Shown: in pieces, positions 1 to 64,000 of the stretch
How the letters are laid out: each line of letters opens with the position of its first letter
Position numbering within the stretch: the first letter of the stretch is position 1
NCBI RefSeq assembly: GCF_006345805.1
Contig: NC_042998.1
Coordinates: 49,538,001-49,602,000 of the forward strand
Origin: Octopus sinensis
Lineage: Eukaryota
Length of the DNA stretch: 64,000 nucleotides
Reading direction: 5' to 3'
The notes under the pieces: model-generated
The model's input: the letters and a program-made list of their open reading frames with translations, nothing else
Told to the model about the DNA's origin: nothing
Databases searched by the model: none
Program-made: the position numbers and the translations under genes

Positions 1-470
1 AAAGTACCCCAAAAGGGAATTTGAATATTTGATTTGAGAGAACTTGTGAGATAAGTAGAGGTCATAACTTGGGACAGCGAATTAAGTCAACCTGATTATA
101 ACATTTATTTATTCTGAATGGAAGACTAACAAAAGTTAGCTTTAATAAAATTTGGATTTAGAATGCAGTAGGATGTAACTAAATATCTCACTGCAGCTTT
201 TTAGTAATGTCATAGTAAGAGGTTAAAATGCTGTTGAGAGTCAACTTCATCTTTTATGTTTTGGGAGGTTGATAAAATTCTCATGAAGTATTGTTGTTAT
301 ATAATGTGCTTTCAATTCAATTTTGGGGACTGATATTTATGTTAAAAATCCTCGTTATAAGATACAAGTAACTTTAAACAACGTTTTTGCAAGTGAAACT
401 CATATATTTGTGTACTATAAAGAAAAGAGCATAAGAATTCAACTTAATTATTCTCTCTTTCTTTTTTCAG

Positions 471-541
471 TAACAATACGTGTATTCCTTTTAAATGAAA
501 CAATGCATATTAACAAGTACCATGTGCAAGTAACTTTGAAG
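471..541 (+). CDS. TEP exon 1 in window (MG2): (V)[23 protein letters not shown]
   Basis: ttttttcag acceptor, gtaact donor; phase 1 to 0; joins DPSNT exon as in the MG2 pattern V.R.....V.I.DP. Confidence 0.8.
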
Positions 542-2768
542 GTAACTATTCTAAATTAGTTTCTAATGTTGTTTGTTATTTTGGGCAATTGTCAATTGAG
601 TTTTGTCTGAAATGTTAACTTTTTACATTTTTATTTGATGTGGCCTATGCAATTTAAATTCTTGGACAATGAACTGCTGACATTACTTCTTCTTTTTCCA
701 AGAAAAACAACACAGAACACATGCACAAGTCAGAATTACTTAGCATAACTAAGGACAGGATTAACCTTTACAAGGTACAAATCAGCTTTGTTTCAGGAAG
801 AAATACTGCTGTTGTTGTCTCATTAGTGAGACAACTGTCTAGCATTTGTTGATATGGTGAAGACGTGATGGAGTTCCATGCTGTATATGCTAGTGGTCAC
901 TAAGGGACCTAGGAATTGACTGTTTTTAGAATTACATTGTAGGGTAGGCATGAGAGGCCAAATTTGGCTAGTTTGAACATAGAACGGAGAATATTTGGGG
1001 CAGATATGACTGATTTAAATGCTAAAGTGTTAAAAAATGTTGTCATGTGATTGAGGGAGTTTTGGCCAGTGATCCTCAAACTAATGAATACTAGCCCCCA
1101 CCCAGCTAAAATATTAAGGAAATACTTTGCCTATCCCTGCCAATTATTAATGAGAAGATAAAATAAATTTTGCATCTATATACTTCTGAAGATTATTAAA
1201 GATAGTAATTTATACAATTCCTTTTCAGTCTTTGCAACACCCCATTCCTTGTCCCTTACCATGGGAAACACTGGTTGAGGTCACAAACACAGTTTATTCA
1301 TGATTTTTAAAATTTGATGTGACAGATGACATGTAGTGCCTAGAGGAATAGGTGTAAGTTAAAGCATTCAGAAATGGCGATGGAAGATTGAAATTCTAAA
1401 TAACATATGTTTTCAAGCTTTCAAAAAATATGGAAAATGTGATAAGATTTCGGATGACATCAAATTTAGCTGGAATGGTTATGTAGTTATTCAGTTATGT
1501 AATCAAAATGGATTTAAAAAAAAAAATGAAATTAGTTTTTAGTAACTAAGTACAGGCATAGCTGTGTGGTTAAGAAGCTTGCTTTGCAATCACATGGTTT
1601 TAGGTTCAGTCTCACTGCAGGGCACTTTGGGCAAGTGTCTTGTACTATAGCCCTAGATTGACCAATGCTTTGTGAGTGAAATTGGTTGATAGAAACTGTG
1701 TGGAAGCCTGTTATACACGTGTGTGTGTGTGTGTGTGTGAGTGAGAGAGAAAGTTTGTATTAGTCCCACACACTGTTTGACAACTGGTGTTGGTTTGTTT
1801 ATGTCATTGTAACTTAGCAGTGCCCCAGCATGGCTACAGTCCAATACCTGAAATAAGTAAAAGATAAAGGATAAATCACTGGCACCATAATTATGAATTT
1901 TTGGTACCTTTTGATGTCAAGAAAGACTCAGTTATCTCAAGCATTTCAACGAGCAAATGATACATTTCATCCTTAACTTCCTTATATTTCAGTTTTGCAC
2001 AATTAAGACAGCATTATTTGTCTTAGCCAGTCTATATTTCTCAGTTAAATGTTTATCATACAAATATAATATATAAAAATATCACAAAGAATAAATTCTG
2101 CTGTGTCTGGGGAGAGTCATTTTCTTTTTGTGCCTTATAATGTAATACACTCACTGGTAAAATTTCCAGTTATTTCTTATTTCTATTTTCCTAACATTTT
2201 CGTTGTGTCTTGCAACCTTTTCAATAGTCTTTCAAGAGTCAAAACTATTGAAAAGGTTGCAAAACGCAATGAAAATGTTAGGAAAATAAAAATAAGGAAC
2301 AAGTGGAAATTTTACCAGTGAGTGTGTTACATTATAAGGCACAAAAAGAAAATGACTCTCCCCTGACACAACAGAATATGCTTCAACACACAAACTCATA
2401 TAAAGAATCTTGCAAACCAAATCCCAAAATGGAAAAGAATAAATTATTTTGTCTAAATTATATGAAAGTGTGATATAAAACTTTCCCCAAAAATATATGT
2501 TTTGGAATTTCTATTTTATTTTTTAAATATCTATTTTCAGGACCCATCCAATACTGAAGTTTATTCGGATATTTTTTATGAAACTTCTCCATATTTAAGA
2601 TTAGCTTATTTCTTGAACTCATCAGCCCCGTTTGGTCTTTGGACTGTTTCTGTGAAATATCTTGGAAGAAATGTTGAGGTAAATAAACTTTTCTCTTATT
2701 TCTCCTTCAAAATACATGGTGGGCCAAAATTCATGCACCAAACATTTTCCATTTTATTTATATTACCC

Positions 2769-2819
<51 letters not shown>

Positions 2820-5800
2820 TAGCACTATGACCCGGCATTGCCAGGTCATAGTGCTAGTGCATGCATATACAGCTGTGTGCATGCACACATACACGCGAGT
2901 ACTATCCAAATCTCCGACCAATCACATACAGCTAGCTGGCATTCAATTGGCGTATCAAGTTTCGGGCATTTTGATTGGGTTTTGGATAGAAAATTCACAA
3001 AAAAGTCACTTCTATTGATTTTTTAATGGCTTTGCAGGGTGACTGGGGAAATGGGACGAGTTTTAGGGAAATGTTTTTTTGCTGTAGCCCATCTGAGTTC
3101 AAATTCTGCTAATGTTGACTTTACCTTTTGTCTTTTTGGGGTTGATAAATTAATCGAATGGTCCCCACCCCAAAAATTTCAGGCCTTGTGCTTAGATTAG
3201 TAAATAATAAAGAATAAACATAACTGGATAATTTCTGTTGATTTCTAGCATTTATCTCTGCCAGTGGGGTTGCAAAGATGTTATGCTAAATTGTTTCTTT
3301 TTCTCAAAACTTAGGCTAATTAAAGAACTTGACAAATCAGTCTATTATTTGTATAATATTATTATATTATACAGAAAGGGTATTCACAGTTCACTGTCAA
3401 TACTGTTAAGAAAACCTGAGTATTTCCTTAATATAAGAAAAGTTGTTGAATAATATGGGAAATATTTTTCTAAATTTTCTCAAATCTTTTTTGGAACATT
3501 AATCCTGAGTTACATGGAGATCTTATTTCACCTTTAGATTAAAGTTTTCATGAACCTTGCTATAACAAGAATGAGAACATGTATTTCCTCTACACTCCCT
3601 CAGAGCAGAGAGGAAGTTTGATGAAAGTTACAAGATAGGGAGAGTAGGTGGGGCTAGCAGAAGAAAGAGGATGTTTCATAACCTTAATTACTGGTCCCTT
3701 CTAATCTCCATCATCCCTATGCTAACCACAATACCCAATCCTTCCTTCTTAGAAATGCCACCTCTCAGGAATTTTTCTTCCATAATTTTCTTGTAATCAT
3801 TAAATCAAAAAGTCTTTAAGGAGTGGCTGTGTGGTAAGTAGCTTGCTTACCAACCACATGGTTCTGGGTTCATTCCCACTGTGTGGCACCTTGGGCAAGT
3901 GTCTTCTACTAAAGCCTTGGGTCGACCAAAGCCTTGTGAGTGGATTTGGTAGACGGAAACTGAAAGAAGCCCATCATATATATATATATGTATATATATA
4001 TATACATATATATATATATGTATGTGTGTGTATATGTTTGTGTGTCTGTGTTTGTCCCCCCAACATCGCTTAACAACTGATGGTGGTGTGCTTGCATCCC
4101 CGTTACTTAGCGATTCGGCAAAAGTGACCGATAGAATAAGTACTAGGCTTCCAAAGAATAAGTTGTGGGGTTGATTTGCTTGACTAAAGGCGATGCTCCA
4201 GCATGACCACAGTCGAATGACTAAAATGAGTAAAAGAGTAAGGTAAGCATACTCACATTCAGTCATATCAATCTTTGAGGTGCAGTGAAGGTTATAGGCA
4301 CAGCTCTCCTTCCTCCTCATGTAACCATAGTAACCATACAGAAAAGCACATCATGAAATTCTTTTTTTAGATTACAAGAACATCATCAACATCATCATCA
4401 TCCTCATCATCATCATCGTCGTCATCATCATCATCATCATCATTATCGTTTTACATCTGTTAAATGATGATGATGATGATGTTTCTAAAAAAAAAAGAAT
4501 TTCATGATGTACTTTTCTATTTGGTTACAAACAATAATAATAACATTACAAAAACATCTTATGCATTTACTAATTTATTGGTAACTCAAAGATGGTGAGC
4601 TGACAGAATCATTAGCATGATGGTCAAAATACTTAGCAGCATTTTGTCTGTCCTTACATTCTGAGTTCAAATTCCACCGGTGTCAACTTTGCCTTTCAAG
4701 TTTTCAGGGATGATAAAATATGTGGTGTTATGGGCCGAAATAGCTTGTAGTGTGATGGAGGAAGAAGACAACGGAAAAAGAAGCAAATGGGAGAAAGAAA
4801 TGCAAAGACCTTACATGTTGACCTAGGTGGGATGAGCGATCACTGTCAAGAAATAAACACGTCCTTCCATACTGCCGTCTCTGCTCGAACTCCCATACGT
4901 GCTTCCTGCCCACGCATGCTCCGTGGCTGTGCCTCAGGCCCTTGCAGTCTTCACTTCCATCTACCTCCTCTGCAATCCTCTCCACCAACACCACATAGCT
5001 CATCACAGCCCATAACACCACTAACACCACAAAATAAGTGCAAACCATGCAGTGGGATTGATGTAATAGACTTACCCCCTCCCCTGAAATTGCTGGCATT
5101 GTGCCAAAATTTGAAACTAATTTGTAGGTAACTTAAAAAATAAAATCTTTATATTCCTTGCTTCAATGGCAAGAAAATTCTACCCTGATCTGCTGTAAAT
5201 GAGTTAGTTCACTTATCAAATTCTCCATCAGTCAGGCTGGTCATGTATCTGAACATGTATGTGCAGGACTAGCAACGCTTTTTCAGGGAAACTGGGAGTT
5301 GCTCATATATGCATGTCTCCTATCTCCATTCCACGTGTGTTCATCCAAAGGAAAGACTACTAATGAGGCTGATACAGCTTGTCATCAGTGTTGTCTCAGG
5401 TGTTGTTGTCAGAATGCAAAAAGCTGGTAGAGGCACATGGCCTAGTGATTAGAGCAGTGGACTTGCGGTCGAGGGATCGCGGGTTTGAATCTCAGACTGG
5501 GCGATGTGTGTGTTTATGAGCGAAACACCTAAGCTCCATGCAGCTCAGGCAGAAGATAATGGCGAACTTCTGCTGACTCTTTTGCCACATCTTTCTCTCA
5601 CTCTTTCCTCCTACATCTTACAGCTCACCTGTGACGAACTGGCGTCCCATCCAGGTGGGGAACCCATGCACCAAGGAAACCGGGAAACCAGCCCTTATGA
5701 GCCAGGCATGGCTTGAGAAGGAACAAACCATGCAAAAAGCTGAAACAGCTATCACAGGGCATGTTGGCTGACTCTCTAATAGTTCTGACAATACACTGCA

Positions 5801-8271
5801 CTAGATTGTTTCAGTTTTACTGTTCCTGAAAGAATAAAAGGCAAAGTTGATGGCAGCAGAATTTGAACTCAGAGTGCAGACAGCCAGAATAATTAGCACG
5901 AGGCATTCTATTCACTGCTCTAACAACTCAGTCAATTCATGGCTGGAGGGAAAATGAACAATGTGAATGTGTAAATGAGTTCTAACTCAATTGAAATACT
6001 GACTTTGTCATTGAATATAAAAGCAGGGAAGGTGACGAGTTGGCAGAAATGTTAGGCTATTGGGTGAAATGCTTAGCAGTATTTCATCAGTCTTTACATT
6101 CTGAGTTCAAATTCTACCAGGGTCGACTTTGCCTTTTATTTTTTCGGGGTCGATAAATTAAGTACCAGTTGCATACTGGGGTTGATCTAATCAACTGACT
6201 CTTTCCCCCACAAAATTTCAGGCTTTGTGCCTAGAGTAGAAAAGAATATAAAAGCAGGGTTTATTAGAGAACTTAATGGATCAATCTGTTTTACAGAAAA
6301 AGAAAACTATTTGAACTTGGAATCACCATCTAAAACATTTGAAAACATGGAAGTAGTAATATTTTACAATTCTCAGAATTACATTGTTAGTGAAATATGA
6401 GTACTTCCTAGATGATGAGAAATATTGTTGGATGGGAGTGGGAGATGGCTTCAGTATCTAATATGTGTGGGAGGTAAGTCTTTAGTAATCTCTTCAGGAA
6501 TATTTTAAAGCTGGGTGGCAAGAGTCTCTTATTTCAGCTTTTCATCAGAGCTTTTTATGAATTATTACCACAATGAAAATGAGATTCTGTATTTCCTGAA
6601 CACTCCCTCAGAGCTAGAAGGTTCAGATCAGAATATTTTGACTATGAACACAATTTTAAGAAGGAAGATAGAGGTTTCATGCTTGAAATAACTACCTTAT
6701 TTAAAATATTTTAACAACGGCAAATTTTAAGTCAATGTTTGAAATGAACTTGTTGAAACTAATTGAAATTAATATATTTTAATAAAATATATTCACCAAC
6801 AGAACACAATCTAAGAATAATGGAACTGTATTTTTATTTGATTTGAGTTAATCAAATTGGTCGCAAAATTAAAAATTCTTTCATTTTCCTTTTCATTAAA
6901 TAATTTTATGCATGAAATAATGATGCTTTATGCAAAATAGTTGAATTAGAATTTAAAAAAAAAATCCCACTTAACATTGAGGAAGCTTACGTAAAAACAG
7001 AGCTACTCATAAAAGAATATAGGATTCATTTATTCCAAACAGAATATACATGATGTGTTTTTCTATAAAGTTACTATGGCTACATGAGGAGGAAGGAAAG
7101 CCATGTCCATGACGTTAACTAGTATGACTGAATGTGATTATGTTTACCTTAAAAGGTTTTTGATTTAATGATTACAAGAAAATTGATGGAACAAAAATTC
7201 CTGAGAGGTGATGTTTCTAAGAGGAAAAAATTGGGCATTGTGGTTAGCATAGGGATGATGGAGGTTAGAAGGGACCAGTAGTTAAAGTTATCCTGATATC
7301 TGAGAAACTATTATGTAGTCTCTTTTACTTTTTTACTTGTTTCAGTCATTTGACTGTGGCCATGTTGGAGCACTGCCTTTAGTCAAGCAAATTGACCCTA
7401 GGACTTATTCTTTATAAGCCTAGTACTTATTCTATTGGTCTCTTTTGCTGAACTGCTAAGTTACAGGGACATAAACACACCAGCATCGGTTGTCAAGTGA
7501 TGTTGGGAGGGGGGACAAACAGACACACAGACACACACACACACATACATTACATATATATATATGTATATATGTATAAATATATATATATATATATACA
7601 TATATACAACGGGCTTCTTTCAGTTTCTGTCTACCAAATTCACTCTCAAGGCTTTAGTCTTGGGACTGAACATATTTATTTATTTTTTTAGTTGCTTACT
7701 TATTACAAAGATCTTAAAATTTCTAATCAGTTATAATCATGTATAGCATACAAATTACATAGATGTATTCTATGTATTTACATAGAGAGTCTATGTAAAT
7801 GTCTCTTCATTCAATTATTTCAAAACAATGTGATTTCAGACACCCAGATGTGTGGTTGAAAAGTTTGCTTCCTAGCCACATGGTTTTGGGTTCAATCTCA
7901 CTGCATTACACTTTGGGCTAGTGTCGTCAATTCTTAGCCCAAGCTGATAAAAAAAAGAGTCTTGCAAGTGGACATGTTATATAGAAACTGAAAGAAGCCC
8001 ATCATATATATATTCTTCTTTTGCACATTTCAGTCATTTGATTGTGACCATACTGGAGCACTTCTTCAAAGGGTTGACTTGTTCTTTGTAAGCCTAGTAC
8101 TTATTATATTGGTCTATTTTGCTGAACTGCTAAGTTATGGTGACATAAACACACCACCATCAGTTGTCAAGTAGTAGACACTTGCCCAAGATGCCTTGCA
8201 GTGGGACTGAACCCAGGCCATGTGGTTGGGAAGCAAGCTTCTTACCACACAACCATACCTGTGCCTATATA

Positions 8272-8324
<53 letters not shown>

Positions 8325-8364
8325 TATATATGTGTGTGTGTATATAAATATATATATATATGTG

Positions 8365-8407
<43 letters not shown>

Positions 8408-8537
8408 GATGCATACGCACAAGCATACACATGCATATATACATATTTATGTGCGCATGCATGAGTGTGTGTGTTTGTATGCATATATATATATATGCAC
8501 ATATATATATATATGCATATATATATATATACATATG

Positions 8538-8591
<54 letters not shown>

Positions 8592-9852
8592 TGTGTGTAT
8601 TTGTGTCTCTTTGTCTTGGCATTACATGTTAGTTACAAACGAGAGCTACTGTACATACGCAAGTGGTGTCATTATGCCCAAGGGAAAAATATTATCTTGC
8701 TTGGAAACAGGTGAGTGTTGGGGACAGGAAGGGCATCTGACCATAGGAAATCTATCTCGTAGAAAATCTAATCCAAGAAGCATCGGATTTTAGTAATGCA
8801 CGCAAGCAGACAGACAGACATTCTCAGTTTTATATATATATATAGATTAATTGGAGTTTAAAACAATTACTAACAACAACACCACCACCACCACCAACAA
8901 CAACAACAATGTTAATGATGATGATGATGATATTGTTTTCTCTCTATCTAGTATTAAATGCAACACTCAGTTTTCTGAATTTCATTTTACAACTAAAAAA
9001 ATATGATAGACTCTCTTTTCAAAGATAAAATTTTTGGTTTAAATATATTTACTTAAATAAAGTTAAATGGGTCAGTCAAAAAAAAAAAGTTTCATTTAGT
9101 AAACAAGTCTGTTTAATAAAACTGGGTGAAAAATTTTGGTTGGAATTAAATATAATGATATCTTTTTAAAAACAGGAAAACATATAACATGCGTTATCAT
9201 TTATTGAAACAGAAAGGTTTGCTTTTCTTGATATGAAATTCAACACTTTAGCACAGTCAAGTATAATTCTTATTTATTACTAGCAGAGACACCTGGTGTT
9301 GTTCAGGACTAAAATGGCATATTTTTTATTGTTTCACTTGTTTCAGTCATGTGAATCCAGCCATGCTGGAGCACCACTGTTACTCAAAGAAATTTACCGT
9401 GGGATTTCTTCATTGTAAGCCTAGTGCTTATTCTATCAGTGTGTTTTGCCAAACAGCTAAGTTATGGGGATGTAAACACAGAAAATCGATAGTGAAGTGA
9501 TGGTGGGGGTACACATCACTGGTCACAATGCGCTTCGCATTGTTTTAGCCTTCAAATGATGCCATCCCGCTGGCTAAGCGAGCAGGTGAACAGAAGAAAG
9601 AGAGAGAGAAAATTGTGGCGAAGAGTACAGGATGGTTCGCCACTGCCCCCTGCCAGAGACTCGTGGAGCTTTAAGTGTTTTTACTCAATAAACACTCACA
9701 ACACCCGGTCCAGGAATCGAAACCGCAATCCTACAACCATGAGTCTGCTACCCTAACCACTGGGCCATTGCGCCTCCACAAATCTATATATATATATACT
9801 CATACATATATATATATATACACATATACATATATATACATTTATATACATA

Positions 9853-9940
<88 letters not shown>

Positions 9941-12900
9941 TATATACATATATATATACATATATGTATGCATGTATAAAATTTGAATGAAATTGGTTGG
10001 GTAGGTCTCGAATTTTAGTGATGCACGCAGACAGACAGACATACATTCTCAGTTTTATATATATAGATTAATATTGTTTTGAATTTATCATGAATTATCT
10101 CATAGCTTTGAGTTTTCAATGATTGCTCATTTTTAGAATGAAATTGTAGGGTAAGTGTAAGGGGCTCTGGCTGGTTTGAACATAAAACAGGTAGAATATT
10201 TTGGCTGGATATGTTTGGTCTAAATGCTAAAGAGTTAAAGAATAATGGAATATATCTTAGAAATAAATACATTTTTTTAATAGTAATTGAAAGAGAAATG
10301 CATATAATGTATTGGGTTGTCTGGAAAGTACATGCCGATTTATAGTAGCTTACCTTTCGACTTATTTTAGAATATGGTTGAGTCCATAAAATAGGATTTG
10401 ACTATGCCTCCATTTAGAGCCCAGTTTAAGCTATCTTTTCATGGAAGAAGATTTATGTTCCTATAACCTGTGTTAATTCTGTAACCCTTTAAAGTGGAAG
10501 ATAAGAAAGATCATTTTCGGCACTTGATTCTTTGGGAACCAGACAAAATTTGCTGCAGCTCGGCTGGGATGTGTTACCCCGCCTTCCATATTCACCAGAT
10601 ATTGCTCCTTCAGATTTCCACTTATTCAGGTCTCTGCAGAATAGTCTTAATAGTAAAAATTTCAATTCCTTGGATGACGTAAAAAGATACCTTGATGAAT
10701 TCTTTGCCATGAAACCACCACAATTCTTGGAAGAGGGTATTTTCAAGTTAAAGGAAAGATGGAGACACATTGTGCAACAAAATGGTTCATATTTGGTTGA
10801 TTAAAAATGTAATGGTGAGCAATTATTGACCATTTTATTTCCTTTAAAAACTGGTATGAACTTTCTGGACAACCCAATATTTTATTATACAGTAGTCCAT
10901 TTTAACCCTTCACTATTCAGATTATTCTGTCAAATGTAATGTTTATGTACATTGTTTTGATCAATCATGTATTTTCTTGTAGTGTCAAGATTTCAGTGAT
11001 GTGGGTGTATATTTTTAGGTTGACAGTACAGGGTACGTGTGAGAGGCTGGATCTAGCCAGTTTTAACATAAAACATATAAAATATTTGGGCCAGATACGG
11101 TCAGTTTAAATATTAACTGGTTTTCAAAAGGGCCAAAATCTACCCTGACTTGCTATAAAAGAGTTCTCAGTTGGAAAAAAAAAAAAAAAACCCCAATGCT
11201 GTCTTCCTCAATGTACATGGAAACCAAGGCTTATGAAAGAACTTAACAAATCAATCTGTTATTTAGAAAAAAGTAGATTGCTTTAACAGTTAGCACATAT
11301 ATGTATGTATTTATTAGTTTTCTTATTAATTTATAAGGTATTTTTGTTTTAGTTACTTAAAGAAAAGAGTTCAACGTTTATGGTTCAAGAATATAGTAAG
11401 TATAATTTGTTGCCTTCATCAATTCTGTGACTTTTCTTTAATTTGTTTCAGTCATTTGACTGCGGCCATGCTGGAGCACTGCCTTTAGTTGAGCAAATTG
11501 ACTTCAGGACTTATTCTTTGTAAGCCTAGTACTTATTCTATTGGTCTCTCTTGCCGAACTGCTAAGTGACGAGGACATAAACACACCAGCATTGGTTGTC
11601 AAGTGATGTTGGGGGGACAAGCACAGACACACATACATATATATATATATACACACACACATATATCCGACAGGCTTCTTTCAGTTTCCGTCTACCAAAT
11701 CCACTCACAAGGCTTTGGCTGGCCCGAGGCTATAGTAGAAGACACTTGCCCAAGGTGCTATGCAGTGGGACTGAACCCAGAACCATGTTGTTGGTAAGCA
11801 AGCTACGTACCACACAGCCACTCCTGCACCTATACTTACCACACAGCCACTCCTGCGCCTAAATCTAATTAAAATATGTAGATATAGTAATTAGAGTTAG
11901 GAATTTAAACAAGCATATGTTCATATATGTTCACATCATCTACATTTGTGTAAGAGAAAACTACAGGAAGCATAAGATACAGTGTGAAACATCAGATAAA
12001 AATGTTTTGAAGTGTTACCTCTCAGTGAAGGTGCTCTTATCTTATTTTCACCGCTCAGGTTAACTTCAGCAGACCCATAATATCAGAATTTTCCATTAAT
12101 TGCTTCATAATGAGCTAGTGCTGCAATACACCTGTTTTTCAGGTGATCTGTGTTGGCAAGAAATATATTATATGAAAAAAGTGGCAGAAAGAATACAGAA
12201 AAATTGCTGTGGGGAATGGAATATCCTATTTCTTTACTACCCACAAGGGGCTAAACACAGAGAGGACAAACAAGGACAGACAAACGGATTAAGTCGATTA
12301 TATCGACCCCGGTGCGTAACTGGTACTTATTTAATCGACCCTGAAAGGATGAAAGGCAAAGTTGACCTCAGCGGAATTTGAACTCAGAACGTAACGGCAG
12401 ATGAAATACCTATTTCTTTACTACCCACAAGGGGCTAAACACAGAGAGGACAAACAAGGACAGACAAACGGATTAAGTCAATTATATTGACCCCAGTGCG
12501 TAACTGGTACTTATTTAATTGACCCCGAAAGGATGAAAGGCAAAGTCGACCTCGGCGAAATTTGAACTCAGAACATACAGGCAGACAAAATACCGCTAAA
12601 CATTTCGCCTGGTGTGCTAACGATTCTGTCCGCTTTCAAGGTGAAGTTGACAGAAGGAAAATGAAAGATTGCAGAGTTTCAGAGGATGCAAAAGTTTATT
12701 GTTCTTTCTTTTATGGTTCTCCCATCAGCTTTACTCTGAAGAAAGTCTCTGTTCAAAATTTTAAATATTCTATCTCTATAGTGATTTCACTGTACTCTTT
12801 TTATGGCATTTTCTAAATTGGTAAGAATAGTAATGAAGCAACTTTTAGTGTAAGGCATTATCCTGTGCTTGGAAATAAAAAGCATTTAATAAACACATAT

Positions 12901-15546
12901 ATATATTTCTTTAATACCTACAAGGGGCCAAACACAGAGGGGACAAACAAGGACAGACAAAGGGATTAAGTCGATTACATCGACCCCAGTGCGTAACTGG
13001 TACTTAATTTATCGACCTCGAAAGGATGAAAGGCAAAGTCGACTTCGGCGGAATTTGAACTCGGAACGTAACGACAAATGAAATACGGCTACAAATTTCG
13101 CCTGGCGTGCTAACGTTTCTACCAGCTCGCCGCCTAATAAACACATATAGTATGTGAATTTTATGTAGGCAAGCAATGTTTCATGCACCCTGGCCTACAG
13201 TAATTAACCGATTGTTAATGTTGGAGATGTTTTTGTGTTTATTTATATATTGATAGATTTTGATAGAGCTAATAAGAAAAAGGAGAGAGTTTTAGAAGCT
13301 GTTGTTGTGAAATGCTATGTATTTATACATGGTTATATGGTTAACAAGTTTGTTTTGTGGCCAAGTGGTTTTGAGTGGAGTCCCACTGCACATCACCTTT
13401 GGCAAGTGTCCTCTACTAGCCTTGAGTCAACCAATACTTTGTGAGTGAATCTGGCAGATGAAAACTGTGTGGAAGCCCTTTGTGTTTCATATACATGTGT
13501 GTGTGTGTGTGCATGTGTGTGTATGTATATATGTATGTGCGTGTATGTATATATATATATATATATATGTACGTGTGTGTATGTATATGTGTGTGTGTGT
13601 GTGTGCATGTATGTATGTATGCGTGTGGGAATGTGCTTTTGTGTTTGTTTCCCCGCTTCATACCATTATTTGACATCCAGTGTTAGTTTGTTTTCATTTT
13701 CACAACATACAACATGGCAAAAAACTACTGATAGAATAAATACCAGACTTAGAAACGAGTACTGGGATTGATTTCTTTGACTAAACCCTTCAATGCAGTG
13801 CCCCAGTATGGTCGCAGTCCAGTGATTAGAACAAGAAGAGATTTGAGTATTTAAGAATATGCTCTGTTATTTACAGTCTACTCCTACAATAGATATTTTG
13901 GAACAGCACAAGCTAAACTAAGATAAAATTATCATTAATTGTTTCTCTTTCCTATGATTATTAGCCATTATAGCAAACACAGGCAGACTAACTTTACTTT
14001 ATAATTATGAAATCCTTAGTTTGCTGTTCGTTCCTTCTTGAGCCACGCCTGGCTCATAAGGGCCAATTTCTCAGTTTCCTTGACGTATAGGTTCCCCACC
14101 TGGACGGGGCGCCAGTCCATCGCAGGTGAGCTGCAAGATGAAGGAGGAAAGATAGAGAGAAAGATGTGACGAAAGAGTCAGCAGAAGTTCACCATCACCT
14201 TCTGCCAGAGCCGCATGGAGCTTAGGTGTTTCACTCATAAACACACACATCGCCCAGTCTGAGATTTGAACCCGCGATCCCTCGACTGCGAGTCCGCTGC
14301 TCTAACCACTAGTCCATGTGCCTCCACAATCCTCAGTTTGATCCCACTGTGGAGTGCAGCCTCAAGTTAACCCAAAACTTATGAATGATAGTGGGTTGGC
14401 AGAAATTGTGTAGCTTATTTTATTATAATTTACTTTTTTTTCCACTTTAAGTTGTACCAAAGTTCCAAATTGAGATTAATACAGAACCAAAGCTTATTGC
14501 AGAAGACACTGATGTTGTAAATGTGACAGTCTCTGCAAGGTAAGTAATTAATTAAGCTTTTTCCATCTTTTAGTCATGTGCAGAAGTGGTACCTGTGGTC
14601 ATTCACTGGGCCTCTGGACCTGTGGGATGGAAGGAAGATGGGTTCCTTCACCCTTTAGCATTCAGATTATTCTGTTAAATGTAATACTTATTAATTCAAA
14701 TTGTTTTGAATTAATCAAGCATTATCTCATTGCTTCAAGATTTTGATGATGCAATTGTTTAGTTTTAGAATGACATTGTAGCATAAGTGTGGCAATTTTG
14801 AACATAAAGCATTTGGAATATTTTAACTGGATAGGAGGCTGTTTCTTTTCTATAATGAAAGAAGGCCTTTGGGTTTGACTTAATGTTTTTTTTATAACCC
14901 ACGCTTCTTTCTATGCTCTCTCCCTCACATGGAATTGTTGCAGCCTTTTTTCAATCTCCATCAGTGTTGTTTTTAGGTGGGATGACCTTCTAAACACCAA
15001 CCACTTTACAGTGTGGACTAAATGCTTTTTAAGTGGCAGTCCAAGCAATTTTACATCACTGGTATGCTTTGAATGTAAATGTAGTTCACTCTTTATCAGG
15101 AGAGACTTATTATATATATTTACAATGTCACCCTGTTTTCAGTTAATAAATTGTACAAAATAATGATTTTCATATATTTCAGATACATGTACAATAAACC
15201 AGTAGCTGGCCAGGTGTATATGGAAGCTAGTTATGGCAGAAGTTACTTTGATTCAATGCAGGTAAAATGTTTTACAATTATTTGCTGGAGTTTGCTGGAG
15301 CTTTTATCCATCTACTATACTCTCTTTTACTCTCTTTTACTCTTTTACTTGTTTCAGTCATTTGACTGTGGCCATGCTGGAGCACCACCTTTAGTCGAGC
15401 AAATCGACCCCAGGACTTATTCTTTGGAAGCCTAGTACTTATTATATCAGTCTCTTTTGTCGAATCGCTAAGTTACGGGGACATAAACACACCAGTATCA
15501 GTCGTCAAGTGATGTTCGAGGGACAAACACAGACACAAAAATATAT

Positions 15547-15597
<51 letters not shown>

Positions 15598-16300
15598 TCA
15601 TCATCATCATCATCATCATCGTTTAACGTCCGTTTTCCGCGCTAGTACGGATTGGACGGTTTCGACCGGGGTCTGGGGAGCTCGGGACTGCCCCAGGCTC
15701 CAGTCTAGTCTGGCAGTGTTTCTACAGCTGGATGCCCTTCCTAACGCCAACCACTCCGTGAGCCCTTCCTAACGCCAACCACTCCGCGAGTGTAGTGGGT
15801 GTTTTTTATGTGCCACCTGCACAGGTGCCAGAGGGGTCTGGCATCGGCCACGTTCGGATGGTGCTTTTTATGTGGGGGGGGGGGCAGAAATATAGGGGAG
15901 CACCAGTGGGGAGGGGTGGTTCAGAGAAATGATGACAGGTTCTAGGCAAGTAGAACGTAGGATATCGAGAGAGGGGTAATGCATGGTGAAATAGCGTATT
16001 GAAGAGGGGTTCGAAGAGTAGACACCTATAATGGTGGTGGGAGAAGCGACATGCGGTATAGATGGAGCAAAAATATAGATATCCGGTATTAGTGGTGGGG
16101 GTGGGTAGGGAGGGTGCACCGCGAAGATACGAATGTTGATTAATACGAGGAGAAATGAAATGAAATGAATAAGATTAGATAAGATAGACAGATAGAGAAA
16201 TTTGATAAAATTATGAATGGTCAGTAAAGAATTGAAAATAGCAATTCAAAATAGCAACTCAACACCTATCTTGCTCGCGCTCGGAAATTCACAGCTTGTA

Positions 16301-16348
<48 letters not shown>

Positions 16349-16499
16349 CATATGTGTATTAGAGAGGAAAGGCTTCAAGATGGCGCGAAGATACGAATGT
16401 TGATTAATACGAGGAGAAATGAAATGAAATGAAATGAATAAGATTAGATAAGATAGACAGATAGAGAAATTTGATAAAATTATGAATGGTCAGTAAAGA

Positions 16500-16534
<35 letters not shown>

Positions 16535-18272
16535 TATACATATATATATATATATCAGCACGACCGTTGCCAGCATCTCGACCGTTGCCAGCACCGCCCC
16601 GTTTCGTGTCCGTTGCCAGCCTCGCCTGGCCCTCGTGCCGGTGGCACATAAAAAGCACCATCCGTTCGTGGCCGTTTGCCAGCTCTGTCTGGCACCAGTG
16701 CGGGTGGCACGTAAAAAGCACCCACTACACTCACGGAGTGGTTGGCGTTAGGAAGGGCATCCAGCCGTAGAAACACTGCCAGATTTGACTGGGCCTGATG
16801 AAGCCTTCTGGCTTCACAGACCCCAGTAGAACCGTCCAACCCATGCTAGCATGGAAAACGGACGCTAAACGATGATGATGATGATGATGATATATATATA
16901 CATATATATATACATATATATATACATATATACGACGGGCTTCTTTCAGTTTCTGTCTACCAAATCCACTCACAAGGCTTTGGTTGCCATGAAGTGGGAC
17001 TGAAACCGGAACCATGTGGTTGGTGAGCAAGCTACTTACCACATAGCCACTCCTACGCCTATATACATCCAACAATTTATATCTGTTTGTTTTTGTGTCT
17101 GATTTTCGTGTATTAGCATGTATTAGATGAATATATTGTTGAGACCTTTCCTGTCATTAATACTTATCTGTTTTATAAGTATGGGATCACTTACCCTATA
17201 CATCTTTGTAAGTGCAAATTCAGTGGATGATGTGATGATAGGGGAAACGAAAAACAACAGTACTGCTTGTAGCTCAGCAAATGTAAACAAGCATACAGAC
17301 ACATAAAATGAAATGATGATGCCACTTCATCAATGGTTTTTCTTGTACTCTTGTTTCATTCTTGTTTTACCTTACTAATGCCAGTGACAAAAAAGAAGTA
17401 CCTAGTATAAGGTGGTAGGCATTAGAAAGGGCATCTAGCTATAGAAACCATGCCAAAGGTGACGTTGGAGCTTGCCAGATCCTGTTAAACCATACTACCC
17501 ATGCTAGTACAGAAAATGGATACTAAGTGATTGTTGTGGAGATTGCTAGCATCTAAATGTGTACAATAGAAATTGCTGGCATGCAAATCTGTCCAATAGA
17601 ATTGAATGAGAAGTTGTAGAACTCTCTAGAGTGTTCTAATGGCTTACTGCTATATAAGCAAGTATTCAGCTGGGTGTCTGGAACTTCTTCTAGGCTTTAT
17701 TTCAAAACCCTTGCCAGAAATGGTATCAACTGACATATGTAGCACATAGTCAATGACAATGATGAAGAGAAATGGAGTGAGTGTGTCTCCCTGCAGTATT
17801 CCGGCTTTGATTGAGAAAGATGATGCAAATATATGGGAAACTACCACCTATGTCATCTCTTGTGAAAGGTAGGAGAGTCCAGTTTACTGGACATTGTCGT
17901 AGAGCTGAAAACGAGGCAATTTCTACTCTTCTCCTCTGGAAGCCATCTACTCGTGATACCAGAGGGCGCACACTCTCCTCTCTCCTACCCTGATGTAATC
18001 TCCAGGGATACAGGCTTCCAGCAACAGGACCTCCGTAATGCTATGATGGACCGTGAAGTCTGGCGTAGCATAGCAAATTCCATTGTCTCGACCACAGTCA
18101 AACAATGATGATGATGATGCTATATAAGCAGAGCTGGTAGAGGGGTGTTTCTCTTTTTGCCTTTGTCTTTCCAGTTATACACTGTTTGAGAGACAGATAA
18201 TAAATCTATCTGGAGTGTTACTGTTCTCTTCTTTGCGAGTGTACAAGAGAAGCACAACATTGATGATGATTT

Positions 18273-18303
<31 letters not shown>

Positions 18304-21300
18304 TTATATAATATAATTAGTGTATAAGAGTTTATACATAGAGAGGACACCATAATGTGGATTCCTTACAGTCTAGAAAGGGCAGTCAAAACCCAAATTA
18401 CGAAAAAGATATTGTTACGTGGTATATTGCCTGTAGAACACTTGAATGAATAAAAATCTCTGTTAACCCTATACCAATGAATTTCATCATTAATTATCAA
18501 ATAAATCAATTAACTAGTAAATCAATTGATTAATTAACCATCTGTGGCTCAACGCTGGAAAATGCATAATTATGAAAACACAAAGTTTACACATGCACAC
18601 TTAATTTGATCATTATACATCAAAAATTCAAACTGAATGCTGCCAAACAATGTACAGAGTCAGAGTAGTACTGCAGTGAATAAATTCACTGTATATTATC
18701 TAACCAAAGAATTTAAATATTTAACTATATAAATACAGGGTAAAAATTATTAATAATTAATACTAGTGGTTCTTCACCCTCTCTTTGGTGACCACCTCAT
18801 TTCCAGGTTTACTGACATTCCTTGGCCCCATTTTTCCTCTGATTTGTTCATGTGTGATTATTTCTTATGGGGAAACCTCAAGGCACGTGTGTATGCACAT
18901 AAGCCCTGTACATTGGATGATTTGAAGGAAGCTATTCATGTGGAAATTACCCAAATCAACAGAGCAATGCTGGAAAGAGTGGAGGTCAACTTCCAAGAAT
19001 GCTTTCAGAAATGCATCAATGAAAACGGACACCACATGATGGATGTTGTTTTTTCACACCTGATTTTGACAAATGTCAATTCAATATGTACACATTGATG
19101 TCAATAAAATTTATTTTCAGCTAAAATTAATGATTTTGTGAATTTTTCAAAAATGTCTGTCCTCTCTACCCAACCCAGTATATGTATATATATATATATT
19201 ATATATATATATATACACATATATATTTATATATACATATATATTTATAAATATTCATACATACATATATATAAACATACATACATATATATATCATCAT
19301 CATCATCATCATCATCATTGTTTAACGTCCGCTTTCCATGCTAGCATAGGTCGGACGATTTTGACTGAGGGCTGGTGAGCCAGATGGCTGCACCAGGTTC
19401 CAGTCTTGATCTGGCAGAGTTTCTACAGCTGGATGCTCTTCCTAACGCCAACCACTCTGAGAGTGTAGTGGGTGTTTTTATGTGCCACCAGCATGGGGGC
19501 TAGTCAGGCGGCACTGGCAACAACCTCACTCGAATCTTTTTACACGTGCCAGTGAAGCGACGTTGGTAATGATCACGCTTGAATGGTGCCCTTTTACATG
19601 CCACGGGTACGGAAGCCAGTTGGCTGCTCTGGCAATGATCATGCTCGGATGGTGCTCTTTGCACCCCGCTAGCACGAATGCCAATCATCGAATTGTATAT
19701 ACACATATATTTACACACACACACACATATATATATACACATACACACACAACACACATGCATGTATATATGTGTGTATATCACCATCATTATCATTATT
19801 TTTACATCTGTTTTTTTTATAGCATATCCTAGAAGAAATCAAGGAGATCAATATTGGTGGCAAGGATCCTATTTCACATGACCACATATTCTGATCCTAT
19901 GTATTCAGATTTTATGGTCATCTTGTATTTCCGGCTACAATGCTTTTAGAAAACCTTTTTGCATATAGGAGTTCCCATAAGCAACTTGTCATAAAACCCA
20001 CTGTTATGATCTTCAGAATTATAATAAATAGGAAGGTATTGAGAATCAAGTCTTGATGGATACTTACTTGCACACCAGATTGCTCATAGAATTCATTATC
20101 AACCCTCTCTGACTACATAGTATGGCCAAAATGTTTGTGGCTGGTGTTCCTTCTGACACTGAAGTTGCACCCATACTGGGGGGTTGATGTAGTAGTAACT
20201 TTTTTTGACAGGGAACCTCTGTGTTAACTTTGAGAGTTTTGTTGTAGAACTTGTCCTTTGTATTTTAAGTAGAATTGTGGGTTGGAGAATTAACACTGAC
20301 AAGGTTCACCAGACCTTTGGCTTTGTGAAGCCCAAGTGAAAAATCTGGATGCCCTTCTTACTCTTTTACTCTTTTACTTGTTTCAGTCATTTGACTGTGG
20401 CCATGCTGGAGCACTGCCTTTAGTTGACCCCAGGACTTATTCTTTGTAAGCCTAGTACTTATTCTATTGTCTCTTTTACCGAACTGCTACGTTACGGGGA
20501 CGTAAACACACCAGCATCAGTTGTCAAACGATGTTGAGGTGGACAAACATAGACAAACACAGACACACAAATACACACACATATATATACATATACATAT
20601 ATGTGACGGGCTTCTTTCAGTTTCTGTCTACCAAATCCACTCACAAGGCTTTGGTCGGCCTGAGGCTATAGTAGAAGACACTTGCCCAAGGTGCCATGCA
20701 GTGGGACTGAACCCAGAACCATGTGGTTGGTAAGCAAGCTACTTACCACACAGCCACTCCTGCACTTTGCTAAAAACCTTTTTAGCTACCTCTTTCAACA
20801 AGCCAGAATACTGTGTATCTATCTTAAAAAACTGAGATACATATTCAATTCATTGTTAACCTTTTGATACAAACCCACCAGAGACTGCTCATGCTTCTAT
20901 GATACAAACTTTGTTTTAAAGTGAAATGAATTAGATAAAGTAAATGACTCCTAAAATTATGTTATATTTACCTTATTTCAACCTTTGCCACCTGTTACAT
21001 TCTTATTTTCTTATCAAGTTAACAACATCTGTTCTTATTACATTTTTATATAAATAATTAAATCTAATATTCAGATTTTCTATTTATGATTTTATTAAAG
21101 TTAGAAAATGGCCAGTGCAATTTCAATGTAAGGCTGATGGAAAAACCTGCAAATCTTCACATGTTCCATGTTAAAGTTCGAGTTATTGAAAGTAATACAA
21201 GAGTGACAGAATATAAAACTGATAACACAGCAACTTTTGTCAGTGTAAAAGAAAGTGATCCCAAATACAAAGTAAGTATTACATAAAAAAATATATTTAC

Positions 21301-21454
21301 AAAATAATATTTAATTACTGTTTAAACAAGCGTCTCCATTTCATCTTTCTTTCCCTTAACCCCATAGTGTTCAGATTATTCCGTCAAATGTAATACTTAT
21401 TAATTCATATTGTTTCAAACTAATCAAGCATTATCTTGTCACTTTGAGATTTTG

Positions 21455-21501
<47 letters not shown>

Positions 21502-21575
21502 TTAATATTCGTTGTCCAGAGAAAGATGGACATTAAAAAACGATGACAACAAAGGACTAACACCAATACCACCAC

Positions 21576-21645
<70 letters not shown>

Positions 21646-24600
21646 AGCAGCAGCAACAGCAGCAGCAACAGCAGCGACAATAACAACAAGCTGGCAGTAT
21701 CATTTGAGCATTGGTGGAGAGCTGGCAGAATCATTAGCATGCCGGGTGAAATACTTAGCGGTATTTCGTCTGCCGTTATGTTCTGGGTTCAAATTCCACC
21801 GAGGTCGACTTTGCCTTTCATCCTTTCGGGGTCAATAAATTAAGTACCAGTTACGCACTGAGGTCGATGTAATTGACTTAATCCCTTTCTCTGTCCTTGT
21901 TTGTCCCCTCTATGTTTAGCCCCTTGTGGAAAGCTGGTAGAATAATTAGGATGCTAGGCAAGATACTTAGTGGAATTTTGTACATCTCTACATTCTGAGT
22001 TCAAATTTTGTTGAGGTTGACTTTACTTTTCATTCTTTCAGGGTCGATGAAATAAGTACCAGTTGAGCACTGGGGTTGATGTAATTGACTAACCCTTTTC
22101 CCCTTCCCAGCCAGTTTGCTGACCTTGCACCTAAGTAAAAAACAAACAACACATAATTGGTATCATTAGGGTAACATTTTCTTTTGCTGTTTTGATGTAG
22201 GTTAGATAATAACACCAAACTGACAAATGTTTCAATTTGTTCACATTTTGACACCCCTGCTCCAGTTCACAATGCCCCCAAAAGGGTGCTGTCTCCCAGG
22301 TTTTAAATCCACAAGTCTAGACGAAATTGATAAAAAGAAATAATAATCTCGAATTATCAAATATAATATTGAATTAAATTTTTGAAATTAAAAGAAATTA
22401 ATTTAAAATTATATTATGAACCATATAAATATCAGAAACCCCTCCTCCTCCTCCCCTCCTTCCCCCCTCCTCCTCCTCCTCATCATCATCATCATCATCA
22501 ACATCATCATCGGCTGTCCCGTTTTCCATAATGGTATGGGTTGGATAGTTTGGCAGGAACTGGGCGAGCAAGGACCGCACCAGGCTCTACTATCTGCTTT
22601 GGCATGGTTTCTGTAGCTGGATGCTCTTCCTCATGCTAACCACTTTACAGTGAGTACTGGGTGCTTTTTTATGAGGCACCAGCAACACACTAAATAACTT
22701 GCAAGACAAAAGACCTTTAACTGCGAAAGAGAGAGAGAGAGAGCGGTATAGTGAGGGATGGCTTCATGCCAGGTGAAGAAATATTAGATTGAGCTGGCAG
22801 AAATGTTAGCACGCTGGGCGAAATGCTTAGCAGTATTTCGTCTGTCTTTGCCTTTCATCCTTTCTGGGTTGATAAATTAAGTACCAGTTATGCACTGGGG
22901 TCAAGGTAATTGACTTAACCCCTTTGTCTGTCCTTGTTTGTCCCCTCTATGTTTAACCCCTTGTGGGCAATAAAGAAATAAGATTATGATAGAGGAACTG
23001 AAACTGGTGTCACACAGTCGAGGAGATACATGGTAACCCCAGATGGAAAATGTGAGAGAGAGCAAGAGAGGGAGAGAGAGGTGAAGAGTGGGTGGGAGAT
23101 AAGGTGCTAAAGATGTGTCAAGGTATAATCTATTTAAGCACTGATTTGTAAGTAAATTTCTATTTTTAGGAGTTACGAGATGCCAATGAAAACAAATATT
23201 TTGAAGATTTATTAAACAATCAAGAAAATGGGAATGTTTCAATTAATTTAACTCTAAGCGAAAAAGAAGTTTTAACAGTAAGTAAATATTTTCAGTTGAT
23301 GATTAATTGATAATTTTTTCCTTTTAGAAAATTGTTGTTTGCTGCTATGTAGTTCTGGTGTGACCTGGTCAACCCCTGATAAAGCGAATCTAGTGTTTCA
23401 GTAGGAGGACTTATTTAGAATTCTATTGCATTAAAAACAAGTTACCTTTTGCTTGTTTCATTCACTGGAGTCTGGCCATGCCTTGAAGAGGTTAGTTGAA
23501 GAAATTAAGACTAATGCTATTATATATATATAGGCGTAGGAGTGCCTGTGTGGTAAGTAGCTTGCTTACGAACCACATGGTTCCAGGTTCAGTCCCACTG
23601 CATGGCACCATGGGCAAGTGTCTTCTACTATAGCCTCAGGCCAACCAAAGCCTTGTGAGTGGATTTGGTAGACGGAAACTGAAAGAAGCCCGTCGTATAT
23701 ATGTATATATATATATGTGTGTGTGTGTGTGTCTGTGTGTGTCTGTGTGTGTTTGGGTGTCTGTGTTTGTCCCCTCAACATCACTTGACAACCGATGCTG
23801 GCGTGTTTACGTTCCCGTAACTTAGCAGTTCAGCAAAAGAGACTGATAAAATAAGTACTAGGCTTACAAAGAATAAGCACTGGGGTCGATTTGCTCAACT
23901 AAAGGCAGTGCTCCAGTATGGCCACAGTCACATGACTGAAACAAGTAAAAGAATAAAAGAGTATATATATATATATATTTAAAGTTCGTTACTTATTCTG
24001 TTGGTCTCTTTTGCTGAACTGCTGTGTTATGGGGATGTAAACAAACCAACACCACTTGTCAAGTGCTTTGGGATGATATACACAAACTCAAAGACCCACA
24101 TGCATACATATATACCTACATAAATACATGCATATTATATATAGATAGTTAAGGCAAATTCCAGCTGTTTTCTCTTGAAGCTCATCTGCTTCTTCTATTA
24201 TTACAATACAATATGTGGTCACAGATGCTGCAGTATGTTAGTCAAAATACATATTACATATTGAAATTCTTTCCTCTGTCTGAGGAATTCTTCATAGGAA
24301 ACTTATTACATGTCTATCTAACACGTAAAACGTTGTAATTCCTATTAGCAAATGAAACATGTATAACGGAGAATAAATAATTGCAAAAAATTTCCACTTT
24401 TCTATTTTGTTATAAATAATACATGCGTGTGTATGTGTGTGTGCATGCATGTATTTTGTCTACCAGATTCCCTCACAAAGCATTGCTTGTTCTACTAGAA
24501 GTGGAAAACACTTGCCCAAGGTCTATTCAGTCTCAGCTGATCTGGTTGTAAGCTAAGCAACAGTTTTGCAATAACAATTTTACTATATTTGTTAAGCTGC

Positions 24601-27600
24601 TTTATCAAGTATCTTTGTACATTATATTGGGTTGTCCGGAAAGTTTGTGCCGATTTATAGTAGCTTACCCTTTGACTTATTTTAGAACATGGTTGAGTCC
24701 ATAAAATAGGATTTCACTACACCTCTATTTAGAGCACAGTTTAAGCTATCTTTTCGTTGAAAAAGGTTTATGTTCCTATAACCTGTGTTAATTCTGTAAC
24801 CCTTTAAAATGGAAGATAAGAAAGTTCATTTTCAGCAGTTGATGCTTTGGGAACCAGACAAAATTTGCTGCAGCTTGGCTGGAATGTGTTACTCCACCCT
24901 CCTTATTCACCAGATATTGCTCCTTCAGATTTCCACTTACTCAGGTCTCTGCAGAATAGTCTTAATGGTAAAAATTTCAATTCCTTGGATGGATTAAAAA
25001 GATACCTTGATGAATTCTTTGCCATGAAATCACCTCAATTCTGGGAAGAGGGTATTTTCAGGTTAAAGGAAAGATGCAGATGTAATGTGCAACAAAATGG
25101 TTCATATTTGGTTGATTAAAAATGTAATGGTGAGCATTTATTGACCTTTTTCTTTCCTTTAAAAATTGGCATGAACTTTCTGGACAACCCAATATTTTAC
25201 TGACGTGTTATTAACAATCACCTAGTAGTAACACGATTTAGAAATATCCTTCCATTTAAGTGTATTTGTAGATATTTTTTGTTCTTTAAATAAATTGTAC
25301 ATTTTTCATTTAAAAAATTCCTTTGCTGACTTAACAAATTGTCTCTAATTTCGTATTTTGTACAGGTTGGAATGAAAGTAAGAATCACTGCTAAACCAAC
25401 AGATAAATATGTGAGGATGCTTTATTATATGGTAAGAAAAATACTTAAACTTTATTTTTTTATACTTTATTCTTATATTAGTTTCACTCATCAGACTGAT
25501 ACCATGCTGGAGCACAAAGTTTCAAGGTGTTAGTCACTCCCAACTGTTATCAGTAAAATTTTCTTTTTCATTATAATATGTTGCTGTAGAGATTTTGTTT
25601 CTGATATCCCTTCAATGAAACAATCCATCTATCTAATATTTTAAATTAATTAATTAACAAGTCAGTTGCTTTAGTCTAATCTTTGGCTGAATTGGAATTC
25701 TTTGCAGATAATTCTATAGCATCTTAAATATGTTTCTATTCTTTTTTCTGCAATATTTTAATGGTATATGCTAGAGTTTGACAAGGAATTCTATTTTTGT
25801 CTTTGACAGAATGATGAAGCTTATAGCTTTAGCCTATGTTGTTATATGCTTCTATTTTTATGTGTTGAAATAAGCAAGTTTAGTTTATGTTGATAAATGT
25901 TCACCCTTTTGTATTGAAGCTTATGTGTTTGGTTTAATTTAATTTCTTTACACTTTGTCTTGCATGTTGAAACACAAAGGCTTGGTTTTTCTTCTTCCTC
26001 CTCTGTCTTGCCATTTAACATACATTTTCCATGCTGGCATGGATTGGATGGTTTCACAGGATTCTGCAAGCTGTAAGGCTGTGTTGAGCTCTAATGCCAA
26101 CTTTGGTATGGTTCCTTTGGTTGGATTCCTTTCTGAATGCCAACCACTCTTCAGGTACAAGTGAGGTTACCAAATTAACTTGCAAGGCAATAAAAGAAAG
26201 GAATGAGAAGAAAGGGGAACAAAAACAAAAAAAAAGGTGGAAGGGAAAAGAAGGGAAAAGCCTCCTTGACTATATGGTGGGAGTTAGCATTTGAGAGAGC
26301 GAAGGGCAATGATTCTATGTAAGGTGTTGAGAGACTAGAGTGTGGTGGAAGAACAAGCACAGATGGCTTGTTATTGAGATGCAAATATTTTTTCCATATC
26401 AGCCATCACTGAAGAGTTGTGATGTTACTCAACTATTTTGTTACATAATATCTGGTTAGCTTATATCCAGTGCAAAACTGGTTGTTAAGATCAGTTGAAA
26501 TAGATCTGTTATACTGCATACTTTGACTCACACTCCACCTTATGTGCTGAAGCACGCAGGTTTGGTTTATGTTAATATATACTTTAGTCCTTGTATGTTT
26601 AAATACACAAATTTACTTTCAGCTCTTATTTATTTGTAAGTTGTATTGACAATGATGGTGTTTATAATAATGATGACCATATTATTTATAGCCTCCAAAC
26701 AACAAGGTAATTACTTTTTTACTTCCCTCTTTAGAATCTTTATACAGTTAAAACCTATTCTTTTTCTTCGTACTTTAATCACCTGCTGCCATGAAAAGAT
26801 GTTGCCAAAAAATGGAAAACCCAAAAGTCTGTTTCAGACATGCAGTGTTTCTGCAGAATTATGCATGATAATCTCTGTCTGTTCAGAAATGCGGCAGATC
26901 AAAAAGGCTTTGATCAATTTATATCAGTCAACAGCATTTAATAGGGTAGAGCAGAAATATCTCCTTGTTGTACTTGTAATGTTAAGATTTGGGACGATTT
27001 ATTAGCAAAAGATGTAAGAATAAATATGAGGAAGAATGTTCAAAGGTTTCTGTGAATAGCTTCTTCATAAGTAAATTTAAAAATTGGAAAATCAGAAACT
27101 GATATCAAGCTAGACAGTGACTGGAATAAGAGCCCCTTTGTTAAAAGACTATATTGAAAAAGGAAGCATTTTTATCTTTTCAAAAATATTGTATATATGT
27201 GTATATATATGTGTGTGTAAGTGCAGGTTTGTGTATGTTTGTGTTTTGTCTTGATAGTCATAAATGAATGTCACTGTCATACAATTGGCATCATTCATTT
27301 CCAATATTCAATCCAGTCCATGCAATCATGGAAACCTGGATATTGATATGACAATGATGACGACACTCACAACAGCAGTGGTTTCAGTGGTGATGACAGC
27401 GATGGCAATGGTGATGATGATGATGATGGCATCATACTGCTTAAATATCATCAGTTTTCTGGAAAAAAAAAAATCTCCTGTAAAGCATGTGTTATTCTAA
27501 TATTTTTATGAAGAACTTTTGTGGAAAAAAATCCATTGGCTACCATCAAATCGACTTAATCCATTTGTCTGTCCATGTTTGTCCCCTCTGTGTCTAGCCC

Positions 27601-29460
27601 TTTGTGGGCAGTAAAGAATATTAATATTGGAGAATATTAATATTTATAAGGCGGCAAGCTGGCAGAATCGTTAGCACGCTGGGAAAAAATGCTTAGCGGT
27701 ATTTCGTCTGTCTTTACGTTCTGTGTTCAAATTCCACTGAGGTCGACTTTGCATTTCATCCTTTCGGGGTCGATAAATTAAGTACCAGTTGTGTACAGGG
27801 GTCGATTTAATTGACTGGCCTTCTCTTCTAAAATTTCGGGCCATGTGCCTAGAGTAGAAAATAATATTGGAAATGAATGTAGTCATAGAATGGTAAGTCA
27901 AATTTGTGTAGGCCTGGTATGAGGCTAAGATGTCTGCAGAAATCTTGGTACAGTAGGAAGTTTTGGAAATCAATGGTGAGGGAAAGAAATCCTCTTAACA
28001 TTGAGAGTTATTGTAGTTGTTGCTGTTGTTGTTAAGTAACAAGATGGGTAAGGGTGATTAGGTGATGGTCTAGGGCTTAGGGGCGGGAGACCCCAGACCT
28101 TGAAAAAACAAAAAACTTTGGCCATCTTGTTGTAGTCGAGGGCTCTTCATTGATGCCCGACACCACTGGGAGGTGGCCCTTGGAGTCGCTGGAAATGGAG
28201 ATCTCCAGGTCCAAATTCTTGAACGGCTGTTGTTGTTGCTGTTGTTGTTGTTGTTCTTGAGTAACTCTAGGGCATCTCTGATTGAACAGATGGGATAAAA
28301 CTAATTAAAAAAAAACTTTATGCTGACCTTTGATGTATGCTGTGCTTGACAAGACCTGTCCAGCCAAGTGACATCATAGACATGACCGATGCTACTTGAA
28401 CATGGAGCGATATACTGTGCTTGGGAAGACCCATCAAACCATGTGAAATCATAGTCATGGCTGATACCAATGTTGTGTAACTGGCACGTAAAAAATACCA
28501 TTCAACTGTTAGGACTCACAGAGCCAGTGACAAGTGACTGAGATCTTTGGCGTTATATTGTGCTTGAGAAGATCTGTCAAGCCAAGTGAGATAATATTCA
28601 AGGCTGATGCCAGTGCTGCGTAACTGGCACCCATGCTAGTGGCATGTAAAACACACCCACTACGTTCTTGGAGTGGTTGGCATTATGAAGGGCATCCAGC
28701 CATAGAAACCATGCCAAATCAGATTGGTGCAGCTCCCCAGCTTACCAGTTCTCAGTCAAACTGTCCAACCCATGCCAGCATGGAAAACAGACGTTAAATG
28801 ATGATGATGATGATGAGTTTATCTAGGGTTACATCATTCAATGTGTCATTTTTTTTAAAGTTAGCAGCATGTGATTTGAAGGAGATTTCACTGCTATTTC
28901 TAGCAAATTGAATGACCATGTAAAAGCTTCCTTGTTGCCTTGAGTTTTTTCTTTGACTGGGATTCCCTTGCTGGCCAGGTAACATATTTATATAAGAGTA
29001 TGGGCAAATATATGCATGTGTCTATGCTTATGCATATGTGCATATGAGGACTGACGGTATAATTATTTCTGCATGCATATAGCATCAAATATCTTTCAGA
29101 ATTTTAAACTAATCTCTGTTATTTATTTTTAATTTTTGCAGATAATTTCTAAAGGAAAAATTTTGCTATTGAATAAAAAACCAAGTGGTCAGAATGTTTG
29201 GAACTTTGATGTGAACATCATAAGACACATGATCCCTACAGCCAAATTTTTAGTCTATTATTTTCAGGAAGAAAGGATAATTTCAGCATCTATAAACCTT
29301 AATGTATATGACATTTGTCCATATAAGGTAAAACTCACAAGGCTTCAACAGCTTTGACCCCCACTCTTTTTTTAACTATACATCCTTTTGAATATTTGTT
29401 TGTATACACTTACATTTTACACTGACATGTATATATAATTATTGTCTAATTATAGAAGGC

Positions 29461-29546
<86 letters not shown>

Positions 29547-29674
29547 TATATATATATATTATATATATATATACACACATATACATATATATATATATAT
29601 AATAATTAAGTAATACAAGTGTGTGTGAACTTGTATGTATATATATATGATATATATGCATGCATGTATGCATA

Positions 29675-29708
<34 letters not shown>

Positions 29709-30115
29709 CATGCACACACACGTACACACTCACACATACACACATGTATGTACACACTCACATACATATAGAGTGGGCCTCTGAATAGTTTTCATGTAGA
29801 AAATTCCATTTACAAGGTATTTGACCACCCTGTGATTATAGTAGAAGGCATTTTCCTAATGTACCATTTCTGACAATATATATATATTAAGTTTATGTAT
29901 CTCTCTAGACTTAGAGCTATATGTTTAGATATTTAACTTCACTCAAACTTACGCTTCAAATTGAGATGGTAAATAACCCAAGGAGTGTATATTATGCACT
30001 CCATCTGAAATAATTTTTTACCTCAAAAAGGGATGACGTTTAAGTAGTTCAGCTCCCACTCTCTAGGTAACTGTTTCTGCCTTAATTCTTGTTAATTCTC
30101 ATTCTATTTCTCTCC

Positions 30116-30178
<63 letters not shown>

Positions 30179-32266
30179 GGCTCCCTTTCTCTGGTTGGGT
30201 AACCATGGACTTTCTCTACAGCAAGACATCCATTTCTGCCTCTCTGTCACACTTCTAATTTTTCATCATCTGACATAAGATCACCTCCTCCAATGCTTTG
30301 ACTCCTCTCAAAGACTCTTTGTTATGCAAAGTCACTTGGTGACCCCACCAGAGCAGGTGCCACTTAAAAAACACCCAGCCCACACTGTAAAGTGGTTAAC
30401 ATTTGGAAGGGCATCCAGCTGTAAAAACTACGCCAAAACTGACCTCATCTGTGCAAGTGCCATGTAAAAAGCGCAAGTTGATACAAGTTTCAAAATATAT
30501 TGTTTGATAATGTCAGATATAATCATTTTTAGATTAATTTATCTTTTTCACATCCACTCATTCCATGCTAGTATGTGTTGGACACGACTTCTTGAGGCTA
30601 AACTCAACAGCAGAATGCCCCTTTTAGTGGTATCTGATTCTTTTCCTGATGACATCCAGTGCCCTTCCTGATGACATCCCTTAATTACTTTTTCATTAAC
30701 ATACCATATTTGATGGTATATATGATGCACTTTTTCTTCCCACAAAAATGACTTTAAAAAATCACTCTGGGTCCTATATGTGAAGTAGGGTCTCCCATAA
30801 GCTTTAATGCTCTAATGACATTTTTTTTTCATGAATATGCTCTACTGAAATTGGGGTGCATCTGATATGGCTGTGCATCTCTTATGCCATCAAACACGGT
30901 GCTTTATTTTGCTGGTCCTCATACTTTGAAGGGGGACACAAGCAAACATCATTGTCAAGCTGTGTCAATATGAAGACACATAGAGATAAACATGCAGGGA
31001 TAACTGGGAGAGACGATAATGGCAGGATGTAATGAGAGTGATATTACAGAGTTGAATAATGGAAGTAAAATGCTAATGGCAGTTGATGTCTTTGCTGACA
31101 AGAGAGGAAGTGTATGATGAATTATTGTAGAAATGATTAGGATGATCGCCACCACCACCACCACCACCATAACCACCACCACCACCACCACCACTCCCAT
31201 CACTACCACCACCACCATCACCACCACCACTACTGCTGCAACCACCACCACCACCACACCACCACCACTCCCATCACTACCACCACCACCATCACCACCA
31301 CCACTACTGCTGCAACCACCACCACCACCACCAAAACCACCACATATTCTACCTGTCTTATGTTAAAACTGACCAAATCCAACCACTCATACCTAACCTA
31401 CAATATCATTCTAAAAATATAAAAACACATTATTGAAATCTTGAAGTTACAAGATAATGCATCATTAAATCGAAGTAAGGTGAATAGGCACAGGAGTGGC
31501 TGTATGGTAAGTAGCTTGCTTACCAACTTCATGGTTCCGGGTTCAGGCCCACTGCGTGGCACCTTGGGCAAGTGTCTTCTACTATGGCCTTGGGCCGACC
31601 AGAGTCTTGTGAGTGGATTTGGTAGACGGAAACTGAAAGAAGCCCGTTGTATATATGTATATATATATATATATGTGTGTGTGTGTGCGTGTCTGTGTTT
31701 GTCCCCCCAACATTGCTTGACAACTGATGCCGGTGTGTTTACGTCCCCGTAACTTAGTGGTTTGGCAAAAGGGAACGATAGAATAAATACTAAGCTTACA
31801 AAGCATAAGTCCTGGGGTCGATTTGCTTGACTAAAGGCAGTGCTCCAACATGGTCGCAGTCAAATGACTGAAACAAGTAAAAGAGAAAGAAGTATTACAT
31901 TTAACAAAGAAATCTGAATGCTAAAGGGTTAAGCAAGACACTTTATTTCATGCTGCTCCAATCCACTTAACTGCAAAAATGGGTAGTGCCTGTATTTCAA
32001 AGGGCCAGCCTTGTTGCATTCTGTGTCCCTCTGAATCTACCAGCGAATTACATTAAGGGTACTCTTTTACTCTTTTATTTGTTTTAGTCATTTGATTGTG
32101 GCCATGTTGGAGCACCACCTTTAGTTGAACAAATCAACCCCAAGACTCATTCTTTGTAAGCCTAGTTCTTATTCTATTGGTTTCTTTTGCTGAACTGCTA
32201 AGTTACAGGGTCGTAAACACACCTGCATCGCTTATCAAACGATGGTGGGGGAGACAAACACAAACA

Positions 32267-32297
<31 letters not shown>

Positions 32298-35200
32298 GAT
32301 GGACCTTTTTCAGTTTCTGTCTACCAAATCCTCTCACAAGGCTTTGGTTGGCCCGACGCTATAGGAGAAGAAACTTGCCCAAAGTGCCACGCAGTGGGAT
32401 TGAACGTGCAACGATGTGGTTGGTAAGCAAGCTACTTACCACACAGCCACTCCTGTGTATTTGTTGAGTGCTCAGCCACTTGCATGTTAATTTCATGAGC
32501 AGGCCATTCAGTTGGTCGGATCAACTGGGACACCTATCATTTATAACTGACGGAATGCCATCTAGATCTAGGTGATAAATGAGCAAGAGATATTACTTAT
32601 ATCAATCTTACTGGTTAAATGGCACTATATTTTGTCAATGCTAGGAAGAATAAAGAGCAAGGTTTACTTCAGAAAGATTTGAAAAAAAGAAGCGTAAAGG
32701 GGAAATGTGGGGCAGCTGCTATGAATGGCCCTAAATGTGAAATGGTAGCAATATATGACAAACGAATGCCCTTGTGGAGATCTGCGAAAAGATCAGGCAA
32801 CAATGGCTGCGACCATCTGATTGCTTTGTGCACCATCTTAAACTGGAAGCATTCAAATTAGACTTGTGGAACTCACTTCACAGTGATGTAAGAAAAGGGA
32901 AATGGCATCACATTTACGCCAACAACTTCATTGCAGATATTGGCCTGGAACATATCCAGGACCTCGAGGTAGTGATAATAAACAGAGAAGTGTGGTGGGT
33001 GGACCGTTCCTGCAGCCCAAGTTGGAACCCAGCGATAATAAATATAATTTACTAATTAATGTACTAAATAGTTCATACAACTGGCTATAACTCTTATGTA
33101 CCCTCTCTCTCTTTCGGAGAGGCACTGAGCAGCTATACGCACACATACACACACGGCAGTAACTTCCACCTACCGAATTCAATCACAAAGCTTCGGTCGA
33201 CTCGGGGCTATAGTGGAAGACACCTGCCCAAAGTGCAACGCAGAGGGACTGAACCCGAAACCATGTAGCTAGGAAGCAAGCCCCCTAACCACACAGCCAT
33301 GCCCACGCCTACAGCCATGCCAAATTTGTATACTATTTAAAATTATATTTTAGGTACTAATAGTATTTTAAGTTCAGAAATTATTTTACTTACTCACTCC
33401 TTAGAAGACGTTTAAAATTTTCAGCATTTAGAAAATGAAAAGGTCATCTATGTAATTTTCAAAAATCTTTGCTATCACATTCTTCAATGGCTGTAGAGAA
33501 AAAAAAAAGTGAAAAGAAATCCATTTTTTTCCAAAAAACAAAAATGGAAAGAATATGTTCTTTGAGTTGCTACTTTTTGGTATATATGTGTTTGCATATT
33601 TTTATATGTATATTATTCTTACAAAATTACTGAAGTTATATTTATTGTTGGTCTTGTAAAAGATTGAACAACACTTATACACATACACACTTACACATAC
33701 GCACACAAATACTCTCTTTCTCTCCCCCCTCTCTCGCTCCACTCTCTCTTTTTCTCTCTTATTTGTACCTCTTATGTTTGCATGTTTCATTGTTCAACAT
33801 GTTTATGTGTCTCTTACAGTTTACACACAGAAGTAAAGTACTCAGGTCACTCCTGTTGGATGCAGGGGGGAGGGAGTAGAAAGAGAGGGAAAGGAGGAGG
33901 AAAGGAAGGAGTGAGAGAGAGCGAGAGAGACAGAGAGGGATAGATAAGCAGAGATAGAGAGAAAGAGGGTAGTTGTGTAGGGATGAGTTTATGGAAGAGA
34001 AGGAAGAAAGGCATATGAAAGAAACAGAAGCATCTTGGAAGATGAGAGATGAGAGAAAGAGTCAGGTAAATAAATAAATGGACAAATGAAACTATAAACA
34101 AATATAAATAAACATACAAGTGAATTTTTTTCTACTACAAACATGGTGATGGTGGTGGTGGTGGTGGTGATGCTTTGACATTTGGGAGAGGGAGCTTAGT
34201 CTGCACTCCAGTGCTCTTTTATCGACCCAGAAAGGATGAAAGGCAAAGTTGAACTCATTGACATTTGAACTCAGAATATAAAAGAATCCACAGAAATATC
34301 ACTAAGAATTTTGTCGAATATGCTAATGATTCTCCCAGCTTGATGAGTAGGCAGATAGATTAAATAAGTACAATATGAGAGGCTGCTGAGAAGTTCCTTG
34401 CTTTAAGGGTGTCACCAAAGGCTTTTACAGGACTTAGGAAAACTGAAGGTCCACTGCAACAAGTGTGTGAATCTGAAAAGGTGGATAGGGGAATATGTCT
34501 TTCTCTTTTTTTTCTCTTTTTACTTGTTTCAGTCATTTTGACTGCAGCCATGCTGGTGCACCGCCTTTAATCGAGCAACTCGACCCCGGGACTTATTCTT
34601 TGTAAGACCAGTACTTATTGTATCGGTCTCATTGGCAGAACCGCTAAGTGACGGGGACATAAACACACCAGCATCGATTGTCAAGAAATGCTAGGGGAAC
34701 AAACACAGACACACAAACATACATGCACATACATATATATACATATATACGACGGGCTTCTTTCAGTTTCCATCTACCAAATCCACTCACAAGGCTTTGG
34801 TCGGCCTGAGGCTATAGTAGAAGACACTTGCCCAAGGTGCCACACAGTGGGACTGAACCCGGAACCATGTGGTTGGTAAACAAGCTACTTACCTATCCTA
34901 TTGTATTTTCTTTTACTCAAACTCAGAAACATTTCAGCACCCTCTCATGTGTATGTGTATACACACACACACACACGCACACATACACACACACACACAC
35001 ACACGAGAAGGTGCTGAACAGCTCCTGGCTTTACAGATATCACGAAAGGCTTGGTTTGAGGCCCAACTTTCCGAGTTCTTTTACAGGGCTTAGAAAAACT
35101 GAAAGGACCATTGCAACAAGTGTGTGAATCCAAAAGAAGCCTATCTTATATAAATGTGTGTTTGTGTGGGTTGTCTTTGTGTTTGTGTTTTTCCCCCTCC

Positions 35201-35392
35201 ACTTCTTGGGAACAGGTGTTGGGTTGTTTACAATTCCGTAACCTAACAGTTTGGCAAAAGGGACTAATAGAATAAGCACCAGGCTTAAAAATAAAAATAA
35301 GTACTGGGGTTGATTGATTTGACTAAAAATTCTTCTAGGCCCCAGCATTGCCTCATTCAAATGACTGAAACAACTAAAAGATAAAAGATATG

Positions 35393-35432
<40 letters not shown>

Positions 35433-36608
35433 GGTGCGGGCGTGGTTGTGTGGTAAGAAGCTTGCTACCCAACCACATGGTTCTGGGTTCAGTCCCACTG
35501 CATGACATCTTAGGCAATTGTCTTCTACTATAGCCTCGGGCCAACCAAAGCCTTGGGAGTGGATTTGGTAGACAGAAACTGAAAGAAGCCCATCATAATA
35601 TATATATATAGGCACAGGAGTGGCTGTGTGGTAAGTAGCTTGCTTACGAACCACATGGTACCGGGTTCAGTCCCACTGTGGGGCACCTTGGGCAAGTGTC
35701 TTCTACTATAGCCTCGGGCCAACCAAAGCCTTGTGAGTGGATTTGGTAGATGGAAACTGAAAGAAGCCCGTCGTATATATGTATATATATATATATATAT
35801 ATATACAAAATAAGAAAATGGAGAAATATATCTAAATCAATTATCAACTACCAGATAATGCCCAATCATATACTTTATTAAACCACTACATAAGAACATT
35901 AAGGTCAAACATAATAATATAGAACAAAACAGTGTACACGAAGGAGTAATATGATACAATAAGTACAATATGTATAAGAGGATATAAATAAATATAAATA
36001 AATATAAATATAAACTACATCTTACAGCTGTTTCGGCCATATATTTATATTTTTGATTTTGATTTTTCTAGTTTCAGCTAATGAGCTGTGGCCATGCTGG
36101 GGCACCGCCATTTATGTATATATATATACATATACATACATACATGTATGTATGTACATATATATATATGCATATATATGTATATATATAGAGAGAGATA
36201 GTTTGATTTCTATTGGTTTGTTTCGAGACGCATAAATTATAATGGTTATCGACAATTTTTGTTTCGGCATATTTGGCATTAGAATTTTTCTCTTGCCCTT
36301 ATCTTGTAAATTATTTATAAATTTAACCTTTAAAGGTATTTTTTGATATGCTGGCCATTGATAAAATTTTTTTCCCCAAAAAAATTTTATCCTACATTAG
36401 TTATATATATATATATATATCTTTTACTTGTTTCAGTCATGTGACTGTGGCCCCATGCTGGAGCACCACATTTTGTCGAGCAAATCGACCCCAGGACATA
36501 TTCTTTGTAAGCCTAGTACTTCTTCTATCATCTCTTTTGCTGAACCGCTAAGTTACGGGGACATAAACACACTAGCATTGGTTGTCAAACACAGGCACAC
36601 AAACATAT

Positions 36609-36639
<31 letters not shown>

Positions 36640-36877
36640 AATATATGGCCGAAACAGCTGTAAGATGTAGTTTATATTTATATTTATTTATATTTATTTA
36701 TATCCTCTTATACATATTGTACTTATTGTATCATATTACTCCTTCGTGTACACTGTTTTGTTCTATATTATTATGTTTGACCTTAATGTTCTTATGTAGT
36801 GGTTTAATAAAGTATATGATTGGGCATTATCTGGTAGTTGATAATTGATTTAGATATATTTCTCCATTTTCTTATTT

Positions 36878-36929
<52 letters not shown>

Positions 36930-39900
36930 TACGACGGGCTTCTTTCAGTTTCCATCTACCAAATCCACTCACAAGGCTTTGGTTGGCCCGAGGCTATAGT
37001 AAAAGACACTTGCCCAAGGTGCCACACAGTGGGACTGAACCCGGTACCATGTGGTTCGTAAGCAAGCTACTTACCACACAGCCACTCCTGTGCCTATATA
37101 TATATATTATGATGGGCTTCTTTCAGTTTCTGTCTACCAAATCCACTCCCAAGGCTTTGGTTGGCCCGAGGCTATATATATATATGTATGTATATATATA
37201 TATATACATACATATATACACATATATACACACATGTATATATATATATATATATATATATATTAATAAATACACACATATATATATATGCACACACATA
37301 TATGAACCTAGCCTAGTAAAGACTAATCTTGTGGAATGTTTTCTATAAATTTACAATTCCATTAATTGCTTATAATTTTCATTTTGTAATTAGTTCTATC
37401 CTCTTTGGCCTCTCAAGTTCATTGCTGAATTTGTTTACATTACCAAACGCTCTAAGAAACACTCGCATAATAAACAGGGTGAAGCCTTTGCAGAATACTC
37501 ATTAATTGCACATAGATATCTAGTGTTTACTTATCTTTCTCATTACGTGAAAATCCGTTGTATAAACACTAATTTTTTGCGACAGTATGCACTATCTTTT
37601 CCCTCAGAGGAGAAAGTAATTTCTTGTTTGTTATCTTATACATTGGAGAAGTTTTGAAAGGAATTTTTCTTCGGGAGTTCTCCATGACCTAATACACAAA
37701 TTATGAATAAAATGACATGCCACTGAAACATATATAGCATAAACTGACATGCTATCATTTATTCATCTCTTTTCCTTATATATATATATATATATATATT
37801 AATAAATACACACATATATATATATGCACACACATATATGAACCTAGCCTAGTAAAGACTAATCTTGTGGAATGTTTTCTATAAATTTACAATTCCATTA
37901 ATTGCTTATAATTTTCATTTTGTAATTAGTTCTATCCTCTTTGGCCTCTCAAGTTCATTGCTGAATTTGTTTACATTACCAAACGCTCTAAGAAACACTC
38001 GCATAATAAACAGGGTGAAGCCTTTGCAGAATACTCATTAATTGCACATAGATATCTAGTGTTTACTTATCTTTCTCATTACGTGAAAATCCGTTGTATA
38101 AACACTAATTTTTTGCGACAGTATGCACTATCTTTTCCCTCAGAGGAGAAAGTAATTTCTTGTTTGTTATCTTATACATTGGAGAAGTTTTGAAAGGAAT
38201 TTTTCTTCGGGAGTTCTCCATGACCTAATACACAAATTATGAATAAAATGACATGCCACTGAAACATATATAGCATAAACTGACATGCTATCATTTATTC
38301 ATCTCTTTTCCTTATATATATATATATATATATATATTCTTTCTTAACATCAGGGACCTCGTAATGTCCCAACAACACAAAACACAGTACCTGAGAGATT
38401 TAGTTGCATGTAATCAAGCAGTAAGTGTGTCACTAACAGAAACACATCTGAATGTGGATGTATCAGATGCTGAGATACACATACCAGGGTATGTTGTGTT
38501 TCGAACTGACAGGAGAGAAAGGACTCATGGTGGAGTGGCAATGTATATCCGAGAAGATGTCACACCTGTGGTCCTGCTGTCACACTCAAACTCAGTCTGT
38601 GACACTCTGGTGGTATACATTAAACAGATGAAACTAGTAATATGTACCACGTATAGCCCACCAGATGCTCCAAATCATGGGGATTAATTTAAAGAGAGCC
38701 TCCAAGAAGTGAAAGAAGTATTAACCAACCTGGATGACAGCCTGCACATACTTCTTTTAGGGGATTTCAACCTCCATTACGTCAAATGGCCTGAGGGTCA
38801 CATTCTCTCAGGTATGTCGCGGCAGGTCATGAGGCATGCAAAATCTCTTCTTGACCTCACTAACATGCTCCTTATGGAGCAAATAGTGCTCCACCCAACA
38901 AGGGGAAAAATGCCCTGGACCTCTGTTTCACAAATAACACGGCGCTCATCCATAATTTTGGGGTGACAGTGACGATTGTCTTGGACCGTAACTGAATAGA
39001 ACTAACAATCTATGGTCAGCAGAAGACTACAGACATGCAGTCTTCTAGAAGCTCCCAACTCCTCACCAGCCTGAACTTTCACAAAGCTGATTGGAAGGGT
39101 ATCGAGAAAGAGGGCATGGAATATAACTGGTCTGCCAGTCTCTCTGCAGAAGACATTGACATGAAGCTACAACACGTTATGACAATCATGCGTGACATAT
39201 GCAGTAAGTTTGCTCCAGAACGAATGCCAAGCCAGCAGAAAAATATATTACCTAAAGACAGGAGGATTCTAATGAGACGATGAACAAAAATCTCAAATCT
39301 TCTAAATAGGTCACTAAAGGATAACAAACAATCCTACCTCAAACAAACATTGCTCGAGATCGAAAATGAACTCAAACGCTTCCATGAGAAAGAGAGGCCA
39401 GAAAAAGAGGTCAGGGCTGTCAAAAATATTAAGACAAACCCTAAAACCTTCTATAGATATGCAAAAGAAGCTGCTTCAGTACAGTACAAAATAGGGCCAC
39501 ATGAATTTGAAGTAATATTCCAAACAGACTATATATGTTTTCCAACAATACAAAGTTTTTAAATTAATTATTGACATCCCAGAGAAGATAAATCTACTCA
39601 TAAAGATGTGGATATAAGTTCCAAGAAACATGAGGAGAGATGCCGGTCAGACCACGGTTAAGTTTGCATCTAACTGTTGCAGACAAAATTCCATAGTAGC
39701 ATGAAAGACAGCGGGGTAGGTTTAGCTAAAGCAAAGGACAGCAGGAGATTTCTATTGGTTTGTTTCAAGACGCATAAATTATAATGGTTATCAACAATTT
39801 TTTGTTTCGGCATATTTGGCATTAGAATTTTTCTCTTGCCCTTATCTTGTAAATTATATATATATATAAGAAATATTGAATTTCTAAATCTCTCGTAGAG

Positions 39901-41833
39901 ACATGTACGGTGGTGGGGCGATAGAATGGTTGTATACTGTCAATCTAACAAGAACGTGACAGTAGGGGGTATACCACCGCTGTATAGCCCTAGGAAGCAT
40001 CGAACGCTTCCTGATAGCTTTGACACATTTTTTTCCCTGTGTCCTTATATACATAGGGAAAAAAAATGTGTCAAAGCTATCAGGAGGCGTTCGATGCTTC
40101 CTAGGGCTATACAGCGATGGTGTACCCCCTACTGTCACGTTCTTGTTAGATTGACAGTATACAACCATTCTATATATATATATATATATATTTGTGTCTG
40201 TGTTTGTCCCCCCACTGCCACTTGACAACCGATGTTGGTGTGTTCATGTTCCTATTCTTTTATCCTTTTACTTGCTTCAGTGGCCATGCTGGAGCACCGT
40301 TTATATATATATATTGGCAAAGAAAGATGTAATGAACTATATGATAAAACTTGGATGTATAAATCTCAGTTCTCTTGATCTTTATTGATTTATTGTTTTT
40401 TCTCTACTGACACTATGCAGTCTTTATAAGAACATTGGATTTACCAAAGTGAGGAATAACCAAGTATAGTAAATTTAACTAACTGGAGTTTGTCCACATT
40501 CACTGAGGTTAACCAGCATTGTTTACTGATAAGAGCAAGCACAGTACCCACTAGGATTATATATCACTCTTAACCTTTTTTTAAAAAATTTACTTGAGAT
40601 GTATATACATATATATATATATATGTGTATATATATATATGTGAGTTTGTGTGTGTGTGTAAGTGTAAGTGTATATCAAATAAAGAACTTAAAATAGGTA
40701 CATCAAACATAAAAGAAGAAAATTGAAATTATCCAGATACATTCTGAATGATGAATGACTTGCTAAGTGTTTTGTCATTTCCTGTGTCATTTAGGATGTT
40801 GAACGAATTTAGAAATTTTAAAATATATCTAACTCACCAATCCATATGGTTATCACAGCAATGATTTTTGAATAGTTGAACATTTAGAATTTGTTAATGT
40901 GTTTAATTCATTCTATATATTTTTTTTTTCAGATTCACACTAATAAAATGGAATACCTTCCCAATGAAAACATTGAGGTTGGGATATCTGGTTCACCAGG
41001 CCAACATGTTGTGCTATTATTTATGGACAAGGCCATGAGCTACATTGACAGCCGACCCAAAATTACAAAAGAATTTGTAAGTAATCTTGCTTTTGTATTT
41101 GGTTTGCAAGGTTCTTGATGTGAAACTATGTGCTGAAACTGATTTTGTTATATTTTGGGAGGGTCATTATACCAATAATGTGTATGTTTACACACACACA
41201 TGCTAGTGCTACATAAAAGGTACTCAATACACTCTGTAGCATGGTTGGCATCAGGAAGGGACCCCATGCACAAAACCTTGCCAACGTAGTCTCTGGAAAC
41301 CAAATGCAGCCTTCTGGCTAGTCAGATCATGTCCAGCTCTCCAACCTATGGTGGTATGGAATAAGAACATTAAATAATGATGATAAACACACATGCACAT
41401 GCACACACACATGCGCGCACACACACTCACACACACAAAGCAGATTTAAGATACCAGCTCCATTTGACAATTGAATAATAAGCATAGGCGCAGTCATCGC
41501 TGTGTGGTAAGATGCTTGCTTCCCAACCACATGTTTTTGGGCTCAGTCCCACTGCATGGCACCTTGGGCAAGTGTCTTCTACTATGGCCTAAGTGGAATT
41601 GGTAGGCGGAAACCAAAAGAAGTCCATTGTGTACTCTTTTACACTTTACTCTTTTACTTGTTTCAGTCATGTGATTGTGGCCATGCTGGAGCACCTCCTT
41701 TAGTTGAGCAAATCGATCCCAGTACTTATTCTATTGGTCTCTTTTGCTGAACCACTAAGTTACGGGAACATAAGCATACTAACATCGGTTGTCAAGTCAT
41801 GTTAGGGGGACAAACAGACACACAAACATATAT

Positions 41834-41910
<77 letters not shown>

Positions 41911-44900
41911 TACGATGGGCTTCTTTCAGTTTTCGTCTACCAAATCAACTCACAAGGCTTTGGTCGGCCTAATGCTATAGTAGAAGACACTTGCATAAGG
42001 TGCCATGTAGTGGAACTGAACCCGAAACCATGTGGTTCGTCAGCAAGCTACTTACCACACAGCCACTCCTACATGTATATATATGTGTGTGTGTATGTGT
42101 GTGTGTGTGTGTGTGTATGTCTATGTTTATGTGTATGTGTCTTTGTGTTGGTGTTTGTTCCTCAACCATCGCTTGACAACTGATGTTGGTGTGTTTACAT
42201 CCCCGTGACTTAGCAGTTCGGCAAAAAGAGGCTGATAGAATAAGGACTAAGCATACAAAGAATAAGATCTGGGGTTGATTTCTCTGACCAAAAGCCCTTT
42301 AAGGCAGTTCTCCAGCATGACCACCACAGTCAAATGACTGAAACAAGTAAAAGAGCAAAAGAGTACAAAACAACAAGACAATGCATTTTTGGAATGAACT
42401 GTACACGAAATTAATTTCTAAAATATAATATATATAATTGTTTATGTTTGTCATTAAACATCATATTGCTAATTTGGTTCTCTCTATAAATTATAACATT
42501 TCTAGATAAGAGATGAAATGCTTTTGAATCTCCAAACTGATAGAATGCTGAATGTAAGTTTGCATTTTGTTATTTCATTTTGTTTTATTTAATTTTTATT
42601 TAATTTTATTTTGTTTCATTTTATTTTATTTTATTTTATTTTATTTTTATAAGCTCTTTACAGCAAGATGCCTGTTCCTTTCCCTTTATCATATCTTGTT
42701 ACCTGGCATAGAGTCACTTCTCTCAATACTACTTCCCACCTCAGCTGAGGGGTCTTTGTCTTGCTAGTTACTTGGTGACCTTACTTGGAACTGGTGCCAC
42801 ATAAAAAGCACCCAGGACATTCTGTAAAGTTAGGAAAAACATCCAACTATAGAAACCCTGACAGGAGAGCTTCACAAAAATCCTGTAGCTTGCCAGCTCT
42901 TGTCAAACTGTCTAACCCATACCAGCATGGAAAATGAATGTTAAATGATAATGGTGATGATGATGATGATGATGTTGATGTCTTTTTTTATTTTATTATT
43001 TCAAAGGCAACCATACAGGTGACACATAACAAATCCCCAGTATGCTCTGTGGAGTGGTTGGCATGTAAGGAAGGCATCCAGCCATAGAAACCAAGCCAAA
43101 ACAGACTGGAGCCTGGTGCAGCTCTCCAGCTTACCAGCTCCAGTCAAACCATCTTACCCATACCAGCATGGAAAATGGATGTTAAATGATGATGATGATG
43201 ATGATGATGTCAACGATGATGACAACGATATTTTATATTTATTTCAATGCAGGCTTGGCTATGTGATTAAGAATTTTTTTTTTGCAACAACGTGGTTTTA
43301 GTTGAGTCCCATTGTGAGATACCTTGGGCAAGTATCTACCACTATACCCCCAGGTTAACCAAGCCTTGTTGTAAATTTGGCAGATGGAAACAGAATAGAA
43401 GCACCTATGTGGGGTGGTTGGTGCTAGGAAGGGCATCCAGCCATAAAAACCATGCCAAAATGGACACAGAAGCCTGGTGTAGTCTTCTACCTGGCTGGCT
43501 CCTGTCAAACCATTCAACATGCCAATATGGAAGGCAGACATCAAATGATGATGATAATGATGATGATGATGTATGATGCAGACATATTCTATGCCCATGA
43601 AATGTCAAATAATGTCAAGCTGAATTAAACTGTTACTATATATCATCATTGCCATTTAACATCCACTTTTCCATGCTTGCATGGGTCAGAGAGAATTTAT
43701 TGAGGCAGATTTTGTTTTTGTATGGCTGGATGCTTTTTCCATCACCAACCCTCACCAGTTTCCAAGCAAGGTTACATTTTGCCATCGCTAGACATGTCTT
43801 TCCACAGATGTTCGGAAATAAATAGCACTGGTGATGCTCATTTACAAGAATCATGTGATGTTTAAGACAAAGGTACACACAAACACACACACTATGCACA
43901 CACAGCACACAACACACACACTAACACACAAACTCATACACACATATATATATATATCCTGTGCTTATCCTAATTCTTAGACGGGATACATTATATATCT
44001 GCATACTGTTGTTGTTGGCTTTATCTTGTATCTGAGAATTTATTTTCTTCTTTGCTGATCACTTTATCATCATCATCATCATAGTTTAACATCTGCTTTC
44101 CATGCTAGCATGAGTTGGACGATTTGACTAAGGTCTGGCAAACCAGATGGCTGCACCAAACTCCAATCTGATCTGATAGAGTTTCTACAGTTGGATGCCC
44201 TTCCTAACGCCAACCACTCTGAGAGTGAATTGGGTGCTTTTACATGCCCCCAGCATGAGGGCCAGTCAGGCAGTACAAGCAATGGCCACGCTCAAATGGT
44301 GCTTTTTATGTGCCACCTGTACAGGAGCCAGTCCAGCAGCACTGGCAACGAATTTGCTTGAATGTTTTTTCACGTGCCACCAACACAAGTGCCAGTAAGG
44401 CAACGCAAGTAACAATCACACTCGAATGGTGTTTTTTATGTGCCACCGGCATGGAGGCCAGCTTGTTGCTCTGGCAATGATCACGCTTGTATGGTACTCT
44501 TAGCGCTCTAATAGGACGAATGCCAGTCATCAAATTTGATTTTGATTTCGAATGATAATACTGTTGATGACTCTATTGACCAATTCTTTCATAGAGGAGT
44601 CAGTGACATTGACTGTATGGCAATGTTGGTGAAGGATGAGGTTGATTTTGTCATGTCTTTCTCTCTTGTTGGTTTGGTCTCTTCCTTTTGTCTTCTGGTA
44701 GCTTTGAAGTTTTTGGTTCTGATAGTGATGGAGCACCTCTGCTTTGTATGGTCTGGGCAGGGCTGGCCAACATGAGGCCTGCTTGATACTTTCTTGAAAA
44801 GGGTTTATTTAAACAAACATTTTAAAAATTTTATCAAAAATTAAAGATTGTAATTAAAAGTGAAAAAGAATGATACTACTGTTTTTGCAACGATAATATT

Positions 44901-47900
44901 TCCTGTTGAATCAACGATCATTCATTCATTATTGTAATAATAGCATGAGAAAGCAAAATGCTTTCAATTCTCTCAGTATACAAGCAGCCCTCAATAAACT
45001 TTCTGTGATTAAAGTAGCCTGCAATGTAATTTAAGTTGGCCAAGCCTGGTCTTGGGCTTGTGTAATACAGTGATCCCTTGCTACTTCGCAGTTCAACTAT
45101 TGTGGATTCACGACTTCGCGGATTTAAAATATATATATATGAATACCTAAAATTTTTCATTGGTCTTTGAACGGAAAAAGAAGCAGTGGCAGCAACTTCC
45201 TATCACAATGTTTTTGCAGCCTCTCAAAAAAGAGCCAGTTCCTGCTGCTACTACTACGGTTGCACCTTCGGAAGAAGTGGAAGAGGTGTTCCAGGAAAGG
45301 GCACCGTCATCAGCTTCATCATCATCATTTCTACTGCACAGCAAATTCATCACCATCATCATTCAAATTTTACTTCAACTACTTTCGTGTTGAGTACAGT
45401 AAAAATCTTTATTTTTTAAATCTAAAGTGTTATTGCTTAACAGTCGCCCTTGTTATTAATAGACTACTGTAATGGGTGGGTTGCTAACAGAACAGGGAGG
45501 GTTTGAAAAGTCCAAATACACGTTAAATAAATAATGTAAATATGGTGTCCCTACTTCGCGGAAATTCAGTTATTGTGGCCGGTCTCGGAACCAATCTACT
45601 GCAATAAATGAGGGATCACTGTATGAGACTAAAAGTGTTCACACAAGGAAAACATCTACCCACAAAACTATGTGACAACAACAACAACAATGATGCAGGT
45701 GATAACGAAGACATGAACGAAAATGGTTACAATGACGGTTACAAATGCTGCCAACACCAATGAAAACACCACTGCTATGGCATTGATTTTGATGTCAGGA
45801 GTATTGGTGCTGTAATGACAATGATGTCTGCAACAAGAGTAGTTTAGATGTATTTGTATTTAGCATTTATCATATTCATTTTTTCAATCTTTTAGTGTTG
45901 AATATTTCAAATGAAATTCATTTACTACTGTTTTTTTTTCCTTTACAGAATTTCAAGCTTTCTATAATTGGGAATAGTGCCAAAAAGAAAAGAGATGCAA
46001 CAGTTTCAAAAGGAGATATGCTCAATTCTCATGCTTTTCCTTCTACCATTCCTAAGGAATCTAATTTTTGGGTATCTTATACATTTTAACTATTTAACTT
46101 ATCATAAAGGTTTTTAAATGTACATGTGCTCTTCTACTGCTGATTTACTTCCTAAATTACAATATTAACCCATTCACTTTTAAACCAGCCATATCCAGCT
46201 CAAATATTCTTCATATTTTATGTTAAAACTGGCCAGCTCCAACCTCTCACACCAAACCTACAATGTCATTTTGAAAATATACAAACACACCATTGAAATC
46301 TTGAAACTACAAGATAACGTGAGATTAATTCAAAACAAAGTGAATAAATACTGTAAATCCTCGATGATAATCCGCATTTTTTTCCCAAAATTTAAAAGTC
46401 AAAAGTCAAAAAAGTGTGTACTATATATGAGGTTAAAAATGAAAAATATTTTCTAAGCAATGTTCAAGTCTCTATTTGCTGTCTGGCTATGTTTATTCAG
46501 ATGCATTTTGTGATGTTGGGCACGAAAATACCTTAAGCTAAACCTGAAAGCAATGAAGTCATAAAAGAATCATCCATAAATTGCAGTAAGCAACATTTAT
46601 TAAAATAAAAGTATTCAGAACACAGAATAACATATAACAAAAACAATTTGCAAACATATTTACATTCCCATATAACAGTTAAGAACATCACCATTATTGT
46701 ATTACGCATGCGTGGAAGCATTTGTTCAACTAGGTGCTGCTAGCTTAATTATGCACGACTCAAGTTGGAGAAGGGGTGCATATTATACACAAGGTTTAGG
46801 TTTTTCAGAAATACAGCCCCCTAAAAATCCCCTGCGTATTATACTCAAGGGCGGACCTATACTCAAGGATTTACAGTTAGCAATACATTTGACAAAGAAA
46901 TTTGGATGCTAAAGGCTTAATAAATCTTTGGTATTCTAGGCTAAACTCTCTTGACCTACCATTCTTTCATACATATATATTACTTTCTAATCTTTTTGAC
47001 TTAGATTGTTGTATTTCTCTATGACTGTTTTCAGTGAAATTTTAAAATTTCTAGTTATATAAACTTGTTTCACTGAAAATTTTAAATGTACATTTAAAAT
47101 TGCATATTTACAACTGTTCTCATTCTTATTAAATGAAAAATGTAAATTCCAACAGAAATCTATTTTGAAAGTATTTATTTTGGAGATTTCATGGCTGTGT
47201 AGTAGGCTTGCTTCCCAACCACACGGTTAGGGGTTCAGTCCCACTGTATGGCACCTTGGGCAAGTGTCTTCTACTTTAGCCTCAGGATGACCAAAGCCTT
47301 GTGAGTGGATTTGGTAGACAGAAACTGAAAGAGGCCTGTCATATGTGTGTGCATGTGAGTGTGTGTGTGTATTTTGTGTTGGTTTTTTCCACCACCGCTT
47401 GACAACTGGTGTTCGTGTCTTTATGTCCCTGTAACTTATTGCTTGGCCACAGTCTAATGACTGAAACAAGTAAAAGATTTTAAAAAAATGGATGCTGATC
47501 ATAGTTTAATCAAGAGTGAGGTAAATGCAGTAAAAATAGTGGGGGTCAGTGGGACCCTATTTAAGTGGCCCTTCAGAAATTGAACCTCCTTACGATATTC
47601 CCTGGGAGTTCATGGTATGAAATTCATTGTCATTGCTCCAGTTTCATTGCCTATGCCATGCATTTAGTTTAAAATGCAGTAAAATTAGGGGAGTCAATGG
47701 GGCCCCAATTAGGCAGCTCTTAAAAAAATAGACACCCCTTAGGACATTCCCTGGGATTAGGGAAGTTGCTGGTTTCAGTTTCATTGTTCTTGCACCAACG
47801 GTCTAGGAGGAGTTAAAGAGCATAAAAACCTAACAGACAGAGAAACATCACTCAAATTTATATTACGATATATATATATATATATATATAATATATATAT

Positions 47901-48139
47901 ATATAATATTATTAGAGACAAAACCACTATTTTGCAAAACAAACAAGGAAAGACTTAATCAATACATAAAATTTTAATAAAAAGTCAAATGATGTTGGGA
48001 GGGGAGACAAATACAAACACACACACACATATACATATATTAGTTGTCTCTAATAATATTATATAATATTTTACTATAAAATTGGATTTAATCCTAAATC
48101 TGATTTTTCCCTGTAAATTTGGATTTATTCCCTAATATT

Positions 48140-48184
<45 letters not shown>

Positions 48185-48611
48185 GGCACAGGAGTGGCTG
48201 TGTGGTAAATAGCTTGCTTAAGAACCACATGGTTCCGGGTTCAGTCCCACTGCATGGCACCTTGGGCAAGTGTAGTCTACTATAGCCTCGGGCCGACCAA
48301 AGCCTTGTGAGTGGATTTGGTAGATGGAAACTGAAAGACGCCCGTCGCATATATTTATATATATATTTATATGTGTGTGTGTGTGTGTGTGTGTTTGTAT
48401 TTGTCTCCCCTCCCAACATCATTTGACAACCGATGCTGGTATGTTTACATCCTTGTAACTTAGCAGTTCAGCAAAAGAGACCGATAGTATAAGTACTAGG
48501 CTTACAAAGAATAAGTTCTGGGGTTGATTTGCTCAACTAAAGATGGTGCTCTAGCATGGCCACAGTCAAATGACTGAAACAAGTAAAAGAGTATGTATAT
48601 ATGTATGTATG

Positions 48612-48666
<55 letters not shown>

Positions 48667-51600
48667 ATGTATGTATATATTTGTGTGTGCATATATATGT
48701 ATGTATGTATACATTTGTGTATGTGTGTATATATATATATAGGGAGAGAGAGAGAGAGATGTAGATATGAAATTGTATGAAAGTTTGGGAAATTGTAATG
48801 TCCCAAACTTAGTACAGAAGATGTATTGTATATTCATATACAAGTTGAATGTTAGTTGAAAAAGGCTCAGCTTTTTTAATAAATTTATTTTTTTTAAAAT
48901 GTGACCATAAAAATTAATTCAAATTAAATTATATATTCATTTCATCATATAAAAAAAAAAAAAAAAGCCATACAATTCTTAAAACTTAAATTTCTTAAGA
49001 ATACTGGAATTAACTTTATTTCTGATCTATTATTCCATTCTGTTTGTATCTGCAGGCTGAGCCTTCCCCTATGTCTCGAAGTTTGCTCAATGGTAATGTT
49101 GCTGAAGACTGTAAGTCTAAATTTATATTTATATAGAAATCTAACCTTCATATATTGCTTCATTAGGTGGCAAGCTGGCAGAAACATTAGCACGCCAGGC
49201 GAAATGCTTAGCGGCATTTTGTCTGCCGTTATGTTCTGAGTTTAAATTTCGTCGAGGTCGACTTTGCCTTTCATCCTTTTGGGGTCGATAAATTAAGTAC
49301 CAGTTACGCACTGGGGTCGATGTAATCGTCTTAATACCTATGTCTGTCCTTGTTTGTCCCCTCTATGTTTAGCCCCTTGTGGGTAATAAAGAAATAGGTA
49401 TTTTGTCTGCCGTTACGTTCTGAGTTCAAATTTCACCGAGGTCGACTTTGCCTTTCATCCTTTTGGGGTCAATAAATTAAGTACCAGTTACTCACTGGGG
49501 TCGATGTAATCGACTTAATCCGTTTGTCTATCCTTGTTTGTCTCCTCTGTGTTTAGCCCCTTGTGGGTAGTAAAGAAATAATATATTGCTTCATTTGATG
49601 GTTTTTATTTGCTTTTTCCTGAAATATTTTCCAAGGTGTTTCAAGATGCTTTTATTATTTTTTTTTCTTTTTAAGAATTTCTTTTATTGTTTAGTCTGAA
49701 GAGAAAGCACTGCTCAGGAGATCCTTTAGAAGGCTCCTGAAGCTGGTAGGAGGGAAGGAGAAAAGTATCTTCGAAGTGGAGACTAGGTTTCAATGCTTGC
49801 AATAGAGTGGACTTCACTAAAAGCTCTGAAGGACTGGTGGTGGTGTTAAACTGGTCCTTGAGTGGCATTAATAGAGCCCATTTTGAAGCTTTTTTGCTAG
49901 GTCTCTGGTTCCAGGATATTTCTGACACCTTCCTTCCTCCCATTAATTTTTAGAAGCCATATAAAATATTTTGAGTATTGCCTGAATGTTATGTAAATTA
50001 AAATGTTACTAATTATTTGAATTAATATTTTAAATAATTTAAGGTGGTGAGCTGGTGGAATCGTTAGCACTCCAGGCAAAATGTTTAGCAGCATTTCGTC
50101 TGTCTTTACATTCTAGGTTCAAATTCTGCTGAGGTTGATTCTGCCTTTCATCCCTTTAGGATCAATAAAATAAGTACCAGTTGAGCACTGGGATTGATGT
50201 CATTGAATTTCTTCCCTTGAAATTGCTGGCCTTGAGTCAAAATTTGAAAGCGACATCTTAAATAATTTATATCAAGCATTTATGACTCCGTCAATTTTAT
50301 TTTTATCATTTTGTCTTCTTTTGTTTTCAGACTCGACGGATTCTTTATCTGGAATGTTTTATGATCTAACATTGAGGTAATGTCTATTTTCTAAAACTCT
50401 TTGTGAAAAATTGTTTTGAAGGGATATGCAGTTTTTTTTTTTTATTGGGATGTTCAATAATATGCAGGAGTGGCTGTGTGGTAAGTAGCTTGCTTACCAG
50501 CCACACGGTTCCTGGTTGAGTCCCACTGTGTGGCACTTTGGGCAAGTGTCTTCTACTATAGCCTTGAGCCAACCAAAGCCTTGTGAGTGGATTTGGTAGA
50601 CGGAAACTGAAAGAAGCCCGTCGAATATATATGTATATATATATATGTGTGTCTGTGTTTCCCCCCCCCAACATCGCTTGACAACCGCTAAGTAACGGGG
50701 ACGTAAACACACAAACATCGCTTGACAACCGATGTTGGTGTTTTTACGTCCCCGTTACTTAGCGGTTTGGCAAAAGAGACTGATAGAATAAGTACTAGGC
50801 TCGACTAAAAAGCGGTGCTCCAGCATGGCCGCAGTCAAATGACTGAAACAAGTAAAAGAGTAAAAGAGTAATGCAGTTATGATACTAATGAGAACCACAG
50901 ATGTCTTAGTTGATAGCTCAATGGTTCTCAACCATTTTCTGCCTATAGATCCCTTTGATTCCTATTTTACTCTACCAGACTCCCATAGCTATTCAATGTA
51001 TATAAAAACAATCCTACTGGATGGTTTCTGAGGAGAGGTGGCAATTTTATTACATTGACTCAGTACTTGAATTATTTTATCAACCACAAAAAGATGAAAG
51101 GTAAAGTCAACCTGGGCAGAATTTGTACTCAGAATCTAGGAAGTAAGACCAAATACCACAAGTCATTTTTCTGACATTGTAATAATTCTGCCAATCTGCT
51201 GCCATTATTTCTAAAATATTTCTTTCAAATTTTGGTACAAGGCCAGCAATTTTTAGTGAGGGGAAGGAGGAAGTCGGTTACATTAATCCCAGTACTTGAC
51301 TGTGGAGGCACATGGCTTAGTGGTTAGGGGTGTTGGACTCATGATCATAAGATTGTGGTTTCGATTCCTGGACCGTGCGACACATTGTGTTCTTGAGCAA
51401 AACACTTCATTTCACATTGCTCCAGTCTACTCAGCTGGCAAAAATGAGTAATCCTGCAACAGATTGATGTCCAGTCCAGTGGGGAATATATATGTTAGAG
51501 AAACTGGAAAACCGGCCCTATGAGTCTGTATAACACAGGAAGGACCTATCAGTATTTGACTAGTACTACATCAAAAAGATGAAAGGCAAAGTCAACCTCA

Positions 51601-52897
51601 ACAGAATTTGAACTCTAAGCATAATGGGTTGGTACAAATACCATAAAGTACTTTTCTAACACTTCTGACAATTCTGTTGGCTTGCTGACCTTACTCTGAG
51701 GCGACTCTTGTTATCGTTAGGCCTAACTCAGCATAAAACAAATATCACTATGAGTGCGCAATGATGCCATCAACAGGTAGGTCCTGAAACGACATGCATT
51801 CTGTCCTGATGACCCCATAAACTTGCTAACATCCTGTATGTGAAGCTTTCAACTGGTAACACTTGCAACTGCAAGTTGTTTGCAAAAAATCTGATTTATT
51901 TATTTTTTTTACTTGTTTCAGTCATGTGACTGTGGCCATGCTGGAGCACTACATTTAGTCGAGCAAATCAACCCCAGGACTTATTCTTTGTAAGCCTAGT
52001 ACTTATTCTATCAGTCTATTTTGCCGAACCGCTAAGTTATGGGGAGATAGACACACCAGCATCGGTTGTCAAGCGATGTTGGTGGGGACAAACACACAAA
52101 CATATACACACACATACACACATATATATATACGATTGACTTCTTTCAGTTTCCGTCTACTAAATCCACTCACAAGGCTTTGGTCGGCCCAAGGCTATAG
52201 TAGAAGACAGTTGCCCAAGGTGCCACACAGTGGGACTTGAACCCGGAACCATGTGGTTCGTAAGCAGGCTACTTACCACACAGCCACTCTTACGCCTATA
52301 GTAATAACATTTATATAATTTGTTCTAAAATCACACTCTATTCTTTTTTTATTTTTTGTCTTTCAACAGAAATGATGGTATACAGAAGATAAATTTCTCT
52401 TTACCAGATAATCTTACCACTTGGGAGATTCAAGGTTTCGGAATTATTGATAATTCACATTTCTGTGTGGCTGAATTAGTTGAAGTGAAAACTTTCAAAA
52501 GTTTTGTTGTCAAAATGAATTTCCCTAAAGTTATAAAGCAATTTAATTTTACAATGATTACGGTTCTTCTATATAACTATAAGAATACAGCTCTGCAAGT
52601 AAGTTCCAGCATTACATTTATAAGTTTTTCCATTCAGTTTCATCATCATCCCCATCATCAACATCATCGTCGTCATTGTCTTGTGATCGTATTCATCATC
52701 ATCATTGTCCTGCTCCTCCTCTTCATCATCATTATCGTCATTTTATCATCATTATTATTGCCAATACTGTCATCATCATCATCATCATCATGAAGTTATT
52801 ATCATCATTATTGTCCTTGCTGTCATCATCATCATCATCATCATCATATTCAATCACTTTGTCATCATCACCACTGTCATTATTACCATTGTCGTCG

Positions 52898-52933
<36 letters not shown>

Positions 52934-55900
52934 CCATCATCATCATCATGAAGTTATTATCATCATTATTGTCCTTGCTGTCATCATCATCCTCATCCTC
53001 ATCATATTCAATCACTTTGTAATCATCACCACTGTCATTATTACCATTGTCATCATCGTCATTATCATCCTCGTTGTTGTCGTCATCATCATCATTATCA
53101 TTTATTTCTGCTTCCCATGCCAGAATGAGTTGGTATGTATTAGACCATGTCAGTTCGTATTTATTTGGAGTTATTTGTGTATGTGTGTTATCGTGTTGTG
53201 TTCCGTGTGTGCTGAGTGTGTGATGTGTTTATGTGTGTATGTGTGTGTGTGTGCACATTAGTGTATACATTTGTGCACATGCATGTGTGTGGTTATGCAG
53301 ATGTTTACATTTTGTGCTTCTCATTTAAATTGCTGAGCTGTAGATGGTGACGTTTGCTGACATTTCTCAGTCAGCAAATCATTTAGTAGCTCTGTGCTTT
53401 CAAAGAGGAGTAAAAAAGAATTCCCTTACATGAAAAACAGGTATGGATCAGTAACAAGAAGGTTATCCAGCTATAAGACAATGCCTCAATAATATTTATT
53501 TGTTTAACTTTTGTTGTGGAGGTGTGTGACTTAGTGGTTAGGGTGTCGGCATCATGATTGTAAGGTTGTGGTTTCGTTTCCTGGACTGGGTGACACGTTG
53601 TGTTCTTGAGCAAAACACTTCATTTCACGTTACTCCAGTCCACTCAGCTGGCAAAAATGAGTAACACTGCAATGGATTGGTGTCCCTTCCAGCTGGGGAA
53701 CACGTACACCATTGAAACTGGGAAACCGGGCCCATGAGCCTGGCGAGGCTTTAAAAGGGTGTATTTATTTTTTTATTTTAAGTTTTGTTAGTATGGAAAA
53801 ATGGACCAGCTGTAAAACCCATGCCAAAACCCACCTTACCAGTACTGGTGCTACATAAAAAGTACTTAGTCCACATTGTAAGGTGGTTGGTGTTAGAAAG
53901 GGCATCCAGCCATAAAAACCATGTAAAAACAGACAGTGAGACCTGTCAAACCATCTAATCCAATGGTTCTCAACTATTTTTTTCCTGTGGACCCCATTGA
54001 TTTTTCTTTTACTTGGGTGGACTCCCATAACCATTTGTTATTTTAAAAAATCCCATATTTTTACATTTAAATATCGTTGGGAATCACATAAAAAGAATTT
54101 GTTAATATATTTTGTGTATAGTAAAAGTATAAGCAATATATTGTAGATAAATTTTAACTACAACATCTTATATGGACCCTGCAAGGGCCAATTAGACCCC
54201 AGTTGAGAACCACTGGTCCAATCTGTACCTGCATGAAAAATGGATGTTACATGGTGGTGGTGATGGTGGTGACGATGACGATGATATGTTTTGTTTTGTC
54301 TTACAAATTAAACCATTTTTATTTTCCTTTTTTGTTCCTAGGTACAAGTTACACTTCATGAATCAGCAGATGTTTGCTCATATGTCGATGGAAATGGACA
54401 TCATTATGAAACAAGTGTTAATATTGAAGCAAACGAGTCTAAATCTATCTTTTTTGTTATTCGGCCTCTTAATTTAGGAAAATTTCCCCTTAAGGTCTCT
54501 GCAAGAGATACTGGATCAAATTATATAGAAATCATTGAAGAAGAAATGTTTGTTCAAGCGAATACTCCAAAAGTAAATAATATATTAATTTGTCTTCTAT
54601 CTTTCACTTGTTTCAGTCATTAGATTGCACCTATGTTGGGATGTCTTGCAAACAACTTGCACATGCAAGTGCTACCAGTCAAAAACTCCTCATACCAGAA
54701 GCCAGTAAGTGTATGGGGTCATCAGGAGAGAATGTGTGCCGTTTCGGGGCCTACCTCTCGACGGCATCAATGCACACTGATATGAGGCCCCGCTTTCTAG
54801 ATCAGCTGGTTATCAAATAAATCTCAATATTCTTCTAGCCATTGCTCATCGTCTCTTTTTAACCAAATCCAGTGGCTAGCCTTCTCCACTGTAGTTTGGA
54901 TATCGGTCATGGTGGTATTGATTTTATGATGAGTTAGGCCTAACGATAACAACAGTCGTCTCACGCTGTGTCCAACAAGCCCTCTACATCCACTGCTTTG
55001 AAGGCTTTCGTCAAACAAATTGCCCTGAGAACTTATTTTTTTAAAGCCAGTTTCATCGATTTCTTTTGCTAAAGTGCTAAGTGACAGGGGTGTAAACAAA
55101 CTAACATTGGTTGTCAAGTGGTGGTGGTTGTGGTGGTGGGGACAAGCACAAACACAAGGGTACACACATACAGATATATGCACACACACATACACACACA
55201 CACATTTATATATATATGATGGGTTATTTCAGTTTCCATCTACCAAATCCACTCACAAGTCCTTGGTTGGCTTGGGATTATAGCAGAAGGCACTTTCCCA
55301 ATGTGCCATGAAGTGGACCTGAACCCAATCAGGGAATCAAACCCATGATCTAGCGATCAAGAATGCAACAGCCTAACCACTAGGCCACATGCCTTCTCTT
55401 TTTCTCCGTAATTTCCGCACTCACTTGATGGAGAAGGGATCAGGATGTTGCTGAGCTGTAGTTTATTATATGGTGCAAGCACACAGTGCATGTTGAGTGC
55501 CTCGACAGGCACCAACACAGCCGATGGGCAAATTTTAGTCGAGAACAGTGTTGGTTGGGGAGTTTGAGTGAGGCAGCATGCCTATCAAACAATTTTAAAA
55601 AGTACTGTGGATAAAAAATTTTCATTAAAATTTCTTGTTAATTCATGTACAAAACCAAGGTAGCAAACTGGCAGAATCATTAGCACACTCAGCAAAGTGC
55701 TTAGTAACGTTTTGTCCATCTTCACTTTCTGAGTTCAAATCCTACTGAAGTCAGCTTTGCCTTTCATTCTTTAGTGGGGGGGGGGGGGGGTCAATAAAAA
55801 AGTACAAGTTGAGTACTGGAGTGATGTAATTTACTTACTCTTCCTCTGAGGTTGTTGGCCTTGTGTACTTATTTTTTTAAAAGTCTAGCACTTATTCTAT

Positions 55901-56389
55901 TGGTGTCTTTTTGCTGAACTGCTATGTCACTGGGTTGTAAACAAACCAACACCAGTTGTCAAATAGTGGTGGAGAGGGACAAACAAACACAATGACACAT
56001 ACACACACATACACACACATGATGGGTTTCCACACATCTACCAGATTCACTCAAAATGTATTGATCAGCTTGATGCTATAGTAGAAGAATAAAAAAATTT
56101 TAAAAAGCCACTCACCCATGATGTACAGTGGGACTGAGCCTGAAATCATGTTGTTGGAAAGCAAGCTTCTTAACCACACCACACAGCCATGCTTGTACCT
56201 CCTTTACTTGTTTCAGTCATTTGACTGCGGCCATGCTGGAGCACTGCCTTTAGTCGAGCAAATCGACCCCAGGACTTATTCTTTGTAAGCCTAGTACTTA
56301 TTCTATCGGTCTCTTTTGCCAAACCGCAAAGTTACGAGGAGGCAAACACACCAGCATCGGTTGTCAAGCGATGTTGGGGAGACAAACAT

Positions 56390-56423
<34 letters not shown>

Positions 56424-58186
56424 TATATACGACGGGCTTCTTTCAGTTTCCGTCTACCAAATCCACCCACAAGGCTTTGTTGGCCCGAGGCTATAGTAGA
56501 AGACACTTGCCCAAGGTGCCATACAGTAGGACTGAACCTGGAACTATGTGGTTGGTAAGCAAGCTACTTACCACACAGCCACTCCTACACCTGTTGAATA
56601 TTCTTACTTTCATTTAAAAATTTTTTGTAAATATTTAAAGTGCACGATTTTTTGATAATGAAATAGTATTTGTATTTTTGTTTTGATTTGTTTAACAGTC
56701 TGAAAAAAAAGAAAATAAAACCTCGACCAACAATAACCTTCCGGTTGAGAAAGTTCCAGATAATGAAATATCAGTTAAAAATCGTATGTAGAAAATTGGA
56801 TTCAATCAAAACTCTATTACACTTACGTTTGATTTTTATTTTCATATTTTAAAATTTTGCATTAATTTTTAAATGTACCATATATTCTACCATACAAGTC
56901 CATGTAATACATAGTGTAAATAAGGCTGCGAGCTGGCAGAATTGTTAGCACACAGGACAAAATGCTGCCAAGCATTTGGCCATTCTTTTATTCTTTCATT
57001 CTTTTACTTGTTTCAGTTATTTGATTGCAGCCATGCTGGAGCACTGCCATGAAGGGTTTTAGTAGAACAAATTAAACCCAGGGCTTATTTCTTAAGCCTA
57101 GTACTTATTTTATTGGTGTCCTTTGCTGAACACACCAACACCAGTTGTTAAGTGGTGATGGGGAAGGGGACAAGCACAGACAGAAAGACACATACGCACA
57201 CATACACACATATATATGACAGGCTTCTTTCAGTTTCCATCTACCAAATCTACTCTCAAGCCTCGAGACTTGCCCAAGGTGCCATGCGGTGGGACTGATC
57301 CCAGGACCATGTGGTTAGGAAGCAAGCTTCTTACCACATTGCCATACCTGCACCATCTTTATATTCTGAGTCGAAATGCTGTTGACGTCAATTTTGCTTT
57401 CCATCAACTTAGCCCCTTCTCCAAAACTGTTGGCCTTGTGCCAGAAATTTGAAACCAATATATTGTGTAAACATGCAGTGTAAATATTCAAACATTGTCA
57501 CTATTTTTCCAAATTCTGCTACATTTCACATGGAATTTTTGGTCCTCCAAAGTTGTCTTGGTGTATAAATTGGTCTACCTGTTTTGGTCCGTAAATTTTA
57601 GCCTAAAAACTTTGACTTGTATGCCTGGAAAATATGATATAAAAATTTCATGACAAATATTTTTCAAATTAGATATTAAAAAAACTTATATTATAGTTAT
57701 CTCATTTCATCATCATCATCATCACCATTGCTTTTAAGGTCCACTTTTCCATCATCATCATCATCATCATCATCATCGTTTAATGTCCGTTTTCCGCGCT
57801 AGCACGGGTTGGACGGTTTCGACCGGGGTCTGGGGAGCTCGGGACTGCCCCAGGCTCCAATCTAGTCTGGCAGTGTTTCTACAGCTGGATGCCCTTCCTA
57901 ACGCCAACCACTCCGCGAGTGTAGTGGGTGTTTTTTACGTGCCACCTGCACAGGTGCCAGAGAGGTCTGGCATCGGCCACGCTTATTCAAATCAGATTGA
58001 GGTAGATTTTCTATGGCTGGATACCCATCCTGTCACCAACCTTCACCTGTTTCCTAGCAAAGAAGTATTTCTCCATGGTTAGACATATTCTCATAGAAAA
58101 ATAGAAATGAACAACACCTCTGTTATGGAGGGGATATTCCTTTACAGCCATCACATGGCAATGAGAAACAAACACACACACATTTC

Positions 58187-58226
<40 letters not shown>

Positions 58227-58882
58227 CATGCATGCATGCATATATGCCTGCACACACACACACACACATACACACACAAACAAACAAACAAACAACACAT
58301 TTTCATTCAGATATACTTTACTTGAAATAATGCATAATTCATTTACATTCTGACATTGAATTTGAAACCGTTAATTTTTCCTTTTCTTTTTTATTGCACT
58401 AGGTTATTTATTTAGCAGTATTGTGAAAACTGCTTTGACTGAACCTGGAAAATTGATACGCATGTCTTATGGATCTGGAGAACAAAATATTATTTACATG
58501 GCATTAACAATTTATGCTCTAAAATATCTCAGGAATACTATCCAGATGGATGAGAAAGTGTATGAGAATGGGAAAGAATTCATAAGAATGGGTAAAGTTA
58601 ATTTTAAACTCAATCTATGTTCTTAATTATCCGACATATATAATACAAAATTCTATATCTGTAACATAATTTGCCTTCATTTATAATGGCTATTTGGATT
58701 AATTGCATTTATAGGCGTAGGAGTGGCTGTGTAGTAAGTAGCTTGCTTACGAACCACATGGTTCCAGGTTCAGTCCCATTGCGTGGCACCTTGGGCAAGT
58801 GTCTCCTACTATAGCCTCGGGCTGACCAAAGTCTTGAGAGTAGATTTGGTAGATGGAAACCGAAAGAAGCCCATCGTATATA

Positions 58883-58941
<59 letters not shown>

Positions 58942-61890
58942 GTGTGTATATATTTGTGTGTCTGTGTTTGTCCCCCCCAACATTGCTTGACAACCGATGC
59001 TGGTATGTTTACGTCCCTGCAACTTACTGGCTCGGCAAAAGAGACCAATAGAATAAATACTAAGCTTATAACGATTAAGTCCTGGGGTCAATTTGCTCGA
59101 CTAAAGGTGGTGCTCCAGCATGGCCACAGTCAAATGACTGAATCAAGTAAATGAGTAAGTTAAGTATGTTAGTTGCTGTTGTTAAACCCTTGTCAGACCT
59201 ATAAACAAAAGCAACCTAAATTTCACAATTTTATCCTTTTAACCCTTTTGATACCAACCTGCCTGAAACTGCCCAGGGTCTGATAAAACTGTTGTAATTT
59301 AGATTACTATTTTAACCCTTTCGTTACCAACCCGGGTGAAACTGGCTCTGGTTCTGAGTACAAATGTCTTGTCTTCAAAAGTTTTTAATTAAAATCTTCC
59401 ACCAAACCTTAGTCACAATTTATATTCCTGACACTAGCTGAATGATAACTAAGTTATTTTACTAAATTCTTTGCTATATTTAAAGTATTAGAAAAAAAAC
59501 TTAGAGCATCTCAAAATAAATACAGTAACGAAAGGGTTAAGGTATCTAAATTAAAACTTTCCTTAAAAATTTCATGTGAGTCTATGATCCAATCACCTGC
59601 TTAATAATAACACAGCTATTTCACTAAATTCTTAATTGTTTACGAAAATAATTGTAACAAAAGCTATGTATTTCAACAGAAATATAATAACAAAAAAGGG
59701 TACTGCCTCAAAGAGTTATAGACAAACCAATGAATTCTGGGACTTATTTTTAAAGCTTGGTGCTTATTTCATTGGTCTATTTAGTCAAACTGCTATGTTA
59801 CAGGGATGTAAACAAAGGAACACTGGTTGTCAAGCAAGGGGGTAGGGAAAGCCATTATAAAAATCTACTTTGTTATAAAAATCTACACACACATACATGC
59901 ACATGCACATACCTATGTGTGCATGTGTATATAAAGAAGCAAACACCAGATGGATAGTGGTTCGCTCACTACAACCGTTTCAGATATGTTTTTATATTGA
60001 TGTTATTACATCATGTGAAAAATAACCCATTTACATCAGGTAAAGAAATGCAAAAATTAAACATTTAAAAAAAAATATCCCACAAATCCAAGCATGTGTA
60101 ATTTCATGACTCTCTGGTGAACTTTGGTTACCTGACGAAAATGTTTTTTTTTTTTGCACTTTTATTCATCAATAAAAATCATGCCTGAAACAGCTGTAGT
60201 GAGTGAACCACTATCCAACTGTTGTTATTTGTTTATTATTCACCTTACTCGGAATCAGTAATTAGCGTGAATCTGGAGTCTATTGAGTGCAGTACAACTG
60301 GGACAGTGTTTGTACCTAGGTGCAGCCTTGAGATTTGTGGTGTATTCAGTTGGATGTTTGTGATTGTACATGCAACTTGAATATAAATCTGTCTTTACTT
60401 TGGTATGCACGTATATGTTTCTCTAATGTTGTTTTGTACATGATAGTGATCTTATTGACCTGTCGTTAATGCTTTACTATTTAAGGGGCTGATTCATTTG
60501 AATAATAATAATAATAATAATAATGAAATTATTGTATACAGTGCTCAGGTGCACCACAACTTATCAAAAGTGCATATAAAGCATATGCAGTAATGTACAA
60601 ATGTCTGGGAAGTGAACAGTGTATGAGTCAGATACATGCTTGCGTGAATATGGAGGAGAGAAAATCAGGTGTAGTGTTGGCGAATTTCAGGAAGCATGGA
60701 AGTTTTGAATGATACAGTGCTTCGACAACTAATAACTGATGCTGGCAGTTTGTTCCATACTTCAGCAACTCTTAGCATGAAAAAATGTTTCTGAAAGTCA
60801 TGGGAGCTGTGCTGTTTTCTGACTTTGTAAACATGTCCACAGGTGTTAGACAGGTGGAGTTTGAAAAGGTGCTCACAGTTATTGTTAGTAAGATGGTTAA
60901 TAATTTTATGGGTGTCTGCTGCCAGACATCGGAGTTTCAATGTATCCATGCCCAGGGAAGCAAGGCGTTCAGAATATGGCAAATGCCTGATGGAGGGTAT
61001 TCTCTTGGTTGCATGTTGCTGAATGGTTTCCAGATGATTAATATCATGGGCAAGATAGGGGTTCCAGACCGGTGATGCAAATTCCAGGTGAGGCTGCACC
61101 ATAGCTATATAAAGCCTCAACTTTAATACACACACACACACATGCGCATTCAACAGGCTTCTGCATAGTCTCCATCTATCAAATTCACTCACAAGGCATT
61201 AGTTGGACAGGGACTATTGTAGAAGACACTTCCCCAAGATGCCATATCTTAAGCTATTGACTTACATTAAACAGATTGGTGGTAGAAAGACTAGTAAAAC
61301 ATAATAGAATTACCTTGTTTTGGATGAGATTTAGTAGATAGAACAGAAATTCTCTTCAGGAAAAACTTGAACTGATGATAACCTTTAACAACCACCCCAT
61401 GTGTTTTTGTTGCGAGTGAGTTGGTTGGATTATTTAGACTGTAAATGAGAGAGGAAAATGTCAAGCTAAAATCTGCCGTAGTTTAACTATGAATAAGTAA
61501 CTATTAAGTCTATGCGTTCATTCTCATTTCCTTCATCCCAGAATTTGAAGTTATTATGAAAAGTTTAGGAAGTGTTACTCATAGGAGCTTTGAAGGATCG
61601 TATAGCTCATACAATCAAATACTTGTTGAATTTATTTAATTACTTTCTTTAGCGTATGGGAAAAGAAAGTTAGAAAACTAAACTGAAGAGTCAGTAAGCA
61701 AAAAGTTGTGGTTGGATTTTTTGGTAAGGCGATAATCAAACATTAAAAACACTGTCAAAAAGCAGTCACAGACTGAATTTACTCAAAAGACTTTTTTTAT
61801 TTTTTATTTTTCAGGTATTGAAAAACAAATGACTTTTAGAAAAAATGATGGTTCTTTTTCAACTTTTGAGAATACAGAATCAAGCACATG
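471..61890 (+). CDS. Multi-exon thioester-protein superfamily gene (TEP/A2M/C3-like), partial: MG2 to start of TED, thioester motif degenerate (GSGEQ)
   Basis: 19 GT-AG exons join in frame with matching phases. Family motifs occur in the expected order: DP...FGLWTV (MG2), FMVQEYIVPKF (MG2/MG3), [14 protein letters not shown]...MIP...YY (MG5), [12 protein letters not shown] (MG6b), [13 protein letters not shown] (MG7), [18 protein letters not shown]...STW (TED). No database search was run; subfamily is unresolved. Confidence 0.95.
2095..2377. repeat. Foldback, about 135-bp inverted arms with about 14-nt spacer
   Basis: ORFs 2103+ and 2232- encode near-identical peptides; arms align by eye. 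Confidence 0.9.
2541..2678 (+). CDS. TEP exon 2 (MG2): [46 protein letters not shown]
   Basis: ttttcag / gtaaat; 138 nt, phase 0-0; L...AP.G.W motif of MG2. Confidence 0.9.
5427..5730 (+). mobile_element. SINE family D (tRNA-like head; central CTGGCGTCCCATCCAGG...GAAACCGG segment); other copies about 9500-9780 (-), 14030-14330 (-), 51300-51545 (+), 53515-53760 (+)
   Basis: A/B-box-like head GGCCTAGTGATTAGAGC...GGTTTGAATC; reverse-complement match to 14030-14330. Confidence 0.7.
10312..10877 (+). mobile_element. Internally deleted mariner element (566 bp), copy 1
   Basis: TA-flanked TIRs TTGGGTTGTC...GACAACCCAA; transposase N-terminus [11 protein letters not shown] fused to C-terminus with YSPDIAPSD. 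Confidence 0.92.
11353..11395 (+). CDS. TEP exon 3 (micro-exon): [14 protein letters not shown](I)
   Basis: ttttgttttag / gtaagt; 43 nt, phase 0-1; completes the F.V.EY(V)LPKF motif with the next exon. Confidence 0.88.
12226..12632 (-). mobile_element. SINE family B, dimeric copy (period about 184 bp); a monomer follows at about 12915-13135
   Basis: Tandem body repeat; reverse complement of the 49165-49580 family. Confidence 0.8.
14452..14539 (+). CDS. TEP exon 4 (MG3): [28 protein letters not shown](R)
   Basis: ctttaag / gtaagt; 88 nt, phase 1-2; PKF.I.I...P motif. Confidence 0.9.
15183..15261 (+). CDS. TEP exon 5 (MG3): [26 protein letters not shown]
   Basis: atttcag / gtaaaa; 79 nt, phase 2-0; matches the Y.YGKPV.G motif. 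Confidence 0.9.
15598..15870 (-). mobile_element. Family C non-autonomous retroelement with (GAT)n tail; near-identical copy at 57755-57980, others at 16555-16890, 19290-19680, 44075-44520
   Basis: (CAT)n-CGTTTAACGTCC...CTGGATGCCCTTCCTAACGCCAACCAC shared by all copies. Confidence 0.75.
17661..18117 (+). mobile_element. RTE-like LINE insertion, 5'-truncated with inverted 5' segment, 13-bp TSD
   Basis: 17661-17820 encodes RT motif [20 protein letters not shown] on minus; 17822-18117 encodes the C-terminus ([11 protein letters not shown]...LLW) plus (ATG)n tail on plus; TGCTATATAAGCA at 17648-17660 and 18118-18130. Confidence 0.85.
18734..19180 (+). mobile_element. Tc1/mariner-superfamily remnant (transposase C-terminus)
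   Basis: ORF 18766-19098 has WP..S.DL..CDYFLWG.LK..VY...P.TLDDLK; possible termini TACAGGGT / ACCCAGTA. Confidence 0.75.
19820..20330 (-). mobile_element. Decayed LINE endonuclease fragment (RTE-like)
   Basis: Minus strand gives broken VSVNSPT..KDKFY and ILNTF segments resembling APE endonuclease; frameshifted. Confidence 0.45.
21101..21271 (+). CDS. TEP exon 6 (MG3): [57 protein letters not shown]
   Basis: ttattaaag / gtaagt; 171 nt, phase 0-0; non-repetitive open frame with MG3-like G...F and V.V.E..T. Confidence 0.85.
23170..23277 (+). CDS. TEP exon 7 (MG4-like): [36 protein letters not shown]
   Basis: tatttttag / gtaagt; 108 nt, phase 0-0; open and non-repetitive, weak motif similarity. 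Confidence 0.7.
24627..25192 (+). mobile_element. Internally deleted mariner element (566 bp), copy 2
   Basis: Same TIRs, TA flanks, length and deletion junction as copy 1; [12 protein letters not shown]. Confidence 0.92.
25366..25431 (+). CDS. TEP exon 8 (MG5 start): [22 protein letters not shown]
   Basis: ttttgtacag / gtaaga; 66 nt, phase 0-0; VG...YY joins IISKG. Confidence 0.85.
29142..29327 (+). CDS. TEP exon 9 (MG5): IISKGKILL...[35 protein letters not shown]
   Basis: tttttgcag / gtaaaa; 186 nt, phase 0-0; S.G.I...M.P...LVYY motif. Confidence 0.93.
32760..33045 (+). mobile_element. Decayed RTE-like LINE 3' fragment
   Basis: KIRQQ.LR, LWN and [21 protein letters not shown] resemble the C-terminus of the 17.8-18.1 kb RTE piece. 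Confidence 0.55.
35529..37176. repeat. Near-perfect inverted duplication (35529-36050 / 36635-37176), 584-bp spacer
   Basis: Identical peptide MAETAVRCS... on opposite strands; only a few substitutions and (TA)n length differ. Confidence 0.92.
37261..38332. repeat. Direct tandem duplication, period 536 bp
   Basis: 37261-37796 repeated at 37797-38332, apparently identical, bounded by (TA)n. Confidence 0.92.
38346..39500 (+). mobile_element. CR1/L2-like LINE ORF2 fragment: endonuclease plus linker, frameshifted
   Basis: [51 protein letters not shown]. Confidence 0.88.
39921..40173. repeat. Near-perfect 253-bp palindrome
   Basis: ATAGAATGGTTGTATACTGTC...GACAGTATACAACCATTCTAT with a short central loop; mirror ORFs on both strands. 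Confidence 0.92.
40933..41076 (+). CDS. TEP exon 10 (MG6a/LNK): [48 protein letters not shown]
   Basis: ttttttcag / gtaagt; 144 nt, phase 0-0; Y.P....V.L..MDK matches PG...V.L.AVD.S. Confidence 0.9.
42506..42553 (+). CDS. TEP exon 11 (micro-exon, LNK): [16 protein letters not shown]
   Basis: catttctag / gtaagt; 48 nt, phase 0-0; placed by splice signals and position only. Confidence 0.65.
45068..45621 (+). mobile_element. Tigger/pogo-like non-autonomous DNA transposon
   Basis: TA|CAGTGATCCCT...AGGGATCACTG|TA; internal KKKQ..Q..IT.F resembles a Tigger C-terminus. Confidence 0.8.
45949..46071 (+). CDS. TEP exon 12 (LNK end / variable region): [41 protein letters not shown]
   Basis: strong ttttttcctttacag acceptor; donor gtatct is weak so the 3' end is uncertain; phase 0-0; contains KKKR. 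Confidence 0.65.
46351..46876. mobile_element. pogo/Tigger-type MITE
   Basis: TIRs CTGTAAATCCTCGA / TCAAGGATTTACAG; left TA flank, right flank imperfect. Confidence 0.65.
49056..49110 (+). CDS. TEP exon 13 (variable region): [18 protein letters not shown](Y)
   Basis: tttgtatctgcag / gtaagt; 55 nt; only the phase 0-1 frame is compatible with the next exon. Confidence 0.7.
49165..49580 (+). mobile_element. SINE family B, dimeric copy with 15-bp TSD
   Basis: tRNA-like head GGTGGCAAGCTGGCAGAAAC.TTAGC; body repeated twice; ATATATTGCTTCATT at 49150-49164 and 49581-49595. Confidence 0.85.
50331..50376 (+). CDS. TEP exon 14 (micro-exon): [14 protein letters not shown](R)
   Basis: ttgttttcag / gtaatg; 46 nt, phase 1-2; occupies the position of the YFPESW motif, which is degenerate here. 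Confidence 0.75.
51698..51890 (+). repeat. Unclassified interspersed repeat, copy 1 (hammerhead-core-like motifs)
   Basis: Reverse-complement homology to 54641-54963. Confidence 0.8.
52370..52598 (+). CDS. TEP exon 15 (MG6b/MG7): [54 protein letters not shown]...[10 protein letters not shown]
   Basis: tttcaacag / gtaagt; 229 nt, phase 2-0; LPD.LTTW, .CVA, F.V....P and L.NY motifs. Confidence 0.96.
52605..53105. repeat. (CAT)n low-complexity tract containing a 158-bp tandem duplication
   Basis: TGAAGTTATTATCATCATTATTGTCCTTGCTGTC at 52791 and 52949. Confidence 0.8.
53961..54215. mobile_element. hAT (Charlie-type) MITE
   Basis: TIRs CAATGGTTCTCAAC / GTTGAGAACCACTG; 8-bp flanks ATCTAATC / GTCCAATC (6 of 8 match). 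Confidence 0.7.
54342..54572 (+). CDS. TEP exon 16 (MG7): [77 protein letters not shown]
   Basis: ttgttcctag / gtaaat; 231 nt, phase 0-0; not in the ORF track (no Met start); V.V.L...CS and F.I.PL.LG...V.A motifs. Confidence 0.93.
54641..54963 (-). repeat. Unclassified interspersed repeat, copy 2 (about 130 bp longer internally)
   Basis: Shares GAGTTAGGCCTAACGATAACAA and GGGGTCATCAGG...GTTTC.GG.CCTAC with the reverse complement of copy 1. Confidence 0.8.
56699..56783 (+). CDS. TEP exon 17 (short CUB N-segment): [28 protein letters not shown](R)
   Basis: ttgtttaacag / gtatgt; 85 nt, phase 0-1, bridges exons 16 and 18 exactly; LP...VP motif. Confidence 0.8.
58403..58591 (+). CDS. TEP exon 18 (TED start, thioester region): [62 protein letters not shown](G)
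   Basis: ttattgcactag / gtaaag; 189 nt, phase 1-1; LI.M.YG[S]GEQN and KYL..T.Q motifs. Confidence 0.96.
59316..59536. mobile_element. piggyBac-type MITE (221 bp), nested in an older TTAA-type element
   Basis: TTAA|CCCTTTCGTTAC...GTAACGAAAGGG|TTAA. Confidence 0.85.
59947..60221. mobile_element. MITE-like element with about 40-bp TIRs
   Basis: CAGATGGATAGTGGTTCGCTCACTAC vs GTAGTGAGTGAACCACTATCCAACTG; no clear TSD. Confidence 0.6.
60501..61126 (-). mobile_element. CR1-like LINE 3' end with (ATT)n tail
   Basis: [34 protein letters not shown], followed by (ATT)n. Confidence 0.9.
61815..61890 (+). CDS. TEP exon 19 (TED): [24 protein letters not shown](W)
   Basis: ttatttttcag / gtaacg; 76 nt, phase 1-2; Q..FR..DGSFS.F...STW motif. 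Confidence 0.95.
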
Positions 61891-61959
61891 GTAACGATAA
61901 AAATTTCTGACTTTATTTTCAAAGATATCAATCATTTTTAATAGCAAAATGTTACTTAA

Positions 61960-62179
61960 CCCTTTTGTTACTGTATTTATTTTGAGATGCTCTGTTTCTT
62001 ACAATTAATTTTAAATATAACAAAGAATTTAGTAGAATAACGTAGTTATCATTCAGTTAGTGTTAGAAACATCAATTGTGACTAAGATTTAGTGGAAGAT
62101 TTTAATTCAAAACTTATGAAAACAAGACATTTGTACTATAGAGCCAGAGGCAGTTTCAGCCGGGTTGGTATCGAAAGGG
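61960..62179. mobile_element. piggyBac-type MITE (220 bp), same family, opposite orientation
   Basis: TTAA|CCCTTTTGTTAC...CGAAAGGG|TTAA; internal sequence is the reverse complement of 59316-59536. Confidence 0.85.
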
Positions 62180-62694
62180 TTAATGGTCAATATTACTTCA
62201 TGGAATTTCAGGCTTGGCTGGGTGGTTAAGAAGTTTATTTCCTAACCATTTGTTTCAGGTTCAGTCCCACTGTGTGGTATCCTGGATACATGTCTTCTAC
62301 TATAGCTCCGGGCTGACCAAAGCCTTGTGAGTGGGGCTTAGTCGGTAAAAACTGAAAGAATTCCATCACACACGCACACACACACATCTATGTATATATG
62401 TATATATATGTGTGTATGTGTGTGCATCTGAGTGTGTATTTGTGAGTGTCATTGTGTTTTTGTTTGACCCCCTCCCCACCACCACCACCACTACCACGAC
62501 CATATGACACCCAGTGTTGATTTGTTTATGAACCTGTGACTAAACAGTTTAGCAAAACGAGATCGACAGAATAAGTACCAGGCTTAAAAAAATATTTGCT
62601 GGAGTTGATTTGTTCAACTTCAAAGCAGGGCCTCAGCATAGCTGCAGTCGAATGACAGACACAAGATAAAATTAAGATGTGCTTATGTATATAA

Positions 62695-62725
<31 letters not shown>

Positions 62726-62919
62726 GTAAAAGCAATTAAGATTCAAGTCAGTTCTAATGAATTCACTTGAATGCGGTACTTAACTTAGATGCACCAGAAA
62801 ACTATATGGTATTAACCATACAATAATGTGGGGTGATTATAAACGAGAAAAAAGCAACAAATCCATTCTTGTTGCTTTTTTCTCGTTTATATATATATAT
62901 ATTATATATATATATATAT

Positions 62920-62956
<37 letters not shown>

Positions 62957-64000
62957 AATGGTAAGACAACAAAAGAATGAAAGAGACCTCGATATTATGA
63001 AAATAGACAAATTTATGTGTAAATATATGTGACAGTTATTTGGTAGCCATGATAAAACTCCGGGTTTTAGATGTTGGGGCGGAAGCTCACGCCGCCATCT
63101 CTTCAGTTGACCCCAGGACTTAATCTTTATAAGCTTAGTATTTATTCTATTGGTCTCTTTTGCAGGGATGTAAACATACCAGCATCAGTTGTCAAGTGAT
63201 GTTGGGGGGACAAACACAGACACACATACACACACACACATATATATACATATATATGATGGGCTTCTTTCAGTTTCCATCTACCAAATCCACTCACAAG
63301 ACTTTGGTCGGCCCAAGGCTATAGTAGAAGACACTTGCTCAAGGTGCCATGCTGTGGGACTGAACCCGAAACCAATGTAGTTATCAAAGTGTACAGGATG
63401 CATTTTATCATGGCACTAACACAAGAGGAGTTGCTATATCCTCAATAAAATTAATGGGTCCCCACCCCCATATCTCCATTTACCTGCCTCCTATTTTACA
63501 AAATATCATGCCAGGGTTGATTTATAGTGACACCAACAATAATGGGTTTGCTTCATACCTCTGAGATTAGAGAGTCTTTGCAATCCTATAGAGTGTTTGC
63601 TAACCCAGGGCTACATAGGTGAGGAGGTGAAAAAATGAGACAGAGATGACAGGAGATGGGATAAGTGTGTGATGCTAGAAACAGTGTTTGGGATGAGAGG
63701 GTGGTGGTAGAAGGAGTGAGAAGAAAGTGATGAACTATTTCAAAAGGATGTCTGTATAATAGGAATTTAAAATAGTATATTTCCCAGCTTGAGAGTCAAA
63801 ATTTACAGCCCAAAAATGGTGGGTTGACTTATAGACCAAGATGATTTTGAAGAACCAAAGATCTCATGTGAAATGCAACTAGATTTGGAATGATAGTAAT
63901 GCTATTTGAAAGCTTACACTACATATATACACTATATACAAAGCAGGATTTGATAAGATAGTGTAGAGGTTTGAATGTTTACACTAGAAGGTGCAGGCAT

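What the first reader, a model, noticed from the sequence alone, without database searches (positions are those of the whole stretch)
58459..58488. Thioester-dead TEP: GCGEQ is GSGEQ in an otherwise intact gene
Seen: codons 58471-58485 are GGA TCT GGA GAA CAA; TCT (Ser, 58474-58476) is one base from TGT (Cys). The upstream Pro is also Ser (MSYG vs MPYG). All 19 exons are open with good splice sites, so it does not look like a pseudogene. Established: the Cys-Gln thioester gives C3, C4, A2M and TEPs covalent attachment; C5, Drosophila Mcr/Tep6 and ovostatin lack it and act non-covalently. Inference: an independently derived, non-covalent cephalopod TEP, such as a recognition, cage, junction or egg/mucus protein. 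The catalytic His position lies beyond the window.
Basis: partly seen in the sequence, partly recalled or inferred. Interest (0 to 1): 0.8.

Follow-up and report, generated by a model that had tools for sequence, protein, structure and literature searches.

The report
Octopod C3 paralogue without a thioester
The window holds most of an intact octopod gene, a duplicate of complement C3 whose thioester cysteine is a serine, so it cannot bind targets covalently; the same serine is kept in another octopod, and similar thioester-less C3 duplicates are already known in snails and clams.

Summary
Window 58471-58485 reads GGA TCT GGA GAA CAA (G-S-G-E-Q), preceded by M-S-Y. I rebuilt the same 19-exon open model independently, with canonical AG/GT at every junction.

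The Ser is neither an error nor a recent lesion. The closest relative is Argonauta hians 'CD109 antigen-like' (56% amino-acid identity). It has the same exon structure, the same S-Y-G-S-G-E-Q and the same TCT codon.

Synonymous sites between the two species are saturated (pS 0.77). Non-synonymous difference is 0.27 overall and only 0.07 in the TED segment around the dead site, so the gene is under purifying selection.

It is not a CD109, Mcr or generic TEP. In trees it is sister to the canonical cephalopod C3 clade (196/200). The Argonauta copy carries a C345C-like tail and both copies keep a polybasic processing site.

Relative to C3 it lacks the thioester Cys, the anaphylatoxin domain, the MG4 domain and half of CUB. 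The catalytic His is Tyr in Argonauta.

Thioester-less C3-like duplicates are already described in gastropods, bivalves and arthropods. I found no cephalopod case in the searchable literature. The finding is real but of moderate interest, and the function remains inferred.

The parts
471..541 (+). Exon 1 in the window (MG2, first part; starts with 2 bases of a split codon; the gene continues upstream of the window)
   Evidence: splice sites, open frame. Counterpart in Argonauta at L001 3686-3756, same length of 71 nt.
2541..2678 (+). Exon 2 (MG2: [10 protein letters not shown]...[15 protein letters not shown])
   Evidence: Argonauta L001 4434-4571, same 138 nt. tblastn to Argonauta C3.
11353..11395 (+). 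Exon 3 (end of MG2: [14 protein letters not shown])
   Evidence: Argonauta L001 8055-8097, same 43 nt.
14452..14539 (+). Exon 4 (start of MG3: [13 protein letters not shown]...)
   Evidence: Pfam MG3 1.8e-10. Argonauta L001 9939-10026, same 88 nt.
15183..15261 (+). Exon 5 (MG3)
21101..21271 (+). Exon 6 (MG3, ends ...DPKYK)
   Evidence: Argonauta exon is the same 171 nt.
23170..23277 (+). Exon 7 (short junction where MG4 would lie, plus the start of MG5)
   Evidence: No MG4 hit in Pfam. 81-aa deficit against Argonauta C3.
25366..25431 (+). Exon 8 (MG5: [22 protein letters not shown]), missing from the Argonauta annotation but present in its genome
   Evidence: Open counterpart at L001 13048-13113, same 66 nt. 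Adding this exon makes the Pfam A2M_BRD match nearly full length.
29142..29327 (+). Exon 9 (MG5)
   Evidence: The Argonauta exon is the same 186 nt.
40933..41076 (+). Exon 10 (MG6, first part)
42506..42553 (+). Exon 11 ([16 protein letters not shown])
   Evidence: The Argonauta exon is the same 48 nt.
45949..46071 (+). Exon 12 (linker). The polybasic K-K-K-R codons are at 45982-45993, the likely beta/alpha processing site. There is no Cys, so no anaphylatoxin domain.
   Evidence: Argonauta has LPRKRRN at the aligned place. Argonauta C3 has RTKR followed by a 6-Cys ANA domain.
49056..49110 (+). Exon 13 (linker)
50331..50376 (+). Exon 14 (linker, ...[12 protein letters not shown])
   Evidence: The Argonauta exon is the same 46 nt.
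52370..52598 (+). Exon 15 (A2M domain, MG6b/MG7: [14 protein letters not shown]...LLYNY)
   Evidence: Pfam A2M 6e-20.
54342..54572 (+). Exon 16 (MG7)
56699..56783 (+). Exon 17 (short, low-complexity stand-in for the N-terminal half of CUB)
   Evidence: About 33-40 aa shorter than Argonauta C3. Fast-evolving, pN 0.50.
58403..58591 (+). Exon 18 (start of TED). It holds S-Y-G-S-G-E-Q at 58465-58485, with the Ser that replaces the thioester Cys at 58474-58476.
   Evidence: The Argonauta exon is the same 189 nt, 83% identical in protein, with TCT at the same codon.
61815..61890 (+). Exon 19 (TED: [24 protein letters not shown]). It ends in a split codon, and the gene continues beyond the window.

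Best explanation
The window carries exons for residues from MG2 to the start of TED of a functional, selectively maintained octopod paralogue of complement C3. It arose by duplication in the cephalopod lineage.

Shown:
- The Cys of the thioester motif is Ser, in two octopods and with the same codon, so the beta-cysteinyl-gamma-glutamyl thioester cannot form.
- The residue that would direct thioester reactivity is Tyr rather than His in the Argonauta copy.
- The anaphylatoxin domain, MG4 and half of CUB are missing.
- A polybasic site and, in the orthologue, MG8 and a C345C-like tail are retained.
- The TED segment around the dead site is the most conserved part of the protein.

Inferred:
- The protein is secreted and cut at the polybasic site into two chains.
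- It releases no anaphylatoxin and is not activated by a convertase in the C3 manner.
- It acts by non-covalent binding. TED would serve as a conserved binding or packing module, and C345C as a docking site for a partner such as a factor B-like protease.
- It would therefore work as a recognition or regulatory component, or a C3b/CVF-like scaffold, beside the canonical thioester-bearing C3 that octopods also have.
For: Sequence and gene model.

Orthologue in another octopod:
- An exhaustive profile search found GAB1607438.1 from Argonauta hians as the only close relative (E=7.5e-83), with [12 protein letters not shown].
- Its locus L001 has matching exon lengths and phases, and TCT TAT GGT TCT GGA GAA CAG at the site.

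Selection:
- 721 aligned codons give 56% amino-acid identity, pS 0.77 (saturated) and pN 0.27.
- The TED segment has pN 0.07, against 0.47-0.50 in the linker and the CUB stub.

C3 affinity:
- NJ bootstrap with Argonauta C3 is 98/100.
- The N-terminal and C-terminal partitions both agree, at 39/40 and 33/40.
- With four canonical cephalopod C3s, the paralogue is sister to their clade at 196/200, and the four exclude it at 200/200.
- An HMM of C3 tails hits the Argonauta orthologue at E=1.3e-15 and hits no CD109, iTEP or A2M-type protein checked. BLASTP to the tails of Argonauta C3 and a Lymnaea NTR-domain protein gives 9e-6 and 5e-8. Pfam NTR gives E=0.003.

Losses:
- There is no Pfam MG4 hit, although Argonauta C3 has one.
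- Against Argonauta C3 the deficit is 81 aa at MG4 and 63 aa at ANA.
- The Argonauta intron at the MG4 position is only 166 bp.
- The linker has no Cys, whereas Argonauta C3 has a 6-Cys ANA domain.
- The catalytic position is VVYKEMMG against C3's PVIHKEMMG.

Precedent: PMC8960428 and PMC7016707.
Against: - There is no transcript or protein evidence for this gene in the window's species.
- The 5' end (MG1, signal peptide) and the 3' two-fifths (rest of TED, CUB, MG8, C345C) lie outside the window, so intactness there rests on the Argonauta copy only.
- Only one other species could be compared, and dS is saturated, so no formal dN/dS or site test was possible.
- The trees are neighbour-joining on a long branch. 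Placement at the base of the cephalopod C3 clade could be partly long-branch attraction.
- The C345C assignment falls below Pfam's own cut-off (17.8 against 21.9 bits).
- No partner, tissue or ligand is known, so the non-covalent scaffold or recognition role is inference from architecture.
- The complete conservation of G-S-G-E-Q-N, including the Gln, is not explained by a merely dead site.
Confidence: 0.8

Rival explanations
1. The thioester-less copy is not a cephalopod-specific duplicate. It would belong to an older molluscan thioester-less C3-like lineage, shared with gastropod BgC3-1/BgC3-3 ('C3-like type I') or with the bivalve 'C5-like' proteins.
For: Gastropod type I C3-like proteins have also lost the ANATO domain and the thioester (PMC8960428; PMC7016707). 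BgC3-1 and BgC3-3 were not in my trees. The long branch could hide deeper affinities.
Against: The pair groups with the canonical cephalopod C3s at 196/200 and 98/100, and in both halves of the protein. The bivalve C5-like proteins (Sinonovacula, Mercenaria) group with bivalve C3 instead, and their motif is degenerate (GCVSQ, GSFET) rather than GSGEQ. The gastropod type I proteins lost the alpha-beta site, which this gene keeps.
Confidence: 0.1
2. The site is still chemically active. Ser and Gln would form an intramolecular oxo-ester, or another reactive arrangement, so the protein would keep a slower or different covalent chemistry.
For: [17 protein letters not shown] is identical in the two octopods although synonymous sites are saturated, and this is the most conserved stretch of the protein. 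The Gln is retained, unlike in the bivalve C5-like proteins. Ser with Gln kept recurs in 8 of the 122 aligned family sequences (these 8 include this gene, its Argonauta orthologue and three entries of one BgTEP3 cluster). From my own knowledge, untested here, Thr-Gln ester cross-links exist in bacterial adhesins.
Against: There is no direct evidence. The catalytic His is replaced by Tyr in Argonauta. Cys to Ser is a single-base, near-isosteric change, so its recurrence is expected by chance. From memory, untested here, a Cys-to-Ser variant of human alpha-2-macroglobulin does not form an ester and takes up the transformed conformation. Conservation can equally reflect packing of this buried helix start in TED.
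Confidence: 0.05
3. It is an artefact or a dying gene: a sequencing error at base 58475, or a recently disabled pseudogene.
For: TCT is one base from TGT. No transcript data are available. Several canonical domains are missing.
Against: Argonauta hians has the identical TCT codon and also the upstream Ser. All 19 exons are open with conserved lengths and phases in both species. pN is 0.27 overall and 0.07 at TED against a saturated pS, which is incompatible with neutral decay since the two lineages split.
Confidence: 0.03
4. It is simply the orthologue of a known thioester-less or non-complement clade: insect-type Mcr/Tep6, or CD109 as the Argonauta record's name suggests.
For: The database name of the nearest relative is 'CD109 antigen-like'. 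The best solved-structure match by sequence is human CD109, at 3.9e-37, marginally ahead of CVF, C4 and C5.
Against: The trees place it with C3, away from the CD109 and iTEP sequences. The orthologue has a C345C-like tail that the CD109, iTEP and A2M-type proteins checked lack. There is no LDLa domain in the Pfam scan of the orthologue. The squid CD109 described in the literature has GCGEQ and a catalytic His (PMC4361686).
Confidence: 0.02

Closest known systems
Canonical cephalopod complement C3 (Argonauta hians GAB1607029.1, Octopus vulgaris C3; Es-C3 of Euprymna scolopes in the literature)
   Same: It is the sister group in the trees, at about 30-34% identity over MG2-MG3, MG5-MG6 and MG7-TED. 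Both have a polybasic beta/alpha site at the same place, a TED, and in the orthologue MG8 and a C345C-like tail.
   Different: Canonical C3 has KPYGCGEQTMI, a catalytic His (PVIHKEMMG), a 6-Cys anaphylatoxin domain, MG4, a full CUB and a second RxRR site. This gene has Ser for Cys, Ser for Pro and, in Argonauta, Tyr for His. It lacks ANA and MG4 and has a shortened CUB. It also evolves about twice as fast: distance 0.66 between the two copies, against 0.28 between Argonauta and O. vulgaris C3.
Thioester-less C3-like duplicates of other molluscs (Biomphalaria BgC3-1 and BgC3-3, gastropod 'C3-like type I', bivalve 'C5-like' of Sinonovacula and Mercenaria)
   Same: These are also lineage-specific C3 duplicates that lost the thioester and, in gastropods, the ANATO domain, while a canonical C3 persists beside them (PMC8960428, PMC7016707). 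They are the same kind of thing.
   Different: The duplication appears separate, because the bivalve copies group with bivalve C3. Gastropod type I lost the alpha-beta site, whereas this gene keeps a polybasic site. The bivalve motifs are degenerate (GCVSQ, GSFET), whereas here G-S-G-E-Q-N is fully kept. Loss of MG4 is not mentioned for those proteins in the passages I read.
Vertebrate complement C5
   Same: It is a C3-family member with C345C that has no thioester and acts non-covalently (established knowledge; PMC8960428 draws the same analogy).
   Different: C5 arose by a vertebrate duplication, keeps the anaphylatoxin domain (C5a) and all eight MG domains, and is cleaved by a convertase. 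This gene has no ANA and no MG4. By sequence it is no closer to C5 (5e-30) than to C4, CVF or CD109.
BgTEP3, tsetse TEP2 and chicken ovostatin (Cys replaced, Gln kept in the first two)
   Same: These share the identical single change of Cys to Ser with GEQ retained (PMC7016707; P0151 reads PTGSGEQ).
   Different: They are iTEP/CD109- or A2M-type proteins without a C345C tail and lie in a different clade. The resemblance is convergent.
Cobra venom factor
   Same: It is a C3 paralogue that works without ANA and without covalent attachment, using C345C to hold factor B (established knowledge). It is among the best solved-structure matches, at 7.6e-32.
   Different: CVF is a snake-lineage duplicate that loses ANA and most of TED by processing. 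Here TED is retained and is the most conserved part. No link to octopus venom or to factor B binding has been tested.

Membership tests
A2M/TEP superfamily | Macroglobulin (MG) domains, A2M domain and bait-region domain | tested here: met
   Pfam on the spliced 724-aa protein gives A2M 6e-20, A2M_BRD 1.2e-15, MG3 1.8e-10 and a weak MG2 at 4.6e-4.
A2M/TEP superfamily | Thioester-containing domain (TED) | tested here: met
   TED_complement scores 1.9e-18 on the 87 residues in the window, and 1.3e-62 at full length in the Argonauta orthologue.
A2M/TEP superfamily | Intact CGEQ thioester motif | tested here: not met
   The motif is G-S-G-E-Q in the window and in Argonauta. Of 122 aligned relatives, 104 have both Cys and Gln.
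Complement C3/C4/C5 subfamily | C-terminal C345C/NTR domain | tested here: inconclusive
   This part is outside the window. In the Argonauta orthologue an HMM of C3 tails gives E=1.3e-15. BLASTP to C3 and NTR-protein tails gives 9e-6 and 5e-8. Pfam NTR gives only 17.8 bits against a cut-off of 21.9.
Complement C3/C4/C5 subfamily | Phylogenetic placement with C3-family proteins | tested here: met
   It is sister to the canonical cephalopod C3s at 98/100 and 196/200, and in both halves of the protein. These are NJ trees only.
Complement C3/C4/C5 subfamily | Polybasic beta/alpha processing site between MG6a and MG6b | tested here: met
   The window has SAKKKRD (45982-45993), Argonauta has LPRKRRN, and Argonauta C3 has RTKR at the equivalent place. 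Cleavage itself was not tested.
Complement C3/C4/C5 subfamily | Anaphylatoxin (ANATO) domain with six Cys | tested here: not met
   The linker has no Cys and is 63 aa shorter than in Argonauta C3, which has the CC...C...C...CC pattern.
Complement C3/C4/C5 subfamily | Eight MG domains, including MG4 | tested here: not met
   There is no Pfam MG4 hit, whereas Argonauta C3 scores 1.5e-19. The deficit is 81 aa. No candidate exon lies in the window intron, and the Argonauta intron there is 166 bp.
Complement C3/C4/C5 subfamily | Catalytic His about 110 residues after the thioester (C3/C4B type) | tested here: not met
   The position is outside the window. It is Tyr in the Argonauta orthologue (VVYKEMMG against PVIHKEMMG in C3).
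Macroglobulin complement-related (Mcr/Tep6) | LDLa domain insertion and C-terminal transmembrane segment, with a mutated thioester | tested here: not met
   No LDLa domain appears in the Pfam scans of the window protein or the orthologue. The trees place it with C3. A transmembrane segment was not tested separately.
CD109 | CD109/iTEP clade membership, no C345C tail, GPI anchor, GCGEQ with His | tested here: not met
   It groups away from Lingula, Ruditapes and Polypterus CD109. The orthologue has a C3-type tail. Squid CD109 has GCGEQ and His (PMC4361686). A GPI signal was not tested.
Molluscan thioester-less C3-like duplicates | A C3-family duplicate with a non-conserved thioester, co-existing with a canonical C3 | tested here: met
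   Argonauta has both this gene and a canonical C3. The kind is described in PMC8960428 and PMC7016707. Common descent with the gastropod and bivalve examples is not supported by the tree.

The most novel reading that the evidence does not exclude
The motif may not be dead. The invariant S-Y-G-S-G-E-Q-N context, the most conserved stretch of the protein across two octopods with saturated synonymous divergence, could be kept because Ser and Gln form an oxo-ester or an otherwise reactive pair. That would be an 'ester-containing protein' variant of the TEP warhead, with different stability or target preference. The same reading might then apply to the other recurrent GSGEQ proteins (BgTEP3, tsetse TEP2, fish A2M-like proteins, P0073).
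Probability: 0.05. Interest if true: 0.85.

Novelty: new variant of a known kind. Interest (0 to 1): 0.38.

Why it matters
Cephalopod complement is known essentially from one canonical C3. This finding shows that octopods also keep a second, much-remodelled C3 under purifying selection. That copy has no thioester, no anaphylatoxin domain and no MG4, yet it has a strongly conserved TED.

It adds a cephalopod case to the repeated, independent evolution of non-covalent C3 paralogues: C5 in vertebrates, and C3-like duplicates in gastropods, bivalves and arthropods.

It also offers a natural experiment on what TED is for when it cannot attach covalently, and on whether a C3-family protein can work with seven MG domains.

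It corrects a database name as well. The Argonauta record is called 'CD109 antigen-like', is truncated at its 5' end and lacks one exon.

This is useful comparative immunology rather than a new principle.

Tried and rejected
- A word-indexed homologue search with the thioester exon alone found nothing.
- A Pfam scan of concatenated open stretches from the first 33 kb detected only one exon (A2M_BRD). Split, divergent MG exons are invisible to that approach.
- I considered a tempting '[13 protein letters not shown]' stretch at 55.4 kb as the V-PEG exon. I rejected it for lack of a compatible acceptor or phase, and because its GC-rich composition looks like a repeat.
- Weak tblastn pile-ups at 27.2-27.8 kb, 12.7 kb and 46.2 kb contain stops or sit in repeats, and are noise.
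- I searched for hidden MG4 exons in introns 6 and 7. None were found.
- An apparent duplicate of exon 1 at 330-380 comes down to an 11-nt identity and is probably chance.
- Formal dN/dS is not computable because pS is 0.75 or higher. I report pN against pS instead.
I did not pursue it by other means.
- Pfam gave no family for three intronic ORFs that look transposon-like by eye.
- Literature searches for a cephalopod thioester-less C3 found none.

Full report
**Observation.**
The bases are as described. Window 58462-58485 reads ATG TCT TAT GGA TCT GGA GAA CAA, which is M-S-Y-G-S-G-E-Q. The codon at the thioester-Cys position is TCT (58474-58476), one base from TGT. The usual Pro two residues upstream is also TCT/Ser (58465-58467). 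The Gln is kept. The surrounding exon (...[34 protein letters not shown]...) is a typical TEP thioester region.

**Gene model.**
The tools are not built for spliced genes, so I rebuilt the model by hand.
- I first worked out the 3' exons from reading frames, splice sites and phase continuity.
- I then used those exons to fetch relatives.
- I used the relatives in tblastn to locate further exons.
- I filled the remaining phase gaps with a constrained splice-site search.

The result is 19 exons on the + strand, from 471 to 61890. Every exon has an AG acceptor behind a pyrimidine tract and a GT donor, mostly GTAAGT-like. The phases are consistent, and the open reading frame gives a partial protein of 724 aa. 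The model has no start and no stop. The gene enters the window in MG2 and leaves it 63 residues after the Ser. I saw no further exon between 61.9 and 64 kb, so the catalytic-His position is indeed outside the window. Pfam on the spliced protein finds MG2 (weak), MG3, A2M_BRD, A2M and the start of TED_complement.

**The Ser is old and conserved.**
An exhaustive profile search of 1.8 billion representative proteins gave one close relative, P0001 (E=7.5e-83). All other hits were at 35% identity or less. P0001 is GAB1607438.1, 'CD109 antigen-like', from the octopod Argonauta hians, and it reads [12 protein letters not shown].

I fetched its locus (L001) and mapped its coding exons exactly. I also found open, spliceable counterparts of window exons 1-4 and 8 that the Argonauta annotation had missed. 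Most exon pairs have identical lengths (71, 138, 43, 88, 171, 66, 186, 48, 46, 189, 76 nt), so these are orthologues or very close co-orthologues.

At the site Argonauta has TCT TAT GGT TCT GGA GAA CAG, which gives the same two Ser codons. A sequencing error or a private mutation is therefore excluded.

**Selection.**
Over 721 aligned codons the two proteins are 56% identical. Synonymous sites are saturated (pS 0.77, about the random expectation), while pN is 0.27. A gene decaying neutrally since the split would have pN close to pS.
- The 87-codon TED segment in the window is the most constrained part, with pN 0.07. In the thioester exon alone pN is 0.084 against pS 0.87.
- The linker and the stub that replaces the first half of CUB are the least constrained, with pN 0.47-0.50.
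- The 17 residues [17 protein letters not shown] are identical in the two species.
- A formal dN/dS cannot be given because dS is saturated.

**What family it belongs to.**
The database name CD109 is misleading. By sequence alone, vertebrate CD109, CVF, C4, C5, TEP1 and C3 are all about equally distant (3.9e-37 to 3e-28). Three lines of evidence point to complement C3.
- *Closest non-orthologous relative.* This is Argonauta's own canonical C3 (P0002, E=1.3e-43). In a neighbour-joining tree of 122 family members, the window protein and its Argonauta orthologue join that C3 in 98 of 100 bootstraps. The N-terminal and C-terminal halves analysed separately agree, at 39/40 and 33/40. I then added O. 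vulgaris C3 and two unnamed transcript-assembly C3s that are 55-56% identical to Argonauta C3. The four canonical cephalopod C3s form a clade that excludes the pair (200/200), and the pair is sister to that clade (196/200). The neighbours beyond are mollusc C3 and 'C5-like' proteins, horseshoe-crab C3 and Lingula 'venom factor'.
- *C-terminal tail.* The Argonauta orthologue has about 150 Cys-containing residues after MG8. An HMM built from C3 tails, without this protein, hits it at E=1.3e-15. The same HMM hits none of the CD109, iTEP or A2M-type proteins I checked. BLASTP aligns the tail to those of Argonauta C3 and of a Lymnaea 'NTR domain-containing protein' (9e-6 and 5e-8). Pfam NTR/C345C is the only Pfam hit, but it is below threshold (E=0.003).
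- *Processing site.* Both octopod copies have a polybasic site (window SAKKKRD, Argonauta LPRKRRN) where C3 has its beta/alpha processing site (RTKR in Argonauta C3).

**What else is missing.**
Compared with Argonauta C3 the protein lacks several elements.
- *MG4.* There is no Pfam MG4 hit, while C3 scores 1.5e-19. The deficit between MG3 and MG5 is 81 aa. No candidate exon lies in the window intron, and the corresponding Argonauta intron is only 166 bp.
- *Anaphylatoxin domain.* The deficit is 63 aa and the linker has no Cys, whereas C3 has the CC...C...C...CC pattern.
- *First half of CUB.* About 35 residues are missing, replaced by a fast-evolving low-complexity stretch. This stretch also lacks the second RxRR site found in canonical cephalopod C3s.
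- *Catalytic His.* In the Argonauta copy the residue aligned with the catalytic His is Tyr.

**How it most likely works.**
Shown: no thioester can form. The gene is maintained by selection. TED is its most conserved part. A polybasic site is kept, and in the orthologue MG8 and the C345C-like tail are kept too. Octopods also have a canonical C3.

Inferred: the protein is a secreted, two-chain C3-like protein that neither releases an anaphylatoxin nor deposits covalently. It would act by non-covalent binding, with TED as a conserved binding or packing module and C345C as a docking surface. Because it lacks ANA from the outset, it may sit permanently in a C3b-like or CVF-like state and serve as a scaffold or decoy for a factor B-like protease. 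Alternatively it may be a soluble recognition or regulatory molecule.

I put 0.8 on 'functional, thioester-incapable C3 paralogue' and much less on any particular role.

**Comparison with what is known.**
Loss of the thioester is common in the family. In my 122-sequence alignment 18 sequences lack Cys and/or Gln, and 8 have Ser with Gln kept.

[quoted passage not shown] It also states that gastropod type I C3-like proteins lost the alpha-beta site, the ANATO domain and the thioester. That paper does not mention cephalopods.

PMC7016707 reports the same for Biomphalaria BgC3-1 and BgC3-3. It also reports a Cys-to-Ser change with Gln preserved in BgTEP3, tsetse TEP2 and, in a looser sense, ovostatin.

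The squid TEPs described so far are C3, A2M, two TEPs and CD109. CD109 is explicitly reported with GCGEQ and His (PMC4361686). My searches found no description of a thioester-less cephalopod C3.

The octopod gene is therefore a further, apparently independent, instance of a known kind. Its distinguishing features are a retained processing site, a fully retained G-S-G-E-Q-N, and loss of MG4 and part of CUB.

**Limits.**
- There are no expression data.
- Only two species could be compared.
- The trees are NJ only and the branch is long.
- The ends of the gene in this species were not seen.
- The C345C call is below Pfam's cut-off.
- The species of the window is not identified. It is an octopod-like genome that is not A. 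hians itself.

**Verdict.**
In novelty it is a new variant of a known kind, of moderate interest.

Noticed in passing
L001 3686-3756, 4434-4571, 8055-8097, 9939-10026, 13048-13113: The Argonauta hians record GAB1607438.1 ('CD109 antigen-like') is truncated at its 5' end and skips one internal exon. Open, spliceable counterparts of window exons 1-4 and 8 lie upstream of and inside the annotated gene. The first of them is assigned to a separate 83-aa gene call. The name CD109 is also not supported.
   Followed up: yes
window 21272-25365 (exon 6 to exon 8 region); L001 11750-11915: Both octopod copies lack the MG4 domain. The deficit is 81 aa against Argonauta C3, there is no Pfam MG4 hit, and the Argonauta intron at that position is 166 bp. 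The anaphylatoxin domain and about half of CUB are also missing. A C3-family protein with seven MG domains is unusual.
   Followed up: partly
protein P0073 (Logan transcript assembly, contig 4.5 kb, no name): An unrelated CD109/iTEP-type protein of 1449 aa, without a C345C tail, carries the same double substitution S-Y-G-S-G-E-Q. Only 4 of 122 aligned relatives have Ser at the Pro column. Its organism is unknown.
   Followed up: partly
proteins P0056 (Sinonovacula 'C5-like') and P0016 (Mercenaria 'C5-like'): The bivalve C3 duplicates have degenerate motifs (PSGCVSQ, PIGSFET) and group with bivalve C3 rather than with the octopod gene. These appear to be separate losses of the thioester.
   Followed up: partly
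window, whole length (for example 8150-8790, 52600-53260): About half of the window matches other parts of the same window. The repeats are many copies of a short SINE-like element (translating as ...[20 protein letters not shown]...) plus long TA/TG/CA microsatellites. Introns range from 0.6 to 11.6 kb.
   Followed up: partly
window about 38.3-39.7 kb (+ strand); 60665-61192 (- strand): Retrotransposon debris lies in introns. An ORF near 38.7 kb matches Pfam Exo_endo_phos_2 (endonuclease-reverse transcriptase, 4e-6). A 175-aa minus-strand ORF between exons 18 and 19 looks like the end of a LINE reverse transcriptase by eye, but gave no Pfam hit.
   Followed up: partly
window 10505-10801 and 18757-19095 (+ strand): Two intronic ORFs resemble the C-terminal part of mariner/Tc1 transposases by eye ([14 protein letters not shown]...). 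Pfam found nothing at E<0.01, so this remains a lead only.
   Followed up: partly
window 330-380 versus 510-541: An upstream stretch translating YKIQVTLNN resembles the end of exon 1 (YHVQVTLK). At the DNA level only 11 bases are identical, so this is probably chance.
   Followed up: yes
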